Under the pieces are notes generated by a model. That model was not told the DNA's origin. It saw nothing but the letters and a program-made list of their open reading frames with translations, and did no database searches. From NCBI GenBank assembly GCA_030704615.1, contig CM060734.1:47368001-47432000 (forward strand): a stretch of DNA of 64,000 nucleotides, read 5' to 3'. How positions within the stretch are numbered: position 1 is the first letter of the stretch; each line of letters begins with the position of its first letter. Shown here in pieces: positions 1 through 64,000 of this stretch. The DNA is from Takakia lepidozioides. Lineage: Eukaryota; Plantae; Bryophyta. Position numbers and translations under genes: made by a program.

Positions 1-47
1 TTGACCCCCGTGATCCCCTGATTCCCCGATCTCCGACTGTAAAGTCT

Positions 48-296
48 CGCATGCACCTTCACTTGGAGGTAATCACCAAGTGCCCGCATCACCTTCTCAG
101 TCACGTAGGCAAACTCACGAGTGGGAGCCAATACAAGCGCTTGGCACCCCAATAGTTGGTAGTCCAATTGTTGAAGAATACCAGAACCGAAAGTAGTTGT
201 CTTTCCCGTCACAGACTGAGCTTGCTGAATGACATCGAGGCCCTTGGTAAAGGGCACAATACCACGTTGCTGGATGGCTGAAGCTTTCTCAAAACC
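48..296 (-). pseudogene. eIF4A: eIF4A DEAD-box helicase fragment (Q motif to motif Ia), degenerate
   Basis: Manual minus-strand translation (not in the ORF track): [83 protein letters not shown], closely matching plant eIF4A. Walker A is altered (AQSGTGKT>AQSVTGKT), and similarity stops after VKVHA. Confidence 0.85.
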
Positions 297-409
297 GATG
301 AATCTGAGGAACCTGAGTGTGATGAGCTGCAAGGAGAAATTGAATTCAATCAGTATGGAGGCAACAGTGAGATTGTCACAGAAAGGATGCAAAGGGAGCT
401 ATTGCAACT

Positions 410-1355
410 TGCAGTCGATATCAAGATTATGAAGTACAAACCAGGGAAGTCCAAGGATCACAAGATTTGTCGGAGACTGGATGACATTGAAAACAATCTA
501 TGATGCTTGATTTTTAAGCTTCACTTCAAGGGGTTGAGTTTCATGGTCAATATTTCCTGATGTTAACGGTCGTCTATCGATGACTTCAACAGGGGCAGAG
601 AATTTCTTTCTTACGAGCGTTAAATTGTGTTGTTTCGCAAAGTTTTTGGCAATAAAACACGCTGAGGCGCCCGAGTCCAAAAGTGCTTCTACGGAGATAT
701 CTCGATTTTTCATCCTGATTTTTACTGGAACTGTGAAACAAGGTACAGGGTCTGGAGGTAGAAAGAGACTTTTTTTTTGTGAGGAATTTGGGGTGTCCAG
801 CCGCATGGTCCCTACTGTGATTGGACATCTTCGTTTTCCGACCTCCTACACTTGAGTTGTGCCCCAAGCTTTGAATTTTCTCTTGTTGGGGCAGTTTAAT
901 GTTATGTGATCATCTTCTCCGCAATAAAGGCATAATCCATTCGAGCGTCATCTTTGTTTTTCTTGTGGCGTCAACGGCTTGAATCGGACAGCATTATCTG
1001 CATATGATCATTACCGGATGTCTGATGGATCATTGTGTTTGGTGTCGTAGTAGCAGCTGCATGGCGGGTCGTCGACCATCCAGATCGTTTCTACGTCTGT
1101 CGAACAAACGATTATCGTATGCAATGACTTGGGTGATGAATTCGCTCAGTGTATTCACGTTTGGCATTGTCAGCAACAAATCTTTTACATCATCTTATAG
1201 CCCACATTGAAACTGACTGATGAGACTCTTCTCATTCCAGTCGAGGTCGCACGCAAGTTGTCGAAATTCGGCAGCATAAACGGAAGCAGGACGTGCTTCT
1301 TGTAGAAGATTTCGCATCTTTGTCTCTGCAACTCTCTCTCTATCATTCTCTTCAG
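410..1355 (-). mobile_element. Ty3/Gypsy fragment (gag C-terminus, CCHC knuckle, aspartic protease), same family as element Y at 55.8-56.7 kb
   Basis: ORFs 1195-1452 (ASVYAAEFRQLACDLDWNE) and 498-806 (ALLDSGASACF); knuckle CLYCGEDDHI; nucleotide co-linearity with ~55775-56730. Confidence 0.9.
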
Positions 1356-1459
1356 TAGGGTGCAGGTCTTTACCCACGGGATAACCAAAAGCTGAGATGG
1401 ACCGGCGGTCGCCGACTTTAACCACAGCGGTCCACGGTTCGGATCGCTCCACGCGGATC

Positions 1460-4400
1460 CACGCCCCGCCATGTGGCAGGGGCGGTTTACCCAGTGGGGC
1501 CCGGGCAACACAGCTACAATTCCCTTAAGGGGGGGTATTCTTACCTTTAGCTATTAGCTTTAATTTAGACCCCTTTAAGGGTTAGGGGCCTCTAACCAAG
1601 GCGCCAGTGGTAGATAAAATGTAGGATTTTGGGATGACTTTAAGGAGCTAGTGTGATTTCACCGGTTTATATTACTTTAAGGAGCTAGTGTGATTTCCCT
1701 CCTTGGAAAAAGTCATCCCCTACCTTGGGCTCTGACACAATGATTCACTGTAGCCTAAATTTAAGGATAGAGTACTTTTGTTCATCCCTTGTCTCTCAAG
1801 GTCTCAGCCTCTAGCTCGTAGACCTACCATTGATTATTAGTTGAGCATGCATGTTCTGGACTAATGAATGTAGTGGAAGGGATGAATTCTCAGCGGGATT
1901 CATTCATCCGGTAGGGCTGCGACAGTTCTCTGCGGCAGGGAACGGTTCTCAGACGTTCCCCGGTTATCACTTGGTTCCCCAGAGGTTCCCAATGGCATTT
2001 CTAGGTGCCAAGGGCATCTTTGGATTCCCCACATGATTCCCATAGGGGAGGTATTTTTTCTGGATTTCTTTTATTTCTTTTATTTTCCAGCATTTCTTAT
2101 TTGCGAAATTGCTTAAATTGGATAAATGCACGTGATGCAACTTATAGCGTGATGGGAATTTTTAGTTTTATTTTTATTTTTATTTTTTTGGAACAGGGGA
2201 TGAGGCCCTGGATTTTGTTTTATTTAGGAATTTATTAAACTGATTAAACTTATTGACTGAAGGGGCTTAGAGTCAGCTTATTGAACTTAGTAAACCTATT
2301 GGATTATAATAGGTATTGTGGCCGCTCCTTTGCTGAAACAAAGTATTTGGGCACCGGGGTAGGGAAGCATTGGCTCTTCCATCTGGAGTGACTTGAACTC
2401 AGGCATCCGGTGAAGGAGGGGCATTGGGAGAGGGAGATTACCCCTCTTCTTCCTAGGCTTGGTAGGTGCCTCGTGAAGGGATTAAAACATATCCCGGCTA
2501 TAGGCGGCTCGTAGGCCTAGGCGGTAGGAATTAGACAATAAAACAAAAGACTTGGAAGGCAGTTACTTTAAGTAGATTGTAGAATTTCGTAGGACTTAGA
2601 AACACAAACTCACCTGTGAAGCGGAGTACGTAACTCCTCTTTGTCGGTAGGAATTAGCTAGTGACCATAGCCATCATGTACGACCAGGCACCCCCTGCAC
2701 TAACCGCAGTCGGGTAGGCGGTTCAGTGAGCCCAATCTACACCGCGACTTACCACAACCCCCCTAGCTAATATGCCGTCACCCTGACCGCGTGCGCTTAG
2801 GGCTCGTCAGGTGCATGGGTGGCCCTACTTTATGGGTGGGCTCCCCCAATCTGTAAACACAATCACAAGATTGTTATTGCTAAACGGCGGGCAAAGGCCC
2901 GAGGAGAAGACACGAGCCATCTTCAAATCGTAGGAGTGCCGTGGACCCATCAACTTGGACCACCTCCCATGGAGTGTACTGCCCTTGCGCGCCATGGTGG
3001 AGTTGCGGGGAGGGACACAATAAGGAGTTGTGGGGAGGGAGATGATAAAGATGGCACGAGCAGTTCCCATTTTTTGGCGAGACGACACCAACTGGACAGC
3101 CAGCCCTGAGACATCAGGGTGGTGTTGTTTACGACACCATGAGGTGCACTAATTAGGGCGGGGGAGGACAACAAGTGGAGGGCCCTGGCTTGCGACAGGT
3201 CGATTGAGTTTTCTTTTAGCTTTCTTGTCGACCATTTTGGAATAGGTAGGGGGTCCATTCAGGGTTGCAGGCCCACCATTTGGCGCACATTGACGGTGAC
3301 AAGCTGACTTACTGCAATTCACTCATACCATCTCCTCCATTTTGCTAGTGCACCATAGGATGCCATTTACTAAAGTGGGCCGAGCTGTGGGGTAGTTTAA
3401 TGGGCTGCAGTAGTTGGTGTGTGGGGGCCACTTTAAATGCACACCTCGTGCATATCAGGCCTCATGCAGGCTTCATATTAGATAGTACTAGGGTAGCCTA
3501 TGTCGTTGGCCCAAGTGTCTAGTGTCATCTAAGTCCAAGTGCAATCCCCTATGTATCTAGAGACCCCACTGTTTGGGAGATCTAGGGTAGCTTGTGCCAT
3601 TGGCCCATGTGTGAAGAATTGAAAATCTAAGCCCAAGTGCAATCTCCTATGTATCCATGTGCGTCTCCTATGCAGAGGTCCAAGTGCAACCTCCAACGTC
3701 CAATGTCACCCAAGTCCAAGTGCAATCCCAAAGCCCACTTTGCCAGTTTTGCAATCTCCCCTGTCGAGGCTTCATATATTGATATATCCACTTTGCTATT
3801 TTTTGCGAATTTCCAGCGACCATAAGTATTTGAAATTCCACCTCTCCCATATGAAGGGCCAAGAGGGCCAATCGTTGTTCCAAGAAAGCCCACTTTGCTA
3901 TTTTTCTCGAATTTCCAACGACCCAAAGCACTTGAAATTCCAGATCTCCCACACCGGAGGTCCAAAAATTATGGGACCAAGCCGGGGCACCCCTCCTCAT
4001 CGAGGGCTTTCCAACGCCACCAAGCACCCGCAGTGGGGCCCCACAATTTGGGAGATCTCAACGACGCTACAAAACAATACAAAACAAAACAAATGTCTCG
4101 CTTCATATATTGATTCCAGTGAGGATTCATACCCCTTATAGCTCAGGCATAGATTTTTTTGTGTGATGACACTTTGATAATTTATATCAATTAGCCACTT
4201 GGGGAAAAATTCATGCAATTGATACCACAAACTCTTTGTTCAATTGCGCATTTGCAGCTCATACAATTTTTTTCCCACTGCACCTTGGGCCCTGGGCATA
4301 TCTGCTTAAGTACACACATTTTGGTGTAATTACCTTATAGCCAAAGGGACCCCGCAGCCAGATGCATCGGCGCTACGTGGGCGCGGGCCCATCGTTGAAT

Positions 4401-4900
4401 GTCTGTCGTACTGAAAAGGCGGTACAACCCCACACGTGCAATAGCACGCGGGGTCAAGGACATTAGGGAGGGGGATATCATCATAGACCGCTGGGTAAAA
4501 ACCCGGCTGGTGGACTGGAGATCCTAGGCCGGGACTGTAGCAGGGACCATGGGGTAGGCGCGCGGGCACTGCCCGCGGCGCACCACAGCCCGCCACGTGG
4601 CGAGCGCGGGGATTGTCCAGCGGACGCTTAACGCCCCATCTTAAGGGGGCATTTCTACCATCATGCTATTGATTTTTCTGGTACCCCCCTTTATGGTCAT
4701 TTTGTTTGGATCTAAGGATTGAATGGTGATAAAATGCTCATTTTTTAGCACAAGCAAGTCCTAAGAAGGGTCTTTCATTCAAGTTATAGCTGAGTCTCTA
4801 AGGAAGCCAATGGCTCAAGCTACACATCGAGACGGCGAGGGGGGAAGTTTTGGACACAAACTACACTACCCTTGATTTTAGGCTACAGTAGTGAATAGTC
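1460..4900. repeat. Two diverged copies of an unclassified repeat (~1460-1800 and ~4585-4900), plus short local duplications
   Basis: Shared blocks gccc(c)gcca(t/c)gtggc, cttaaggggg and gataaaatg; 24-bp direct repeat actttaaggagctagtgtgatttc at ~1637 and ~1674; ~100-bp tandem pair at ~3790-3950. Confidence 0.4.
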
Positions 4901-5597
4901 TAAGGGCAGGGGGTAGGGGAAGAGTATGAGGAAAGCGCCCTCTACCCTTATTTTAAGGTTGTAGGTACAACACATGGTGGGAAAGATAAACTAGGTTTTT
5001 TTATGACTTAGTTTATAACTTTAGCACAAAAGCTCATATGTGATGAGCAAGCACGATTGGGAAGAGGACCAGTCAAGAGCAGGTTATAATGGCTTTGGTG
5101 GCAAAGCTAAGAACTGGACTTGGGAATGCGAGCTTTCATTGTGTGAAGGATTGCAAGACCAAGCGAAAGGGCTGATTTGGCTTGGGGCAAATCAGTGCAC
5201 TTTGTGGAGTATGTTGAGATTGGGTTTTAATCTCAAGCTTCAGCATTGAGAGGGCTCTTGTCATGGCAAGAGTAGGGCTGGAACATGAGCTAAGAGGTGC
5301 GGCAAGGCCATGGAATGAGCACCTAGGGTTTCAGAGCTTGGAAGAAGAGCTCTTGCACCACAAGAGGAGTGTCTTGTGGTTGGAAATGTAAGCCTTAGGG
5401 TTTCAGGAGCTTGGCAAAGGCTGTGGAGTGCTTAGTCTTGTCTTAGAGAGCATCAAGGAGCCAAGGAGCCAAGATAGGGGGCTGATACCTCTTGTGTGAA
5501 GAGGTTGCATGTGTGGAGCATGTATTCTGCTCATTGAAGCTTCCATCTTCAAGCTTGGAGGGCAAGCAAGGAAGAGGGAAGGGTTGACTTCCCTTAT

Positions 5598-5925
5598 GTG
5601 AGGGGTTGTGAGGGGCTGTGACAGGCTGTTCCCTGTGGCCTGTGGGGCTGTGAGGGGCTGTGACAGGCTGTGGCCTTTGGGGCTGTGACCCCTGTGACCT
5701 GTGTAGGGCTGTGATAGGCTGTGAGGGGCTGTGAGGGGCTGTGATAGGTTGTGGCCTTTGGAGTTGTGACCCGTGTGACGTGTATAGGGCTGTGATGGGC
5801 TATGAGGGGCTGTGACCCTGTGACCTGTGTAGGGCTGTGATAGGCTATGACAGGCTGTGACCTGTGGCTTTTGGGGCTGTGACGGGCTGTGACAGGCTGT
5901 GGCCTGTGTCGGGCTGTGACCAGTG
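5598..5925 (+). repeat. 10-bp minisatellite (GGCTGTGAC/GGGGCTGTGA type) in the X 5' region
   Basis: Reiterated ggctgtgaca/ggggctgtga units; expanded counterpart at 48280-48945. Confidence 0.9.
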
Positions 5926-6682
5926 ATCTGTGTGGGCCTATGCTGGTCTGTGGTGGCCCGTGTTGACCTGTGGACGGCCTGTGCTGATTCGTGGAGGCAC
6001 TGGTGGACTGCCTAAGGACTGACATGAGGTCTTGAAGGCCAAATTTTGAAGCTCGTGGAGGGCGGTTTGAGGAGTATCTTCATGATATTCCCATGGTCAT
6101 GCAAATGAGGGAAGAGAGGAGAGGAAGAGTGTTGGGATGAGGGCATGCTGGGGTTAGGCATTGCTTTAGCTTCTCTTCCTCATAGTGTTCCACCCTCTCA
6201 TTAGGCCTAGACCTTTCCGTAGGTGGAGGCAAGAGTCAGTCCGGGTTTGGGCTGGGGTGTCCTTGCAGAAGCAACACCCTGGAGTTGTTTTTGGTGTGGG
6301 GGAGTTGTCGTTCTGATTTCTTGTGTTTGGATCCCCTCCATACCTGCATGCTTGACTGTGCGCCATGTTAGTTTTGTGTAGGCGCTTGTTTTTATAGGTG
6401 ATTGGTCCGGATTTGATCACCGGCTAGTCCTAGAGCATGCTGTCGATGGTGAGGCTGGGGTGATGACCAGTCAGACCATCATTGTTTCTTCTATGGTGAG
6501 GTTGGAGGTGATGACCAGCCAACCATAGGAGTGCTTGCGGTGGATGTAGGTGCAGGTATAGGCTATGTTAGGAATCTAGTATTATACCATAAGCCGCAAC
6601 AGGTTCTCTACCCGGTTATCTTGTGGAGAGGGGGTTAGGGACATGTTCATGACCGGTTGAGTGTCAGTTTGTCAACACGGAG

Positions 6683-8583
6683 GTGCCACTAGTTGCTGGG
6701 GACAGTGCCGGTTCGAGCACTAGCGATATTAGTGGGTACACGAGACAAGGTGTGCGGTTTAGGCCACCTTCACCTCCTGTGTCTTCTACGGAAGGTTCTG
6801 ATTCGGATTGTGAATCAGGAGGACTTACACCGGCGGTGCAAGTTGTTTCTTTGCCATTGTTGTGGGACACAATGGAGGAGATGTATGGAGCTACCAAGGG
6901 GCCACGAAGGTACTCTGGGGCGGTGGGCACCATCAAGTTGGATGATTTTATCCAAGAGTTTGATAGTTGGTGTGATTTGCAGCAAATGCGCAATCCACAA
7001 CTATTTACGCTTTTCATGGCATGGAAGGGGCTGTTTCAGCACCTTGAGGGGCCGCCTATGGATGATTACCATGAGTTCAGGCGGGGGCATGAGGTTGAGA
7101 TCGAGGATTGGAGGATGTACTGGTCACCCGACTATGTCTCCATCACTAGGGGCACTAGAGCCACGAGGGCAATGGCTACACCTGCCACTGTACCGGCAGC
7201 TTCAGCAAGCAGCAGTGGGACTAGTGGGACTGGTGGTACCGTAGCTACGACGTCCACCCAAGCCACTACTGCACCAGCACCAGTACCCGTGCCTGCCTTC
7301 AACCCTGTTGTGGAGTTCTTCGAAGAGTTGAGAGGGAACTACCAAGGGGTGAGGACAGAGAAGTTGCGGAGCTTGCAAGAGTTCCAACGGAAGCCTATTG
7401 AGAGCTTGAGAAAGGCTTTCATTCGCATGAGGCGCTTGATAACTGTAACCCAAGGGGTTACGGAAGCTCAGGCAGTCCAATTCTGGTATGGGATATTGGA
7501 CAAGGAGTTGAGGAGAAGGGTGCGGGATGCAACTCTCCTACAAGCGGCCCAACCCACCTTAGCAAATGTGTTTTTGTTGGTAGAGCGGATAGAGCTCAAC
7601 ATGGTGGAAGAACGAGTGGTCATGGTGGGATTAGCTAAGGAGACACCACGGGGTAGTGGTACTCCTAGCCAACCACTACCTCAACGTGCTCAAGGCAACA
7701 AGGGGGCTTAGGTGAAACTCAGGGAAGGACAGAGAAGACCTCAAATGCAGGGGTCTCTCCCTTCATTTGCAGGCCAACAACGGGCGGAGGTGGTGTGTTG
7801 GACATGTGGAGGATCCCATGTCAAGAAGGATTTCCCAGAGGGAGGCAAAGGGCCGGCACATGCACAGCCTGCACAGTTGCATTGTGGGTATTGTGGCAAG
7901 CACGGGCATGGAGAGGCCCAGTGTTATGGTTTGCATCCTGAGTTGCGCCCAAGCCAGTTCCAAGGAAACAATGGTGGCCGAGGGCGAGGTGGAGCAGCCC
8001 AGAGAGGACGAGGTGGCGAGGCCAATGGCAAGCTCAACATGGCTAAGGACGCGGAGGTCAGGGTGTTGACCAAGGCATGGCCAACCGGCTTCAGCAGCTA
8101 GAGCAGAGGCTCGCTGCCATGGCTATAGCTCAGGTGGTACCGGCTCCAAGGCCGGATGGTCCACCTCCTGCTCCTGAGGGAGGAGATATGGGAGGTATGG
8201 GATTCATGTGCGGAGCAGCACTACCACTAGTGCAAGTGAAGTCTGCTGCAGCCATGATTCGAAGAGCAGCACGAGTTCCTGAGCCACGAGGTGCAGAGGT
8301 GGAGTTGGATCCACAGCATGGGGAGGCAAGCCGTCAGGCTAGGCTTCCTCAGTCATTCACATTGGCGGAGATAGTGTCGATGCCATACATGGCACCTAGT
8401 TCTTGCCTGACTGTTACCGAGGTGGAGGTTACTATGCCATTGGGGAGAGCTACACGGGTAGCATCACTACCTAGTGCCAAAGCTACGGCAGGTAGTTTGC
8501 TGCTGGGAGCGGCCACATCTGTGTGTCAGGCTCCATTGTTCTCGGCTACCATGATTGCAACGCCGGGGGGTAAGACTAGCTGA
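6683..8583 (+). pseudogene. X copy 1 gag with two zinc knuckles and an RG-rich linker (stop at 7709-7711, frameshift)
   Basis: ORFs 6683-7711, 7712-8101 (CWTCGGSHVKKDF, CGYCGKHGHGEAQC) and 8077-8583. The TAG corresponds to CAG in copy 2. Confidence 0.85.
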
Positions 8584-8759
8584 GGTGTTTAGGCTGGCAG
8601 CTACACTCTGTGAGAGTGGGAAGGTTACTTCATCTTCTGCGGAGATAGTGGGAGGGAGGTGTAGTGCCGGAGGGATCCTCGGATTTGAGGGTCAAGACTG
8701 CCACGGTGACGCCATGGCAAGCTGCAGCTGCCAGGTTGATGGAGCTGCTAGCTAGGCCA

Positions 8760-9191
8760 ACCATTGAGCGCGCCATGGTGACACCTGGAGTTGTCATGTT
8801 AGACAACCAGGATGACATTTTCTGTTTGAGTGGACCGGCAGGCAAGAGGTACTGGCCACAACGGGTCTTGTTGGACTCAGGAGCTCAGCCATTGATGCTG
8901 GGCAGAGCTGCTATTGCAGGCTTGGGCCTCACGGAGGCGGATATGGAGCCTTGTCCTTTCCAGATACAGACGTCTTTGGGAGCATCGGAGCAGGCTCGAG
9001 GCATGACACGGCGTGAGTTGGCTATCAGACTACGGCCAGATCACCCTACAGATGGCTCAGTGATGCGAGCCAAGGCCATTTTGACAAACGCGGTCTCGTA
9101 CGATATTCTGGTTGGTGGGGCAGTGTTTGTACCCATGGGCTTCACCCTAGATTTTTGGGAGGAGTCAGCTTCCTATAGGCCTGGATGGTAG
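8760..9191 (+). pseudogene. X copy 1 aspartic protease
   Basis: RVLLDSGAQPLMLG...SYDILVGG: retropepsin D-S-G and ILG-type motifs. Confidence 0.85.
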
Positions 9192-9272
9192 TCAGGGGAG
9201 GGCCAACGTGTGCAACTCCCTGTGACATTCATAGGAGGAGTTGCGGTTGCCCAGCGAGGCAAGATGCCGACA

Positions 9273-9750
9273 TGGCTTGGGTCAGCAGTGTTGCTGGATG
9301 CAGCTGCAGTGGGGTCACGGGCTCATCGTCCACGGCTATGGTGGACTAACTTGATACCACCCGTACTGCTCAAGCGTGCATTTGATGGGGTGTAGCGGCA
9401 AGCACACCTCACAGTGGATAGCATTTTGAACACAGGGAGGCAGTCTCAGCGTGTGAGACACGATGACCGTTCGCCTTTGGTAGTGGTCAACAGGGTGGGT
9501 CAACCACGACCAACATTACCTACACTGCTCAGCTTCGCAGGATCGTATGCTTTCCAAGATAGTGGACCTGGCCTCATGTGGGATGCTCAGTTGCAGCAGT
9601 TAGTGGAGCCTAATGCTGACGAGCGTGAACGGGCAATGGGTTTTACCACTGGTACCACGGCGGTGTCGTCTCTTTCTGAGGCATCACGTCGTCAGGTGTT
9701 GGGGCAAGCTATGGATCTCAATTGCTTGACCTGGATTATCAGCTTAGCTA
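9273..9750 (+). pseudogene. X copy 1 C-terminal half of the C5 DNA methyltransferase (motifs VIII-X); motifs I-VI deleted
   Basis: LDAAAVGSRAHRPRLWWTNL ... ERERAMGFTTGTT ... RRQVLGQAMDLN; aligns to 53065-53545. Confidence 0.85.
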
Positions 9751-10196
9751 TGGTTGAGCAACGTAGAGTGCGGAGTGCACTTCCCTTGACGGTCTCTCTG
9801 CCTACCAAGACAGTACAGGCAGTGAGTGGGGGCGAGCATGAGAGGACCACGGGGTGCAGGCATTCTTGGCATACGTGGGAGGTGCTCGAGGTTCAGAGGG
9901 AGTTGGCAACCAAGGTGGCGGTGATGGATGAGGTTGGGGATTTTTCTCGGGTTGACGAGGATGAGATGATGGGGCAGGATGAGGCCTTGTCATTGACTGA
10001 GCAGGGAGGGAGTACTGCTCAAGAGGTTGCAACATAGCAACCACTGGACGCGTCCTCTACCTCTAAGCCCACTGGACTTAAGGTTGCAGTTACGGAGGAC
10101 AATTGGGAGCCTGACATTGGACCCATTGTCACCGGAGGAGAGAGACGACGTATACGGCGGTTCCTGAGGGCTTACAGGAATTGCTTTGCCTTCAGT

Positions 10197-10463
10197 TTGA
10201 AGGACTTGGGAGCACTGAAGGGTCAAGAGATTCGTAATGAGTTGGCCACTGATACGCCAATCTTTCGGAGACCCTATAGATACAGTGACATAGAGAGGTC
10301 TTTGATTCAGATGAGGACTCAAGATCTATGGGAGGCAGGTTTGGTAGAGCTCTCTGGTGGAGAGTATGCTTCAGCCACAGTGATGCCAGCCAAGAAGGAT
10401 GTCTATGACAATTGGACGGAGAGACATATGTGTGGTGATTACCGGCCTGTAAATCGTCAGACG
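10197..10463 (+). pseudogene. X copy 1 reverse transcriptase N-terminus
   Basis: IFRRPYRYS...YASATVMPAKKD...MCGDYRPVNRQT, in the same frame as the upstream DNMT-tail ORF 9414-10037. Confidence 0.88.
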
Positions 10464-11425
10464 CTTGTCTGACTCCATCAACCACTTGAGTGGCTGGTGA
10501 TCCGTGACAAGGGTGAAGAGATTGCCATATAGATAGCACCTGAAGTGTGCCACGGCCCACACTGCAGCTAAGCACTCTCCCTCATATGAGCTGTACTTAG
10601 CCTCTGCAGCGTTGTTCGAGCGGCTAGCATAAGCCCCTACGAACTTTCTTCCCTCATCATCCACCTGTGTGAGCACCGCTCCAAGCCCCAACATGCTCCA
10701 ATCCATATGCAGCTGAAAGGGACGCCCCCTGATAGGTCGTTTCAGGATAGACGTCGAGGTCAACCTCGCCTTGAGCTCTTGAAAAGCTCGTTCCTGCTCA
10801 TCTTCCCATTGCCACTCCTGATCCATCTTGGTCAGCTTGGTTAGAGCCTTTGCAATGGCACTAAATCCCTTGACAAACTGTCTATAATAGTTTGCCAACC
10901 CCATGAAAGCTCAAACTAGGCTCACATCTGTGGGGCATGGAATTTGTGCAATGGCCTCTAACTTAGTCTGCTGTACCCCCAATCCTCCAGGATATATCAT
11001 GTGACCCAGATACTCAATCTGGTTGTTGTGGAAAAACTTGCACTTCCCTGGATGCAACTTCAATCCGTGCGCTCTCAAGCGCTCCAATACCACCTGAAGG
11101 TGTCTCTCATGCTCCTCCACCGTAGCACTAAAGATGATGATGTCATCTATGTAGCACCGAGCAAAGTCCACCCCTGCTAGAATCCTATCCATGACTCTCT
11201 GAAACTCTGCAGGAGCGTTCTTAAACCCAAATGGTAAGAACCGCCACTGATATAGGCAATCCTTGCCGTGTTCATTGATCCCCCAGAATGTCGTCTTCTG
11301 CTTGTCCGCCTCCTTGATCGGCAATTGGTGATATCCGGATCGTAAATCCAAAGTGCTAAAGACCTTAGCATGCCCGATGGCATCAAAGATCTCCTCTGGT
11401 GTTGGCATGACATACTTATCGGACT
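10464..11425 (-). pseudogene. X copy 1 RT core and RNase H, inverted in place
   Basis: Minus ORFs 10911-11408 ([17 protein letters not shown]) and 10371-10904 (FQLHMDWS, EGECLAAVWAV, VTDHQPL). Flanking + strand sequence continues the polyprotein on both sides. Confidence 0.92.
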
Positions 11426-12630
11426 ACGGGGAAGCTTGCACGGTGGGCACTCATACTTCAGGAGTATGACTTTCAGGTTGTGCATCGACCGGGTTTGGTC
11501 AATCGGGATGCAGATGGATTGAGTCGCAATCCATGCACGAGCTAGCATGATGACACTGGAGCTCGATGGCGTGGTGAGACGGACGAGGAGATGGTGTCGG
11601 GATGGCATGCATATCTTGGTATCGGGAGGAGTCAGGTTGGACCTACATAGGGAGACTGTAGACGGAGTGTCTGAGGACCCTGAGGCTAGTGATGAGCAGG
11701 TGGTACCCGAGATATACATGAGGATTCGGCTGTGTTGGACTACCTCCGTACTGGAGACACGACAGCCACTGTGACTGCCAAGGAGAGGGATCGGATCCTG
11801 CAATGAGCCAAGAGGTTCAAGTGGGAGGGGATACACCTGCTCCGAGTATGGGAGGATGGTCGGGTGAGTTGTGCCTCACCCCACACAACGTGCACGGTCA
11901 GTGCGGCATGCCCATGAGGAGTTGGGGCATTTTGGAGTGCGACGCACTCACAGTTTACTGCAGGGGCAGTATTGGTGGCGTGGTTTGCATACAAAGGTGC
12001 AACAGTTCGTGGCTAGGTGCATGGTGTGTGATAGGGTGTGTGCTTCATTCAACGCCCCTACACCACAGTTGCATCCTTTACCAATCATGGGATTGGGCTA
12101 CAGGTGGAGTCTTTACTTCATAGGACCGTTGCCACTGACTATGCGCCACCACAGATATGTATTGGTGATAGTGGAGCATTTCTCCAAGTGGATTGAGTTT
12201 GTTCCATTGCCTGACAAGGCTAGTGAGGAGGCTGCGTATGCATTATTGGATCGTGTGCTTAGCCGATTCGGTGCTCCAGCTGAGGTACTCACGGACCAAG
12301 GGAGAGAGTTCTTGGGGGAGTTTCAGGCTTTGTGTGATAAAGCCTTGATAGACTACCGCACCACTTCAGGATCATCCTGAGGCCGATGGCTTGGCAGAGA
12401 GAGTTGTTCAGACGGTGAAGAGGGTTTTGTGCAAGTATGGCTTGCAGAAAGGACACCTAGGAGATTGGGATCTTCAGGTGCCTTAGTTAGCCATGGGCTA
12501 CAGGTTCAGCAAACAAGCATTACTTGCATCTTTCTCACCATATTTCCTTCTCTTTGGCCGAGAGCCGGATTTGCCTACAGCCATTCGTAGGGACACTGCT
12601 CAAGTCATTAACCTTGACGATCAGGGGATT
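11426..12630 (+). pseudogene. X copy 1 RNase H end and integrase (HHCC plus DDE core), truncated
   Basis: [15 protein letters not shown]; HEELGH...CMVC; VLTDQGREF; ADGLAERVVQTVK. Confidence 0.9.
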
Positions 12631-13850
12631 GATTAAGATTCATGGACCTCTCGCTGGCTGGTAACTAGCTCCCAATCTGTGTCAGCATTGAGGTACACTA
12701 GGGACTCTTGGCTACTGCGGTCATGTTGTTGATTATCCTCGGCCCCTTCCAGCTCATTGCCCTCATGCTCATCTGGCTCCTCGACCACCACAAAGTAGTG
12801 GTGGTGATCATCTGTTGTGCTAGGCACGTTGCCCAATACCTATATTCCACTTGAAGGGCACTCAGTAAGTCGTCTACCTCTCCCTCAGCTGTATCTTTGT
12901 CTGTTGATTCTCGTCTGGTCTCCTTGGCATGGTCTACTATCCCCCCTCCTGAGAAGCATTCAAACGGTCCCATCTTTGCTACCATGGCTTCTGGATTCAA
13001 AGGCCAAATCCTCGAGACCTTGAATCCCTTGGCAATGTTGGTAGGGGTCAGTCATTTTTTCAATGCAAGGGAGACCCATTGGGCCAGGTCCTCTTTCAAA
13101 GTGGCTCTACCCTTATGTGTCATGGTCCAAACATCTTTATATTTCCTGAAGGCAGTCTTAAAGTGCTTGAACACTGCCACATCAAGGGGCTGAATGCCAT
13201 GGGAGTTGTGGGAAGGCAGTGTAATGACATCAAGTCCTACCGAGCTTGCTTGCTTGACAACACCTATGGTAACATGTGAGCTGTGACCATCTAGAATTAA
13301 TAAATGTCTGTTTGTGAAGTAATCTCATTGCCCATTGCCTTTGCTGATTCTAGAAAATGCGATGTCCACGTGTAACCAAATTGCAGTCATCCATGCCTTC
13401 CTTTGCATTGCCATTGTTGCCCGAGATTTATATTTGTAAATGTAATTGCGACGAAATCTTTTACCTTTGAATATATATAAGTTTGGGATCTAACGTCCTG
13501 CAACAGTCAGCCGGTGAGGACGCTCAGCCACTCTCTCTGGTCTGGTGTTATGGAATGGAAGATTTTGTCCGGTCTTGGCCAGCACAACAGCACCTCCGTT
13601 TCGCCCAGCCTGGGCCCCTGACTCGTCGCAATTTCAGATTCGTGTTGGTCCATAGTTGTGCTTTTCATGTGTGAAAGGCACTGTGACTCTCTTTTGCGTA
13701 CCTTCAGCCACCTTTAAACGTAGTTGAGTCATTATCAAGGGATGTCCGATATCCTGCATTTTTTCAATGTACTGGACCAACTCAGCTTTCTCATTTGCCG
13801 TTAATGTTCCCCTGCTACATCTCTTCCTACTAGTAGTAATGCTATAAATA
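12631..13850 (-). mobile_element. pogo-superfamily (DDE_1 / CENP-B-like) DD35D transposase remnant
   Basis: Minus-strand translation gives an HTH-like segment (LTANEKAELVQYIEKMQDIGHPL), NCDESG, YIFKGKR, KAWMT and LILDGHSSH...HGIQPLD, with 35 residues between the last two Asp. Frameshifted; no TIRs found. Confidence 0.85.
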
Positions 13851-16576
13851 GATGTCTGTATCTGGAAAGAACAAAGCTCCATGTCCGCCTCCGTGATGCT
13901 CAGCCTGTCAATAGCAGCTCTGCCCAACATCATGCTAGCTCCGAGTCCACAAGAACCGCAGTGGCCGGTACCTCTTGCCTGCCGTCCCACTCACACAGAA
14001 ATGTCATCCTGGTTGTCTAACATGACAACTCCGGGTGTCACCATGGCGCGCTCAATGGCTGGCCTAGCTGGCAGCTCCGCCAACCTGACAGCTGCAACTT
14101 CCTTGCGCCTCCGTGGCAGTCTTGACCCTCACATCCTCGGATCCTTCTGCAACTACACCTCCCCTATCATCTCCATATAAGATGAGTAACATCTCCACTC
14201 TCTCAGAGTGTAGCAACCAGCCTTAACACCTCCGCTGGTCTTACCCCCGGCGTCGCAATCATGGTAGCCAGATATGGATCTGGCACACAGATGTGGCAGT
14301 CCCCAGCGCACCTAGCTCCGTAGCCTTGCAGCACTAGATATAGTGGTGTTGCCCGTGTATCTCTCCCCAATGGCATAGTAAACCCTCCGCCGCGGTAGTA
14401 ACAGTCGGGGCGAGAACTAGTGCCATGATGGCGTTCGCCTGTCTCCACCAAGGTGAATGACTGGTATCCTAGCCTGACGGCTTGCCTCCCCATGCTGTGG
14501 ATCCAACTCCACCTCTGCACCTCGTGGCTCAGGAACTCGTGCTGCTCCTCAAGTCACTGCTGCAGCCGACTCCACTTGCACTAGTGGTACCCCACCTATA
14601 GTGGTAGTGGTAGTGGCACCCCTCACTAGTGGTAGTGGTGGCCCGCACATAGTGGTAGTGGTGTTCCACCCATAGTGGTAGTGGCACTCCTTACTAGTGG
14701 TAGTGCTGCCCCGCACATGAATCCCATGTCTCCCATGTTTCCTCCCTCGGGAGCAGGAGGTGGACAATCCGGCCTTGGAGCCAGTACCACCTGAGCTGTG
14801 GCCATGACAGCGAGCCTCTGCTCTAGCTGCTGAAGCCGGTTGGCCATGCCTTGGTCAACACCCTGACCTCCACGTCCCTGGCTATGTTGAGCTTGCTCTT
14901 GGCCTGCACCTCGTGTCTGACCACCTCGTCCTCTCTAGGCTGCTCCACCTCGCCCCCGGCCACCATTGTTCCCTTGGAACTGGCCTGGGCGCAACTCAGG
15001 ATACAAACCATAGCACTGGGCTTCTCCATGCCCGTATTTGCCACAATGCCCACACTGCAACTGTGCAGGCTGTGCTTGTGCCAACCCATTGCCGCCCTCT
15101 GGGCAATCCTTCTTGACATGGGGTCCTCCACATGTCCAGCACACCACATCCGCTCGTTGTTGGTCTGCAAATGAAGGGAGAGACCCCTACATCTGAGGTC
15201 CTCTCTGTCCTTCCCTGGGCTTCATCTGAGCCCCCTTATTGCTTGAGCACGTTGGGATAGTGGGTGGCTAGGAGCACCACTACCCCGTGGTGTCTCCTTA
15301 GCAAATCCCACCATGATCATTCCACCATATTGAGCTCTATCTGCTCTGCCAGCAAAAACACATTTGCTAAGGTGGGTTGGGCCGCTTGTAGGAGAGTTGC
15401 ATCCCGCACCCTTCTCCTCAGCTCTTGTCCAATATCCCATACCAGAATTGGACTGTCTGAGCTTCCGTAACCCCCTGGGTTACATTTATCAAGCGCCTCA
15501 TGCGAGTAAAAACCTCCCTCAAGCTCTCAGTAGGCTTCCTCTAGAACTCTTGCAAGCTCCTCAACTTATCTGTCCTCACCCCTTAGTAGTTCCTTCTCAA
15601 CTCTTCGAAGAACTCCACAACATGGTTAAAAGCAAACACAGGCACTGGTGCTGGTGCAGCAGTGGCTTGGGTGGACGTCTCAGTCCCTGTACCACTAATC
15701 CCACTGCTGCTTGTGGAAGCTGTCGGTGTGGCTGCTGCCCTTGTCCCTCTAGTGCCTCTAGTGATGGAGACATAGTCGGGTGACCAGTACATCCTCCACT
15801 CCTTGATCTCAACATCATGCCCTCGCCTAAACTTATGGTAATCATCCATGGGCGGCCCCTCAGTGCTGAAACAGCCCCTTCCATGCCATGAAAGACGTAA
15901 ACAGTTGTGGATTGCGCATTTGCTGCAAGTCACATCAACTATCAAACTCTTGGACAAAATCATCCAACTCGATGGTGCCTGCCCCAGAGTACCTACGTGG
16001 CCCCTTGGTGGCTCCATACATCTCCTCCATTGTGTCCCACAACAATGGTAAGGAAACAACTTGCACCGCCGGTGTGAGTCCTCAGATTCACAATCCGAAT
16101 CAGAACCTTCCGCAGAAGACACAGGAGGTGAAGGTGGCCTAAACCACACACCTCGTCTCGTGTAACCGCTAGTATCGCTAGTGCTCATACCGGCACTTTC
16201 CCCAGCAACTAGTGGCACCTCTGTGTTGACAAACTGACACTCAATCGGTCATGAACATGTCCCTAACCCCCTCTCCATAAGGTAACTGGGTAGAGAACCT
16301 GATGCGGCTTATGGTTTGGAATACTAGGTTCCTAACATAGCCTGCACCTGCACCTACATCCACCGCAAGCACTCCCATGGTTGGCTGGTCATCATCTCTA
16401 ACCTCACCACATGAGAAACAAAGATGGTCTGACTGGTCATCAACCCAGCCTCACCATAAACAACATGCTCTAGGGTTGGATTGGCGATCAAGCCCTAGTC
16501 AACCACCTATAAAAACAAGCGCCCACACAAAACTAGCATGGCGCACAATCAAGCATGCAGGTGTGGAGGGGATCCG
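13851..16576 (-). mobile_element. Family X copy 3 (leader, gag, knuckles, protease), truncated before the DNMT
   Basis: Reverse complement of ~6330-8975 with many indels; ORFs 15583-16218, 14935-15147 and 14626-14847; local tandem expansion at ~14580-14705; breaks at FQIQTS. Confidence 0.9.
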
Positions 16577-16709
16577 CTCCATTTTTGAACCTTCAGTGGA
16601 TGGCGTAGTTTCCTGAGGTGGTTCCATTATGAGGAATGGTTGGTGGACACAATGAGGCATTGGCGGACCCTGTGGAGGCTTGCATGGGGCCTTGGAGGCT
16701 AAGTTTCCT

Positions 16710-16960
16710 GAGCTTGTGGAGGGCGGTTTGAGGAGTGTCTACAGGATGCTCTCATGGTAATGCAAGTGAGAGAAGAGAGGAAAAAAATGGGTGTTGGGAT
16801 GAGAGCGTGTTGGGGATAGACATTGCTTTAGCTTCCTTTCCTCGTAGCTTTCCACCTTCTCTATAGGCCGAGACCTTTCCGTAGGTGGAGGCAAGAGTCA
16901 GTCCGGGTTTGGGCTGGGTTGAAAGAGCGACACTATGGAGAGATTTTTGGTGTGGGGGAG
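16710..16960 (+). repeat. Diverged fragment of the X leader
   Basis: Matches ~6050-6310, including the identical block agacctttccgtaggtggaggcaagagtcagtccgggtttgggctggg. Confidence 0.75.
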
Positions 16961-17164
16961 TTGCAACAACATTCTGTCCAAAGGAATTACCTGCAGGCTG
17001 GTCTCCCCTATAGTTAAAAACTGGACTGAAAAACCCCAAAAGATTACCTGCAGGGAGGTAACCTCCTTTGTAAAGATGCAACAGGGAGACAATTCTGACT
17101 TTTCTACCGGATCAGCTACTCAAAACCGTTGTTCTTCAGAGCCCAGCCTCCCCATCAAGGTCGC

Positions 17165-19030
17165 ATTATTTATTTATTTATTTTCCACTCTGTCTGTTCG
17201 CAGCCTTCCGTGGCTCTAACCGCCACGACTTCCCATGCTTCCTGGCCACGACCTACCGTAGGCACGAACTGGCCCCAAGCGCCTCCCGTGATACCTTCGT
17301 GGTATAACGACCACGACCCCTCAACGGCCACTACCACGGCCAGGGTTCGTGGCACCCCGTGGCACTACGACCACGATACGACCACGGCCCACGGTCCACG
17401 ACCACGACTAGGGCCCATGGTATCTCGTGATACCGGCACCACGGCCCATCACATCACGACCACGACCACTGTTCACCTGCATTCCCAAGAACTCGCCACG
17501 AGTTCCCACGTGTTCCTAAGGTGTTCCCGGGCGTTCCTACGCGTTCCCGAGCTCTCCCCGAGCTAGGGTTTGCTTCTGCACCTGCTGTCGACGAGCTATG
17601 GCTTCTGCAAAGCCACCAGACGTGCTGCCATGCTCTCTTGGGCTCTCACGGCCCACCAGAGGCGCCCCAAACTCACCAAACAAGCTCTTGGCTCTCCAAC
17701 AAACTCTCTTGCTTCAGGAAACTCACAAAATGAAGCTGAAAAATACACACCTTTACCACCTTGGTGCACTTGCATCTCTCATGCATATTCTCTGGCTCTA
17801 TTCCCTGGCTCTAGGGTGCCTCGCTGCTGCCCTTCTAGCCCCGCTCTTTCCACTTCAAGAGCCCTTACACTGCTGAGTTTCAGATTGAAACTCCAACTTA
17901 GCACATGTTTTACAAGTGCACTGATTTGCACACAAGAGGGACCAGCCCCCTCTCTTCACTCATACCTCTTCATGAGCTTGGAGCTGGAGCTCCCAACAAG
18001 CTGCGATGCATCCCCTCGCAGCTCCAATATTCGGCTGCTCCTCATCCACCCGCAACAATTAGTTTCGGGCATAAATACCAGGAGTTGATCATATTATCTC
18101 CAACCTGCAACACGCTAGCATGCGCAGCCCACATTCCTGCAGCTCATTAACTCGGCCTGCAGCTGAAGAAGACGACCACCAGTTCGCCCACTCGTGGTCA
18201 ACATCTTCTCCGTTTCACAATAGAAACCCAAACTTGGTTGCCATAGCATTGAGCTATGCAACACTGACCGCCTCTCTATCCATTGCAAACCTGCAACCTG
18301 TTCGCCTTGCACTCTATCCGCTTTGGATAGGCTCATGCACTGATCCCTACACTCTAGGCTGAACCGCTTATCATGATCTGAAAACACAAGTGCTACAACT
18401 AACTCGAACCTCGCACTCACAGACTCGAGCTGATCTTTCTCAAGTGATAAAGAAAGAACGATACAAGCACACAAGCTTTCTCAAACTCACGCACTTGCAT
18501 ATGAAACATCACTCATATATTAAGTCGAGCCAAGTGCACCCCACGCCATGGGGAATCCACACTACGGCGCCATAGCTAGACGCGGTGAGGCTCAACTCAA
18601 GAAAGATAAACCCACCGCGATCTGCCGTGAAGATAGGACTCTCAGCAAGATCACTGGGTGTATGTAGCGATGACATCGGCGAGGGCAGCAAAGGCGTGAG
18701 TAGAACCCGTGAGCAGATTCCATTATCCGTGAGCAGATTCCCCCAAGCGTGAGCAGATTATTGATGCGGCCCTAAAAGCGAGGGAACGAGTGGGCCTATT
18801 GCCGTGGACACAAACTCCACTGTAACGACGCAATCTTCTCTCCATCAAACGAAGACAAACAGGCTCCATGACGACAATGTGACACGAATGTGCGATGAAA
18901 AACTGACGGATGAATATATCTCTGATGAATGTAAAAGGGAATGGATGAACATTGGATGAGTGTCGGATGAAAAATTGCTTAGATGAGTGAACCATGGATG
19001 ACTGCAACAACATGTATCCTTACCGATCAG
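17165..19030 (-). repeat. Diverged relative of the X 5' non-coding region (left arm of an inverted pair)
   Basis: 17830-18365 is the reverse complement of ~47070-47430; 17165-17780 is inverted relative to 21940-22590. Confidence 0.7.
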
Positions 19031-19109
19031 CATGTGCGCAGGGATCCATGTGTTGTTGAGTCTAAATAAGTGTATTTTAATTTGGCGGAAGCTTCATTCC
19101 GGCCCAGAA

Positions 19110-20790
19110 GACTAGCCAAATCAAGCTGGCGTCAACGCCACCTTCATCTGGCACATTCAGAGGGGAAAAAATAATAAATAATAAAAATATCATTTTTTAT
19201 TTTTTGGAAAACTTGCAAATGAACCCAACCTCTGCTTTGCAGGCAAAAGACACGACGTTTACCCAACATGGATTTCTGGTCACCTGAAAGAAGGACATGA
19301 CAACGAATCATAAGCCGAGCAATTTGTAGATGCCATTCACCCCAAATAGCACACCAGAAGACCAGCCAGATTAAGGGGAAAAATAAAATAATAATACATA
19401 ATAAATACTAAATATTAAAAAAAACTTTTTTTGTTTCTTTTGTTTTTTGGAAAACCTGCAAATAAACCCAACCCCTGCTTTGCAAGCAAAAGCCCCGGCG
19501 TTTACCCAACATGGATTTCTGGTCACCTGGAAGAAGGACATGACAACGAATCATAAGTTATATGGTCCGAGCAATTTGTAGATGCCATTCACCCCAAATA
19601 GCACACCAAAAAACCAGCCAGATTAAGGTGTCGTTGACGACACCTTAACCCTTAAGTTCCCAAGCCTTTTTTTGACTTTTTACCAATTTTGGGTACCCAG
19701 CTGCAGTAAATAACCCTTAGAAACCTACCGAAAATCATCCAGAGATTCCAGCCTTATCGCAATGGGCCCAGCTCATTTATGCATGACATACCAAAAAATG
19801 AGCCAGTGGAAATTGTGAGATTATAGCGTTGGCCCGGACCTCAAATATCAGGTCCCAAAGAAAAAGTGAGAAAGAAATTGGTTTGACCAAATCAAAACCT
19901 AGCTTTATCCAATTTTGCTTGCCCCAAGACCCACCATTTCCAAATCAATAGTGGAGTGGCTATGACCCCACTAAATTGCAGGTCCAAATGATTTTTTCAC
20001 CTATGGTTGCTATGCATGCAATTACATGGGGGTTGAAATCTCAAAATTGACAAGAGAAAATGTGCCTCCAAATGAAGTACTTTTTTTCTACAAATTTCTT
20101 AAAAGCCAATGGTGGATGTGTGTATGTAATGCTCACATACCACAAGGTGAAGTATTTTTTCCAAAATTGCTAATTTTCTGCCAAAAATGGCCTTTGGAGT
20201 GCAAACTGTTTTGGGCTTGTTTACCTGCCACGTCAGCGGTAAACAACCCTTTTCAGGCCCCAAAACGTAAATGAGAGATCTAAGATATTTTTTGTAGGTC
20301 GTAGCTTTAAGTTCAGGAGTGGGCCCCATCAGATTAGATCTGCAAAAATTAGGTCCAACTGCAAATTGAAAGTGACCCGATTCAGGTCACTTGGGAACTT
20401 AAGGGTTAATCTGGCACATTCGGGGAAAAATATAATAAAATAATAACTTTTTTTTTTTTTTTTTTTTTGGGAAAGCTTGCAAATGAACCCAACCCCTACT
20501 TTGCAAGCAAAAGACTCGGCGTTTACCCAGCATGGATTTTTGGTCACATGGAAGAAGGATATGACAATGGATCATAAGTTATGTGGTACGAGCAATTTGT
20601 AGATGCCATTCACCCCAAATCGTTGACGAACTTGCAAATGAACCCAACCCCTGCTTTGCAAGCAAAAGACTTGGCGTTTACCCAACATGGATTTTTGGTC
20701 ACATGGAATAAAGACATGACAACAAATCATAAGTTATGTTGTCCGAACAATTTGTAGATGCCATTCACCCTAGATAGCACACCAGAGACG
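19110..20790 (+). repeat. Tandem array of four ~150-240-bp units, interrupted by a MITE
   Basis: Core ttgcaaatgaacccaacc...gtttacccaacatggattt...caatttgtagatgccattcaccc at ~19210, ~19455, ~20475 and ~20630. Confidence 0.85.
19649..20405. mobile_element. 757-bp non-autonomous DNA transposon (piggyBac-like MITE)
   Basis: Perfect 16-bp TIRs CCCTTAAGTTCCCAAG / CTTGGGAACTTAAGGG, flanked by TTAA at 19645-19648 and 20406-20409. Excision restores ccttaatctggcacattc, matching the uninterrupted paralogous unit ccttcatctggcacattc at 19141. Confidence 0.85.
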
Positions 20791-21129
20791 TTACAGATGT
20801 CATGTTATGCGGAGGCTGCAACTTGCAAATTTAGTCTCCTCTCTTCTCTCCCTCCTGTGATTTACGACAGAGAGGATTTTGTGCAGAGCAAGGCTAGTGT
20901 CTTCATAGACAGTCCTGCCTTCATTTTGGACTCCGACTCCAGTAGCAATGGATATTCTTCGTCGGAATGAATCGGCTGTTTTCAAACGACCTCTCCACCT
21001 TCTTTGCAATTGGGTGTCAGCATCTCTGTCGACTTAGGATACCTAGTGAAAGGACAACCACAACCCTTTGCAGTTGGCAGATGTTCACTCTGGAGCTCGG
21101 GGGATTTACTCAAAAATGTTGTATTCAAC

Positions 21130-22587
21130 CACAAACTACATTCATCCATGTGCCATTCGTCCAACATACATTCATCGCCCATTCATCCATCATTCATCCA
21201 TAACGATGAATTGGTATGCATGTTATACTGGACACTACCCGCAGTAATAGGTCCTCTAAGCCGAATAGGTATCCGCGGTTATAGGTGAGCACATCCAGAA
21301 GCATGAGCAGAATTCTGCTCACGGATTCTGCTCACGGTTTAGCAATCCCCCGACGTCGGCAAGGCTGTTAACAAAATGAAGCTGAACATGCAGACTCTCC
21401 CCTTCACGGCTAACAGCGCACCTAGAGACAGACACAAGAGACGCCATAACACGATGCGTAAGCAAGATTAGCAAGCAAGCATAGAGAAAACACGGCAGTA
21501 AGCAAATACACATCAAGGTGGCGAGCCGCCATCCTTATGAAGCGCTGTTGAGCACCAAAAGAGCAACCTTAGTACGACGCATCAGTTTATAATGGAAAGA
21601 AAACGACGTTTGTGCTTAACGCGGGTCCACCATAAAACAAGCGTGAGAGAATAATCTCATATCTTCACAAAGTACTTGACAAACGACAGGGGCGAAGCAA
21701 AGAAGAGCATGCAAGTATGCAAGAGCAGGATCTTCACACTACAACTGACAAGATTCCTGACACGTACAAAGTTCTCACACCTTTACACATACGTTTCACC
21801 AGAGTATACAAAGTTGCCCAAACCCTTGTCAGGCCGCCGTTTATACTGCAAACCCTAGGTGCCTGCTGCATGCCACGTGGCAAGGCGCTAGAGGCCAGCC
21901 ACGTGGCGCCTCTTTTTTGCCATAGATTAATCGGACGGGCGTGAGAAGTGCAAGTACACAAAGGCTAGAAATGTGTGTGATTTTAGACTCGTTCTTGGGA
22001 GTTTCATGGAGAGAGGGAGCTTGTTGTGTAGCTTCCAGCTTGCATGATGAGTTAGGGGCCCTTTTGGTGGTTCATAGCAGCCCAAGAGAACAGGGTGACA
22101 GATCTGCTGGCTTCACAGAAGCCATAGCTTGTCGGCAGCAGGTGCAGAGGCAGGGCACCGCAAACCCCGGCTCGGAAACGTTCGGGAACACTTGGGAACT
22201 CTCCGAAAATGCATGGGAACTCTCTGGGAACACATGGGAACCATGGCCAGTTCGTGCTCGATACCACGGAGTATCACGGGTGTAGGCCGGGGCTAGTTCG
22301 TGCTTGTGATGGGTCGTGGCGTGTGATACCACGGAATATCACGGGTGCAGGCTGGGGCCAGTTCGTGGTCGTGGAAGGTAGTGGTGCCACGGACCTAGGC
22401 CGTGACAGTGGCCGTTGGAGGTCGTGGTCGAGGGACGGGCCGTGGCTGGCTTGTGGTCGTTAGGGGTCGTGGTCTTGATACCACGGGAGCGGCCCGTGGT
22501 TGGTGCGGGCCTATGGCGGGCCGTGGCCAAGAAACCTGAGTTGTCGTGGTGCCACGGAGTAGCAATGTGAGTGAAAATAAATAAATG

Positions 22588-22590
<3 letters not shown>
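21130..22590 (+). repeat. Diverged relative of the X 5' non-coding region (right arm of the inverted pair)
   Basis: 22010-22130 is similar to 48065-48190; inverted similarity to 17165-17780 and 18710-19000. Confidence 0.65.

Positions 22591-22623
<33 letters not shown>
22588..22623 (+). repeat. (ATA)n microsatellite
   Basis: About 12 perfect trinucleotide units. Confidence 0.95.
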
Positions 22624-22624
<1 letters not shown>

Positions 22625-25030
22625 CTAGAGACTGGGGTGTATTTATTAAGGGCCTAGGGGGTTTTTTTGACATATAGGGCAATTCCCCTATGGTTCCCTC
22701 ACCATGGAAATAGTTTTGGGCAAGATGAAGGGGTCGTGAAGGCCCATTCTCTCATAGCTTTTATTTTACCTATTTCATCCGTTAGCTATATTCATTCATC
22801 CCTAGTATTTTTTCGCTGATTGTACCGTTGGTTTCGTTACAATCATACCTCGGACTCAGGTTAGTTTAGAGCTGGCTTCATCAAACCTCCTTAGAGCTGG
22901 ACTGTCATTTCATCCAGCGGATGAAAAATGCCTCCCATCATCATCCATCCAAAAAAGATCCGCTTCAAGGACACATAGTCACCCCCACGTCTCTCTCCCT
23001 TGAAACCCCAAATATCCTTAGCTCAAATCTATGGACTTTCCTCCCTCTAATCTTTACCGAGGTGTCTCGTGTTGCCCCGGAAAGCCGTATCGGCTCCTTG
23101 ATGCCTTCTATGGCTCTAAACGACGGCCTCCAAACCCTCAAAGAGCCTTCCAAAAATCCATCCTAGCCACTATAATGGCCTGAGCTTAACCCATTCTAAC
23201 CCACTAAGCTATATTAATCACCCAAAATGATTTAAAGTTGTCACCCACCTAAACCAGCAACCGCAGGGTAATAGCGAATTATAATATTATATCAACGGAC
23301 CGGAGGTCGCCTAGGCTGACGTGGCCCCGCTGTTGCAGCGCGATTTGTCCACCGCGGGGTCCAGTCAGCGGTCAAAGGGTCAACAGCCAGCGGTCCCAGC
23401 AAGGGACCGCGGGTTAAAAACCCAAAAAAATTAAATTTATCCAAAACTGCGCGGCAGCTGAAAAGATCGCGGACTACTCCAAGCTGGTGAACGCTTTTGT
23501 TCGCCTCCCCCCATAGTTTAGCCAAAGTATGGCTATTCCAATAATGGCAATCCAGCCTTCATTAAACCTGCAATTTAATTATGTCATCCATGCATATCCA
23601 CCATCCCTCCATGGGGTTTAACCCCGTCATGGATTAGCAAAAATAAACAAAACATACCCCAATGGGGTTGGTTCCCCATACTCCAAAGGAGTTGTGGGGA
23701 CCATATCTTAAGACTTTGCAAAAATCCAGAGGCAAATTTAAGAGAAAAAAATAACTTGGAAAATTTTCCTACCCACTAACCTCCCACTCTCTCTCTCTCT
23801 CTCCTATGGGGGGGTTTGGTTAGTCAAGTAGGTAACCAAGCATGGAACCTAGTTGGTCTAGGCCCTTATCCTTTCCACTTGCAACAAAAAAAAACTAGAC
23901 ACAAAACAAGACTTGAAGCTTGAATCTACACTAACCCTTGCATAGTTAGTCATCAAATCAAAGACTTTACACTAAGTTGCTTCAAGCAAAGTTTGGTTAT
24001 CTCCTCAAGCTCCTGAGCAACTAAACTAACAAGCCAAAAAACTAGAAGCGAAGTGGTGAGCAAGCTCACCTCCTAAGCCCTATATACTAGAAATACTATA
24101 AAAAAGGATTGGATGGTATATCCCAAATCCTTGGATGAAGAAAGATTTCAACACTTCTTGGTTGGTACTTCTTGGTTGGTAGGTGTCATATTTCATCCAA
24201 CCAGCTGTCCTAGGCGCTCTTCGATTTTTTAGGCCCAAACATCTACTCCATTTAAATTCTTGTGGCCACGAACGCTCGAAAACTCCACAAATAGTGAATT
24301 GTTGTAAATCTCTTTCAAAATTCTTGAAACTTGGCCACAAATTTCCTTGGGGTGGTCCTATGAAAGTGAGGGAGACAATGATGTGGCCCGGAAAATGTCG
24401 CCTGATTCCGTGCCAACTCCCGCAAGCTTTTGCTTGACTTGGAGTTGCAGGTTGGGAAAATCATAGAAACCTCCATCCTACATGCAATTTTGCTCCAATT
24501 TGTGTAATTTTAGGCAGTGTACTCTGAATGTTGGCAATGCATTCCACAATTTCAATTTGGCCCAAAATTTGAAGTCACCATGGGACCTCTACCATTTGTT
24601 TTTGAAAATTATCAATTCTTAGCCCTTCCCCATTCACATTCAACGCACCCCCCCTAATTCTTGGAGATTTGACCTGAAATCTGGAGAGATGTGACCTTGC
24701 AACGAAATATGGAGGGCATTCACCGAACCAATTTTTGTAACATTGGCTTAGGGCTTGGTCAAACTTGAATTTGAGATCCATTTTCTGCATTTTGCACAAA
24801 ATGGACTATTTTCTTTTGTTATAATATGTCAAATGGAACGGTGGAATCTGCCAAGATTTGGGGTGCCTATGATGCATGTAGTAAGTAGGGATGAGTTTCA
24901 ACGGTTCATCCCTTGGGATGAAAGAGGGTAAGCAGATACAGGTCAGGGTAGCCCAGGTTTTCCAAAAACACCAAAACAGCTCTTGTCGTTTAAAGGTTAA
25001 ACCTTTCTCTATATCTTGCATGATGGCCCC

Positions 25031-25099
25031 TTGGCTACCCTCAGGAAAGATATGCACCAAGCCCCCCTTCTCCAGTTTTGACAATGCTATGTCTAAGCC
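25031..25099 (-). pseudogene. Tafazzin-like acyltransferase fragment
   Basis: GLDIALSKLEKGGLVHIFPEGSQ resembles the plant tafazzin block GMD.A.SKLN.GGWVHIFPEG; no other exons recognised nearby. Confidence 0.5.
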
Positions 25100-26980
25100 C
25101 CTCCATGTGACCTCCGCAAATGTCAATCCCTCATTTGAGTCAAAATCCATTGCTCAGTCATCCACACTGTAAGATTTTGGGAATGACCACCACTCCACAT
25201 TTCATTCATCAAAGCCCAGTAACCTACATAGGCTAATGGTACTCTGGTGAATGGTAACTCTTCAGGAGGAGTAGCCTCGGTGGGACACCTTTGCAGGAAA
25301 GACTGAGAAGCTGCATGGAATATGTGAGATCCTGAACAGGGTCTCCTTTGATCATCTGCCACGTTTTAGGGTGGGCTTTGAGTTCATCTACAGTGGTTTG
25401 GAGCAACGGGTTGACGAGCAGTGTAGGGCACGTTTGCGTTAACGAGCGCGGCTGTAACGCATAAGTGTGAATGCTTGGAGGTGTGATAACATCAGCGTAA
25501 GTTTTGTGTTCTTGCACAGTCGATCACTTGTTGGGTTTTTGTTGAAAGTGAATGGGGATACTTGTATGTGTGTTTCAAGAGTGTTTTTCTCCAGCATGGA
25601 AGGTTTATCTGTCGCAATGAGATTCCGGTGCGGTCTTGGTAGCTCAAAATCCAGTGTCCCTTTTACTGTTCCATCAAGACGTGTTGTGTTACTACGAGTG
25701 ACAAATCTCTTCTATTCCTCGCAATTTTTCGTTCTGCTTATAGTTGATTGTACTGAAGGGCATTTTCAATTACAGCTGTTCTTGTTCTGAAGGGGGATTG
25801 GGCCCTTTTCCCACTACACTCTGTCTGAGATCCTTACTTGGATCCCTGATTATGTGTTACAGATCCACCAGTGAACACACGATAGTTCTCAGGGAGGACC
25901 GTGCCATAGGTCCGCCGTTTCGAGATTAGAATTAAATGCACAATATAGCCTTGACGGATAACGAGGATGAAAAATATTACCTAAAGTATTTGCTGTAGGC
26001 GGAATTGCACTCTGCCCCGTGTTTTAGAGCTAGTGGCGGTATCTACTTCTTCATAGCAATCCAGGCGCAATCTGAATGGGAGACCATTCACTGTAAACTT
26101 TCACTGACACAGACATCACTCAATGTTGCTTTTTTGGTTGAATTGCACTGGGAAGCATAATGCCATCCAGTAAGCCTAGACGCAAGCTCTTCAAAGGTAT
26201 GTTCTTACATGGTTTGGTTATCTGTTCATCGCGCAAGCTAATTGGCGGTAGTCATAGTGGATGGCAGATAATTAGGTCTACCGCCATAAGTTGTTGAACC
26301 ACAGGATTTGTGGTAGTGTTTGTTAAGCAGAAATCCTCTGGAAAGCAATGTGTCTGTCCAACTGTTCTTTGTTTACAAAGAGAGAGTCAACATGAGCATA
26401 CACTCAAGTCCTGAATGTAATCATCTCCACAACAAAGTCTCTTACATTTCCAGCTCCTGTTGTGTAATGGAGGATCTCTGGTAGGGAGCAACACTCTTCT
26501 TGCATCATGTAGCACTTCAGGTTATTGGTATTTGGTTTGCTCATGCAGTACTAGAGACTATTAAGTCAACCACCCACCTTTCTCACTGTATCCATCTGAA
26601 CTTCAAAACTGCATGGTGTAGTGCCGTAGTGCATTTTGGCTCCACCTCTTCAACTTCCACAAACTCTTAAAGAGTGTACTCACAAGACTTTGTTTGCCGT
26701 AGCCTTGTGGCCATTGACCCACAAACTCTTAAAGAGTGAGTAACCCAGTCACATAGCCAGAGATACTGGACACTGCATTAGTGGGTCTTTCCTCATACTA
26801 TGGTTAATAGAAGGACCCTACAGGAAACCATGACAAGGCTTTGATTTGAAGTATTTTGTCTGGTTTATGTTCAATTGAGGCTCTTGTTAACGGCAGGGGA
26901 GGAGATAATGGCACCAAGTAATGGTGGACATAACCTAAAATTGTCTCTATGTTCTAACACAGGATTACAAGTACGGAATA

Positions 26981-29674
26981 ATGGCATCGTACTTTCAATG
27001 GATAACAGACTCGGCAGGTGGTTTCTTTGGAGGCGGTACAAATCCCAACCTACAGTCTTCTGGCATGCTTTCAAAAGAGCAGCTGCTGCAGCTTTTTCAA
27101 GACTTCTCGGCAGTTCTTGACAAGCCCGGTATATCCTTTTAAATTTGCGCAAGTGAGGTAGTTATTTGTGAGCTGTTGGAAGCTAAGGTGATGGGGTTAA
27201 ATGTATTTGCCTTTACTAACTTTGTGGCAATGACTGCACAGAGACAAAGAAGCGCATTTCAGATGCTGTGAAGGCTAGGAAAGTAAGTTCTGCTGTGACT
27301 TTTCTGCTTGGTCTTTTTTCGCGCGATGTAAGCAGGTTATTGCACCTTGCTCTCCCTATGATATCCACTCCTCTCTCTCTTTCTTCTACTTTCATTTCTG
27401 TTGAACAACATTGGATAGCGAAGTGGCTGTCCTGGCTGATGAGGCGAGGGAAAGCAGGAAGCAGTGGCGTTGACTACAGAGATCCAGGAGGAGCTGTTTC
27501 TCAAGATGGCTGTAGGTGACCCTCTTTTACAAACTTGCCACAGGCACAAGAGTTTGGTTGCAGCATAGTGTGATAACAGGATGATTCGAGTGAAGGTCAG
27601 GTTCTGGCAGTGGTATGTGTGAGGATTAGTTAGTAGTAGTGAAGGCTCTTCAAAATGTATACAGTACTATGTGAGAATCAAAACTCATTAACTACATACA
27701 CATGTTTTCCATAGGGAGAGTGAAATCCCTGAAATTCCTGCTCTTCCTTCTACAAATCTTCTGCGAGTGAGGCAATACTATGCATATGGGTGGACAGAGA
27801 TTGCAGCATAGAAGGTGCAGAGGCAGGTTCATCTTCCTCTTGGTTGATTTGGTCTTAATATAGGTGTTCCATATTGATGTTCAACAGCATCAACAGAAAA
27901 ACCAGGTGGGTGTTGAGAAGAAGAGAGCAAGTTTATGTTGAAGGTGAAGTCATATCAAACTTCCCAGAAGAGTTGGCAAGTAATTCCAGTACTCTCAATG
28001 TGCATATAGGCCCTGTGAGATGATAGCTGACCTGATTGCTACTTTGTGGATGCAGAACCCAAGTTTGGGATTGAGTTCTTGGGAAAGGTGAACTCTGTCT
28101 ATGCTGACGACCGAAATCTTATGATCAAATTTTATGAGTTTGTTTCAAGGTGAGCTCTATGTGCAGTTTGCGTAGTGCAATTGGTACCATAGGTATTTGT
28201 CTCATTTGTCAAAAATCCAGGTTGAATTACCATCCTGTCATGTGCCTGCAGTGTTAGTGTGATGTCCTATCATGGTTGCATCTTTCTTAATTATGCTGGC
28301 TTTCAGCTCCTCTTTGTTTCAAACTTTTTTCATCTTATGGTGGCTGTGTTTGGCATCTTGCGTCCGTAGCCCTCCCCTCTCCCTCTCTGTCTCTGGCCCC
28401 CTCTCTTATGATGGATGTCAGCCGAGAGATTTTGTTGTTTGGATAGGAAGCGTTGAAAACAAAATGATGTTCTACTGGGCTGCAGCCAGTCCCAAGGCTG
28501 TCTTCCAGTTTCTGCTGTGGACATAAATGGGACCCACTTCACTTTGGGAGAAGACTGTAGCCAGTGCTGGAATATTGCTGTAAATCTCTTCTTCGTGTGT
28601 AGTGAAAAACTGAAGGGATCCTTTGCTGCAGAGAGGAGATGGCTTGTGAAGAGGCCGAGTTGGGACCAGAGGCTTTTCAACAGAAAATGGAGCAGGTCAA
28701 GAAGGATCAGGAGCAGGTTTGTTTAATTTTAATTGTATATTCCAGTACGATGGAAGAATGCTATATGTGCAACTGCTGACTTGGGACTAATGCATTTGAA
28801 GGATGCAGAGTACAAAGACAAGGTTGTCTAGCTAAAATCTGATTATGAGCATCCCGAACTCATGATGATTTCATGATCACTTTATCGTTGGTTTTATGAT
28901 ATGTTTGAAGTGGGACACTGGGTGGGTGCAGCAAATGGGAATGCTACAGCAGCTACGCAACCTTCCTGCGGACCAGCAACAGTCATTTCTCCAGGGGGTA
29001 ATCAACCTGCCTTGGGGCTGTTGCAAACATGCATTTGTGTTCATGGAACTGTAAAGGGGTACGTAGGGAGTGGTGGTACAGGGTCACCTCAGTATGTCAT
29101 ATTGTAGTACTGAGCTACTAAGGGATTCCACTCATTTTCTTGAATGCAACACTTTGGGTTGCAGCAATTGTGATGTCTATGAGCAAATGGTCATGTCTCC
29201 TCAACTCCAAACTAGTTTGTTGTTGTGGTGCTCTTGTTCTTCTCTGGGGCAAGGACTCGTGGAAGTTCTTTCTGGAAAAATCTCCAATTCTGTTTACCAG
29301 TTTTCCCACATGAGGCCGTTTTCGGGGCTTCTCTGGAAGAAGCAAAATCTAATAGCTTTTCACAGCAGCAAGCTAATGATAGCCTGTTCTGTTGGACACC
29401 TGATGAGGCTGGTATTACCTATAATTTCTCTTCCCTCTCCTATTCTTAATGCTAGCCATGGTGGCCATTGCAGTTGCAATCTGAGATGCAGCAATCACAA
29501 ACGGCGCAGGGTGGTGCTGCCATGACTCCCCAAGAAATTCACGAGTTTTTCTTACACCAACAACAGGTGCTTGAACAGAAGTCCAGTCAATCAACTCGCA
29601 CTTTGCCACCTCATGATGAGGCCACCTCTGGGACCCGCCCTCAGGGCCCCTCTAGTTTACATCAACGACATTAG
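26981..29674 (+). CDS. Conserved uncharacterised plant protein, 7 coding exons, ~230 aa
   Basis: Exons 26981-27128, 27242-27282, 27458-27515, 28056-28149, 28632-28716, 28932-28997 and 29474-29674. All introns are GT-AG and phase-compatible (693 nt). Product MASYFQW...SGMLSKEQLLQLFQDF...TKKRISDAVKARKEAVALTTEIQEELFLKMAVEPKFG...FYEFVSREEMACEEAEL... resembles a conserved plant family from memory; function unknown. Confidence 0.82.
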
Positions 29675-32165
29675 GAATGGAATTGGTAAAGAGAGGTGGT
29701 TGAAAGTTGTGATTTGGTGCATTTGTTACTATGAGCGCTTTCTCTCCCTCTCCCTCTCCTCATTGATGGTATTAGTGAGGATTTTTGTTGAAGAAGTAAG
29801 CGTAAGTGATGGAGAGACTTAGTGTATGGGTAATCAAGTGTACTCACTTGTTGAGCTTTTGCAACTGACAACCTCAGTGAGAGAGGTCTTGAGGTAAGCT
29901 TAGGGTCTGTTTGAAAAGCATAAACTTTGATGAGGTGGTTCCTTCACCAGGTTTGGTCAATTCCCTGAGTGTCAACCTGTCCTATTGCATTGATCTTCCT
30001 TCGTACACTAGGCAAGTCCGCACCTTTATCAGGGAGTTCTTGGAGTGTCCTTCAAGATTGTTGATGATGATTTAGTTTATGAGCCTAGGCATTAAAAGCT
30101 GGTTTCAAAAGGTGAGTGTGCAAGAGCACTTTTAATTTTCTTGGGTTTAGTCTTTAGGCAAGAGACTGTGTATCAGCAATTGTCATCTGTGTGCACCCCG
30201 AAGCCTATCTTATACTACAAACCATTTCATCATTACTGTAGGTGAAGCCCCTGGGTTGTCCCACTCTTCAATAAGGCTTAAAGCTTCAGTTTTGGCAGAG
30301 GTATTGACAAACACTTTAGAGAGATTTATCAAACCGGCTCAAAAGAGCCACAACGCCCTTTGTGTTAATAAGAAGGAAATATGGGAGGATGCTGTGCTTC
30401 TATAGATGCAATCTACATGACCAAGTCCATAGTGAAAACCAAGGCTCTATGCTCATGTCTTGGTATCGGGTCACCCCACAAGTTCTGTGAGATCTCACAT
30501 GGGATTCTGTTGCAAGAGAGCTGTTCAAGCTGGTGCTGAGTTGCCAACAAGGTGCGCAGTCAGCAATCATCATCAGGCCACATCCTTGAGGAATGCCACG
30601 TCGTTGCTGCAGGCGCCGTGCTCGGATGGGTGCAACTGAAAACGTCAGGAGATCTAATAGTAACTTGGCGGATGTCAGGAGAGGTCATTTCTGTTTCGTG
30701 ATGTGAGAGGGGGGTTGCAATGCAAGGAGAAAATGACAAATAGTGCCGGTCTGAAGGAATACTCACCGAGAGTCCACATGATGATGTTACTTTAGTCTGA
30801 TAACAATTGAAACCAAGTCCAATTCGACCTAAAGATGACGACCTAATGACGACGAAGACGATGATTCTTCAAACCCAACTGGAAGATTCTAGGCTTGTAA
30901 TGAGATCCATGAGATGGGATCGTCACCTGTGCATCATCCCAATCCCAATGTACCTTATTCTAATTCAAAATCTTCATTTCAAAAGGGATACGAGCATAAC
31001 ATTATCATATCGCGCTTGCTTTGAATGTGACGGTACAAGCAATAATGGAGCGTAATGGCAGCTGTGGCTGCCATAGTGCCCCCACAGGACATGGTACCCT
31101 CAACACTCATAACTCACATCCACCTTGCCCTCCCTCTTTGTTCATCCTAGGGTTTGCATGCTTGGAAACGTTTTTCTACTTTTACAATCATTACCGTCTC
31201 TCCTTTCTCGAACGAGACATACAAATTTAGTAATACACAAGCCCCCAATTCTCTCAACTTAAGCCAGCGTGTTAATTAAGTACCTACGTAAGTACCTACC
31301 ACAATCTGCAACAGACACTCACAGACAGACAATTTGTATCATCCACTTACAACGTTGCACGCATCTTCGAAAAGCCAGTGAGCTTTGCCCACTGGTCCTT
31401 CAGCAGCCTCTGCCTCCCTCCCAACTGTCAGCAGCCAAGAGAATCATAACGAAGAGAAGACGACAAATGACACCGCCACCGAGCAATCAGACTCGCACAC
31501 ATTTGAAATGCAACACAGCGATACTGTACATGAGAGTGTGGCATTCAGCGCTACAGTCTCTCTCCTGCCGGCCACTGGGGCAGAATCTAGAAAGCGGGCA
31601 GCTCAACTCGGACCGTAGAGCGGACAGCCGTCGGTGGACTGGATGAAAATTGCGGTGTCCGCTCTACGTGTATTGGATGAAATGAATGTTGCGACCCAAG
31701 CCACGCCCAGTGGATGGATTACTTACGTCGATAGTCGGTTCGGTACAGAACAGTGATTTTGGGAAGAGAAAAAGGTACCGAGGACTTTTGGAGGGAGGGG
31801 GCAGGGAAGAAAGTTTTGTAGGTGAGCAGCCCGTCAGCCCGTCACGCCCTTCCGGACAGAGCCCGCCCTTCTCTCTCTCTGCGCCCTGTTGCTCGCACAT
31901 TCTTGGCCTCCGCAGTGGGAGGCATCGGTCTTGTGGATCGAGGTATTCGAAATCTGCAAGGAGAGTGGGGGTGGAGGATTGTCTGGTGGTGGTTAGCAAG
32001 AGAAGGATGGGTCCTCAATTTGGATGGATCCGCAATGGGTCATGATCTGGGAGTGAGCAGAGATAAGATTGTCCTCGTTTTGTAGCCGGTTGAGGTGGAG
32101 TTTGTTGGTGGTGGTGATCGAGAGAGGGAGGGGATTCTGTTTGGGAGGAGGAAGGTGAACGGGGC

Positions 32166-35100
32166 ATGGCGGAGGTGATGTTGCACGTGTACGATGTGAC
32201 CAACAGCATGAATGTGCGGGCCAACACGGCCATCATGAATCTTAACAAACTCATGCGCGATGGTATTGGACTCGGTGGTATCTTCCATGGCGCTGTTCAG
32301 GTTTGCAAAGAGCCTGCATTTACACCCGTTTGGGCTTGGGAATTTCTTACAAGTCTGGGAAACGGGAATGGATAGGAGGGTGGTCTTAGGCTAGAGGAGG
32401 ATCACTTCGCTTATCTCTTGTATGACAACTGGCCCTTCCCATACTCTATGTTTCAACTATAAGAACCTCTGTTGATATCTTAAGAAATGAGAATTCTTCG
32501 CTTTTAACAGTTTTGGTCTTCCCATCATCTTCCTTCGGTAAAGACTGTGCACTAGGACAGTCTCATAATCTTGATGAGACATCATACTTACGCGGGTAAC
32601 GAATAGGCCAATGGTTATCAATGTAACACAAACGTAACCTATTTTGCGGTAGGCGATCAAGCTACAAGCATTTTCTCCTTTCCGTGTTGGTTATTATCTC
32701 TCTCTTCCCAATTGTAGAGGTGCTCAGAGATCGAACATCCACGGTCTTGACCAAAGAATTTTGCATAGAAAGGGGAAAACACTTGCACCGAGGCTCTGTT
32801 TGATTCTATGGTAGTGTAGGTGGTCTTTTCATTTTCTAAGTTGCATAAGAAAGATCAAAGATCTTAAGACGAAATTATCTTTTGGTTGTCTTCAAAAAGT
32901 TGTGTGGAAGTGAGCCCTATTTCATTTATTTGTCTCCTGCCCACATGGATCGAACAATGGGGAGTATGCCCCTGCTAGTACTGGCCATGAATCTTTCTGT
33001 GGTCGTCATTTTGTCTGCAGTAGGTGAAAAGATAGGGAACTCCATTGACTTACTGTTTGGACGGAATGTTCACCTCCAACACTTCAGAAGATTGGCTCTT
33101 TGTCATCTCCAGGTCCTTAAAAATCGTTCATGGGATTTCTGGACAATGTGCATTGACAATGGGGTTAACGACTGACTGATGACTTTGACTGACCGATGCT
33201 TGACGGTCAGCCATGTATGGGAGTTGCTTTTAGGGTTACTTTTAGGCAAGGGAAAGGAAACTATCTCTTAGTTCAGCACACACCCTTGTGCAGGTGATCT
33301 AGTCTGTGCCCTATCCAGGCCTGGACATCAGTAAAACCGGCTCAATTTAATGAACAATGCGCTGGAAGCTAGATGGAGTGTTGAGCATCCTTGGGCTGAT
33401 GCTGTAGCCTGGGGCCGCTGCAAGGCCTGCTGTCTGTGTCAGGGTTCCTGCTCCTTTGTATACCACTGATTGGGCGGTGCACAAGGCAGGCCCAGGTTTC
33501 TTAAATACCTCTGTTTCATAGGTGGCAGACATCTCTTGGCTGTTTGCTGAACTGGAGGGTGGTATGCTGCCAGGTGTTTGATGAGGAGTGGTCTTTTGGG
33601 TTCTGTGAGAATGGGAGTGGAGTATTCAGCTGTCTGCCTAAGGAAAATCCTATGTACACATACCGTGAAAGTGTGCCTCTTGGACGCACTGAGCTGTCCG
33701 TAATGCGCATCAACCAGATTCTAGCAGAGCTCAGTCGTGAGTGGCCTGGCTGTTCCTATGATCTCCTCTCCCGCAACTGCAACCACTTCTGTGAGGAGCT
33801 CTGTACCAGGCTTGGCGTGCAGAAGCTCCCATGTAAGTTCTTCTCTTGGCACCTGTTTTGGGGTTTTGTAATGAAGGTGATGCTCCTCGTATGGAGCATT
33901 ACAAGATTGCACATGCATACACTAGCAAAGACACATGTAGCCCAGTCTGCAACCCAATCTGCTAGAATTTGCTCATTTGTTTAATGGGAATGTAGTGTAG
34001 TGCTCCGTACCAGGCTGGTCTGTAGTGATCAGCTCATCGAGGACTTCCGGGTTGCAGTGCTTGACCTAATCTAGTAGATAGGTTCACAGACTGGTGTACT
34101 CACAATTATAACACTGAGCTGACCAAAGCTTTGTTGGGGCTTCTGGACAGTGTGGGTAAATAGGTTTGCGAATGCTGGTGACGCAGCGGTCGAAGTTGCT
34201 GGCAATACAATGGAACGGGTACGTGTTTGGAGCCATTCGCTTTTCCACCAGATTAATTGAGGTTATACTTCTGGAGTTCAAGTGTTTTGTGACAGCACAA
34301 TGCCTCTGTGTGAGGCCTTGGGTTGGGAATCACTTCACTACTCAAGGATAGTTTTGCTACCAGTGTTCTTTCCAGTTAGTTTTAAGATACAGAGAAACAG
34401 GAGCATGGACTCTTTGCTACTTTCGCAAAGTGAATTCACCAGAGTTTGCTTGCCATAGTATTCTAGTGGGCATTGACCTCACACCCAAGTTTTGACTAGA
34501 ATAAATGGGGAGGGAAGAGTAGATCATAATGGGACTCACTAAGGCTTGTCCAGTGGTAGAACCTGCCTATGTATGTGAAATTCCTTATAAAGCTATTATC
34601 CTATTTCCTCTTTACCATTATGACGGGATGATTCATCCCTAAATCCAGTTTCACAGCTTTTAGAATGGTCATGATCCTCAGACCAAGCAGAAGGATGTGC
34701 ATGGAATCTTTTGATGGTTGCAAAGAGGGTATCTGCTGTATTGGAAAACTTCAAATTTACCTGTAGTCTGATTGTCAGCTTGGTGCTCATTGGAGAAGTC
34801 CTTAAGGTACCTCTGCAGTACCCCTTGTTGGTCTTAAAAGTTTCCGGGGAGAACTAATTTGAGATTCAGCTGTTCTTTTTATAGTATCCCTCCAAAGGAT
34901 TGAGCAAGGCCAAAAACAGGAGGTAAGTTAATTGGATCAAGCCATTTCAGTCCTACATGTTGAAAATCCTGTGCTTGGACATGATCCGAGTGTGGTTCAT
35001 TTGATCACAGAAACCCCATGTTTGACACATTGTCCTAGAGTCGCTTATCCTCTTGCTAGGCTAGGGAGTCTTGTGGGTATTGTGCCACCCTCCCGCTAAC

Positions 35101-35937
35101 AATGAACCTTACCCTCTAACTGTGTGGGATTATAAAGTTTGGTATGGTTGTGTAGCAGTCAGTAATCTGAGATACCTGTAGTGTTCTGGTGAATACCAGT
35201 TCAATGCTATGTGCAGACCTTGGTTTCTGCAAATGTTCTTTCCTCCAGGCAATACCTCCATGAGCCTGCTTAGGTAGGTCTGCCTGTATTCCTGCAACAA
35301 AAGCTGTGCCTGCTGGTCACATTATACTGCAGTGATGGGGAGGTGCAAGTATACCTCTTTGGATCACCATTATCCTGTGGCTTAAAGCTTGGCAGACTCT
35401 TTCGATCCATTTGCCAGTGTTGCTGGGAATTTTCAGGCAAGGCCAGCTTCTGAATTGAAAACTGAAGTACAATCATATTTGTGAGAGTCCTATAGGCCTT
35501 TGAGCAGTCAAGACAACTCTTTATCCTTCGATGTCTGGCCTGATCCATCAATGCTTGTGCTGAAAGATGCTGTGGTTGATGTTCTAGAAGGTTTTTGACA
35601 ACTATCTGGCAATTGGCACTTGGGTTTGCAGTTGAGGCAAGCCAAAACTGAGGTGATGACAGCGAGCAGGGTTGCAATGCGGTTCTTGCTCGGGGCTGCC
35701 ACGTCCACGTCCTTGGTGAGCCCAGACCCAGGGTCACAGGAATCTTCCACTCCTCCTGGTAACTCATCGCGCCGCATTTTCTTTGCCAGAACCCCTTCAA
35801 AAGTGATCTCCAGAAGTCCATCAATGTCGACACCAGAGAATGGAGCTGAAGACAGGCCTGCCAAACAGGGGCGCGATCCCGGCAGGTGTGTTATTTTGTC
35901 AAGGCCGGAATCATCATTTACCACCTTCCCTTCCTGA
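32166..35937 (+). CDS. DeSI-like / PPPDE (peptidase C97) protein
   Basis: Exons 32166-32300, 33574-33832, 34151-34218 and 35632-35937. The last exon may instead splice at 35885 to a short exon from ~36162. Motifs VMLHVYDV, GIFHGAVQV, EWSFG, YDLLSRNCNHF (His/Cys dyad) and WVNRFAN. Confidence 0.9.
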
Positions 35938-38248
35938 CTCTCCCACCTTATGCAAAGCCCTTCAAGACACTCCAAACTCCACCTCAAACTAGAAGGCTTG
36001 GCTTGTATTTTGGAGAACTCACATGGGCAGCTGCAGAGGCCTTCAGAGCTGGAACACGTGCAGATTCATTGTAGGCAAGAGTTGTGGCCAACTGTACAAA
36101 GCATTCTTTTCACATGTATGTTGCCTGTCTCAATTTGACGTGTAGATTCAATTTACCTGCAGTTTTGTCCGATGCATCTGGGCGGGTTGCTGCAATGGAA
36201 GACTTTCACCTTCACCTTAGAGTCGGCGAATCTTAGTGCGCCTACCAATAGAGCTCTACCTCTCACCATCTTGGGTTTCTATTTATTCGTACGAGCTACC
36301 AGCATCATTTGTGGTTAAAGTGACTGGGGGGAGATGGGGCATTTGTGTTGTCTCAAAGATGACCTGTCCAATTATTTAAGTTGGATGGGACTATTTCTTG
36401 TGCTTGCACTGCCATGACAGCTTCAATCATTCGGTTGCAGCTGCTAGGTAGGGATTCATGTTGGCTGAATAGGAATAATGCTTAATTTTGTCCCTCTTCA
36501 GCATATTGTAGGTGGTAATCTTCCATTTCAGCTTCTAAGTGCTGCTTGTGTTCAGTAGTGAAGTGCCATCCAAAGACCATTGGTAGTACAGTCGGACATA
36601 GTGGTGATATTTGTGTTCAGATAGAATGTCCCTGTACATTTGCTGTATCTCTTTTTAGGGTAAATTTGTGGTGGCAATTCCTAGTATTCTTGTCTACATG
36701 ATTTAGACATTTTAAGGACAAGTTTTCCCTTCTCCAGTTCAATCTTCAATTGGTAACATTATGGAATAGGGTTGTGATTGCGATTCTATCACTTGTGCAA
36801 TGTCACAAATTTGAGACAAGAGGTGTGCAATCCATTTGGGGCATTACTGAAGGGCAACCATGTAGTATACCCCTAGTTTTGAATAAAGGTGGGGTTCATT
36901 GCAAGATGTGGATTCAGTTTCTGTAACTTATGACAAGATGGGCATTTATGTATAATTTATTTCTTAATGCTATGTGATGCAGTCATTCGCCTAGGATGTA
37001 CCTAATATGATCACCTGTTCTGGAAAGGAAATCAAGCTTTAATGTCCTCACTGATTTCACCGTCAGATTTGAAATAGATGATGTGGCCCAGTATCTCCTT
37101 TTTTTGAATGGATAGGAGGTGGAACTGATACTGAGCTCTCAGCTACTGTGGATATCTTCTGTTTCTAAACTGTGTAATTCCCCTCTTGTGGTTTAAGCAC
37201 AGTCTAGAGTCGAGAGCTGGAAGTTGTACAGTACATGTACTGAGTTTTGAGGCCAGTCCATCTGACTCAACTTTTCAAAGCCATGTTCATTCATTATTCC
37301 AGAGGTCACCCACTACACATACTTAGTAGATCTCTACCTTGACATGCTTGAGTACACCTCTTATCAAACAACTGCTTGAAGATCAAACATTGGAGGTAGA
37401 CTGGGGTAATACCGCATGAAATATAACTGCATCCAACTTTTCTCAAGTCTAAATTGGCTCTAAAGGAACTATTGTAGTATGGCAAGATACAAATCAATTG
37501 TTGTCATAGATAAGTTACATGTATTGTACCTGTGCATTTTTTGCTCCAAACACTTCGTATTTTGAGTCTACTATGTGCCTGCACTGGATCGCTATGTAGA
37601 ACCACCTCAAAAGGCTTCATAGTACCAGAAGTGTCCTGCTTGCCTATTGTACAATCATCCAACCACCAGCAAATATATTACAAACCAGTCAAACACTCTT
37701 TTGTTGTCCGACTGGCAAAGCAGGGACAGCTTGCAACCTCACAAAGGTGCAGGACTGCAATCACTATGGTTGGGTGGGGGAACTTGTATACCGAAAGTAT
37801 CATGGATTACTTGCACTAATGTATGAATAGCTCTCTCGACTTACAGCTATCAGTCTTGTGACCTTAGTGTTTCACCCATCAGGCTGACTATGCTTTTGTC
37901 AATAGTTTCTCAACCAGTCGAAGTGGGAGCTTAGGCTTGCCAGGTCCGGACAAACCACCACGAGTAATGGACCCACATCCATCTAACAGAACTGAGGAGC
38001 AGTTTGTGAGCTACAAGGAGCATGTTTGGTAATACATCGCGTCCTCCACCCTGCACCTGTTTAGATCATAAAGGGGAACCAGGGGACTGCATACATGCTG
38101 ATATCCACTCCAAAGGCATCAGCAATGGCAGTAAGAGTCATAATTTTGACTCCAACCTCCAGATCTGTCCCACAATAGTGTTGTCCGTTCGCACCAATTC
38201 TTTGTTCCACCCTTTTTCTTCTTCCTCTCAGACTGATTAAGCCCTCCC

Positions 38249-40620
38249 TCAAGTTTCTCGAGTTCTCTCCTCATCTTGATAACCGGATGCCCGCCCTTTT
38301 CTACCCACAACAGCACCATAACTGGCTGGCACAGTTGGCTCATCAGACTCCTGCTCTGAAGGGACCTTTACTGCCTGTGAGTTAGGTAACTCCAAGCCTT
38401 GATAACTTCGCAATGCTAAGTACTCAGCACTTGATTTTACACCCTGATTGACACGTCCAGAACTTACAACAGCCAATGCAGACCCCGAATGCACTTTAAG
38501 AGCTCGTTCTGCAGTGCCAGACAATAACATTGCTGTAGAGTCCTCCTCTGTGCCACCACCTGCTGTGGGTTCCATTGATAAGGCAATCCTTCAGTACCAT
38601 CACATCTAACGACTGTGCTGACATTTTTGTGGGAAAGGTCATGTATACACCTACATGTAGTGTCTTGTGCAGCATGCATTATATGCACACCAGTGCTGAC
38701 TTCCACCATCCAATCAGAAATGACATAATTACAATAAACTCAGAAGTCATATGGGATCTATACACGCACCTGGAAGTGGCCTGTTGAACTCATTTGCAGT
38801 GAACTCCGGCAGCTTCCCAAACTCCAGGCAAAAGGCTCCAGTCCATTGCCTGCCTTCTACAAAAGCCATTTCTGCCTCGAAGGGTGTGATGAGGGGTGCA
38901 AAATATTCTTTGCTGTCCAAAAGTGCAGTTTGTGCACACGCAACCAGCACAAACACATCACACTCTGGAAAGTTTGCCAATTTTGCTGGATTGGGTTTCC
39001 CCATAACCATTGTATATGCCTTCTTGCCTGCAATAAGATTAATTCTGTAAGTAATTAACAGATAAACTCTATTAAACATGAAACTGTTCGAGTGACATTC
39101 CAAATACCCAAACAAGTAAGTTTCTACACCTGGGCCGCCTCTGTAACTTTGGGGAGCAGGGCAACTGGCAGTCTCTTCCCCATTTTTGCTAGGAATCACG
39201 GGCTTCAAAATGTGGCCATTCAAAAGACTCCCATCGGCGCTGACAGTACGTTGCTATCTATAACTGGCACTGAGTTGCAACTGTGCATGCAGAGAAAGTG
39301 ACAGGACTGTACTCTGCTGAAATGATATCATTTCACTGGGCTGTCATGCATTTTGGTGCAGCTAGCAGGTCACTTTCAGCCAGATATATTACACTGAAAC
39401 AGTTCATAGTTTGCTCTCAAGTCAGGTACTGGGGATACAAGAAATCACTTGCCTGCTGTCTCCACAATGTTTCGCACACGCTGGATTGCTTCACCATAGC
39501 CAGCAACACCCAGAGTACCAACCACAATACCCACCATGTTGGCATCTTTGGCCCGCTCAACAAGGTAATATCTGCGCATCAAATCTCTGCTGCTACTGGC
39601 CAAGTCAGCTACCAACAAGTTCCTCTTGGGGTCATATCTTGCAACCTCACTAGTATTGTATGTGAGCATCACATTTGTCAGTGCGGGGCCTTCTTCTCCA
39701 ATCCAAAGTATCGCATAATCTTCCATCTTATGGTGCCCTGGAAAACACCATCTCATTCCTCCTAGACTGTGTTTGGAACTCGCCCCTTCTTGAGCACTCG
39801 TTACTCTCTTTCTCGCCTCTTCTGCAAGAGAAAGATCGTGATCACAGACGCAGTTGGAGGGTCGTAATTGACATCTCGAATCAGAGCTCTTTTGTTGCAC
39901 GTGTTGAACTTCAGCTATTGAAAAATCGCGTGACAGATCCGGAGTTGGGCCAGTAATATTGCCTCTCACGTTTTCGTCTTCACCAGACTTGTGACTCATT
40001 TGGCACCCTGAACACCCAGCCATGTCTAGTCGTGTACACTCCCCAGCAATTCCCACTTTTGTTCCTCCTTGCTCACTGATATATCTGAAGGATACAGAGG
40101 GCTCCATCTCATGGCACGGAACGTCTGCAAACACAACCTGTCCACTTTCTTCCACTTGAGCTCCGAGACTCTGTGTCACCTCCTGTTCGATGTCGTGAAG
40201 CGCATGGGCATATTCCAACCCAAAAAGAACTAGAATAGGCTTCTTCTTGAGGGACCGAATTTCCAAAATCTGCATTGCACAATTCGCTACGCCGACGCTC
40301 GCCTTTCCAAACACGAACAAAACTGGTAATCTCGAAGTCTGGCTCAGGCAAGCATGACCATAGTGCACCACGCACTGCGCATCCACATGGGCAGCTGCCA
40401 CTTCGTCAACACAGCAGCTTCCATAGCTAGTGTCTGCCATCACATACAGCTGCAACCCATCCCCCCTCTCACCCACGGCAACCCGCAGTGCCGCTGTCAC
40501 AGCCACGCTATGCTCTAGCAGATCGTCAGGGAACTGCAAAGCAACCCTGCAGAAGCCACGGCCAACTATATACTCCGCAGTAGCACGAATGTCATACTGC
40601 TCCATAAGATCTACTGCCAT
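38249..40620 (-). CDS. DPH2: 2-(3-amino-3-carboxypropyl)histidine synthase subunit 2 (diphthamide biosynthesis protein 2)
   Basis: Exons 40620-39453, 39027-38770 and 38562 (or 38559)-38249. Motifs VALQFPD, ADTSYGSCCVDEV, VHYGHACLS, GIVVGTLG, GKPNPAKLANFPECDVFV, ITPFEA, RSYQGL and GRKGRASGY. Confidence 0.93.
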
Positions 40621-40826
40621 GGCAGCCCTTGTGCATCCAACACTGCCTCTCAACGTCAATCTTCCATCTCCGCGTGCAGCTCAAACTCCCAAGAAAAGGA
40701 ACAGCAAGAAGAAGACCAAGAGAGCTCTTCCATGCAGGGATTGAGTCACAGCAGCATCGGTTGCCCTGGCAAAGCATCTGAGAGCAGTCACACAAAAATC
40801 ACAAACCTCACCCCACACCATCGCCC

Positions 40827-40920
40827 AACCCTAACCCTAGCGCCTAACCTTAACCCTCATTCCGTTCTCCGTCCTCTTTTTTTCCCATTTCATTTCCAAG
40901 GAAAAGAAAAGCTTAGCCCA
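40827..40920. promoter_or_regulatory. Telo-box-like repeats and a site II motif upstream of DPH2
   Basis: AACCCTAACCCTAG at 40827-40840 and AGCCCA at 40915-40920, 200-300 bp upstream of the ATG. This pairing is typical of plant translation-related promoters. Confidence 0.4.
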
Positions 40921-41059
40921 CTGAGATTCAACATTAAAAGGGGAAAAAATAACAGGCCACTTGGGGGCTTACATGTATATATGACGCCAACCGGAGCTAG
41001 TGTAACTAAGAGCCTCTTCCCCATGCGGGTAGTGCCCCTTTTCAGGGGTGATCGTAACC

Positions 41060-41381
41060 AAGACGGTGTCATTGTGGCTAGCTGGTCACTTTCAATCTTG
41101 CGTTTGCTGACAGTAAATGATGTGAGCAAAGTGATTGTTGTAAAGTGCATGGTGCATAGAAGGGGGGTGGTGTGTTTTGGGGGTAATTTGAGGTTCTCTT
41201 TAAGGATTTGGACGTTGTGGCTTTGTGCGGCTCCTCTTACACCTGCTGTAATAATGGTCAGGGGAGCCGTGTTCCATCCGTGTTGGTGAATGGCATGTAT
41301 CGGGTGTTCATATTTGTCACGTTTATAGTGAATGGACTGATGCGGATATCTATCATGACAGAATGTGAATTCTATAATATG
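41060..41381 (-). mobile_element. Non-LTR retrotransposon remnant, 3' part of a restriction-like endonuclease (RLE) domain
   Basis: HIIEFTFCHD...KRDKY...GW...IITAGVRG; joins in frame with the 60598+ piece when element Y is removed. Confidence 0.75.
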
Positions 41382-41860
41382 TGCCACAGACATAGCCCAG
41401 AGGAACTTATCAGGAGTAAATACCAGAAATTATCAAATTACCATGTTACCAAAAGTTACCATGACTTACCGTGATTTACCATGATCTACCATGATTTACC
41501 ATTACTTACCAAGTTATCGGGAGTTTACCAAATTACCAAGAGTAACTTGGGAAACTATTCAGGAAGCTTCTTTTGGAGGAAACTTCTCAATCAAGATACC
41601 TCATTTGTTTAAAGAAACTTCTCCAACAAGAAACCTCCATAGGGGAAGCTTCTTGGGGAAGCTTCTTAGTAGCCAGTATATATAGGAGACGAGATTAGAC
41701 ACTCTTCAGTCTCGCCAACACAAGTTCAAGCTACTCTTGTTCCAAGTCCAGTACTTCAGTCCAGCTTCCAGTATCCAGTCCAGTTTCCAGTATCTGGTAT
41801 TCCAGTCCAGTTTCTAGCATTGCAGTATCCGAGTCGAGTTCCAGTATTTTGTACTCTTGT
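41382..41860 (+). repeat. Element Y 5' LTR, left part (continues at 55120-55252)
   Basis: 41416-41860 aligns with 60011-60463; TATATATA at 41677-41684. Confidence 0.85.
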
Positions 41861-42586
41861 TGTCGCGGCCCTTCGCCTTGAGGGCAGGGGGGTCGGGACA
41901 CGAGAGGGGCTGCCCTTGTGGTGGGGGCAGTGGCGACAATAGATACGGGGGCTAAAGCACCTTTGAGTACCCAAGGCACTCAAGGAGGCGGAGGCGCTCA
42001 CTAGGTGGAGCCCCGCACACCGGATTGCGGTGGGGGTGGTTCCACGAGGGGTGGTGATAGCTTAGTGGGACTTAGTGGGGGTGGCATAGGAATCATCATG
42101 GGGGCGAAGACCTTGTGGTGGGAGTCGTGGGGAGTCTTGGGACTCATCACGGTCCAATGGGACCATGGTGAGTGGGCCAAGACTCACCGCGACTCATCAT
42201 CGGGAATCGAGGGTTTTCGTGGTGGTTCGCCAAAAAATGGCATGGTTGTTTGTGAAACCCCCGCGGACAGTCACAGAAGTATATATAGGGAGTAATAACC
42301 CCGAGAACGGTGCAAGCCCGTTGGTGACCAAAAACTAGTGAATAAGCATGCGAGCCGGAAAGCGACCAAGGTGTGGGGAGCTATTCCGGACTGCCATCGA
42401 CCAAAGGGAATTTCCACTAGGCCCAAATTGGGAGAGGGTCTTGTGGAGGAGTAAAGGGGGACCGTTATGCCCCGGTGAGCAGCCGAAGCTCCGAGTTGGC
42501 CCGGCGGCCAGTTTGGGAGTTAGGCGTGCGCATCGAGTGAGTAACTATGACTTGAAGGGGAGCTTACCGAAGGGAGGTGCGCGACA
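41861..42586 (+). repeat. Element Z 5' LTR
   Basis: Direct repeat of 54389-55114, about 30 mismatches by eye. Confidence 0.95.
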
Positions 42587-42588
42587 CT

Positions 42589-42600
42589 TGGTATCAGAGC
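42589..42600 (+). promoter_or_regulatory. Primer-binding site for tRNA-iMet (element Z)
   Basis: TGGTATCAGAGC, 2 nt after the LTR end. Confidence 0.92.
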
Positions 42601-42669
42601 TTAGAGTTCAGTGCACAATCTCATCATGGGGGCGACGTGTCACCGAAGCGGCCATTTGAGGAAGCGATG

Positions 42670-45600
42670 CATGCCTTCGGAAGCGAGGCCGCTCAAGAAC
42701 GGGAGGAATCTGAGGAGTCGGAGCCCGAGGAATCCCTGAGAGCTCCGACAGACCAACAAATGCCTCCCATGCCAGCAGCCTTTTGGGAAGGGTTGTTGGC
42801 GCAGTTTGGTGGGACATTGAAAGACGTGTTGAAGGTGGCTAATGCCACTTCCACTAAGGCAAAGTTTAAGGTGAAGCCTAAGGAACCCGGCACCTTCGAG
42901 GGCATCCGAAATTGGAAGGCACTCAACACCTGGCTCTTGGAGCTAGAGCAGTACTTCCCGGCGGCCAAGTTGAGTGACGAGGATCGGGTGGAAGTGGCTC
43001 CCACCTATTTGAGGGGCTATGCTCAACAATGGTGGCAGAAACACCTTCACGACCGAGGTCCAAACCCGGAGACCTTGAACTGGAGTGGGTTCAAGGAACT
43101 CATGAAGAGACAGTTTGTGCCCATCAACGCATCTTGGCTCGCCCGGGACAAGATGAGGAATTTGAAGCAAACGGATGACATTCGGGGATATGTTCAGGCT
43201 TTCAATGTGCTGTTGCTCGAAGTCGCGGACATGGCAGAACCAGAAATGGTCTTCAACTTTGTGGCGGGACTGGCCCCATGGGCCAGACGGAAGTTGGAGG
43301 AGAAGCCACCTAAGACTTTGAACGAGGCAATTGAAAGGGCTGAATGTTTCTCGGATGTCCCTAGGGGCGAAGACAAGGCCGTACGGAGCTGAACAACAAG
43401 AAGGTCCAGCGAGAAGGTGACTCCTTCCGACCGGAAAAAAAGTGGGATAGGCCACGCGGTGACAATGGCACATGGAAATCGAAGGGAGGGCCCTCACACG
43501 TCAAAACGACACCCGGTGCCCCGAAAGAAAAACCAGGTGTGGCGGCTTATGGCGGATAGAAGGCGACCTTCGATGGAGTGTGCTTTAATTGCGGGGAACC
43601 CGGGCACATGGCAAAGAAGTGCGCGAAACCCCGACAATTGAACATGACTCGGGCAACCACGGAGTTGTCCGAGGATTCCATTAGCCGCTTGGTGGAGGCA
43701 GTGGTTGCCAAGACTTGCAAGGTAGGCAACTACTCTTGTGAGTTGTATCAGGATACTGGCGCCCTGCGTAAAGAGAGTCAGTTATTGTTCGTGAGTGGGA
43801 TAATTTCCGGAACTAACGTGTCATTGTTGGTGGACACAGGAGCGTCGCACTCCATCATGACACCGGCAACGGCACGGAAGCTGGGACTCCCAACAAGTGA
43901 TGTGGGGGCTTCTATTGAGGTGCATTTTGCTAAAGGAGAACCACAATTGGCGACGAGGTTGGCGTTCGATGTTCCTCTTTAGCTCGGGAGTTGGGACAGA
44001 CGTGAGAACTTCACCATTTGCGAGATCGATGGAGTGGATCTCATTTTAGGGATGACTTTTTTGAGCAAATCAGAAGCGGTCATAGATGGCCGCAAGAGAA
44101 CAGTCACGCTACCGTGTGGGAATGGTAGCGAAGTTTTACGAGTTTTGGAGGCGCCCAACCCAGTGGGAGGACGAATAAATGTACTATCAGCAAAGGAGTG
44201 GGCCGTGGAGGAGCCACACGAGCCCCAATTTTTGCTTTACGTAAGACAAGTGAATGGAAAAGGCGATGGGGAGTCGAGCCCAGATTGGATCAAGGGGATT
44301 TTGGAGAAATATCAGGATGTGATGCCGGAGGATTTACCAAGCGGCTTGCCACCGCGAAGGGGAGTTGACCACAAGATTGAGGTGATACCGGGATCGGAGC
44401 CGCCTGCCAAGGCACCCTACCGGTTGAGCCACAGAGAGTTGGTCGAACTGAAGACTCAGCTTAAGGATCTAATGTCAAAGGAGTACATCCGGTCGAATAA
44501 GTCACCTTACGGAGCCACGGTGCTATTCGCAGACAAAAGGATGGGACGCTGCGGATGTGTGTCGATTACAGGGCTCTGAATAAGGTGACTATCAAAAATT
44601 GATATCTTTTGCCAAGGATCGATGACCTCTTCGATCGGTTGGCAGGAGCGAAGTATTTCAGTCGGATCGATTTGCGCTCCGGATATCATCAAATTCGAGT
44701 GGCGGAAGGAGATGAGGAAAAAGACCGCGTGCAGGACAAGGTATGGTTCCTATGAGTTCTTGGTGATGCCTTTTGGGCTCACCAATGCACCCACAACCTT
44801 TAGCACGCTAATGAACAGCCTTTTCTAGGAGTGGTTGGACGACTTTGTGATCGTGTACATCGACGACATCTTGGTGTACTCGAAAACAAAGGAAGAGCAC
44901 CTGGAGCACCTCAAAAGGGTGTTCCAGAAATTACGGGAAAGGAAGCTGTATGCCAAAGCTTCAAAGTGCGAATTCGGGGTCACAAAAGTGGAGTTCTTGG
45001 GGCATGTGATTACACATGATGGGATCAAAATGGATGACAAAAAGGTGAGAGCAATCTTGGACTGGGAGCCTCCGACTTCGGTCCCAGGAGTGCGATCCTT
45101 CTTATGACTCACCTCCTATTACCGAAAGTATGTGAGAAATTTTGCCGACATCGCGGGGCCGTTGTCAGACCTCCTGTGTAAATCCAAAGTCTGGGTATGG
45201 AACATCTTTTGTGGCCAAGCTTTTGCCGAGTTGAAGCAGCGGATGGCGGAAGCTCCTGTCCTGAAAATCCTGGAGTTCGACCGCCCATTTGAGATTCATA
45301 CGGATGCGTCGGACTTCGCGATTGGAGGTGTACTCATACAGGATGGACGTCCAGTGGCTTACGAAAGTAAGAAACTGAATGAAGTGGAGCGGCGGTGCCC
45401 AACGCACGAGAAAGAAATGAAGGCGGTGGTGCATTGTCTTGAGTTTTGGCGCCACTATATTGGTTCCAACCCGGTGAAGGTGTTCACGGACAATGTCACG
45501 GTGAAGTATTTTGCCACGCAGCCTAAGTTGTCCCCAAAACAAATTAGGTGGCAAGACACTTTGGCACTGTTCGACGTGGATATCCAGTACAAACCGGGAT

Positions 45601-46977
45601 GGGACAATGTGGTGGCCGATGCTTTAAGTAGAAAGTAGCAGCTCATGATGGTGTACGGGGGCGAGACGGCGCTCCAAAGGAAGATCCGGAAGGCTTACCA
45701 GAAGGATGAAATGGCGAAGTCCGTGATGTGGGACTTGAGGATGGGGGTTAAATCGCAGTTCCACTTGCAAAATGGACTGCTCCGATACAAGCAAAAGCAT
45801 CTTTACGTGCCAAAGGGAGGGATCAGAGATAGTCTCTTAAGAGAATGCCATGATGGCCCGCTTGCGGGCCACGGCGGAGCCAAGCGCACCGCGACACTCT
45901 TGAAGAAAGAGTATTTCTGGCCCAAACTGAGGGAGGAGGCCGAGGAGTATGTCAAGACATGCACCACATGCCAACAAAACCGGAGCGAGTACAAAAAGCA
46001 AGCGGGGCTGTTACAACCCTTGCGGATTCCAGAGGGGTCTTGGGAAAGTGTCTTGATGGATTTCATGACTGCTATGCCGTTATCAAAAGGATTCGATGCA
46101 ATCATGGTGGTAGTGGATAGGTTCAGTAAAATGGGCCATTTCATCCCCACCAAGGAGACGGCAACGGTGCAGGAAACGGGGCGACTTTACTTCGCCCACG
46201 TCTTCAAGCATCATGGACTCCCGAAGGATATTGTCTCAGACCGCAATCCAAAGTTCACAAGTAAGTTTTGGAGGGCACTTTGGAAGAAAATGGGGACGAG
46301 GCTCAAAATGAGCATTGCCTTCCGACCTACGACGGACGGCCAAACGGAAAGGGTGAATTCCGTGGTGAAGCAGATCTTGCGGAATTACGTGTCGGCTGAC
46401 CAATCGGACTGGGTGGAGCACTTGGATGCGGCAGAGTTATGTTATAATAACACAAAACATTCCGCAACGGGAGTTTCCCCTTTCGTATTGGTCTATGGAA
46501 AAGCACCTCTGGTGCCGACAAGTTGGGCCGCCCAACCGGCAGCAGCGACAGTGCTGGAAGAACGCGAGCGTTTGTTGAAGCTCGCAAAGTACAACATTGC
46601 CAAAGCTAGGAAACGGTATGAACGGCAGGCGAATCGGAAGCGGAGGGAGGTTAAGTTTGAGGCAGGCACGGAGGTCTGGTTGAACATCAAAAAATTTCGA
46701 CTACCTTCGGAAGTGAGTCCGAAGTTCGTACCTCCGTATGCGGGACCCTTTCGCATCCGGAAGGTTATGAATGAGGATGTATATGAATTGGAGCTGCCGG
46801 CAAATAGCAAGGTGCATCTGGTATTCCACGTCTCCCTTTTGAAGCCTTATTTCAAAGATGAAGCGCGTCCGAATCGGCCTCAAGTGTTGTGTCCGCCACC
46901 TGTGCTGTTGGATCATGAAAATGAACCTGAGTATGAGGTGGAGGCAGTGCTTAAGTCGAGGAGGTTCAAGAATCGAG
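42670..46977 (+). pseudogene. Element Z gag-pol (gag, CCHC, PR, RT, RH, INT, truncated chromodomain), disrupted
   Basis: ORFs 42577-43392, 43578-43982 (CFNCGEPGHMAKKC, LVDTGASH), 44835-45107 (YIDD), 45132-45638 (TDASD) and 45645-47021 (HHCC, DDE core, GPF, EYEVEAVL). Confidence 0.92.
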
Positions 46978-48279
46978 TGTCAAGTTATTTTACCACTAGT
47001 GTGAAACTAGCTAGAAAATAGCTAGCTTTTACATATTGACATTTGGGATTGGCCCAAGTTTTCAGATGAGAAGCAACTCAGCTTAGAGTGCAGGGATCAG
47101 TGCATGAGCCTATCCAAAGCGGATAGGGTACGATGGCGAACAGGTTTCAGGTTTGCAATGGATATAGAGGCGGCAGCCTGTGTTGAAGAGCGGTGTTGCA
47201 TAGCTCGACGCTATGGCAGCCAAGTGTGGTGAGTGTGGAGCTGCGAGGGTGTTAGATGCAAGTCACAGTTATCGGGAGCTCCAACTTCAAGCTCATAAGG
47301 AGGTATGAGTGAAGAGAGATGGCTGATTTCTCTTGTATGCAAGCCAATGCATTTGTGGCTATGTTGAGTTGGGGGTTTCAATCTGAAACTCCAGCGGTAA
47401 GAGGGCTCTTGTCATGGCAAGAGCAGGGCTGGAACAGGAGCTAAGAGGTGCGGCAAGGCCATGGAATCTGCACCTAAGGTTTCAGAGCTTGGAAGAAGAG
47501 CTCTTGCACCACAAGAGGAGTGTCTTGTGGCTGGAAATGTAAGCCTTAGGGTTTCTGGAGCTTGGTAAAGGCTGTGGAGTGCTTAGTCTTGTCTTAGAGA
47601 GCATCAAGGAGCCAAGATAGGGGGCTAATACCTCTTGTGTGAAGAGGTTGCATGTGTGGAGCATGTATTCAGCTCATTGAAGCTTCCATCTTCAAGCTTG
47701 GAGGGCAAGCAAGGAAGAGGGAAGGGCTGACTTCCCTTATGTGAGGGCAATGCATGTGTGGAGCATGCTTTCAGCCTGTTTGAAGGCTTGTACTTTCAGG
47801 TTTGGGAGTGCAAGAAGAGAAGGTAAGGGGCTGATCTACTCTTGTGATGTCAGTCCGACACTTGTAGAGCGTGTTCTGAGTTGGGGTTTCGAACTCAAGC
47901 CTAGATAGAGCATGGCTCTTGAAGTGGCAGGTGTAGGGGGCTGGAATAGGCTCTAAGACAGATGCTATGGCCAAAGAAAACGCTTGAATGAGTGCTCACA
48001 AGGGCTGGAAACCAGCAAGGCTTGGTTATTTGCCATTGAGTTTAGTGGCGTGTTTGGGGAGTCTAAGTGAGAAAGAAGGCTTGGTTTGTGGCAACCATCT
48101 TCCTCATGGCTTAGGGCTACTATTGGTGGTGTGTGGGAGCCGAAAGAGCAAGAATACCTTGCTGATTTCTTCACAGCCGCCATAGCTAGGTACAAAGAAG
48201 CCTAGAGTCCAAGAGACACAAACCCTAGCTTGGCGTGGCTAAACCCCTTGGAGAAATGGCTAAACTGTCATGAGTGGCC

Positions 48280-48945
48280 ATGGATGGGGCTGTGACGAGC
48301 TGTGACAGGCTGTGATGGGCTGTGACAGTGTGGCGAGCTGTGACAGGCTATGGCGGGCTGTGACAGGCTATGCCCTGTGGCCTGTGGGGCTGTGACACGC
48401 TGTGAGGGGCTGTGAGGGGCTGTGACAGGTTGTGCCATATGGCCTGTGGGGCTGTGACACGTTCTGATGGGCCGTGAGGGGCTATGACAGGCTATGCCCT
48501 AGCTTGGCGTGGCTAAACCCCTTGGAGAAATGGCTAAACTGTTATGAGTGGCCATGGATGGGGCTGTGACGGGCTGTGCCTTGTGGCCGGTGGGGCTGTG
48601 GCGAGCTGTGACAGGCTATGCCATGTGGCCTGTGGGGCTGTGACGGGCTGTCTGGGGCTGTGACAGGCTGTGACGGGCTGTGCCCTGTGGCCTATGGGGC
48701 TGTGAGGGGCTGTGACAGGCTATGGCCTTTGGGGCTGTGTCCCTGTGACCTTTGTAGGGCTGTGACAGGCTGTGCCTGTGGCCTTTGGGGTTGTGACCTG
48801 TGGCCGTGGGGGGCTGTGACAGGCTGTGACATGTGGCTTTGGGGCTGTGACGGGCTGTGACAGGGTTGCGGCCTGTGGGGCTATGACCCTGTGACCTGTG
48901 TAGGGCTGTGACAGGCTGTGGCCTGTGTGGGGCTGTGACGGCTTT
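48280..48945 (+). repeat. Expanded 10-bp GGCTGTGAC minisatellite with an internal duplication
   Basis: Same unit as 5598-5925; block 48224-48297 is repeated at 48498-48571. Confidence 0.9.
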
Positions 48946-49703
48946 GACCAGTGATCTGTGTGGGCCTGTGCTGGTCTGTGGTGGCCCATGTGGACGACCT
49001 GTGCTGACTCGTGGAGGCACTGGTGGACTGCCTAAAGACTGGCATGTGGTCTTGAAGGCCAAATTTTGAAGCTCGTGCAGGGCGGTTCGAGTAGTATCTT
49101 CATGATATTCCCATGGTCATGCAAGTGAGAGAAGAGAGAAGAGGAAGAGTGTTGGGATGAGGGTATGCTAGGGTTAGGCATTGCTTTAGTTTCTCTTCCT
49201 TGTAGTTTCCACCCTCTCATTAGGCCAAGACCTTTCCGTAGGTGGAGGCAAGAGTCAGTCTGGGTTTGGGCTGGGGTGTCCTTGCAGGAGCAACACTGTG
49301 GAGTTGTTTTTGGTATGGGGGAGTTGTCGTTCTGATTTCTTGTGTTTGGATCCCCTCCATACCTGCATGCTTGACTGTGCGCCATGTTAGTTTTGTGTGG
49401 GCGCTTGTTTTTATAGGTGATTGGTCCGGATTTGATCACCAGCCAGTCCTAGAGCATGCTGTCGATGGTGAGGCTGGGGTGATGACCAGTCAAACCATCA
49501 TTGTTTCTCATGTGGTGAGGTTGGAGGTGATGACCAGCCAACCATAGGAGTGCTTGCGGTGGATGCAGGTACAGGTGTAGGCTATGTTAGGAACCTAGTA
49601 TTCCAAACCATAAGCCGCAATAGGTTCTTTATCTGGTTACCTTGTGGAGAGGGGGTTAGGGACATGTTCATGACCGGTTGAGTGTCAGTTTGTCAACACG
49701 GAG

Positions 49704-52290
49704 GTGCCACTAGTTGTTGGGGACAGTGCCGGTTCGAGCACTAGCGATACTAGTGGATACATGAGACGAGGTATGCGGTTTAGGCCATCTTCACCTCCTG
49801 TGTCTTCTACGGAAGGTTCTGATTCGGATTGTGAATCAGAAGGACTCATACCGGCGGTACAAGTTGTTTCCTTGCCATTGTTGTGGGACACAATGGAGGA
49901 GATGTATGAAGCTACTAAGGGGCCACGAAGGTACTCTGGGGCGGTGGGCACCATCGAGTTGGATGATTTTATCCAAGAGTTTGATAGTTGGTGTGATTTG
50001 CAGCAAATGCGCAATCCACAACTATTTACGCCTTTCATGGCATGGAAAGGGCTGTTTCAGTACCTTGAGGGGCCGCCTATGGATGATTACCATGAGTTCA
50101 GGCGGGGGCATGAGGTTGAGATCGAGGAGTGGAGGATATACTGGTCACCCGACTATGTCTCCATCACTAGGGGCACTAGAGCCACGAGGGCAGTGGCTAC
50201 ACCTACCGCTGCACCGGCAGCTTCAGCAAGCAGCAGTGGGACTAGTGGGACTAGTGGTATAGTAGCTACGACGTCCACCCAAGCCACTACCACACCAGCA
50301 CTAATACCCGTGTCTGCCTTCAACCCTGTTGTGGAGTTCTTCGAAGAGTTGAGAGGGAACTACCAAGGGGTGAGGACAGAGAAGTTGCGGAGCTTGCAAG
50401 AGTTCCAACGGAAGCCGACTGAGAGCTTGAGGGAGGCTTGCACTCACATGAGGCGCTTGATAAATGTAACCCAAGGGGTTACGGAAGCTCAGGCAGTCCA
50501 ATTCTGGTATGGGATATTGGACAAGGAGCTGAGGAGAAGGGTGCGGGATGCAACTCTCCTACAAGCGGCCCAACCCACCTTAGCAAATGTGTTTTTGCTG
50601 GCAGAGCGGATAGAGCTCAACATGGTGGAGGAACGAGTGGTCATGGTGGGATTTGCTAATGAGACACCACGGGGTAGTGGTGCTCCTAGCCAACCACTAC
50701 CTCAACGTGCTCAAGGCAACAAGGGGGTTCAGGTGAAGCTCAGGGAAGGGCAGAGAGGACCTCAGATGCAGGGGTCTCTCCCTTCATTTGTTGGCCAACA
50801 ACAGGCGGAGGTGGTGTGTTGGACATGTGGAGGACTCCATGTCAAGAAAGATTGCCCAGAAAGTGGCAAAGGGCCGGCACAAACACAGCTTGCACAATTG
50901 CAGTGTGGGCATTGTGGCAAGTATGGGCATGGAGATGCCTAGTGTTATGACTTGCACCCTGAGTTAGCGAGGCCAGTTGCAAAGGAACAATGGTGGCTGA
51001 GGGCGAGGTGGAGCACCTCAGAGAGGACGAGGTGCTTAGGCACGAGGTGCAGGATGAGGGCAAGCACAGTATGGCCAAAGATGTGGAGGTTAGGACGTTG
51101 ACCAAGGCATGGCCAACAGGCTTCAGCAGCTAGAGCAAAGGCTTGCTGCCATGGCCACAACTCAAGTGGTACCAGCTCCAAGACCTGAGGGTCCACCTCC
51201 TGTTCCTCCTCAGCAACGTCATCCTGACGGAGGAGAGATGGGAGTTTATGTGTGGGGCAGCACTACCATTAGTGCAGGTGGAGTCTGCTGCAGCCGTCAC
51301 TCGAGGAGCTGCACAAGTTCCTGAGCCACGAGGTGTAGAGGTGGAGTTGGATCCGCAGCGTGGGGAGGCAAGCCGTCAGGCTAGGTTGCCTCAATCATTC
51401 ATTTTGGCGGAGACAGTGTCGACGACATCCATGGCACCTAATTCTCACCCACGGATACCGAGGCGGAGGTTATTGTGTCATTGGGAAGAGCTACACGTGC
51501 AGCACTGACACCTGCTGCCAAGGCTAGTGCAGCTAGTGTGTTGTTGGGGGCGGCCACCTCTGTTTGTCAGGCCCCACTATTCTCGATAACCATGATTACG
51601 ACGCCGGGGGTAAGACCAGCTGTAGTGTTCAGACTAGCAGCAACACTCTGTGAGAGTGGGGAGGTCACTTCATCTTCTGCGGAGTTAGTGGAAGGTGTAG
51701 TGGCAGAGGGATCCTCAGATTTGAGGGTCAAGACTGCCACGGCTGCGCCATGACAAGCTGCAGCTGCCAGGTTGACGGAGCTGCCAGCTAGGCCAGCCTT
51801 TGAGCGCGCCATGGTGACACTTGGAGTTGTCTTGTTAGACAACCAGGATGACATTTTCTCTTTGAGTGGACCGGCAGGCAAGAGGTACCGGCCACTGTGG
51901 GTCTTGTTGGACTCGGGAGCTCAGCCACTGATGTTGGGCAGAGCCGCTATTGCAGGTTTGGGCCTCATGGAGGCAGATATGGAGCCTTGTCCCTTCCAGA
52001 TACAGACATCTCTGGGAGGATCAGAGCAGGCTCGGGGCATGACACGACGTGAGTTGGCCATTAGACTATAGCCGGATCATCCTATAGATGGCTCAGTGAT
52101 GCGAGCCAAGGCCATTGTGACAGACGCGGTCTCTTACGATGTCCTCGTTGGTGAGGCAGTATTGTATCCCATGGGCTTCACCCTGGATTTTTGGGAGGAG
52201 TCAGCATCCTACAGGCCTGGATGGCAGTCAGGGGATGGTCATCGTGTACAGCTCCCTATGACATTCATTGGGGGTGTTGCTGCTGCCTAG
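49704..52290 (+). pseudogene. X copy 2 gag, two zinc knuckles and aspartic protease
   Basis: ORF 49704-50942 (CWTCGGLHVKKDC, CGHCGKYGHGDA*C); 51772-52071 (VLLDSGAQ); 52096-52290 (YDVLVG). Confidence 0.88.
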
Positions 52291-52593
52291 CGGGGCAAGA
52301 TGCCAACACTAGCAGCCTTCACAGCTACAGTTAGTTGGCCTGGAGAGTTGTTGGAGGGCAATGCCCAAGCAAAGGATGTGCCACCTCCAGCAGAGCAAGA
52401 TGACATGCATGGTACGGTGGAGTTGCCTGCCATGGTTGCTCACACTCCATTGTGGGGTACGAGCAAGGATTTGCAGCAGACTGCTGATAGACGTGTGCAA
52501 CAAGCCTGGGTAGAGGCCTTTGTACCGTCAAGAGAGGAGGAGAGTGCGGGGATTGCACCATGATCACCTCAGTTGTCTCCATTGGACACCACA

Positions 52594-53545
52594 GGCATTT
52601 GTCTTCTGGACTTGTTTGGCGGGATCAGCACCGGATTGGCTGCTGTATTGCAGGTAAGTGTACAAGTTTGGCGTTACCTGTATGTGGAGAGGGATGAGAC
52701 TGCACAACACGTTTCACTTTGCCATGTTGCTCAGTTGGTGCAACAGTACCCTGAGTTGTTGCCGGTGTCGGCAGTTCGTGGATATCAGCAGGCCTTGACA
52801 GTAGACATTTCGTTGCTGGGGGCGCAGGACTTGGAGCGGGTTGGCTCCATTGATCTGGTAGTGGCAGGTTGGCCCTGCCAAGAGCATTCATCAGCCGGGC
52901 ATGGAATGGATTGCGAGACTCGAGGTCGGGTCTGTTTTGGGAAATGGTGCGGGTTTTGCGCCACTTGCAGCCAAGCTGTATCTCCAGCATACATCTTGGA
53001 GAATGTGCCACTGATGGGCGATTCTCGGGCCAGGGTGATGGCCAGTGTGCATCAAGTCCGGTCATGGCTTGGGTCAGTAGTGTTGCTGGATGCAGCTGTA
53101 GTGGGGTCACGGGCTCATCGTCCACGGCTATGGTGGACTAACTTGATGCCACCCGCACTGCTCAAGCGTGCATTTGATGGGGTGCAGCGGCCAGCACACC
53201 TCACAGTGGATAGCATTTTGGACAAAATGAGGCAGTCTTAGCATGTGAGACACGATGACCGTTTGCCTTTGGCAGTGGTCAACAAGGTGGGTCAACCACA
53301 AGCAGCATTACCTACACTGCTCAGCTTCCCAGGATCGCATGCTTTCCGGGATAGTGGACCTGGCCTCCTGTGGGATGATTAGTTGCAGCAGATAGTGGAG
53401 CCTAATGCTGACGAGCGTGAGCGGGCAATGGTTTTACCACTGGTACCACGGCGGTGCTGTCTCTTTCTGAGGCATCACATCGTCAAGTGTTGGGGCAAGC
53501 AATGGATCTCAATTGCTCGACCTGGATTATCAGCTTGGATATGGC
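52594..53545 (+). pseudogene. Retrotransposon-encoded C5-cytosine DNA methyltransferase (DNMT3-like), disrupted by stops and frameshifts
   Basis: Motif I LDLFGGISTG, II YVERD, III DI, IV DLVVAGWPCQ (catalytic Cys 52876-52878), V GLRDSRSGLFWEMVRVL (alternate frame), VI ILENV, VIII AHRPRLWWTNL, IX ERERAM(G)F and X RQVLGQAMD. Intronless and in the same frame as the protease. Confidence 0.92.
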
Positions 53546-53704
53546 TGAGCAACGCAAAGTGCGGAGTCCACTTCCCTCGATGGTCTCTCTGCCTACCGAG
53601 ACGGTACATACAGTGAATGGGGGCGAGCATGAGAGGACCACGGGGTGCAGACATCCATGGCACACGTGGGAGATGCTCGAGGTTCAGAGGGAGTTGGCAG
53701 CCAG

Positions 53705-53888
53705 GGCGGCGGTGATGGATGAGGTTGGGGATTTTTCTCGGGTTGAGGAAGTCCTTGAGGATGAGATGATGGGGCAGGATGAGGCCTTGTCATTGAGGTG
53801 GCGGTGATGGATGAGGTTGGGGATTTTTCTCGAGTTGAGGAAGTCCTCGAGGATGAGATGATGGGGTAGGATGAGGCCTTGTCATTGA
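53705..53888 (+). repeat. ~91-bp tandem duplication in the DNMT-RT linker of X copy 2
   Basis: gcggtgatggatgaggttgggg...gccttgtcattga occurs twice here and once in copy 1. Confidence 0.9.
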
Positions 53889-54388
53889 CTGAGCAGGTAG
53901 GGAGTACTGCTCAAGAGGTTGCAACATAGCAACCACTGGACGCGTCCTCTACCTCTAAGCCCACTGGACTTTAAAGTTGCAGTTACGGAGGACAATTAGG
54001 AGCCTGACATTGGACCCATTGTCACCGGAGGAGAGAGACGACGTATACGGCGGTTCCGGAGGGCTTACATGAATTGTTTTGCCTTCAGTTTGAAGGACTT
54101 GGGAGCACTGAAGGGTCAAGAGATTCGTATTGAGTTGGCCACTGATACGCCAAATATTGTGTGTTCCTATTTTGTTTGGAATGGTGATGCATGGTATGGT
54201 TGGCTAGTGTGTAGAATGCATGCTAAGCTTACAAAGTGGGAGAGGTAAATTGGATTAATCGTGTGTTTGTGTAGTGCCGAAATCGGGTGACTCCCACCCA
54301 AGGGGCAAGGGATGCCACAACTTGGATGTTTGTTTCTACAAAATTAACAAGTCGATGAGGACATCGACTCCCTGTTGGTAGGGGTGTG

Positions 54389-55114
54389 TGTCGCGGCCCT
54401 TCGCCTTGAGGGCAGGGGGGTCGGGACATGAGAGGGGTTGCCCCTATGGTGGGGGAAGTGGCGACAATAGATGCGGGGGCTAAAGCACCCTTGAGTGCCC
54501 AAGGCACTCAAGGAGGCGGAGGCGCTCACTAGGTGGAGCTCCGCACATCGGGTTGCGGTGGGAGTGGTTCCACGAGGGGTGGTGGTAGCTTAGTGGGACT
54601 TAGTGGGGGTGGCATATGACTCACCATGGGGGCGAAGACCTTGTGGTGGGAGTCGTGGGGAGTCTTGGGACTCATCACGGTCCAATGGGACCGTGGTGAG
54701 TGGGCCAAGACTCACCGCGACTCATCATCGGGAATCGAGGGTTTTCGTGGTGGTTCGCCATAAAATGGCATGGTTGTTTGTGAAACCCCCGCGGACAGTC
54801 ACAGAAGTATATATAGGGTGTAGTAACCCCGAGAACGGTGCAAGCCCGTTAGTGACCAAAAACTAGTGAGTAAGCGTGCGAGCCGAAAAGCGACCAAGGT
54901 GTGGGGAGCTATTCCGGACTTTCATCGACCAAAGGGAATTTCCACTAGGCCCAAATTGGGAGAGGGTCTTGTGGAGGAGTAAAGGGGGACCTTTATGCCC
55001 CGGTGAGCAGCCGAAGCTCCGAGTTGGCCCGGCGGCCAGTTTGGGAGTTAGGAGCGCGCATCGAACGAGTAACTATGACTTGAAGGGGAGCTTATCGAAG
55101 GGAGGTGCGCGACA
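54389..55114 (+). repeat. Element Z 3' LTR
   Basis: 726-bp direct repeat of 41861-42586. Confidence 0.95.
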
Positions 55115-55119
55115 CTTGT

Positions 55120-55252
55120 CATTGTTGTAAAGATCATCTTGATTCATGTTCACCTACCATGCATTCGGCCACGCCGACCTTGACTTCTTGTCTAGTCTTG
55201 TACATCTAGTCTGATCTCTTGTTTGTATTCTGTCATGTTCTCGTCCTTGACA
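55120..55252 (+). repeat. Element Y 5' LTR, right part (ends TGACA)
   Basis: Aligns with 60465-60597. Confidence 0.9.
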
Positions 55253-55254
55253 GT

Positions 55255-55269
55255 TTGGCGAGACTGAAG
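55255..55269 (+). promoter_or_regulatory. Self-priming primer-binding site of element Y
   Basis: TTGGCGAGACTGAAG is the exact reverse complement of CTTCAGTCTCGCCAA at 41704-41718, which starts 27 nt after the start of the LTR TATA box. Confidence 0.8.
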
Positions 55270-55290
55270 TTTGTTCTTTAGTTAGTTAAG

Positions 55291-58200
55291 ATGGAAGGCA
55301 CATTTGCGGAAATGGTCACCACATTGCAGAGTCTTCAGCTCGAGATGCAAGAACTTTGTACATCTACCGCCCAATTGCAAGCTGATCAGTCTCAAGATCT
55401 TGGCAATGCTCTCCACAATTTGCAACAACAAATTTCAGAGTTAAAGGAGTCGAACAATGGATCTTCAACCATACGAGTCCCTACTGCAACAGCTCCTACT
55501 ACAACGGTTCCTCTTTAACAGATTACGAGAGAACCAAAGATTAACATGCCCGAGAAATTTGATGGGACGAGATCAAGATTTCGCGGTTTTGTTCAACAAG
55601 TATGACTGTTCCTACGACTACATCCACAACGTTATCCCGATGAAGGTATTCAAGTGGGATTCATGGGCACCCTTCTGTCAGGCACTGCCCTATCTTGGTT
55701 TGCACCGCTATTATAAAAAAAATCGCATTTACTATACAATTTTGAAGCATTCATGTCCAAGTTCACTGCAACGTTTGAAGAAACTGATAGAAAGAAAGTT
55801 GCAGAAACAAAGATGCGAAATCTTCGAGAAGACACGTCCTGCTTCCGTTTATGCTGCCGAATTTTGACAACTTGCGTGCGACCTCGACTGGAATGAGAAG
55901 AGCCTCATTAGTCAGTTTCGATGTGGGCTAAAAGATGATGTAAAAGATTTGTTGCTGACAATGCCAAACGTGAGCACACTGAGTGAATTCATCACCCAAG
56001 TCATTGCATGCGATAATTGTTTGTTTGAAAGACGTCAAGAGAAGCGATCTAGATGGTCGACGACGCATCATGCCACTGCTACTACGACACCAAACACAAC
56101 GATCCATCAGACATCCAGTAGTGATCCTATGCAGATTGATGCTATCCAATTCAAGCCATTGACGCCACAAGAAAAACAAAGACGACGCTCGAATGGATTA
56201 TGCCTCTATTGCGGAGAAGAAGATCACATAGTATTAAACTGCCCCAACAAGAGAAGATTCAAAGCTCGGGGCACAACTCAAGTGTTCGATACGAGGGTCG
56301 GAAAACGAAGATGTCCAGTCACAATAGGGACCATGTGGCTAGACACCACAAATTTCTTACCGAAAAAAAGTCTCTTTCTACCTCCAGACCCTGCACCTTG
56401 CTTCATAGTTCCGGTAAAAATCAAAGTGCAAAATCGAGATATCACTGTACAAGCACTTTTGGACTCAGGAGCTTCAGCTTGTTTTATGGACAAAAATTTT
56501 GCGAAGCAAAACAAGTTAACGCTCGTAAAGAAGAAACTATCGACCCCCGTTGAAGTCATCGATGGACGACCATTAGCATCAAGAAATGTGGACCATGAAA
56601 CTCGACCACTTGAAGTGAAGCTTAAAGATCAAGCATCACATATTGTTTTCAATGTCATCCAGTCTCCAACGAATCTTGTGATCCTTGGACTTCCCTGGTT
56701 TGTACCTCACAATCCCGACATCGACTGCGAAAAATTTCTACAAGACAAAAATGTAGAAATAGCAAAGGTATTCAACCCTTATTCCTTGGAGCTAGAGCTT
56801 TCATGAGAGTTACCAAAAAGGAGGCGGCATTTGCACTTTATGCGACTCTGATCAAGACCACAACAGACAAAGGTACTTCAACATTACCCGCTCAATATCA
56901 AGATTTCAAAGATGTCTTCGAGAAGAAAAATGCAGACATATTGCCAGAACATCGACCTTATGACTGTGCAATTGAGTTTCAAGAAGGAACCCAACCACCA
57001 TTCGGCCCAATCTATAACTTATCCTAGACGGAGTTGGCTGTATTACGTGAATACATTGATGAAAATTTGTCGAAGCACTTCATCCGACATTCAAAATCAC
57101 CCGCGGGGGCGCCTATCTTGTTTGTGGAAAAAAAGGATGGATCATTCCGCATGTGTGTTGACTATCGCGGTCTCAACAAAGTCACAATCAAGAATCGTTA
57201 TCCATTGCCGCTGATTTCTGGGCTTCTCGAACAGTTGGGACGAGCGAAGATTTTCACCAAAATCGACTTGAGATGAGCTTATAACCTTGTACGGATACAA
57301 GAAGGAGACGAATGGAAAACAGCTTTTCGAACAAGGTATGGACATTTTGAATACAGTGTTATGCCTTTCGGTCTTACAAATGCTCCAGCAATTTTCCAAC
57401 ATATGATGAATGACATTTTTCGAGAATTTTTAGATGATTTTGTCATCATCTATTTGGACGACATTTTGATATTTTCACAGAATGAAGAAGAACATGGCTG
57501 CCATGTACGCCTTGTCTTTGATAAATTAAGATAAAAATGACTATATGCCAAGTTGGAAAAATGTCTTTTCCATCAATTTGAGGTCATTCTCGCAAAATTT
57601 TCGCTGCGGAGATCAATTATGAAATCCATGACAAAGAACTTCTAGCGATTATCAATGTTTTTGAGGAGTGGTGACATCTATTGGAGGGAGCTAAACATCA
57701 GGTCACTGTCTATACCGATCACAAAAACCTCGAATATTTTATGAGTGCTCGTGTTTTGAATCGACGTCAAGCGAGATAGAGTATGTCACTAGCAAGGTTT
57801 GATTTTGTTATTACCTACCGTCCCGGACATCTTCAAGGAAAACCAAATGCTCTTTCTCGACGATCGTATTTTGCGCCAAAAGAAGGGGATGCAGCTTTTG
57901 ACCAACAAAAATCCATCATCCTGAAACTAGCAAATCTCCAATTGAATATGCTATCCATGTCCACCTATGACGATGCAGAGATCATAAAGGAGATTCAGGA
58001 AGCACTGAAGAGCGACCATTTTGCTACGACACTATAAAGTCAACTAAATCAACCTCGAGACAACCCACATGTTACAAACGACTTCGAATTCAAAGATGGC
58101 TTACTTTACTTCAAGAGACTTCTCTATGTACCTCCATGACCTACACAACTTCGAATTCTTTAAACATGTCACGATCTTCCGGTTGCAGGACATTTTGGCT

Positions 58201-59436
58201 TCAACAAAACATTGGAGTTGATATCCAGGGACTATTGGTGGCCGCAGATGTGGAAACTCATGAAAGAATTTATAAAATCTTGCGACACGTGTGCTAGAGC
58301 GAAGGGACCATGACATCGACCTTATGGCCTTCTTTGACCATTACCCATTCCCAAAGGTCCATGGTCGTCTGTGTCTATGGATTTTATTACGGACCTTCCA
58401 ATTTCCAAGACCACCGATTCAATCCTTGTTATTGTAGATTGTTTTACGAAAATGACACATTTCATTCCATGTAATAAGACGGTTACCGGCGAGGAAACTG
58501 CAAGACTCTTCCTCAATAATATCTACCGCATTCATGGACTCCCGAAGGACATCGTATCTGATCGAAGAAAACAGTTCATATCAAATTTCTGGAGGGGATT
58601 ATTTCACATATTGGATACTAAGATCAACCTCTCTACAGCTAATCATCCACAGACTGATGGTCAAACCGAACGTGTAAACCAGATTTTGGAGCAGTATCTT
58701 CGCTGTACGATAAATTATCACCAAGATAATTGGACGGACCTTCTGTCATTGGCTGAGTTTGCCTACAACAACACTATACATTCTTGGACCAAGCAAATTT
58801 CATTTTTCTCCAATTATGGTCATCATCCTCGAGCAAACCCTTTCCACATGAAAACTGTTGGAAGCCCTGCTGCAGAAAACCTTGCTACTCATCTTGCTAC
58901 GATTCACAAGGAGCTTATATCCCACCTCGCAGAAGCTCAAAAACAATACAAGGAGTATACAGATCAACGTCGCCAACTCCAACCCCAGTTCAAAGTCGGA
59001 GATCGTGTGTGGCTTCTTCGACGGGACATACAAACCTCGTGACCATCAAAGAAGTTGGATTATCAATGTCTGGGACCATTCAAAATTATTCGACAAATAA
59101 ATCCGGTCAGTTTTCGGCTGGAACTCCCACGAAGTATGCGCATCCATCCAGTCTTTCATGTTTCACTATTGGAGTTGTATCATCCATCGAATATTCCAAG
59201 AAGAGTTTTCCGTACCACCTCCACCAATCGAAGTCAATCAGGAAATTGAGTATGAAGTCGACGAAGTCCTAGACTCTCGCATCAAGTATAAACGTCTTGA
59301 GTATTTCGTATATTGGAAAAGCTACGACATCAGCGAACGAACATGGGAACCTTCATCCAACCTCGTCAATGCCTCTGACAAAGTCCAAGAGTTTCATCAA
59401 CGATATCCAACTAAGCCCCGAGCTACACGTCAATGA
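55291..59436 (+). pseudogene. Element Y gag-pol with C-terminal chromodomain; many stops and a deletion across the RT end / RNase H start near 57585
   Basis: [78 protein letters not shown], and chromodomain EYEVDEVLDSR...YFVYWKSY...TWEP. Confidence 0.92.
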
Positions 59437-59452
59437 GACGTCATAACGATGA

Positions 59453-60597
59453 TGTCAGCCAAGCTAGCTTCAAAGAGAAGACTTCACATTCAATGTACCT
59501 GATACACGCTAAGGAGGGAGGAGCACCACACATCAGTATATATAGCTACACTTCCAGCACTCTTGCGTCTTGTATTGACAGCATGGAGTCACAAGAACCA
59601 GATACATTGGAGTTGTCGCTTACCCAACTACCAGATCAGCCGTTTTGATTCTCACGACCTTCAACATCACGCCGACGCTCACGAGACGATGGGCCACCAA
59701 TGCGACGCGTACTTCCTCGTCTAGACCCCGTACGACAACAAGTGGAGCCTACTCGAAGTCTGATAATTTTGTTGGAGGTTGAGGCTTCGGACCGAGAGGC
59801 AACGAAATTATATTTGAAGGCAGCTTCGAAAATCAGAATGCTCAAATTACTGCGTGGTCCCAAGTTTAAGGTGTTGGACACTATCGATGGTTACAGGGAC
59901 CTATAAATCATTTGAGTCAAGAATGAAGAGCCAAATACTTGGCAAGTACCATTCATCGGATTTTAGATTTTCTCCAACTCTAAGCAAGTCCAAGATTACC
60001 GCTCCTCCAGGTAAATACCAGAAGTTATCAAATTACCATGTTATCAAAAGTTACCATGATTTACCATGATTTACCATTACTTACCAAGTTACCGGGAGTT
60101 TACCAAATTACCAAAAATAACTTGGGAAAATACTCAGGAATTTTCATTTGGAGGAAATTTCTCCATCAAGATATCTCATTTGTTTAAAGAAGCTTCTCCA
60201 TCAAGAAACCTTTGTTTAATCTTGGAAACTTCTCCAGCAAGAAACCTCCATAGGGGAAGCTTCTTGGGGAAGCTTCTTAGTAGCCAGTATATATAGGAGA
60301 CGAGACTAGACACTCTTCAGTTTCGCCAACACAAGTTCAAGTTACTCTTGTTCCAAGTCCAGTACTCCAGTCCAGCTTCTAGTATCCAGTTCAGTTTCCA
60401 GTATCTGGTATTCCAGTCCAGTTTCCAGCATTCCAGTATCCGACCAGTATTTTGTACTCTTGTCCATTGTTATAAAGATCATCTTGATTCATGTTCACCT
60501 ACCATGCATTCGGCCACGCCGACCTTGACTTCTTGTCTAGTCTTGTACCTCTAGTCTGATCTCTTGTTTGTGTTCTGTCACGTTCTCGTCATTGATA
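59453..60597 (+). repeat. Element Y 3' LTR (5' limit uncertain)
   Basis: 60011-60597 matches the rejoined 5' LTR and ends TGATA (decayed TGACA). The start at TGTCA 59453 is a guess. Confidence 0.7.
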
Positions 60598-61100
60598 ATA
60601 TGAACAGTAAGGTCTGATAATGGTTGAGTTGGTGTAGTGAAAGAGATTGGAAGTCCATGGATGAGGAGGATATCAGGGGAGAGTCTTGCTAGGCAGCAGC
60701 AATGGTGTGCCTGACATTTGCATGGTAGAAGCCATGATGAGAGTATTATGTGGTCCGACGGTCTTCTTTGGTATATTCCTACATTGATGAGGTTCAACCA
60801 TGTACACTTAGGATTTGTTTGAGGAGATGTGTGACCCCTTGGTTATGGCGGGTAATGCGGATGCATTGATGAGGTTGAACCATCTAGACTTAGGATATGA
60901 ATGGAAAAGTTTGAGGAGATGTTTGACCCCTTGATTATGGCGGGTAATGCGGAGTCCATGGATTATGGGGTGGGTACAGTGCGGATCCAAACAAATTGCC
61001 TAACATGTGAGTCAATTGCCCAATGAAGGTGGGGGTTATCGAGTGTGGGGTGGCGGAGTGATGTATATAGATAAGTTTAGTTAGTGATGGCTCTTTTCAT
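60598..61100 (-). mobile_element. Non-LTR retrotransposon remnant, 5' part of the RLE domain (may extend to ~61780)
   Basis: CTHPIIHGLRITRHNQGV (RHN motif after a degenerate knuckle), ARLSPDILL (PD motif) and LTVHI; ~85-bp internal tandem duplication at 60782-60952. Confidence 0.72.
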
Positions 61101-61118
61101 ATATTTTGGAAGTGACAA

Positions 61119-61148
<30 letters not shown>
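61119..61148 (+). repeat. Poly-G tract (30 nt)
   Basis: Homopolymer seen directly; a C-rich counterpart lies at 62284-62310. Confidence 0.9.
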
Positions 61149-61149
<1 letters not shown>

Positions 61150-62437
61150 GAATCATAGACTACCGATTGGGGGGTCAACTGTGACCAATGTGTACACCCA
61201 AGGTGAATTTGCCAGCATAGGGTGTGGTGTGTGTTGTTGGTGCGGTTGCTGTTTGAGATGAGTAATATGGTGAATGATTCTGGAGATGCATGGGCAGCCA
61301 TGAGATCTCAGTGGATTGCTTCATTAGCAGTCGTGGCATTTGGGGGGTGATGATATAGCCAGACGAATCCATACAGTCTGTCTCTATCTCTTCTCAAGGC
61401 GTGGTTCCGCCACATCGGTGCCATACATTATGCATGTAATCCTAAACCATGTCTCACTTTTGTGTAGCTGCATTCCAAGTCGTTCATGCTGGAGGTAACA
61501 AACTTAGTCACAGTGTCTCGACAGAGGAATAGGAGGAGACATTAAAGCTTATGTTTCACCTCGGTTAGAGAGAGGAGCAATGGAGATGATGAGGAAGAAG
61601 CTCATTCTAGATAAGGAGGTGAGGGAGAAGCCCGCTTCAAGCGATTTGATGGGGAAGGGGCCTACATGGCTTCCGGTCGGCATCTCTTTGGGATGGAGGG
61701 GGATTCGGAGCTCTATAACAATGTGATAGTTTCGCTCCAAGGGCCTCCTCGGCAGCCCAACAAATTGTGGCTTCTGCAAATCGTGAAGAACGGATGATGA
61801 GGATGTTGATGATGACTTCTCCTGTGAGTGTGAGTATGCAATTTCCTTTTATGTTCTCAAGCTTTTCTTTTGCTTTTGTATGTGTTCATGTTCCTTTACA
61901 CTTTGTGGAAAACGTTGCACAAGAGTCCCATTCATTTCATAGGTGCAACAACAACTTCGCAAATTTGGAAACTGTTTGCCGCAAGTCCACCCTCTTCTTT
62001 TGACCTCCCTTTGTACGCGGAGGCTATGGCGAAGCATCTATCTTTGCCAAACAACATATAGACGTGCTTACTTGCGGGGTAGCGTGTTCTTGGATGATTG
62101 TGCCTCAGTCTCAGGGGGTAGTTGCAGTGACAACATTGACTAGCATGAAGGCCGGATAATGTCCTTTTGGTTTCAATGAAATATAAAAAATGGGGATTTC
62201 GGGACGTTTCACCCCCACCTACACTGACAAGTCTCCTTCATTGTTATATTTTATTCCACTACATGGCCAAATGAATTACAGCGCCCCCCCCCCCCCCCCC
62301 CACCCCCCCCGTCTTGCATGATTCCCCTCTAGAAGCCGTTAGACAGTATTCAAAACAAGAGCCAAAAGAATTCTATCATCATTCTATGCAAAAATACAAG
62401 AGAGAATGACCACATGAGTGGGGGGTCGCTTCCTTAA

Positions 62438-63249
62438 CCATTAAGTTCCCAAGCCCTTTTTTGACTTTTTACCAATTTTGGGTACCCAGCTGCAGTAAAT
62501 TGCCCCTAGAAACCTACCAAAAATCATCCAGAGATTCCAGCCTTATAGCAATGGGCCCAGCTCATTTATGCATGGCATACCAAAAAATGAGCCAAGTCCA
62601 CCGTGGAAATTGTGAGATATAACGTTGGCCCGGACCTCAAATATGAGGTCCCAAAGAAAAAGTGAGAAAGAAATTGGTTTGACCAAATCAAAACCTAGCT
62701 TTATCCAATTTTGCTTGCCCCAAGACTCACCATTTCCAAACCAATAGTGGACTGGCTATGACCCCACTAAATTGCAAGTCCAACTGATTTTTTCACCTAT
62801 GGTTGCTTTGCATGCAATTACATGGGGGTTGAAATCTCAAAATTGACAAGAGAAAACGTGCCTCCAAATGAAGTACTTTTTTTTCTACAAAATTTTTAAA
62901 AGACAATGGTGGATGTGTGTATGTAATGCTCACACACCACAAGGTGAAGTGCTTTTTCCAAAATTGCTAATTTTCTGCCAAAAATGGCCTTTGGAGTGCA
63001 ATCTGTTTTGGGCTTGTTTACATACCACGTCAGCGGTCAACAAGCCCTTTTCAGGCCCCAAAACGTAAATGAGAGATCTAAGATATTTTTTGTAGGTCGT
63101 AGCTTTTGTTGTTTTTGTTTAATTTTGTTTTTTCATCATACTCGAGACAAATCCCTTGTCATTAAAGCTTCAGGAGTGGGCCATCAGATTAGATCTGCAA
63201 AAAATAGGTCGAACTGCAAATTCAAAGTGACCCGATTCAGGTCGCTTGG
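62438..63249. mobile_element. Second copy of the piggyBac-like MITE, right TIR truncated
   Basis: TTAA (62434-62437) then CCATTAAGTTCCCAAG; co-linear with 19649-20394 apart from ~60 extra bp near 63107; ends after CTTGG. Confidence 0.88.
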
Positions 63250-63736
63250 TTTGCCATCAATCTAAATCACCACTTCTCCTAATGAGCTTTAGTGCGCCAG
63301 ACAAGGGCAAAAGAACAATCGCCAAGCTATGTCTTGTTAGGTGCTAGTGTGCCTCAATGATCCAAGCAATCTCTTCTAGACAATATCGTCATTATTCGCA
63401 TTGATTATATGACAATGAAAGAGGGGGACGCTCAAAGAGTTGGCATAGGGAGATTGTAGGAAGAAGTGGTGGCTCAACGTAGGTGAAGACAAAGAGGAGG
63501 GAAAGCCGACATCTTCTTGAACCAATGCGCTGAAATCACACAATGAAGTCTATCCCTACCAACTCTGTCACCCAACGCTTTAACAACAAAGACGTTGAGG
63601 GAGGGAGATCAAGAGGCGATGGCACCACAGGGAGGGTGTAGAGAAAAGAAATTGCAAATAGTGAGGAGAGACAAAGAGAAGGGAGAAAGGAGAAGGAGCG
63701 AGAGACGCTCTCTGGGAAATAGCCATCCATGAGATT

Positions 63737-64000
63737 CATTGTGAGTCTCATATTGCTACGTTTCATGAATGCCCCCAAAAACACTTAAGTAGGCGTCAAT
63801 GAAATGCATCGAAAAGACACAGTCTCCACAATACAAACTTTCATGAGTTACAACTCTGGGAGGAAGATGAAGAGCTGGAGGGATGGACAAGACTACTATG
63901 GAAGGTGGGAAGAGGGGCTCTAAATAACTAAGTCCCATACCTTCCCTCATTGTGAGTCTCATATTGCTATGTCCCATTGTTGTCATGAATGCCCCCAAAA
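63737..64000 (+). repeat. ~210-bp-period direct repeat running off the window end
   Basis: cattgtgagtctcatattgcta and catgaatgcccccaaaa each occur twice. Confidence 0.6.

Follow-up and report, generated by a model that had tools for sequence, protein, structure and literature searches.

In the window analysed here, a stretch of 64,000 nucleotides from Takakia lepidozioides, lie three copies of an old Gypsy-type retrotransposon of mosses, which encodes a DNMT3-like domain between the protease (PR) and the reverse transcriptase (RT). The one considered first (hereafter, the main copy) is dead and truncated. The main copy lies on the plus strand and begins with a 5' non-coding region (47058..49760; the true 5' end is absent) that aligns with both other copies, at 5161-5604 and 16676-18385, and includes a tandem array at about 48280-48980. 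The gag gene (49761..50942) has two zinc-knuckle-like motifs (50817 and 50904) and ends in a decay stop, followed by frameshifts; it matched the Marchantia protein P0005 at 63%, and its Pfam Retrotrans_gag score (E 0.018) was below the cut-off. The aspartic protease (51772..52245, with LLDSGA at 51904-51921) matched Asp_protease_2 only at E 0.077, against E 2e-4 for the relative L019. The decayed C5-cytosine methyltransferase (DNMT) domain (52573..53534) has stops at 53239 and 53380 and frame breaks near 52904, 52971 and 53429. It is followed by a linker with a 92-bp tandem duplication (53705..53888), present in the main copy only among the window copies, by an in-frame stop in a read-through-type context (TAG CAA CCA, 53927..53935) that ends ORF1 (Gag-PR-DNMT), and by the start of the RT-containing frame (53936..54153), which is cut at 54153, where contigs have loose ends.

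The open reading frame pieces beginning at 51475, 51772, 52096, 52300, 52573 and 53383 do lie in a single frame, as initially annotated, with stops at 51751, 52069, 52288, 52561, 53239 and 53380. The description of this frame as broken mainly by point stops was accurate for the stops but incomplete, frameshifts also being present: the frame is lost for about 22 codons between PCQ and ENV, from the break near 52904 to that near 52971, with GLRDSRS encoded in a different frame at 52908, and a further break at 53429 shifts the frame of motif X. The main copy in the window is unable to make a methyltransferase. The annotated placement of the domain between protease and RT was confirmed, but RT is almost absent from the main copy; RT, RNase H and integrase are seen in the second copy. 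The main copy is enclosed by an unrelated Gypsy element, B (41861..55114, plus strand; LTRs at about 41861-42586 and 54389-55114, 95.5% alike). Positions 46500-54400 were contig-covered in 30 of 30 bins from three DNA runs, a coverage not fit for ranking the parts; one contig, from a run guessed to be RNA (it may be DNA), crosses the main-copy stop without a gap. No variants at 53927-53935 were listed among the 730 contigs compared.

The second copy has the domain at the same position relative to PR and RT, as annotated, but contains its C-terminal half only (9271..9743, plus strand), behind an in-frame deletion of some 754 bp; loss of the stretch matching 52309-53062 has removed motifs I, IV and VI. 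Its stop, TAG CAA CCA (10035..10043, plus strand), is in frame with both DNMT and RT. The RT and RNase H (RH) are inverted in place (10464..11423, minus strand; RVT_1 E 4.5e-32, RT_RNaseH_2 E 3e-31) and are followed by an integrase (INT) recognised by Pfam (H2C2 and rve; 11871..12368, plus strand), the 3' end of which is missing. The third copy (13850..18385, minus strand) comprises the 5' region, gag and part of PR, and is cut before the DNMT. The window copies lack 3' ends, and a target-site duplication is not visible in the window. The host DPH2 gene (38747..40680, minus strand), used for placing the host among mosses, fell in a moss clade (100/99), in support of a land-plant host.

Relatives of the element and position of the domain

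The named relatives of the element come from Marchantia, Calypogeia and Sphagnum. Loci were labelled family A (Sphagnum-type), family B (distant, including L019) and family C (sister, including L045, L053 and L079). Locus L019 reads Gag-PR-DNMT-stop-RT-RH-INT-PHD in one frame of 2,407 codons, with a single stop between positions 1006 and 8227; its order Gag-PR-RT-RNase H-DDE integrase agrees with the original Ty3/Gypsy call, and the same order is found in the second window copy (5161-12368) when its inversion is allowed for. The integrase of the relatives bears a C-terminal PHD finger. Two full identical LTRs were not found; the relatives instead have split direct repeats (A..BAB), clear in three of the 23 loci examined (L053, L079 and the family A locus L026, from the same clade as the window element) and partial in others. 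Their ends are TG..CA, with 4-bp target duplications at two of these three loci (L053 and L026) and an unclear one at L079.

The DNMT tree was built from element domains only (those spanning 270-380 aa and accompanied by another element domain) and took in 11 of the 80 loci and the first 30 of the RH-DNMT-INT rows without a name; the RT tree took in the first 25. The window and stop-bearing DNMTs formed a 42-row clade in the midpoint-rooted DNMT tree (SH-aLRT 99), with the Klebsormidium protein P0366 outside it. The clade includes 37 database proteins, 28 of which end 64-175 aa past the DNMT and five within 34 aa of it; four are fused Marchantia gene models, each missing a different part of the linker. 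A further, chlorophyte-type clade has the DNMT between RNase H and integrase.

The kind of element is already known, because the PR-DNMT-RT-RH-INT order matches that of K. nitens KFL_009030040 (P0366; E 3e-85 to the family profile), which we take to be a copy of KnitGypsy-Dnmt3 from Klebsormidium nitens. According to the available text of PMC5890265, that Gypsy-type element likewise has an unrearranged DNMT3-like domain, combines DIRS-like repeats with an integrase, as do L026, L053 and L079, and is under purifying selection, as are the moss family's relatives. It differs in its charophyte host, the moss family being hosted by land plants, and in carrying the DNMT inside the Pol ORF. A DNMT in a continuous Pol ORF is found in family C but not in the window clade, in which the domain, initially taken for part of Pol, is the end of ORF1, before a conserved stop. 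The relatives of the window element also bear the C-terminal PHD finger, a term with 0 occurrences in the text of PMC5890265 available. SymbioDIRS-Dnmt3 and the EpiLTRs (PMC5890265; bioRxiv 10.64898/2026.05.21.726589, as far as available) are also retrotransposons with their own C5-methyltransferase, but are DIRS elements or have DNMT4-related domains with DAM and a chromodomain, and are described as captures separate from the streptophyte Gypsy-DNMT3. Our data support the presence in a land plant of a Gypsy-type element whose PR and RT flank a DNMT3-like domain. The architecture itself is not new; occurrence of the family in mosses or liverworts, Marchantia included, was not found in the published literature.

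Identity of the methyltransferase domain and selection

The canonical order of the catalytic motifs was confirmed in the main copy (LFGG 52612, GWPCQ 52867, ENV 52999, AHRPRLWWTN 53113, ERERAM 53413, RQVLGQAMDLN 53481), as was the match to PF00145 (E 6e-5; 23 bits, cut-off 22), which reached 51 bits in L019. The resemblance to DNMT3 noted at the outset also held: the best PDB sequence matches of the main-copy domain were DNMT3A, and the family profile scored 75 bits against DNMT3A, 43 against DRM and 34 against M.HhaI, with no DRM-type permutation. For the modelled L019 domain (pLDDT 91), the nearest folds were DNA-bound DNMT3 structures (DNMT3B/3A, TM 0.71), and DNMT3 accounted for all of the top 30 folds listed. 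The catalytic Cys, the E of ENV and RxR are retained across the aligned families, with WECQ replacing WPCQ in family C. By sequence and by predicted fold, the domain is a DNMT3-like C5-cytosine methyltransferase.

Pairwise dN/dS estimates of 0.13 (L018/L019), 0.09 (L045/L053) and 0.10 (L052/L053) place the domain of stop-free relatives under purifying selection. For the window pair, the value was 3.97 in the DNMT half (over 117 codons) and 0.9 in gag; the median for family A was 0.52 (120 pairs). C/T differences were 0.18 at CG, 0.18 at CHG and 0.05 at CHH. We read the high values of the window pair and of family A as decay after insertion, and not as support for function. A recent phage origin of the domain was not supported, phage methyltransferases being 23-31% identical among the 15 rows listed, and matches to viral contigs were mostly partial. 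In an Atlas feature search, two mostly viral PF00145 clusters ranked level with a streptophyte cluster (0.96). Recent horizontal transfer between the moss and the Sphagnum-type family was rejected (pS 0.69-0.79).

The in-frame stop at the end of ORF1

The stop at 53927, which the initial annotation did not notice, is not decay, being present also at 10035 and family-wide. Junctions were tabulated for 47 DNMT-RT pairs (46 of the 80 loci and one window copy) with both probes within 900 nt, those of Marchantia, Calypogeia and Klebsormidium being known from proteins alone. TAG CAA CCA is present in both window copies holding the junction. Family A has TAR CAA CYC in 19 of 19 copies; in all 14 in-frame copies the stop precedes the RT probe by 108 codons, and the remaining five share its stop word. 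Family B has TAG CAG TTA in both of its copies. No stop is conserved in family C, 14 of whose 25 copies are in frame, and L045, L053 and L079 have none; P0366, known as a protein only, is continuous across a 199-aa linker. P0049 is fused, yet its RT groups with the stop clade. The background frequency of a stop with CAR-YY was 46/5364 and 466/70265. No published report of an in-frame stop conserved between DNMT and RT was found.

Could the domain be a host DNMT3 fragment captured once and carried as a functionless passenger, with the stop as inherited decay of the usual kind? In favour of this, none of the three window copies is intact, and their dN/dS values are near or above 1. Against it, 99 clusters at 50% identity match with E below 1e-30, and proteins of the window element and family A are 60-81% identical despite saturated synonymous sites. 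The passenger explanation, which we consider highly improbable, is refuted by the stop of L019, the sole one in its frame, by the conservation of the stop and by the dN/dS of the relatives.

In TMV, one stop with the same type of 3' hexamer (UAG CAR YYA) sets the ratio of upstream to downstream product, this consensus being about 10% efficient (PMC2754532, available part). The window (CAA CCA) and family B (CAG TTA) have a TMV-type site with the frame kept, and family A (CAA CCC/CYC) agrees at five of the six consensus positions. The frame after the stop is coding from its start (dN/dS 0.09, L018 versus L019). In the accessible text of PMC2194720, MuLV, Tca2, SIRE1 and RIRE2 are likewise retroelements in which one in-frame stop sets the product ratio, but there it parts gag from pol or pol from env, whereas here it follows protease and DNMT. 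REXdb records Gag-PR ORF1s in some plant groups, with 0 occurrences of 'methyltransferase' and 'readthrough' in the accessible text (PMC6317226).

The stop could instead be real while RT-RH-INT comes from re-initiation, from a spliced mRNA or from one with its own start; DNMT output would then remain at the Gag level. Family A and L018 have an ATG 3-5 codons past the stop (6 nt in family A), gene models in Marchantia and Sphagnum span the stop by leaving out linker sequence, and at the similar stop junction of Tca2 an internal promoter was hidden and no read-through was directed in yeast (PMC2194720). The ATG is not common to the families, however, the first Met codons being 92 (window), 117 (L019), 5 and 3; the gaps in the spanning models vary from model to model; stop and RT share one frame in three lineages despite different linker lengths; and it is CAR-YY that is conserved. 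We consider such expression quite unlikely. A long-range RNA stem predicted 3' of the main-copy stop (53942..54041, plus strand) is weakly supported: z was -2.7 to -3.0 for three of six sequences and -0.4 to -0.9 for the rest, covariation was seen in two of 24 pairs (as high in 134 of 500 shuffles), and third codon positions in the stem arms were identical in nine of 10 cases, compared with roughly 0.43-0.45 in RT (p about 0.005; a comparison picked once the fold was known). The arrangement of the junction suggests that Gag-PR-DNMT is likely made in bulk and RT-RH-INT-PHD by read-through only. Given a stop just behind the DNMT, the enzyme is likely to be as abundant as the capsid protein, and not as rare as RT. 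Since family C and P0366 lack the stop, some members do without DNMT in bulk.

Possible use of the methyltransferase

We estimate at about two in three the probability that, in this old moss Gypsy element, the DNMT and then a likely read-through stop yield a capsid-level enzyme that methylates the element's own new DNA in the particle. Most ribosomes would halt at UAG, releasing Gag-PR-DNMT, and a minority would read on into RT-RNase H-integrase-PHD. The protease would free the DNMT inside the particle, where it would methylate the cDNA, most likely at CG, before integration. The new copy might then arrive marked as old host DNA, or be silenced at once.

Methylation of the element's own cDNA inside the particle is the most likely use of the domain. 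It may instead act on an RNA target, bind nucleic acid structurally, or, after release, methylate chromatin at the target site or genome-wide. Bulk production would suit a structural or trans-acting role, as would the PHD finger on the integrase of the relatives and WECQ in family C, and KnitGypsy-Dnmt3 did not methylate yeast DNA, a result its authors considered inconclusive (PMC5890265, text available). The retained catalytic residues and the DNA-bound nearest folds speak against these roles, as does the de novo CG methylation in yeast by SymbioDIRS-Dnmt3 (PMC5890265, same text); we regard them as unlikely. CpG is depleted in the element (24 observed, 73 expected) relative to its neighbours (104 and 137; p 8e-5), but we keep this as a weak footprint of self-methylation because the one usable control from outside the window, a DNMT-less integrase in L024, is equally depleted (0/9.9); this lack of specificity favours the alternative roles.

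More tentatively, and at somewhat less than even odds, a clade found throughout mosses and liverworts may have shifted its DNMT3 to the side of a programmed read-through stop that is translated in abundance. Each particle would then contain the enzyme at the stoichiometry of the capsid and deliver pre-methylated cDNA, and a surge of expression could supply the bryophyte nucleus with an unrecognised de novo methyltransferase. In green plants as a whole, the module would occupy three places: at the end of ORF1, in Pol ahead of RT, and between RNase H and integrase. The benefit to a transposon of encoding the enzyme that usually silences it has been a standing question since 2018, when the known hosts, Symbiodinium and Klebsormidium, were hard to work with; the question becomes testable because Marchantia polymorpha, a genetic model, has members of the family. 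The stop indicates the dose of enzyme sought, at the level of the capsid and some ten times that of RT if TMV-like rates hold. The element, being a nuclear one in a plant, would also be a candidate for verified read-through, the verified plant cases in 2009 being from viruses only according to the accessible part of PMC2754532. Many 'DNA methyltransferase' gene models of Marchantia and Sphagnum are these elements, some of them wrongly spliced across the stop.

The methyltransferase domain and its copies

The main copy, with its 3′ limit at 54153, had been described in the initial annotation as a set of six ORF pieces in one reading frame. All six are co-framed; the frame is interrupted by six stops, the first at 51751 and the last at 53380. 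The breaks, said to be mainly point stops, do include stops, but frame breaks are also present, so this copy is more damaged than the annotation stated. Two frame breaks, near 52904 and 52971, throw the roughly 22 codons between them into another frame, and motif X is displaced by a third break at 53429. The motifs follow the canonical order (I, 52612; IV, 52867; VI, 52999; VIII, 53113; IX, 53413; X, 53481). The stretch from 52573 matches PF00145 (E 6e-5), and the solved proteins most similar to it are DNMT3A, 3C and 3B, followed by DRM2, in agreement with the proposed DNMT3 likeness. The family profile scored 75 bits with DNMT3A, 43 with tobacco DRM and 34 with M.HhaI. The catalytic C, the E of ENV and RxR were conserved throughout 17 aligned domains. 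For L019, a stop-bearing metagenome relative, the predicted fold of the domain (pLDDT 91) has DNMT3B and DNMT3A on CpG DNA as its nearest structures (TM 0.71).

The dN/dS of the DNMT was 0.09-0.13 for stop-free or nearly stop-free relatives; among decayed copies, it was 0.16-0.40 in family C, a sister family, with a median of 0.52 (120 pairs) in family A, the Sphagnum-type copies. The value for the window pair (3.97) is consistent with decay at methylated cytosines and provides no support for selection. The DNMT-bearing element is a real feature.

The second copy (about 5161-12368), reported to carry the same domain, has its C-terminal half only, because the stretch matching 52309-53062 is missing. 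It carries RT, RNase H and integrase, with the RT-RNase H segment (10464-11423) inverted in place. A third copy (13850-18385, minus strand) ends within the protease, and a decayed DDE_1 (pogo/Tigger-like) transposase (12700-13849, minus strand; E 1.6e-13) lies between these two. In the main and second copies, the 5′ leader of the element contains a GC-skewed array whose tandem units are 20-42 nt long (48280-48980 and 5597-5972). The host element around the main copy is an unrelated, ordinary Gypsy element (41861-55114) with LTRs 95.5% alike, a chromodomain-like tail broken near 46977 and a primer site presumably of the tRNA-Met type. A second ordinary Gypsy element (55112-60595) has an extra copy at 411-1354 (minus strand). 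The window also contains a PPPDE/Peptidase_C97 gene exon (33505-33984; E 2.5e-26) and, in a frame at its start, a candidate eIF4A-type helicase fragment (1-398, minus strand), likened by eye.

Host and taxonomic range

DPH2 (38747-40680) clustered with Sphagnum and Ceratodon (100/99) in a 28-row tree in which liverworts, ferns and seed plants were separate; the host is therefore a moss, bearing out the land-plant origin. With the DNMT as query, 62 longer proteins were recovered; those from Calypogeia and Marchantia matched best, at 62-65% identity. Further named matches were from Sphagnum, Closterium, Chromochloris and Monoraphidium, and a profile search additionally found Klebsormidium nitens KFL_009030040. 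In a 50%-identity library, 99 clusters scored below 1e-30. Neither query nor profile gave a named fern, lycophyte or seed-plant match, but this absence is weak evidence, because scoring was limited to the top 8,000 candidates by shared words.

In the literature searched, the Gypsy-DNMT3 kind has already been reported from K. nitens (PMC5890265) and is attributed to “streptophytes” (PMC12344493; bioRxiv 10.64898/2026.05.21.726589). The accessible text of the latter preprint contains no occurrence of Marchantia, bryophyte or readthrough, and land-plant members are not reported in the accessible parts of PMC6453930, PMC10952607, PMC11982613, PMC6317226 and bioRxiv 2021.11.30.470311. No land-plant report was found in the literature searched; Marchantia and moss genome papers, Repbase, the PMC12344493 supplementary trees and bioRxiv supplements may hold one. 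Several gene models (P0003, P0005, P0006, P0009, P0013, P0017 and P0048) from Marchantia and Sphagnum are these elements, annotated as hypothetical or DNA methyltransferase.

Architecture of relatives and the stop between DNMT and RT

Among the 80 metagenome loci retrieved as relatives, L019 is a single Gag-zinc knuckle-PR-DNMT-RT-RH-INT-PHD frame with one stop, at 5083. Split direct repeats (A..BAB) and TG..CA ends were found in L026, L053 and L079, two of the three having a 4-bp target duplication; this layout is that of KnitGypsy-Dnmt3, as given in the legend to Fig. 4c of de Mendoza et al. (PMC5890265). All 49 DNMT-bearing rows had RTs that separated from the two ordinary Gypsy RTs of the window (99), which were the sole outgroups. 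Across 251 proteins, the domain lay after RNase H or before integrase in 120, making this second architecture (RNase H-DNMT-integrase) the largest class; 47 terminated after Gag/PR-DNMT, 25 had a fusion to RT and 59 showed the domain alone. In the DNMT tree, the RH-DNMT-INT type grouped as a single clade (99), which included the chlorophyte Chromochloris. The arrangement RT-RNase H-DNMT-integrase-PHD, of which no description was found in the literature searched, occurs in L043:8279-12544, L044, L046, L047, L057 and P0051 (Chromochloris). The L046 DNMT has 0 CpG at codon boundaries, versus 21.9 expected. In family C (L045-L080), from the same metagenome sets, WECQ replaces WPCQ at the catalytic loop.

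Both window copies have TAG CAA CCA behind the DNMT (53927-53935 and 10035-10043), and no variants at 53927-53935 were listed in 730 contigs of other host copies. In the set of copies whose DNMT lies near RT, family A, placed with Sphagnum P0016 in the DNMT tree, had TAG or TAA followed by CAA CCC/CTC in 19/19 copies, at the identical codon in 14/14 in-frame copies, its remaining stops being scattered (≤2 copies per position). The distant family B had TAG CAG TTA (2/2 copies), and no shared stop was present among the 14 in-frame copies of 25 in family C. The background rate of CAR-YY after a stop triplet is 0.7-0.9%. The shared context represents conservation, because the lineages share an ancestor, and the stop has persisted between lineages so divergent that synonymous sites have reached saturation (pS 0.69-0.79). 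The window, families A and B, Marchantia, Calypogeia and Sphagnum fall within a 42-row DNMT clade, the last three known as proteins only, so that the DNA context of the stop was read in the others; 28 of its 37 proteins terminate 64-175 aa past the DNMT and five within 34 aa, and four fused gene models are without parts of the linker. Several of the Marchantia and Sphagnum gene models named above have dropped linker sequence around the stop.

The six-base TMV read-through signal is CAR YYA, about 10% efficient (PMC2754532); retroelements require far more Gag than Pol (PMC2194720); and long-range stems are reported at viral read-through sites (PMC3159437). A long-range stem starting about 15 nt 3′ of the stop is predicted in the window and family A, but is itself weakly supported.

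Proposed working of the element

Anatomy, conservation and the stop constitute the observed part of the proposed working. A single mRNA would yield mostly Gag-PR-DNMT and, by read-through of the stop, a small amount of Gag-PR-DNMT-RT-RH-INT-PHD. Many DNMT copies would be packed per particle and then cut free to methylate cDNA, most likely at CG, by analogy with SymbioDIRS-Dnmt3, which methylates CG in yeast (PMC5890265). The integrase PHD may steer insertion via histone marks. However, the Klebsormidium domain showed no activity in the same yeast test (PMC5890265); family C and Klebsormidium manage without the stop; P0049 is fused, although its RT is close to the stop clade; and Tca2 shows that a promoter can hide in a stop junction (PMC2194720). 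CpG at codon boundaries was 0.33 of expected in the element, versus 0.76 in two neighbouring Gypsy elements, but was not counted as a footprint of self-methylation, because a DNMT-less control in L024 was also depleted.

Finding the Gypsy-DNMT3 kind in land plants solidly extends its known range. The more original point is the putative read-through layout, which is well supported at the level of sequence.
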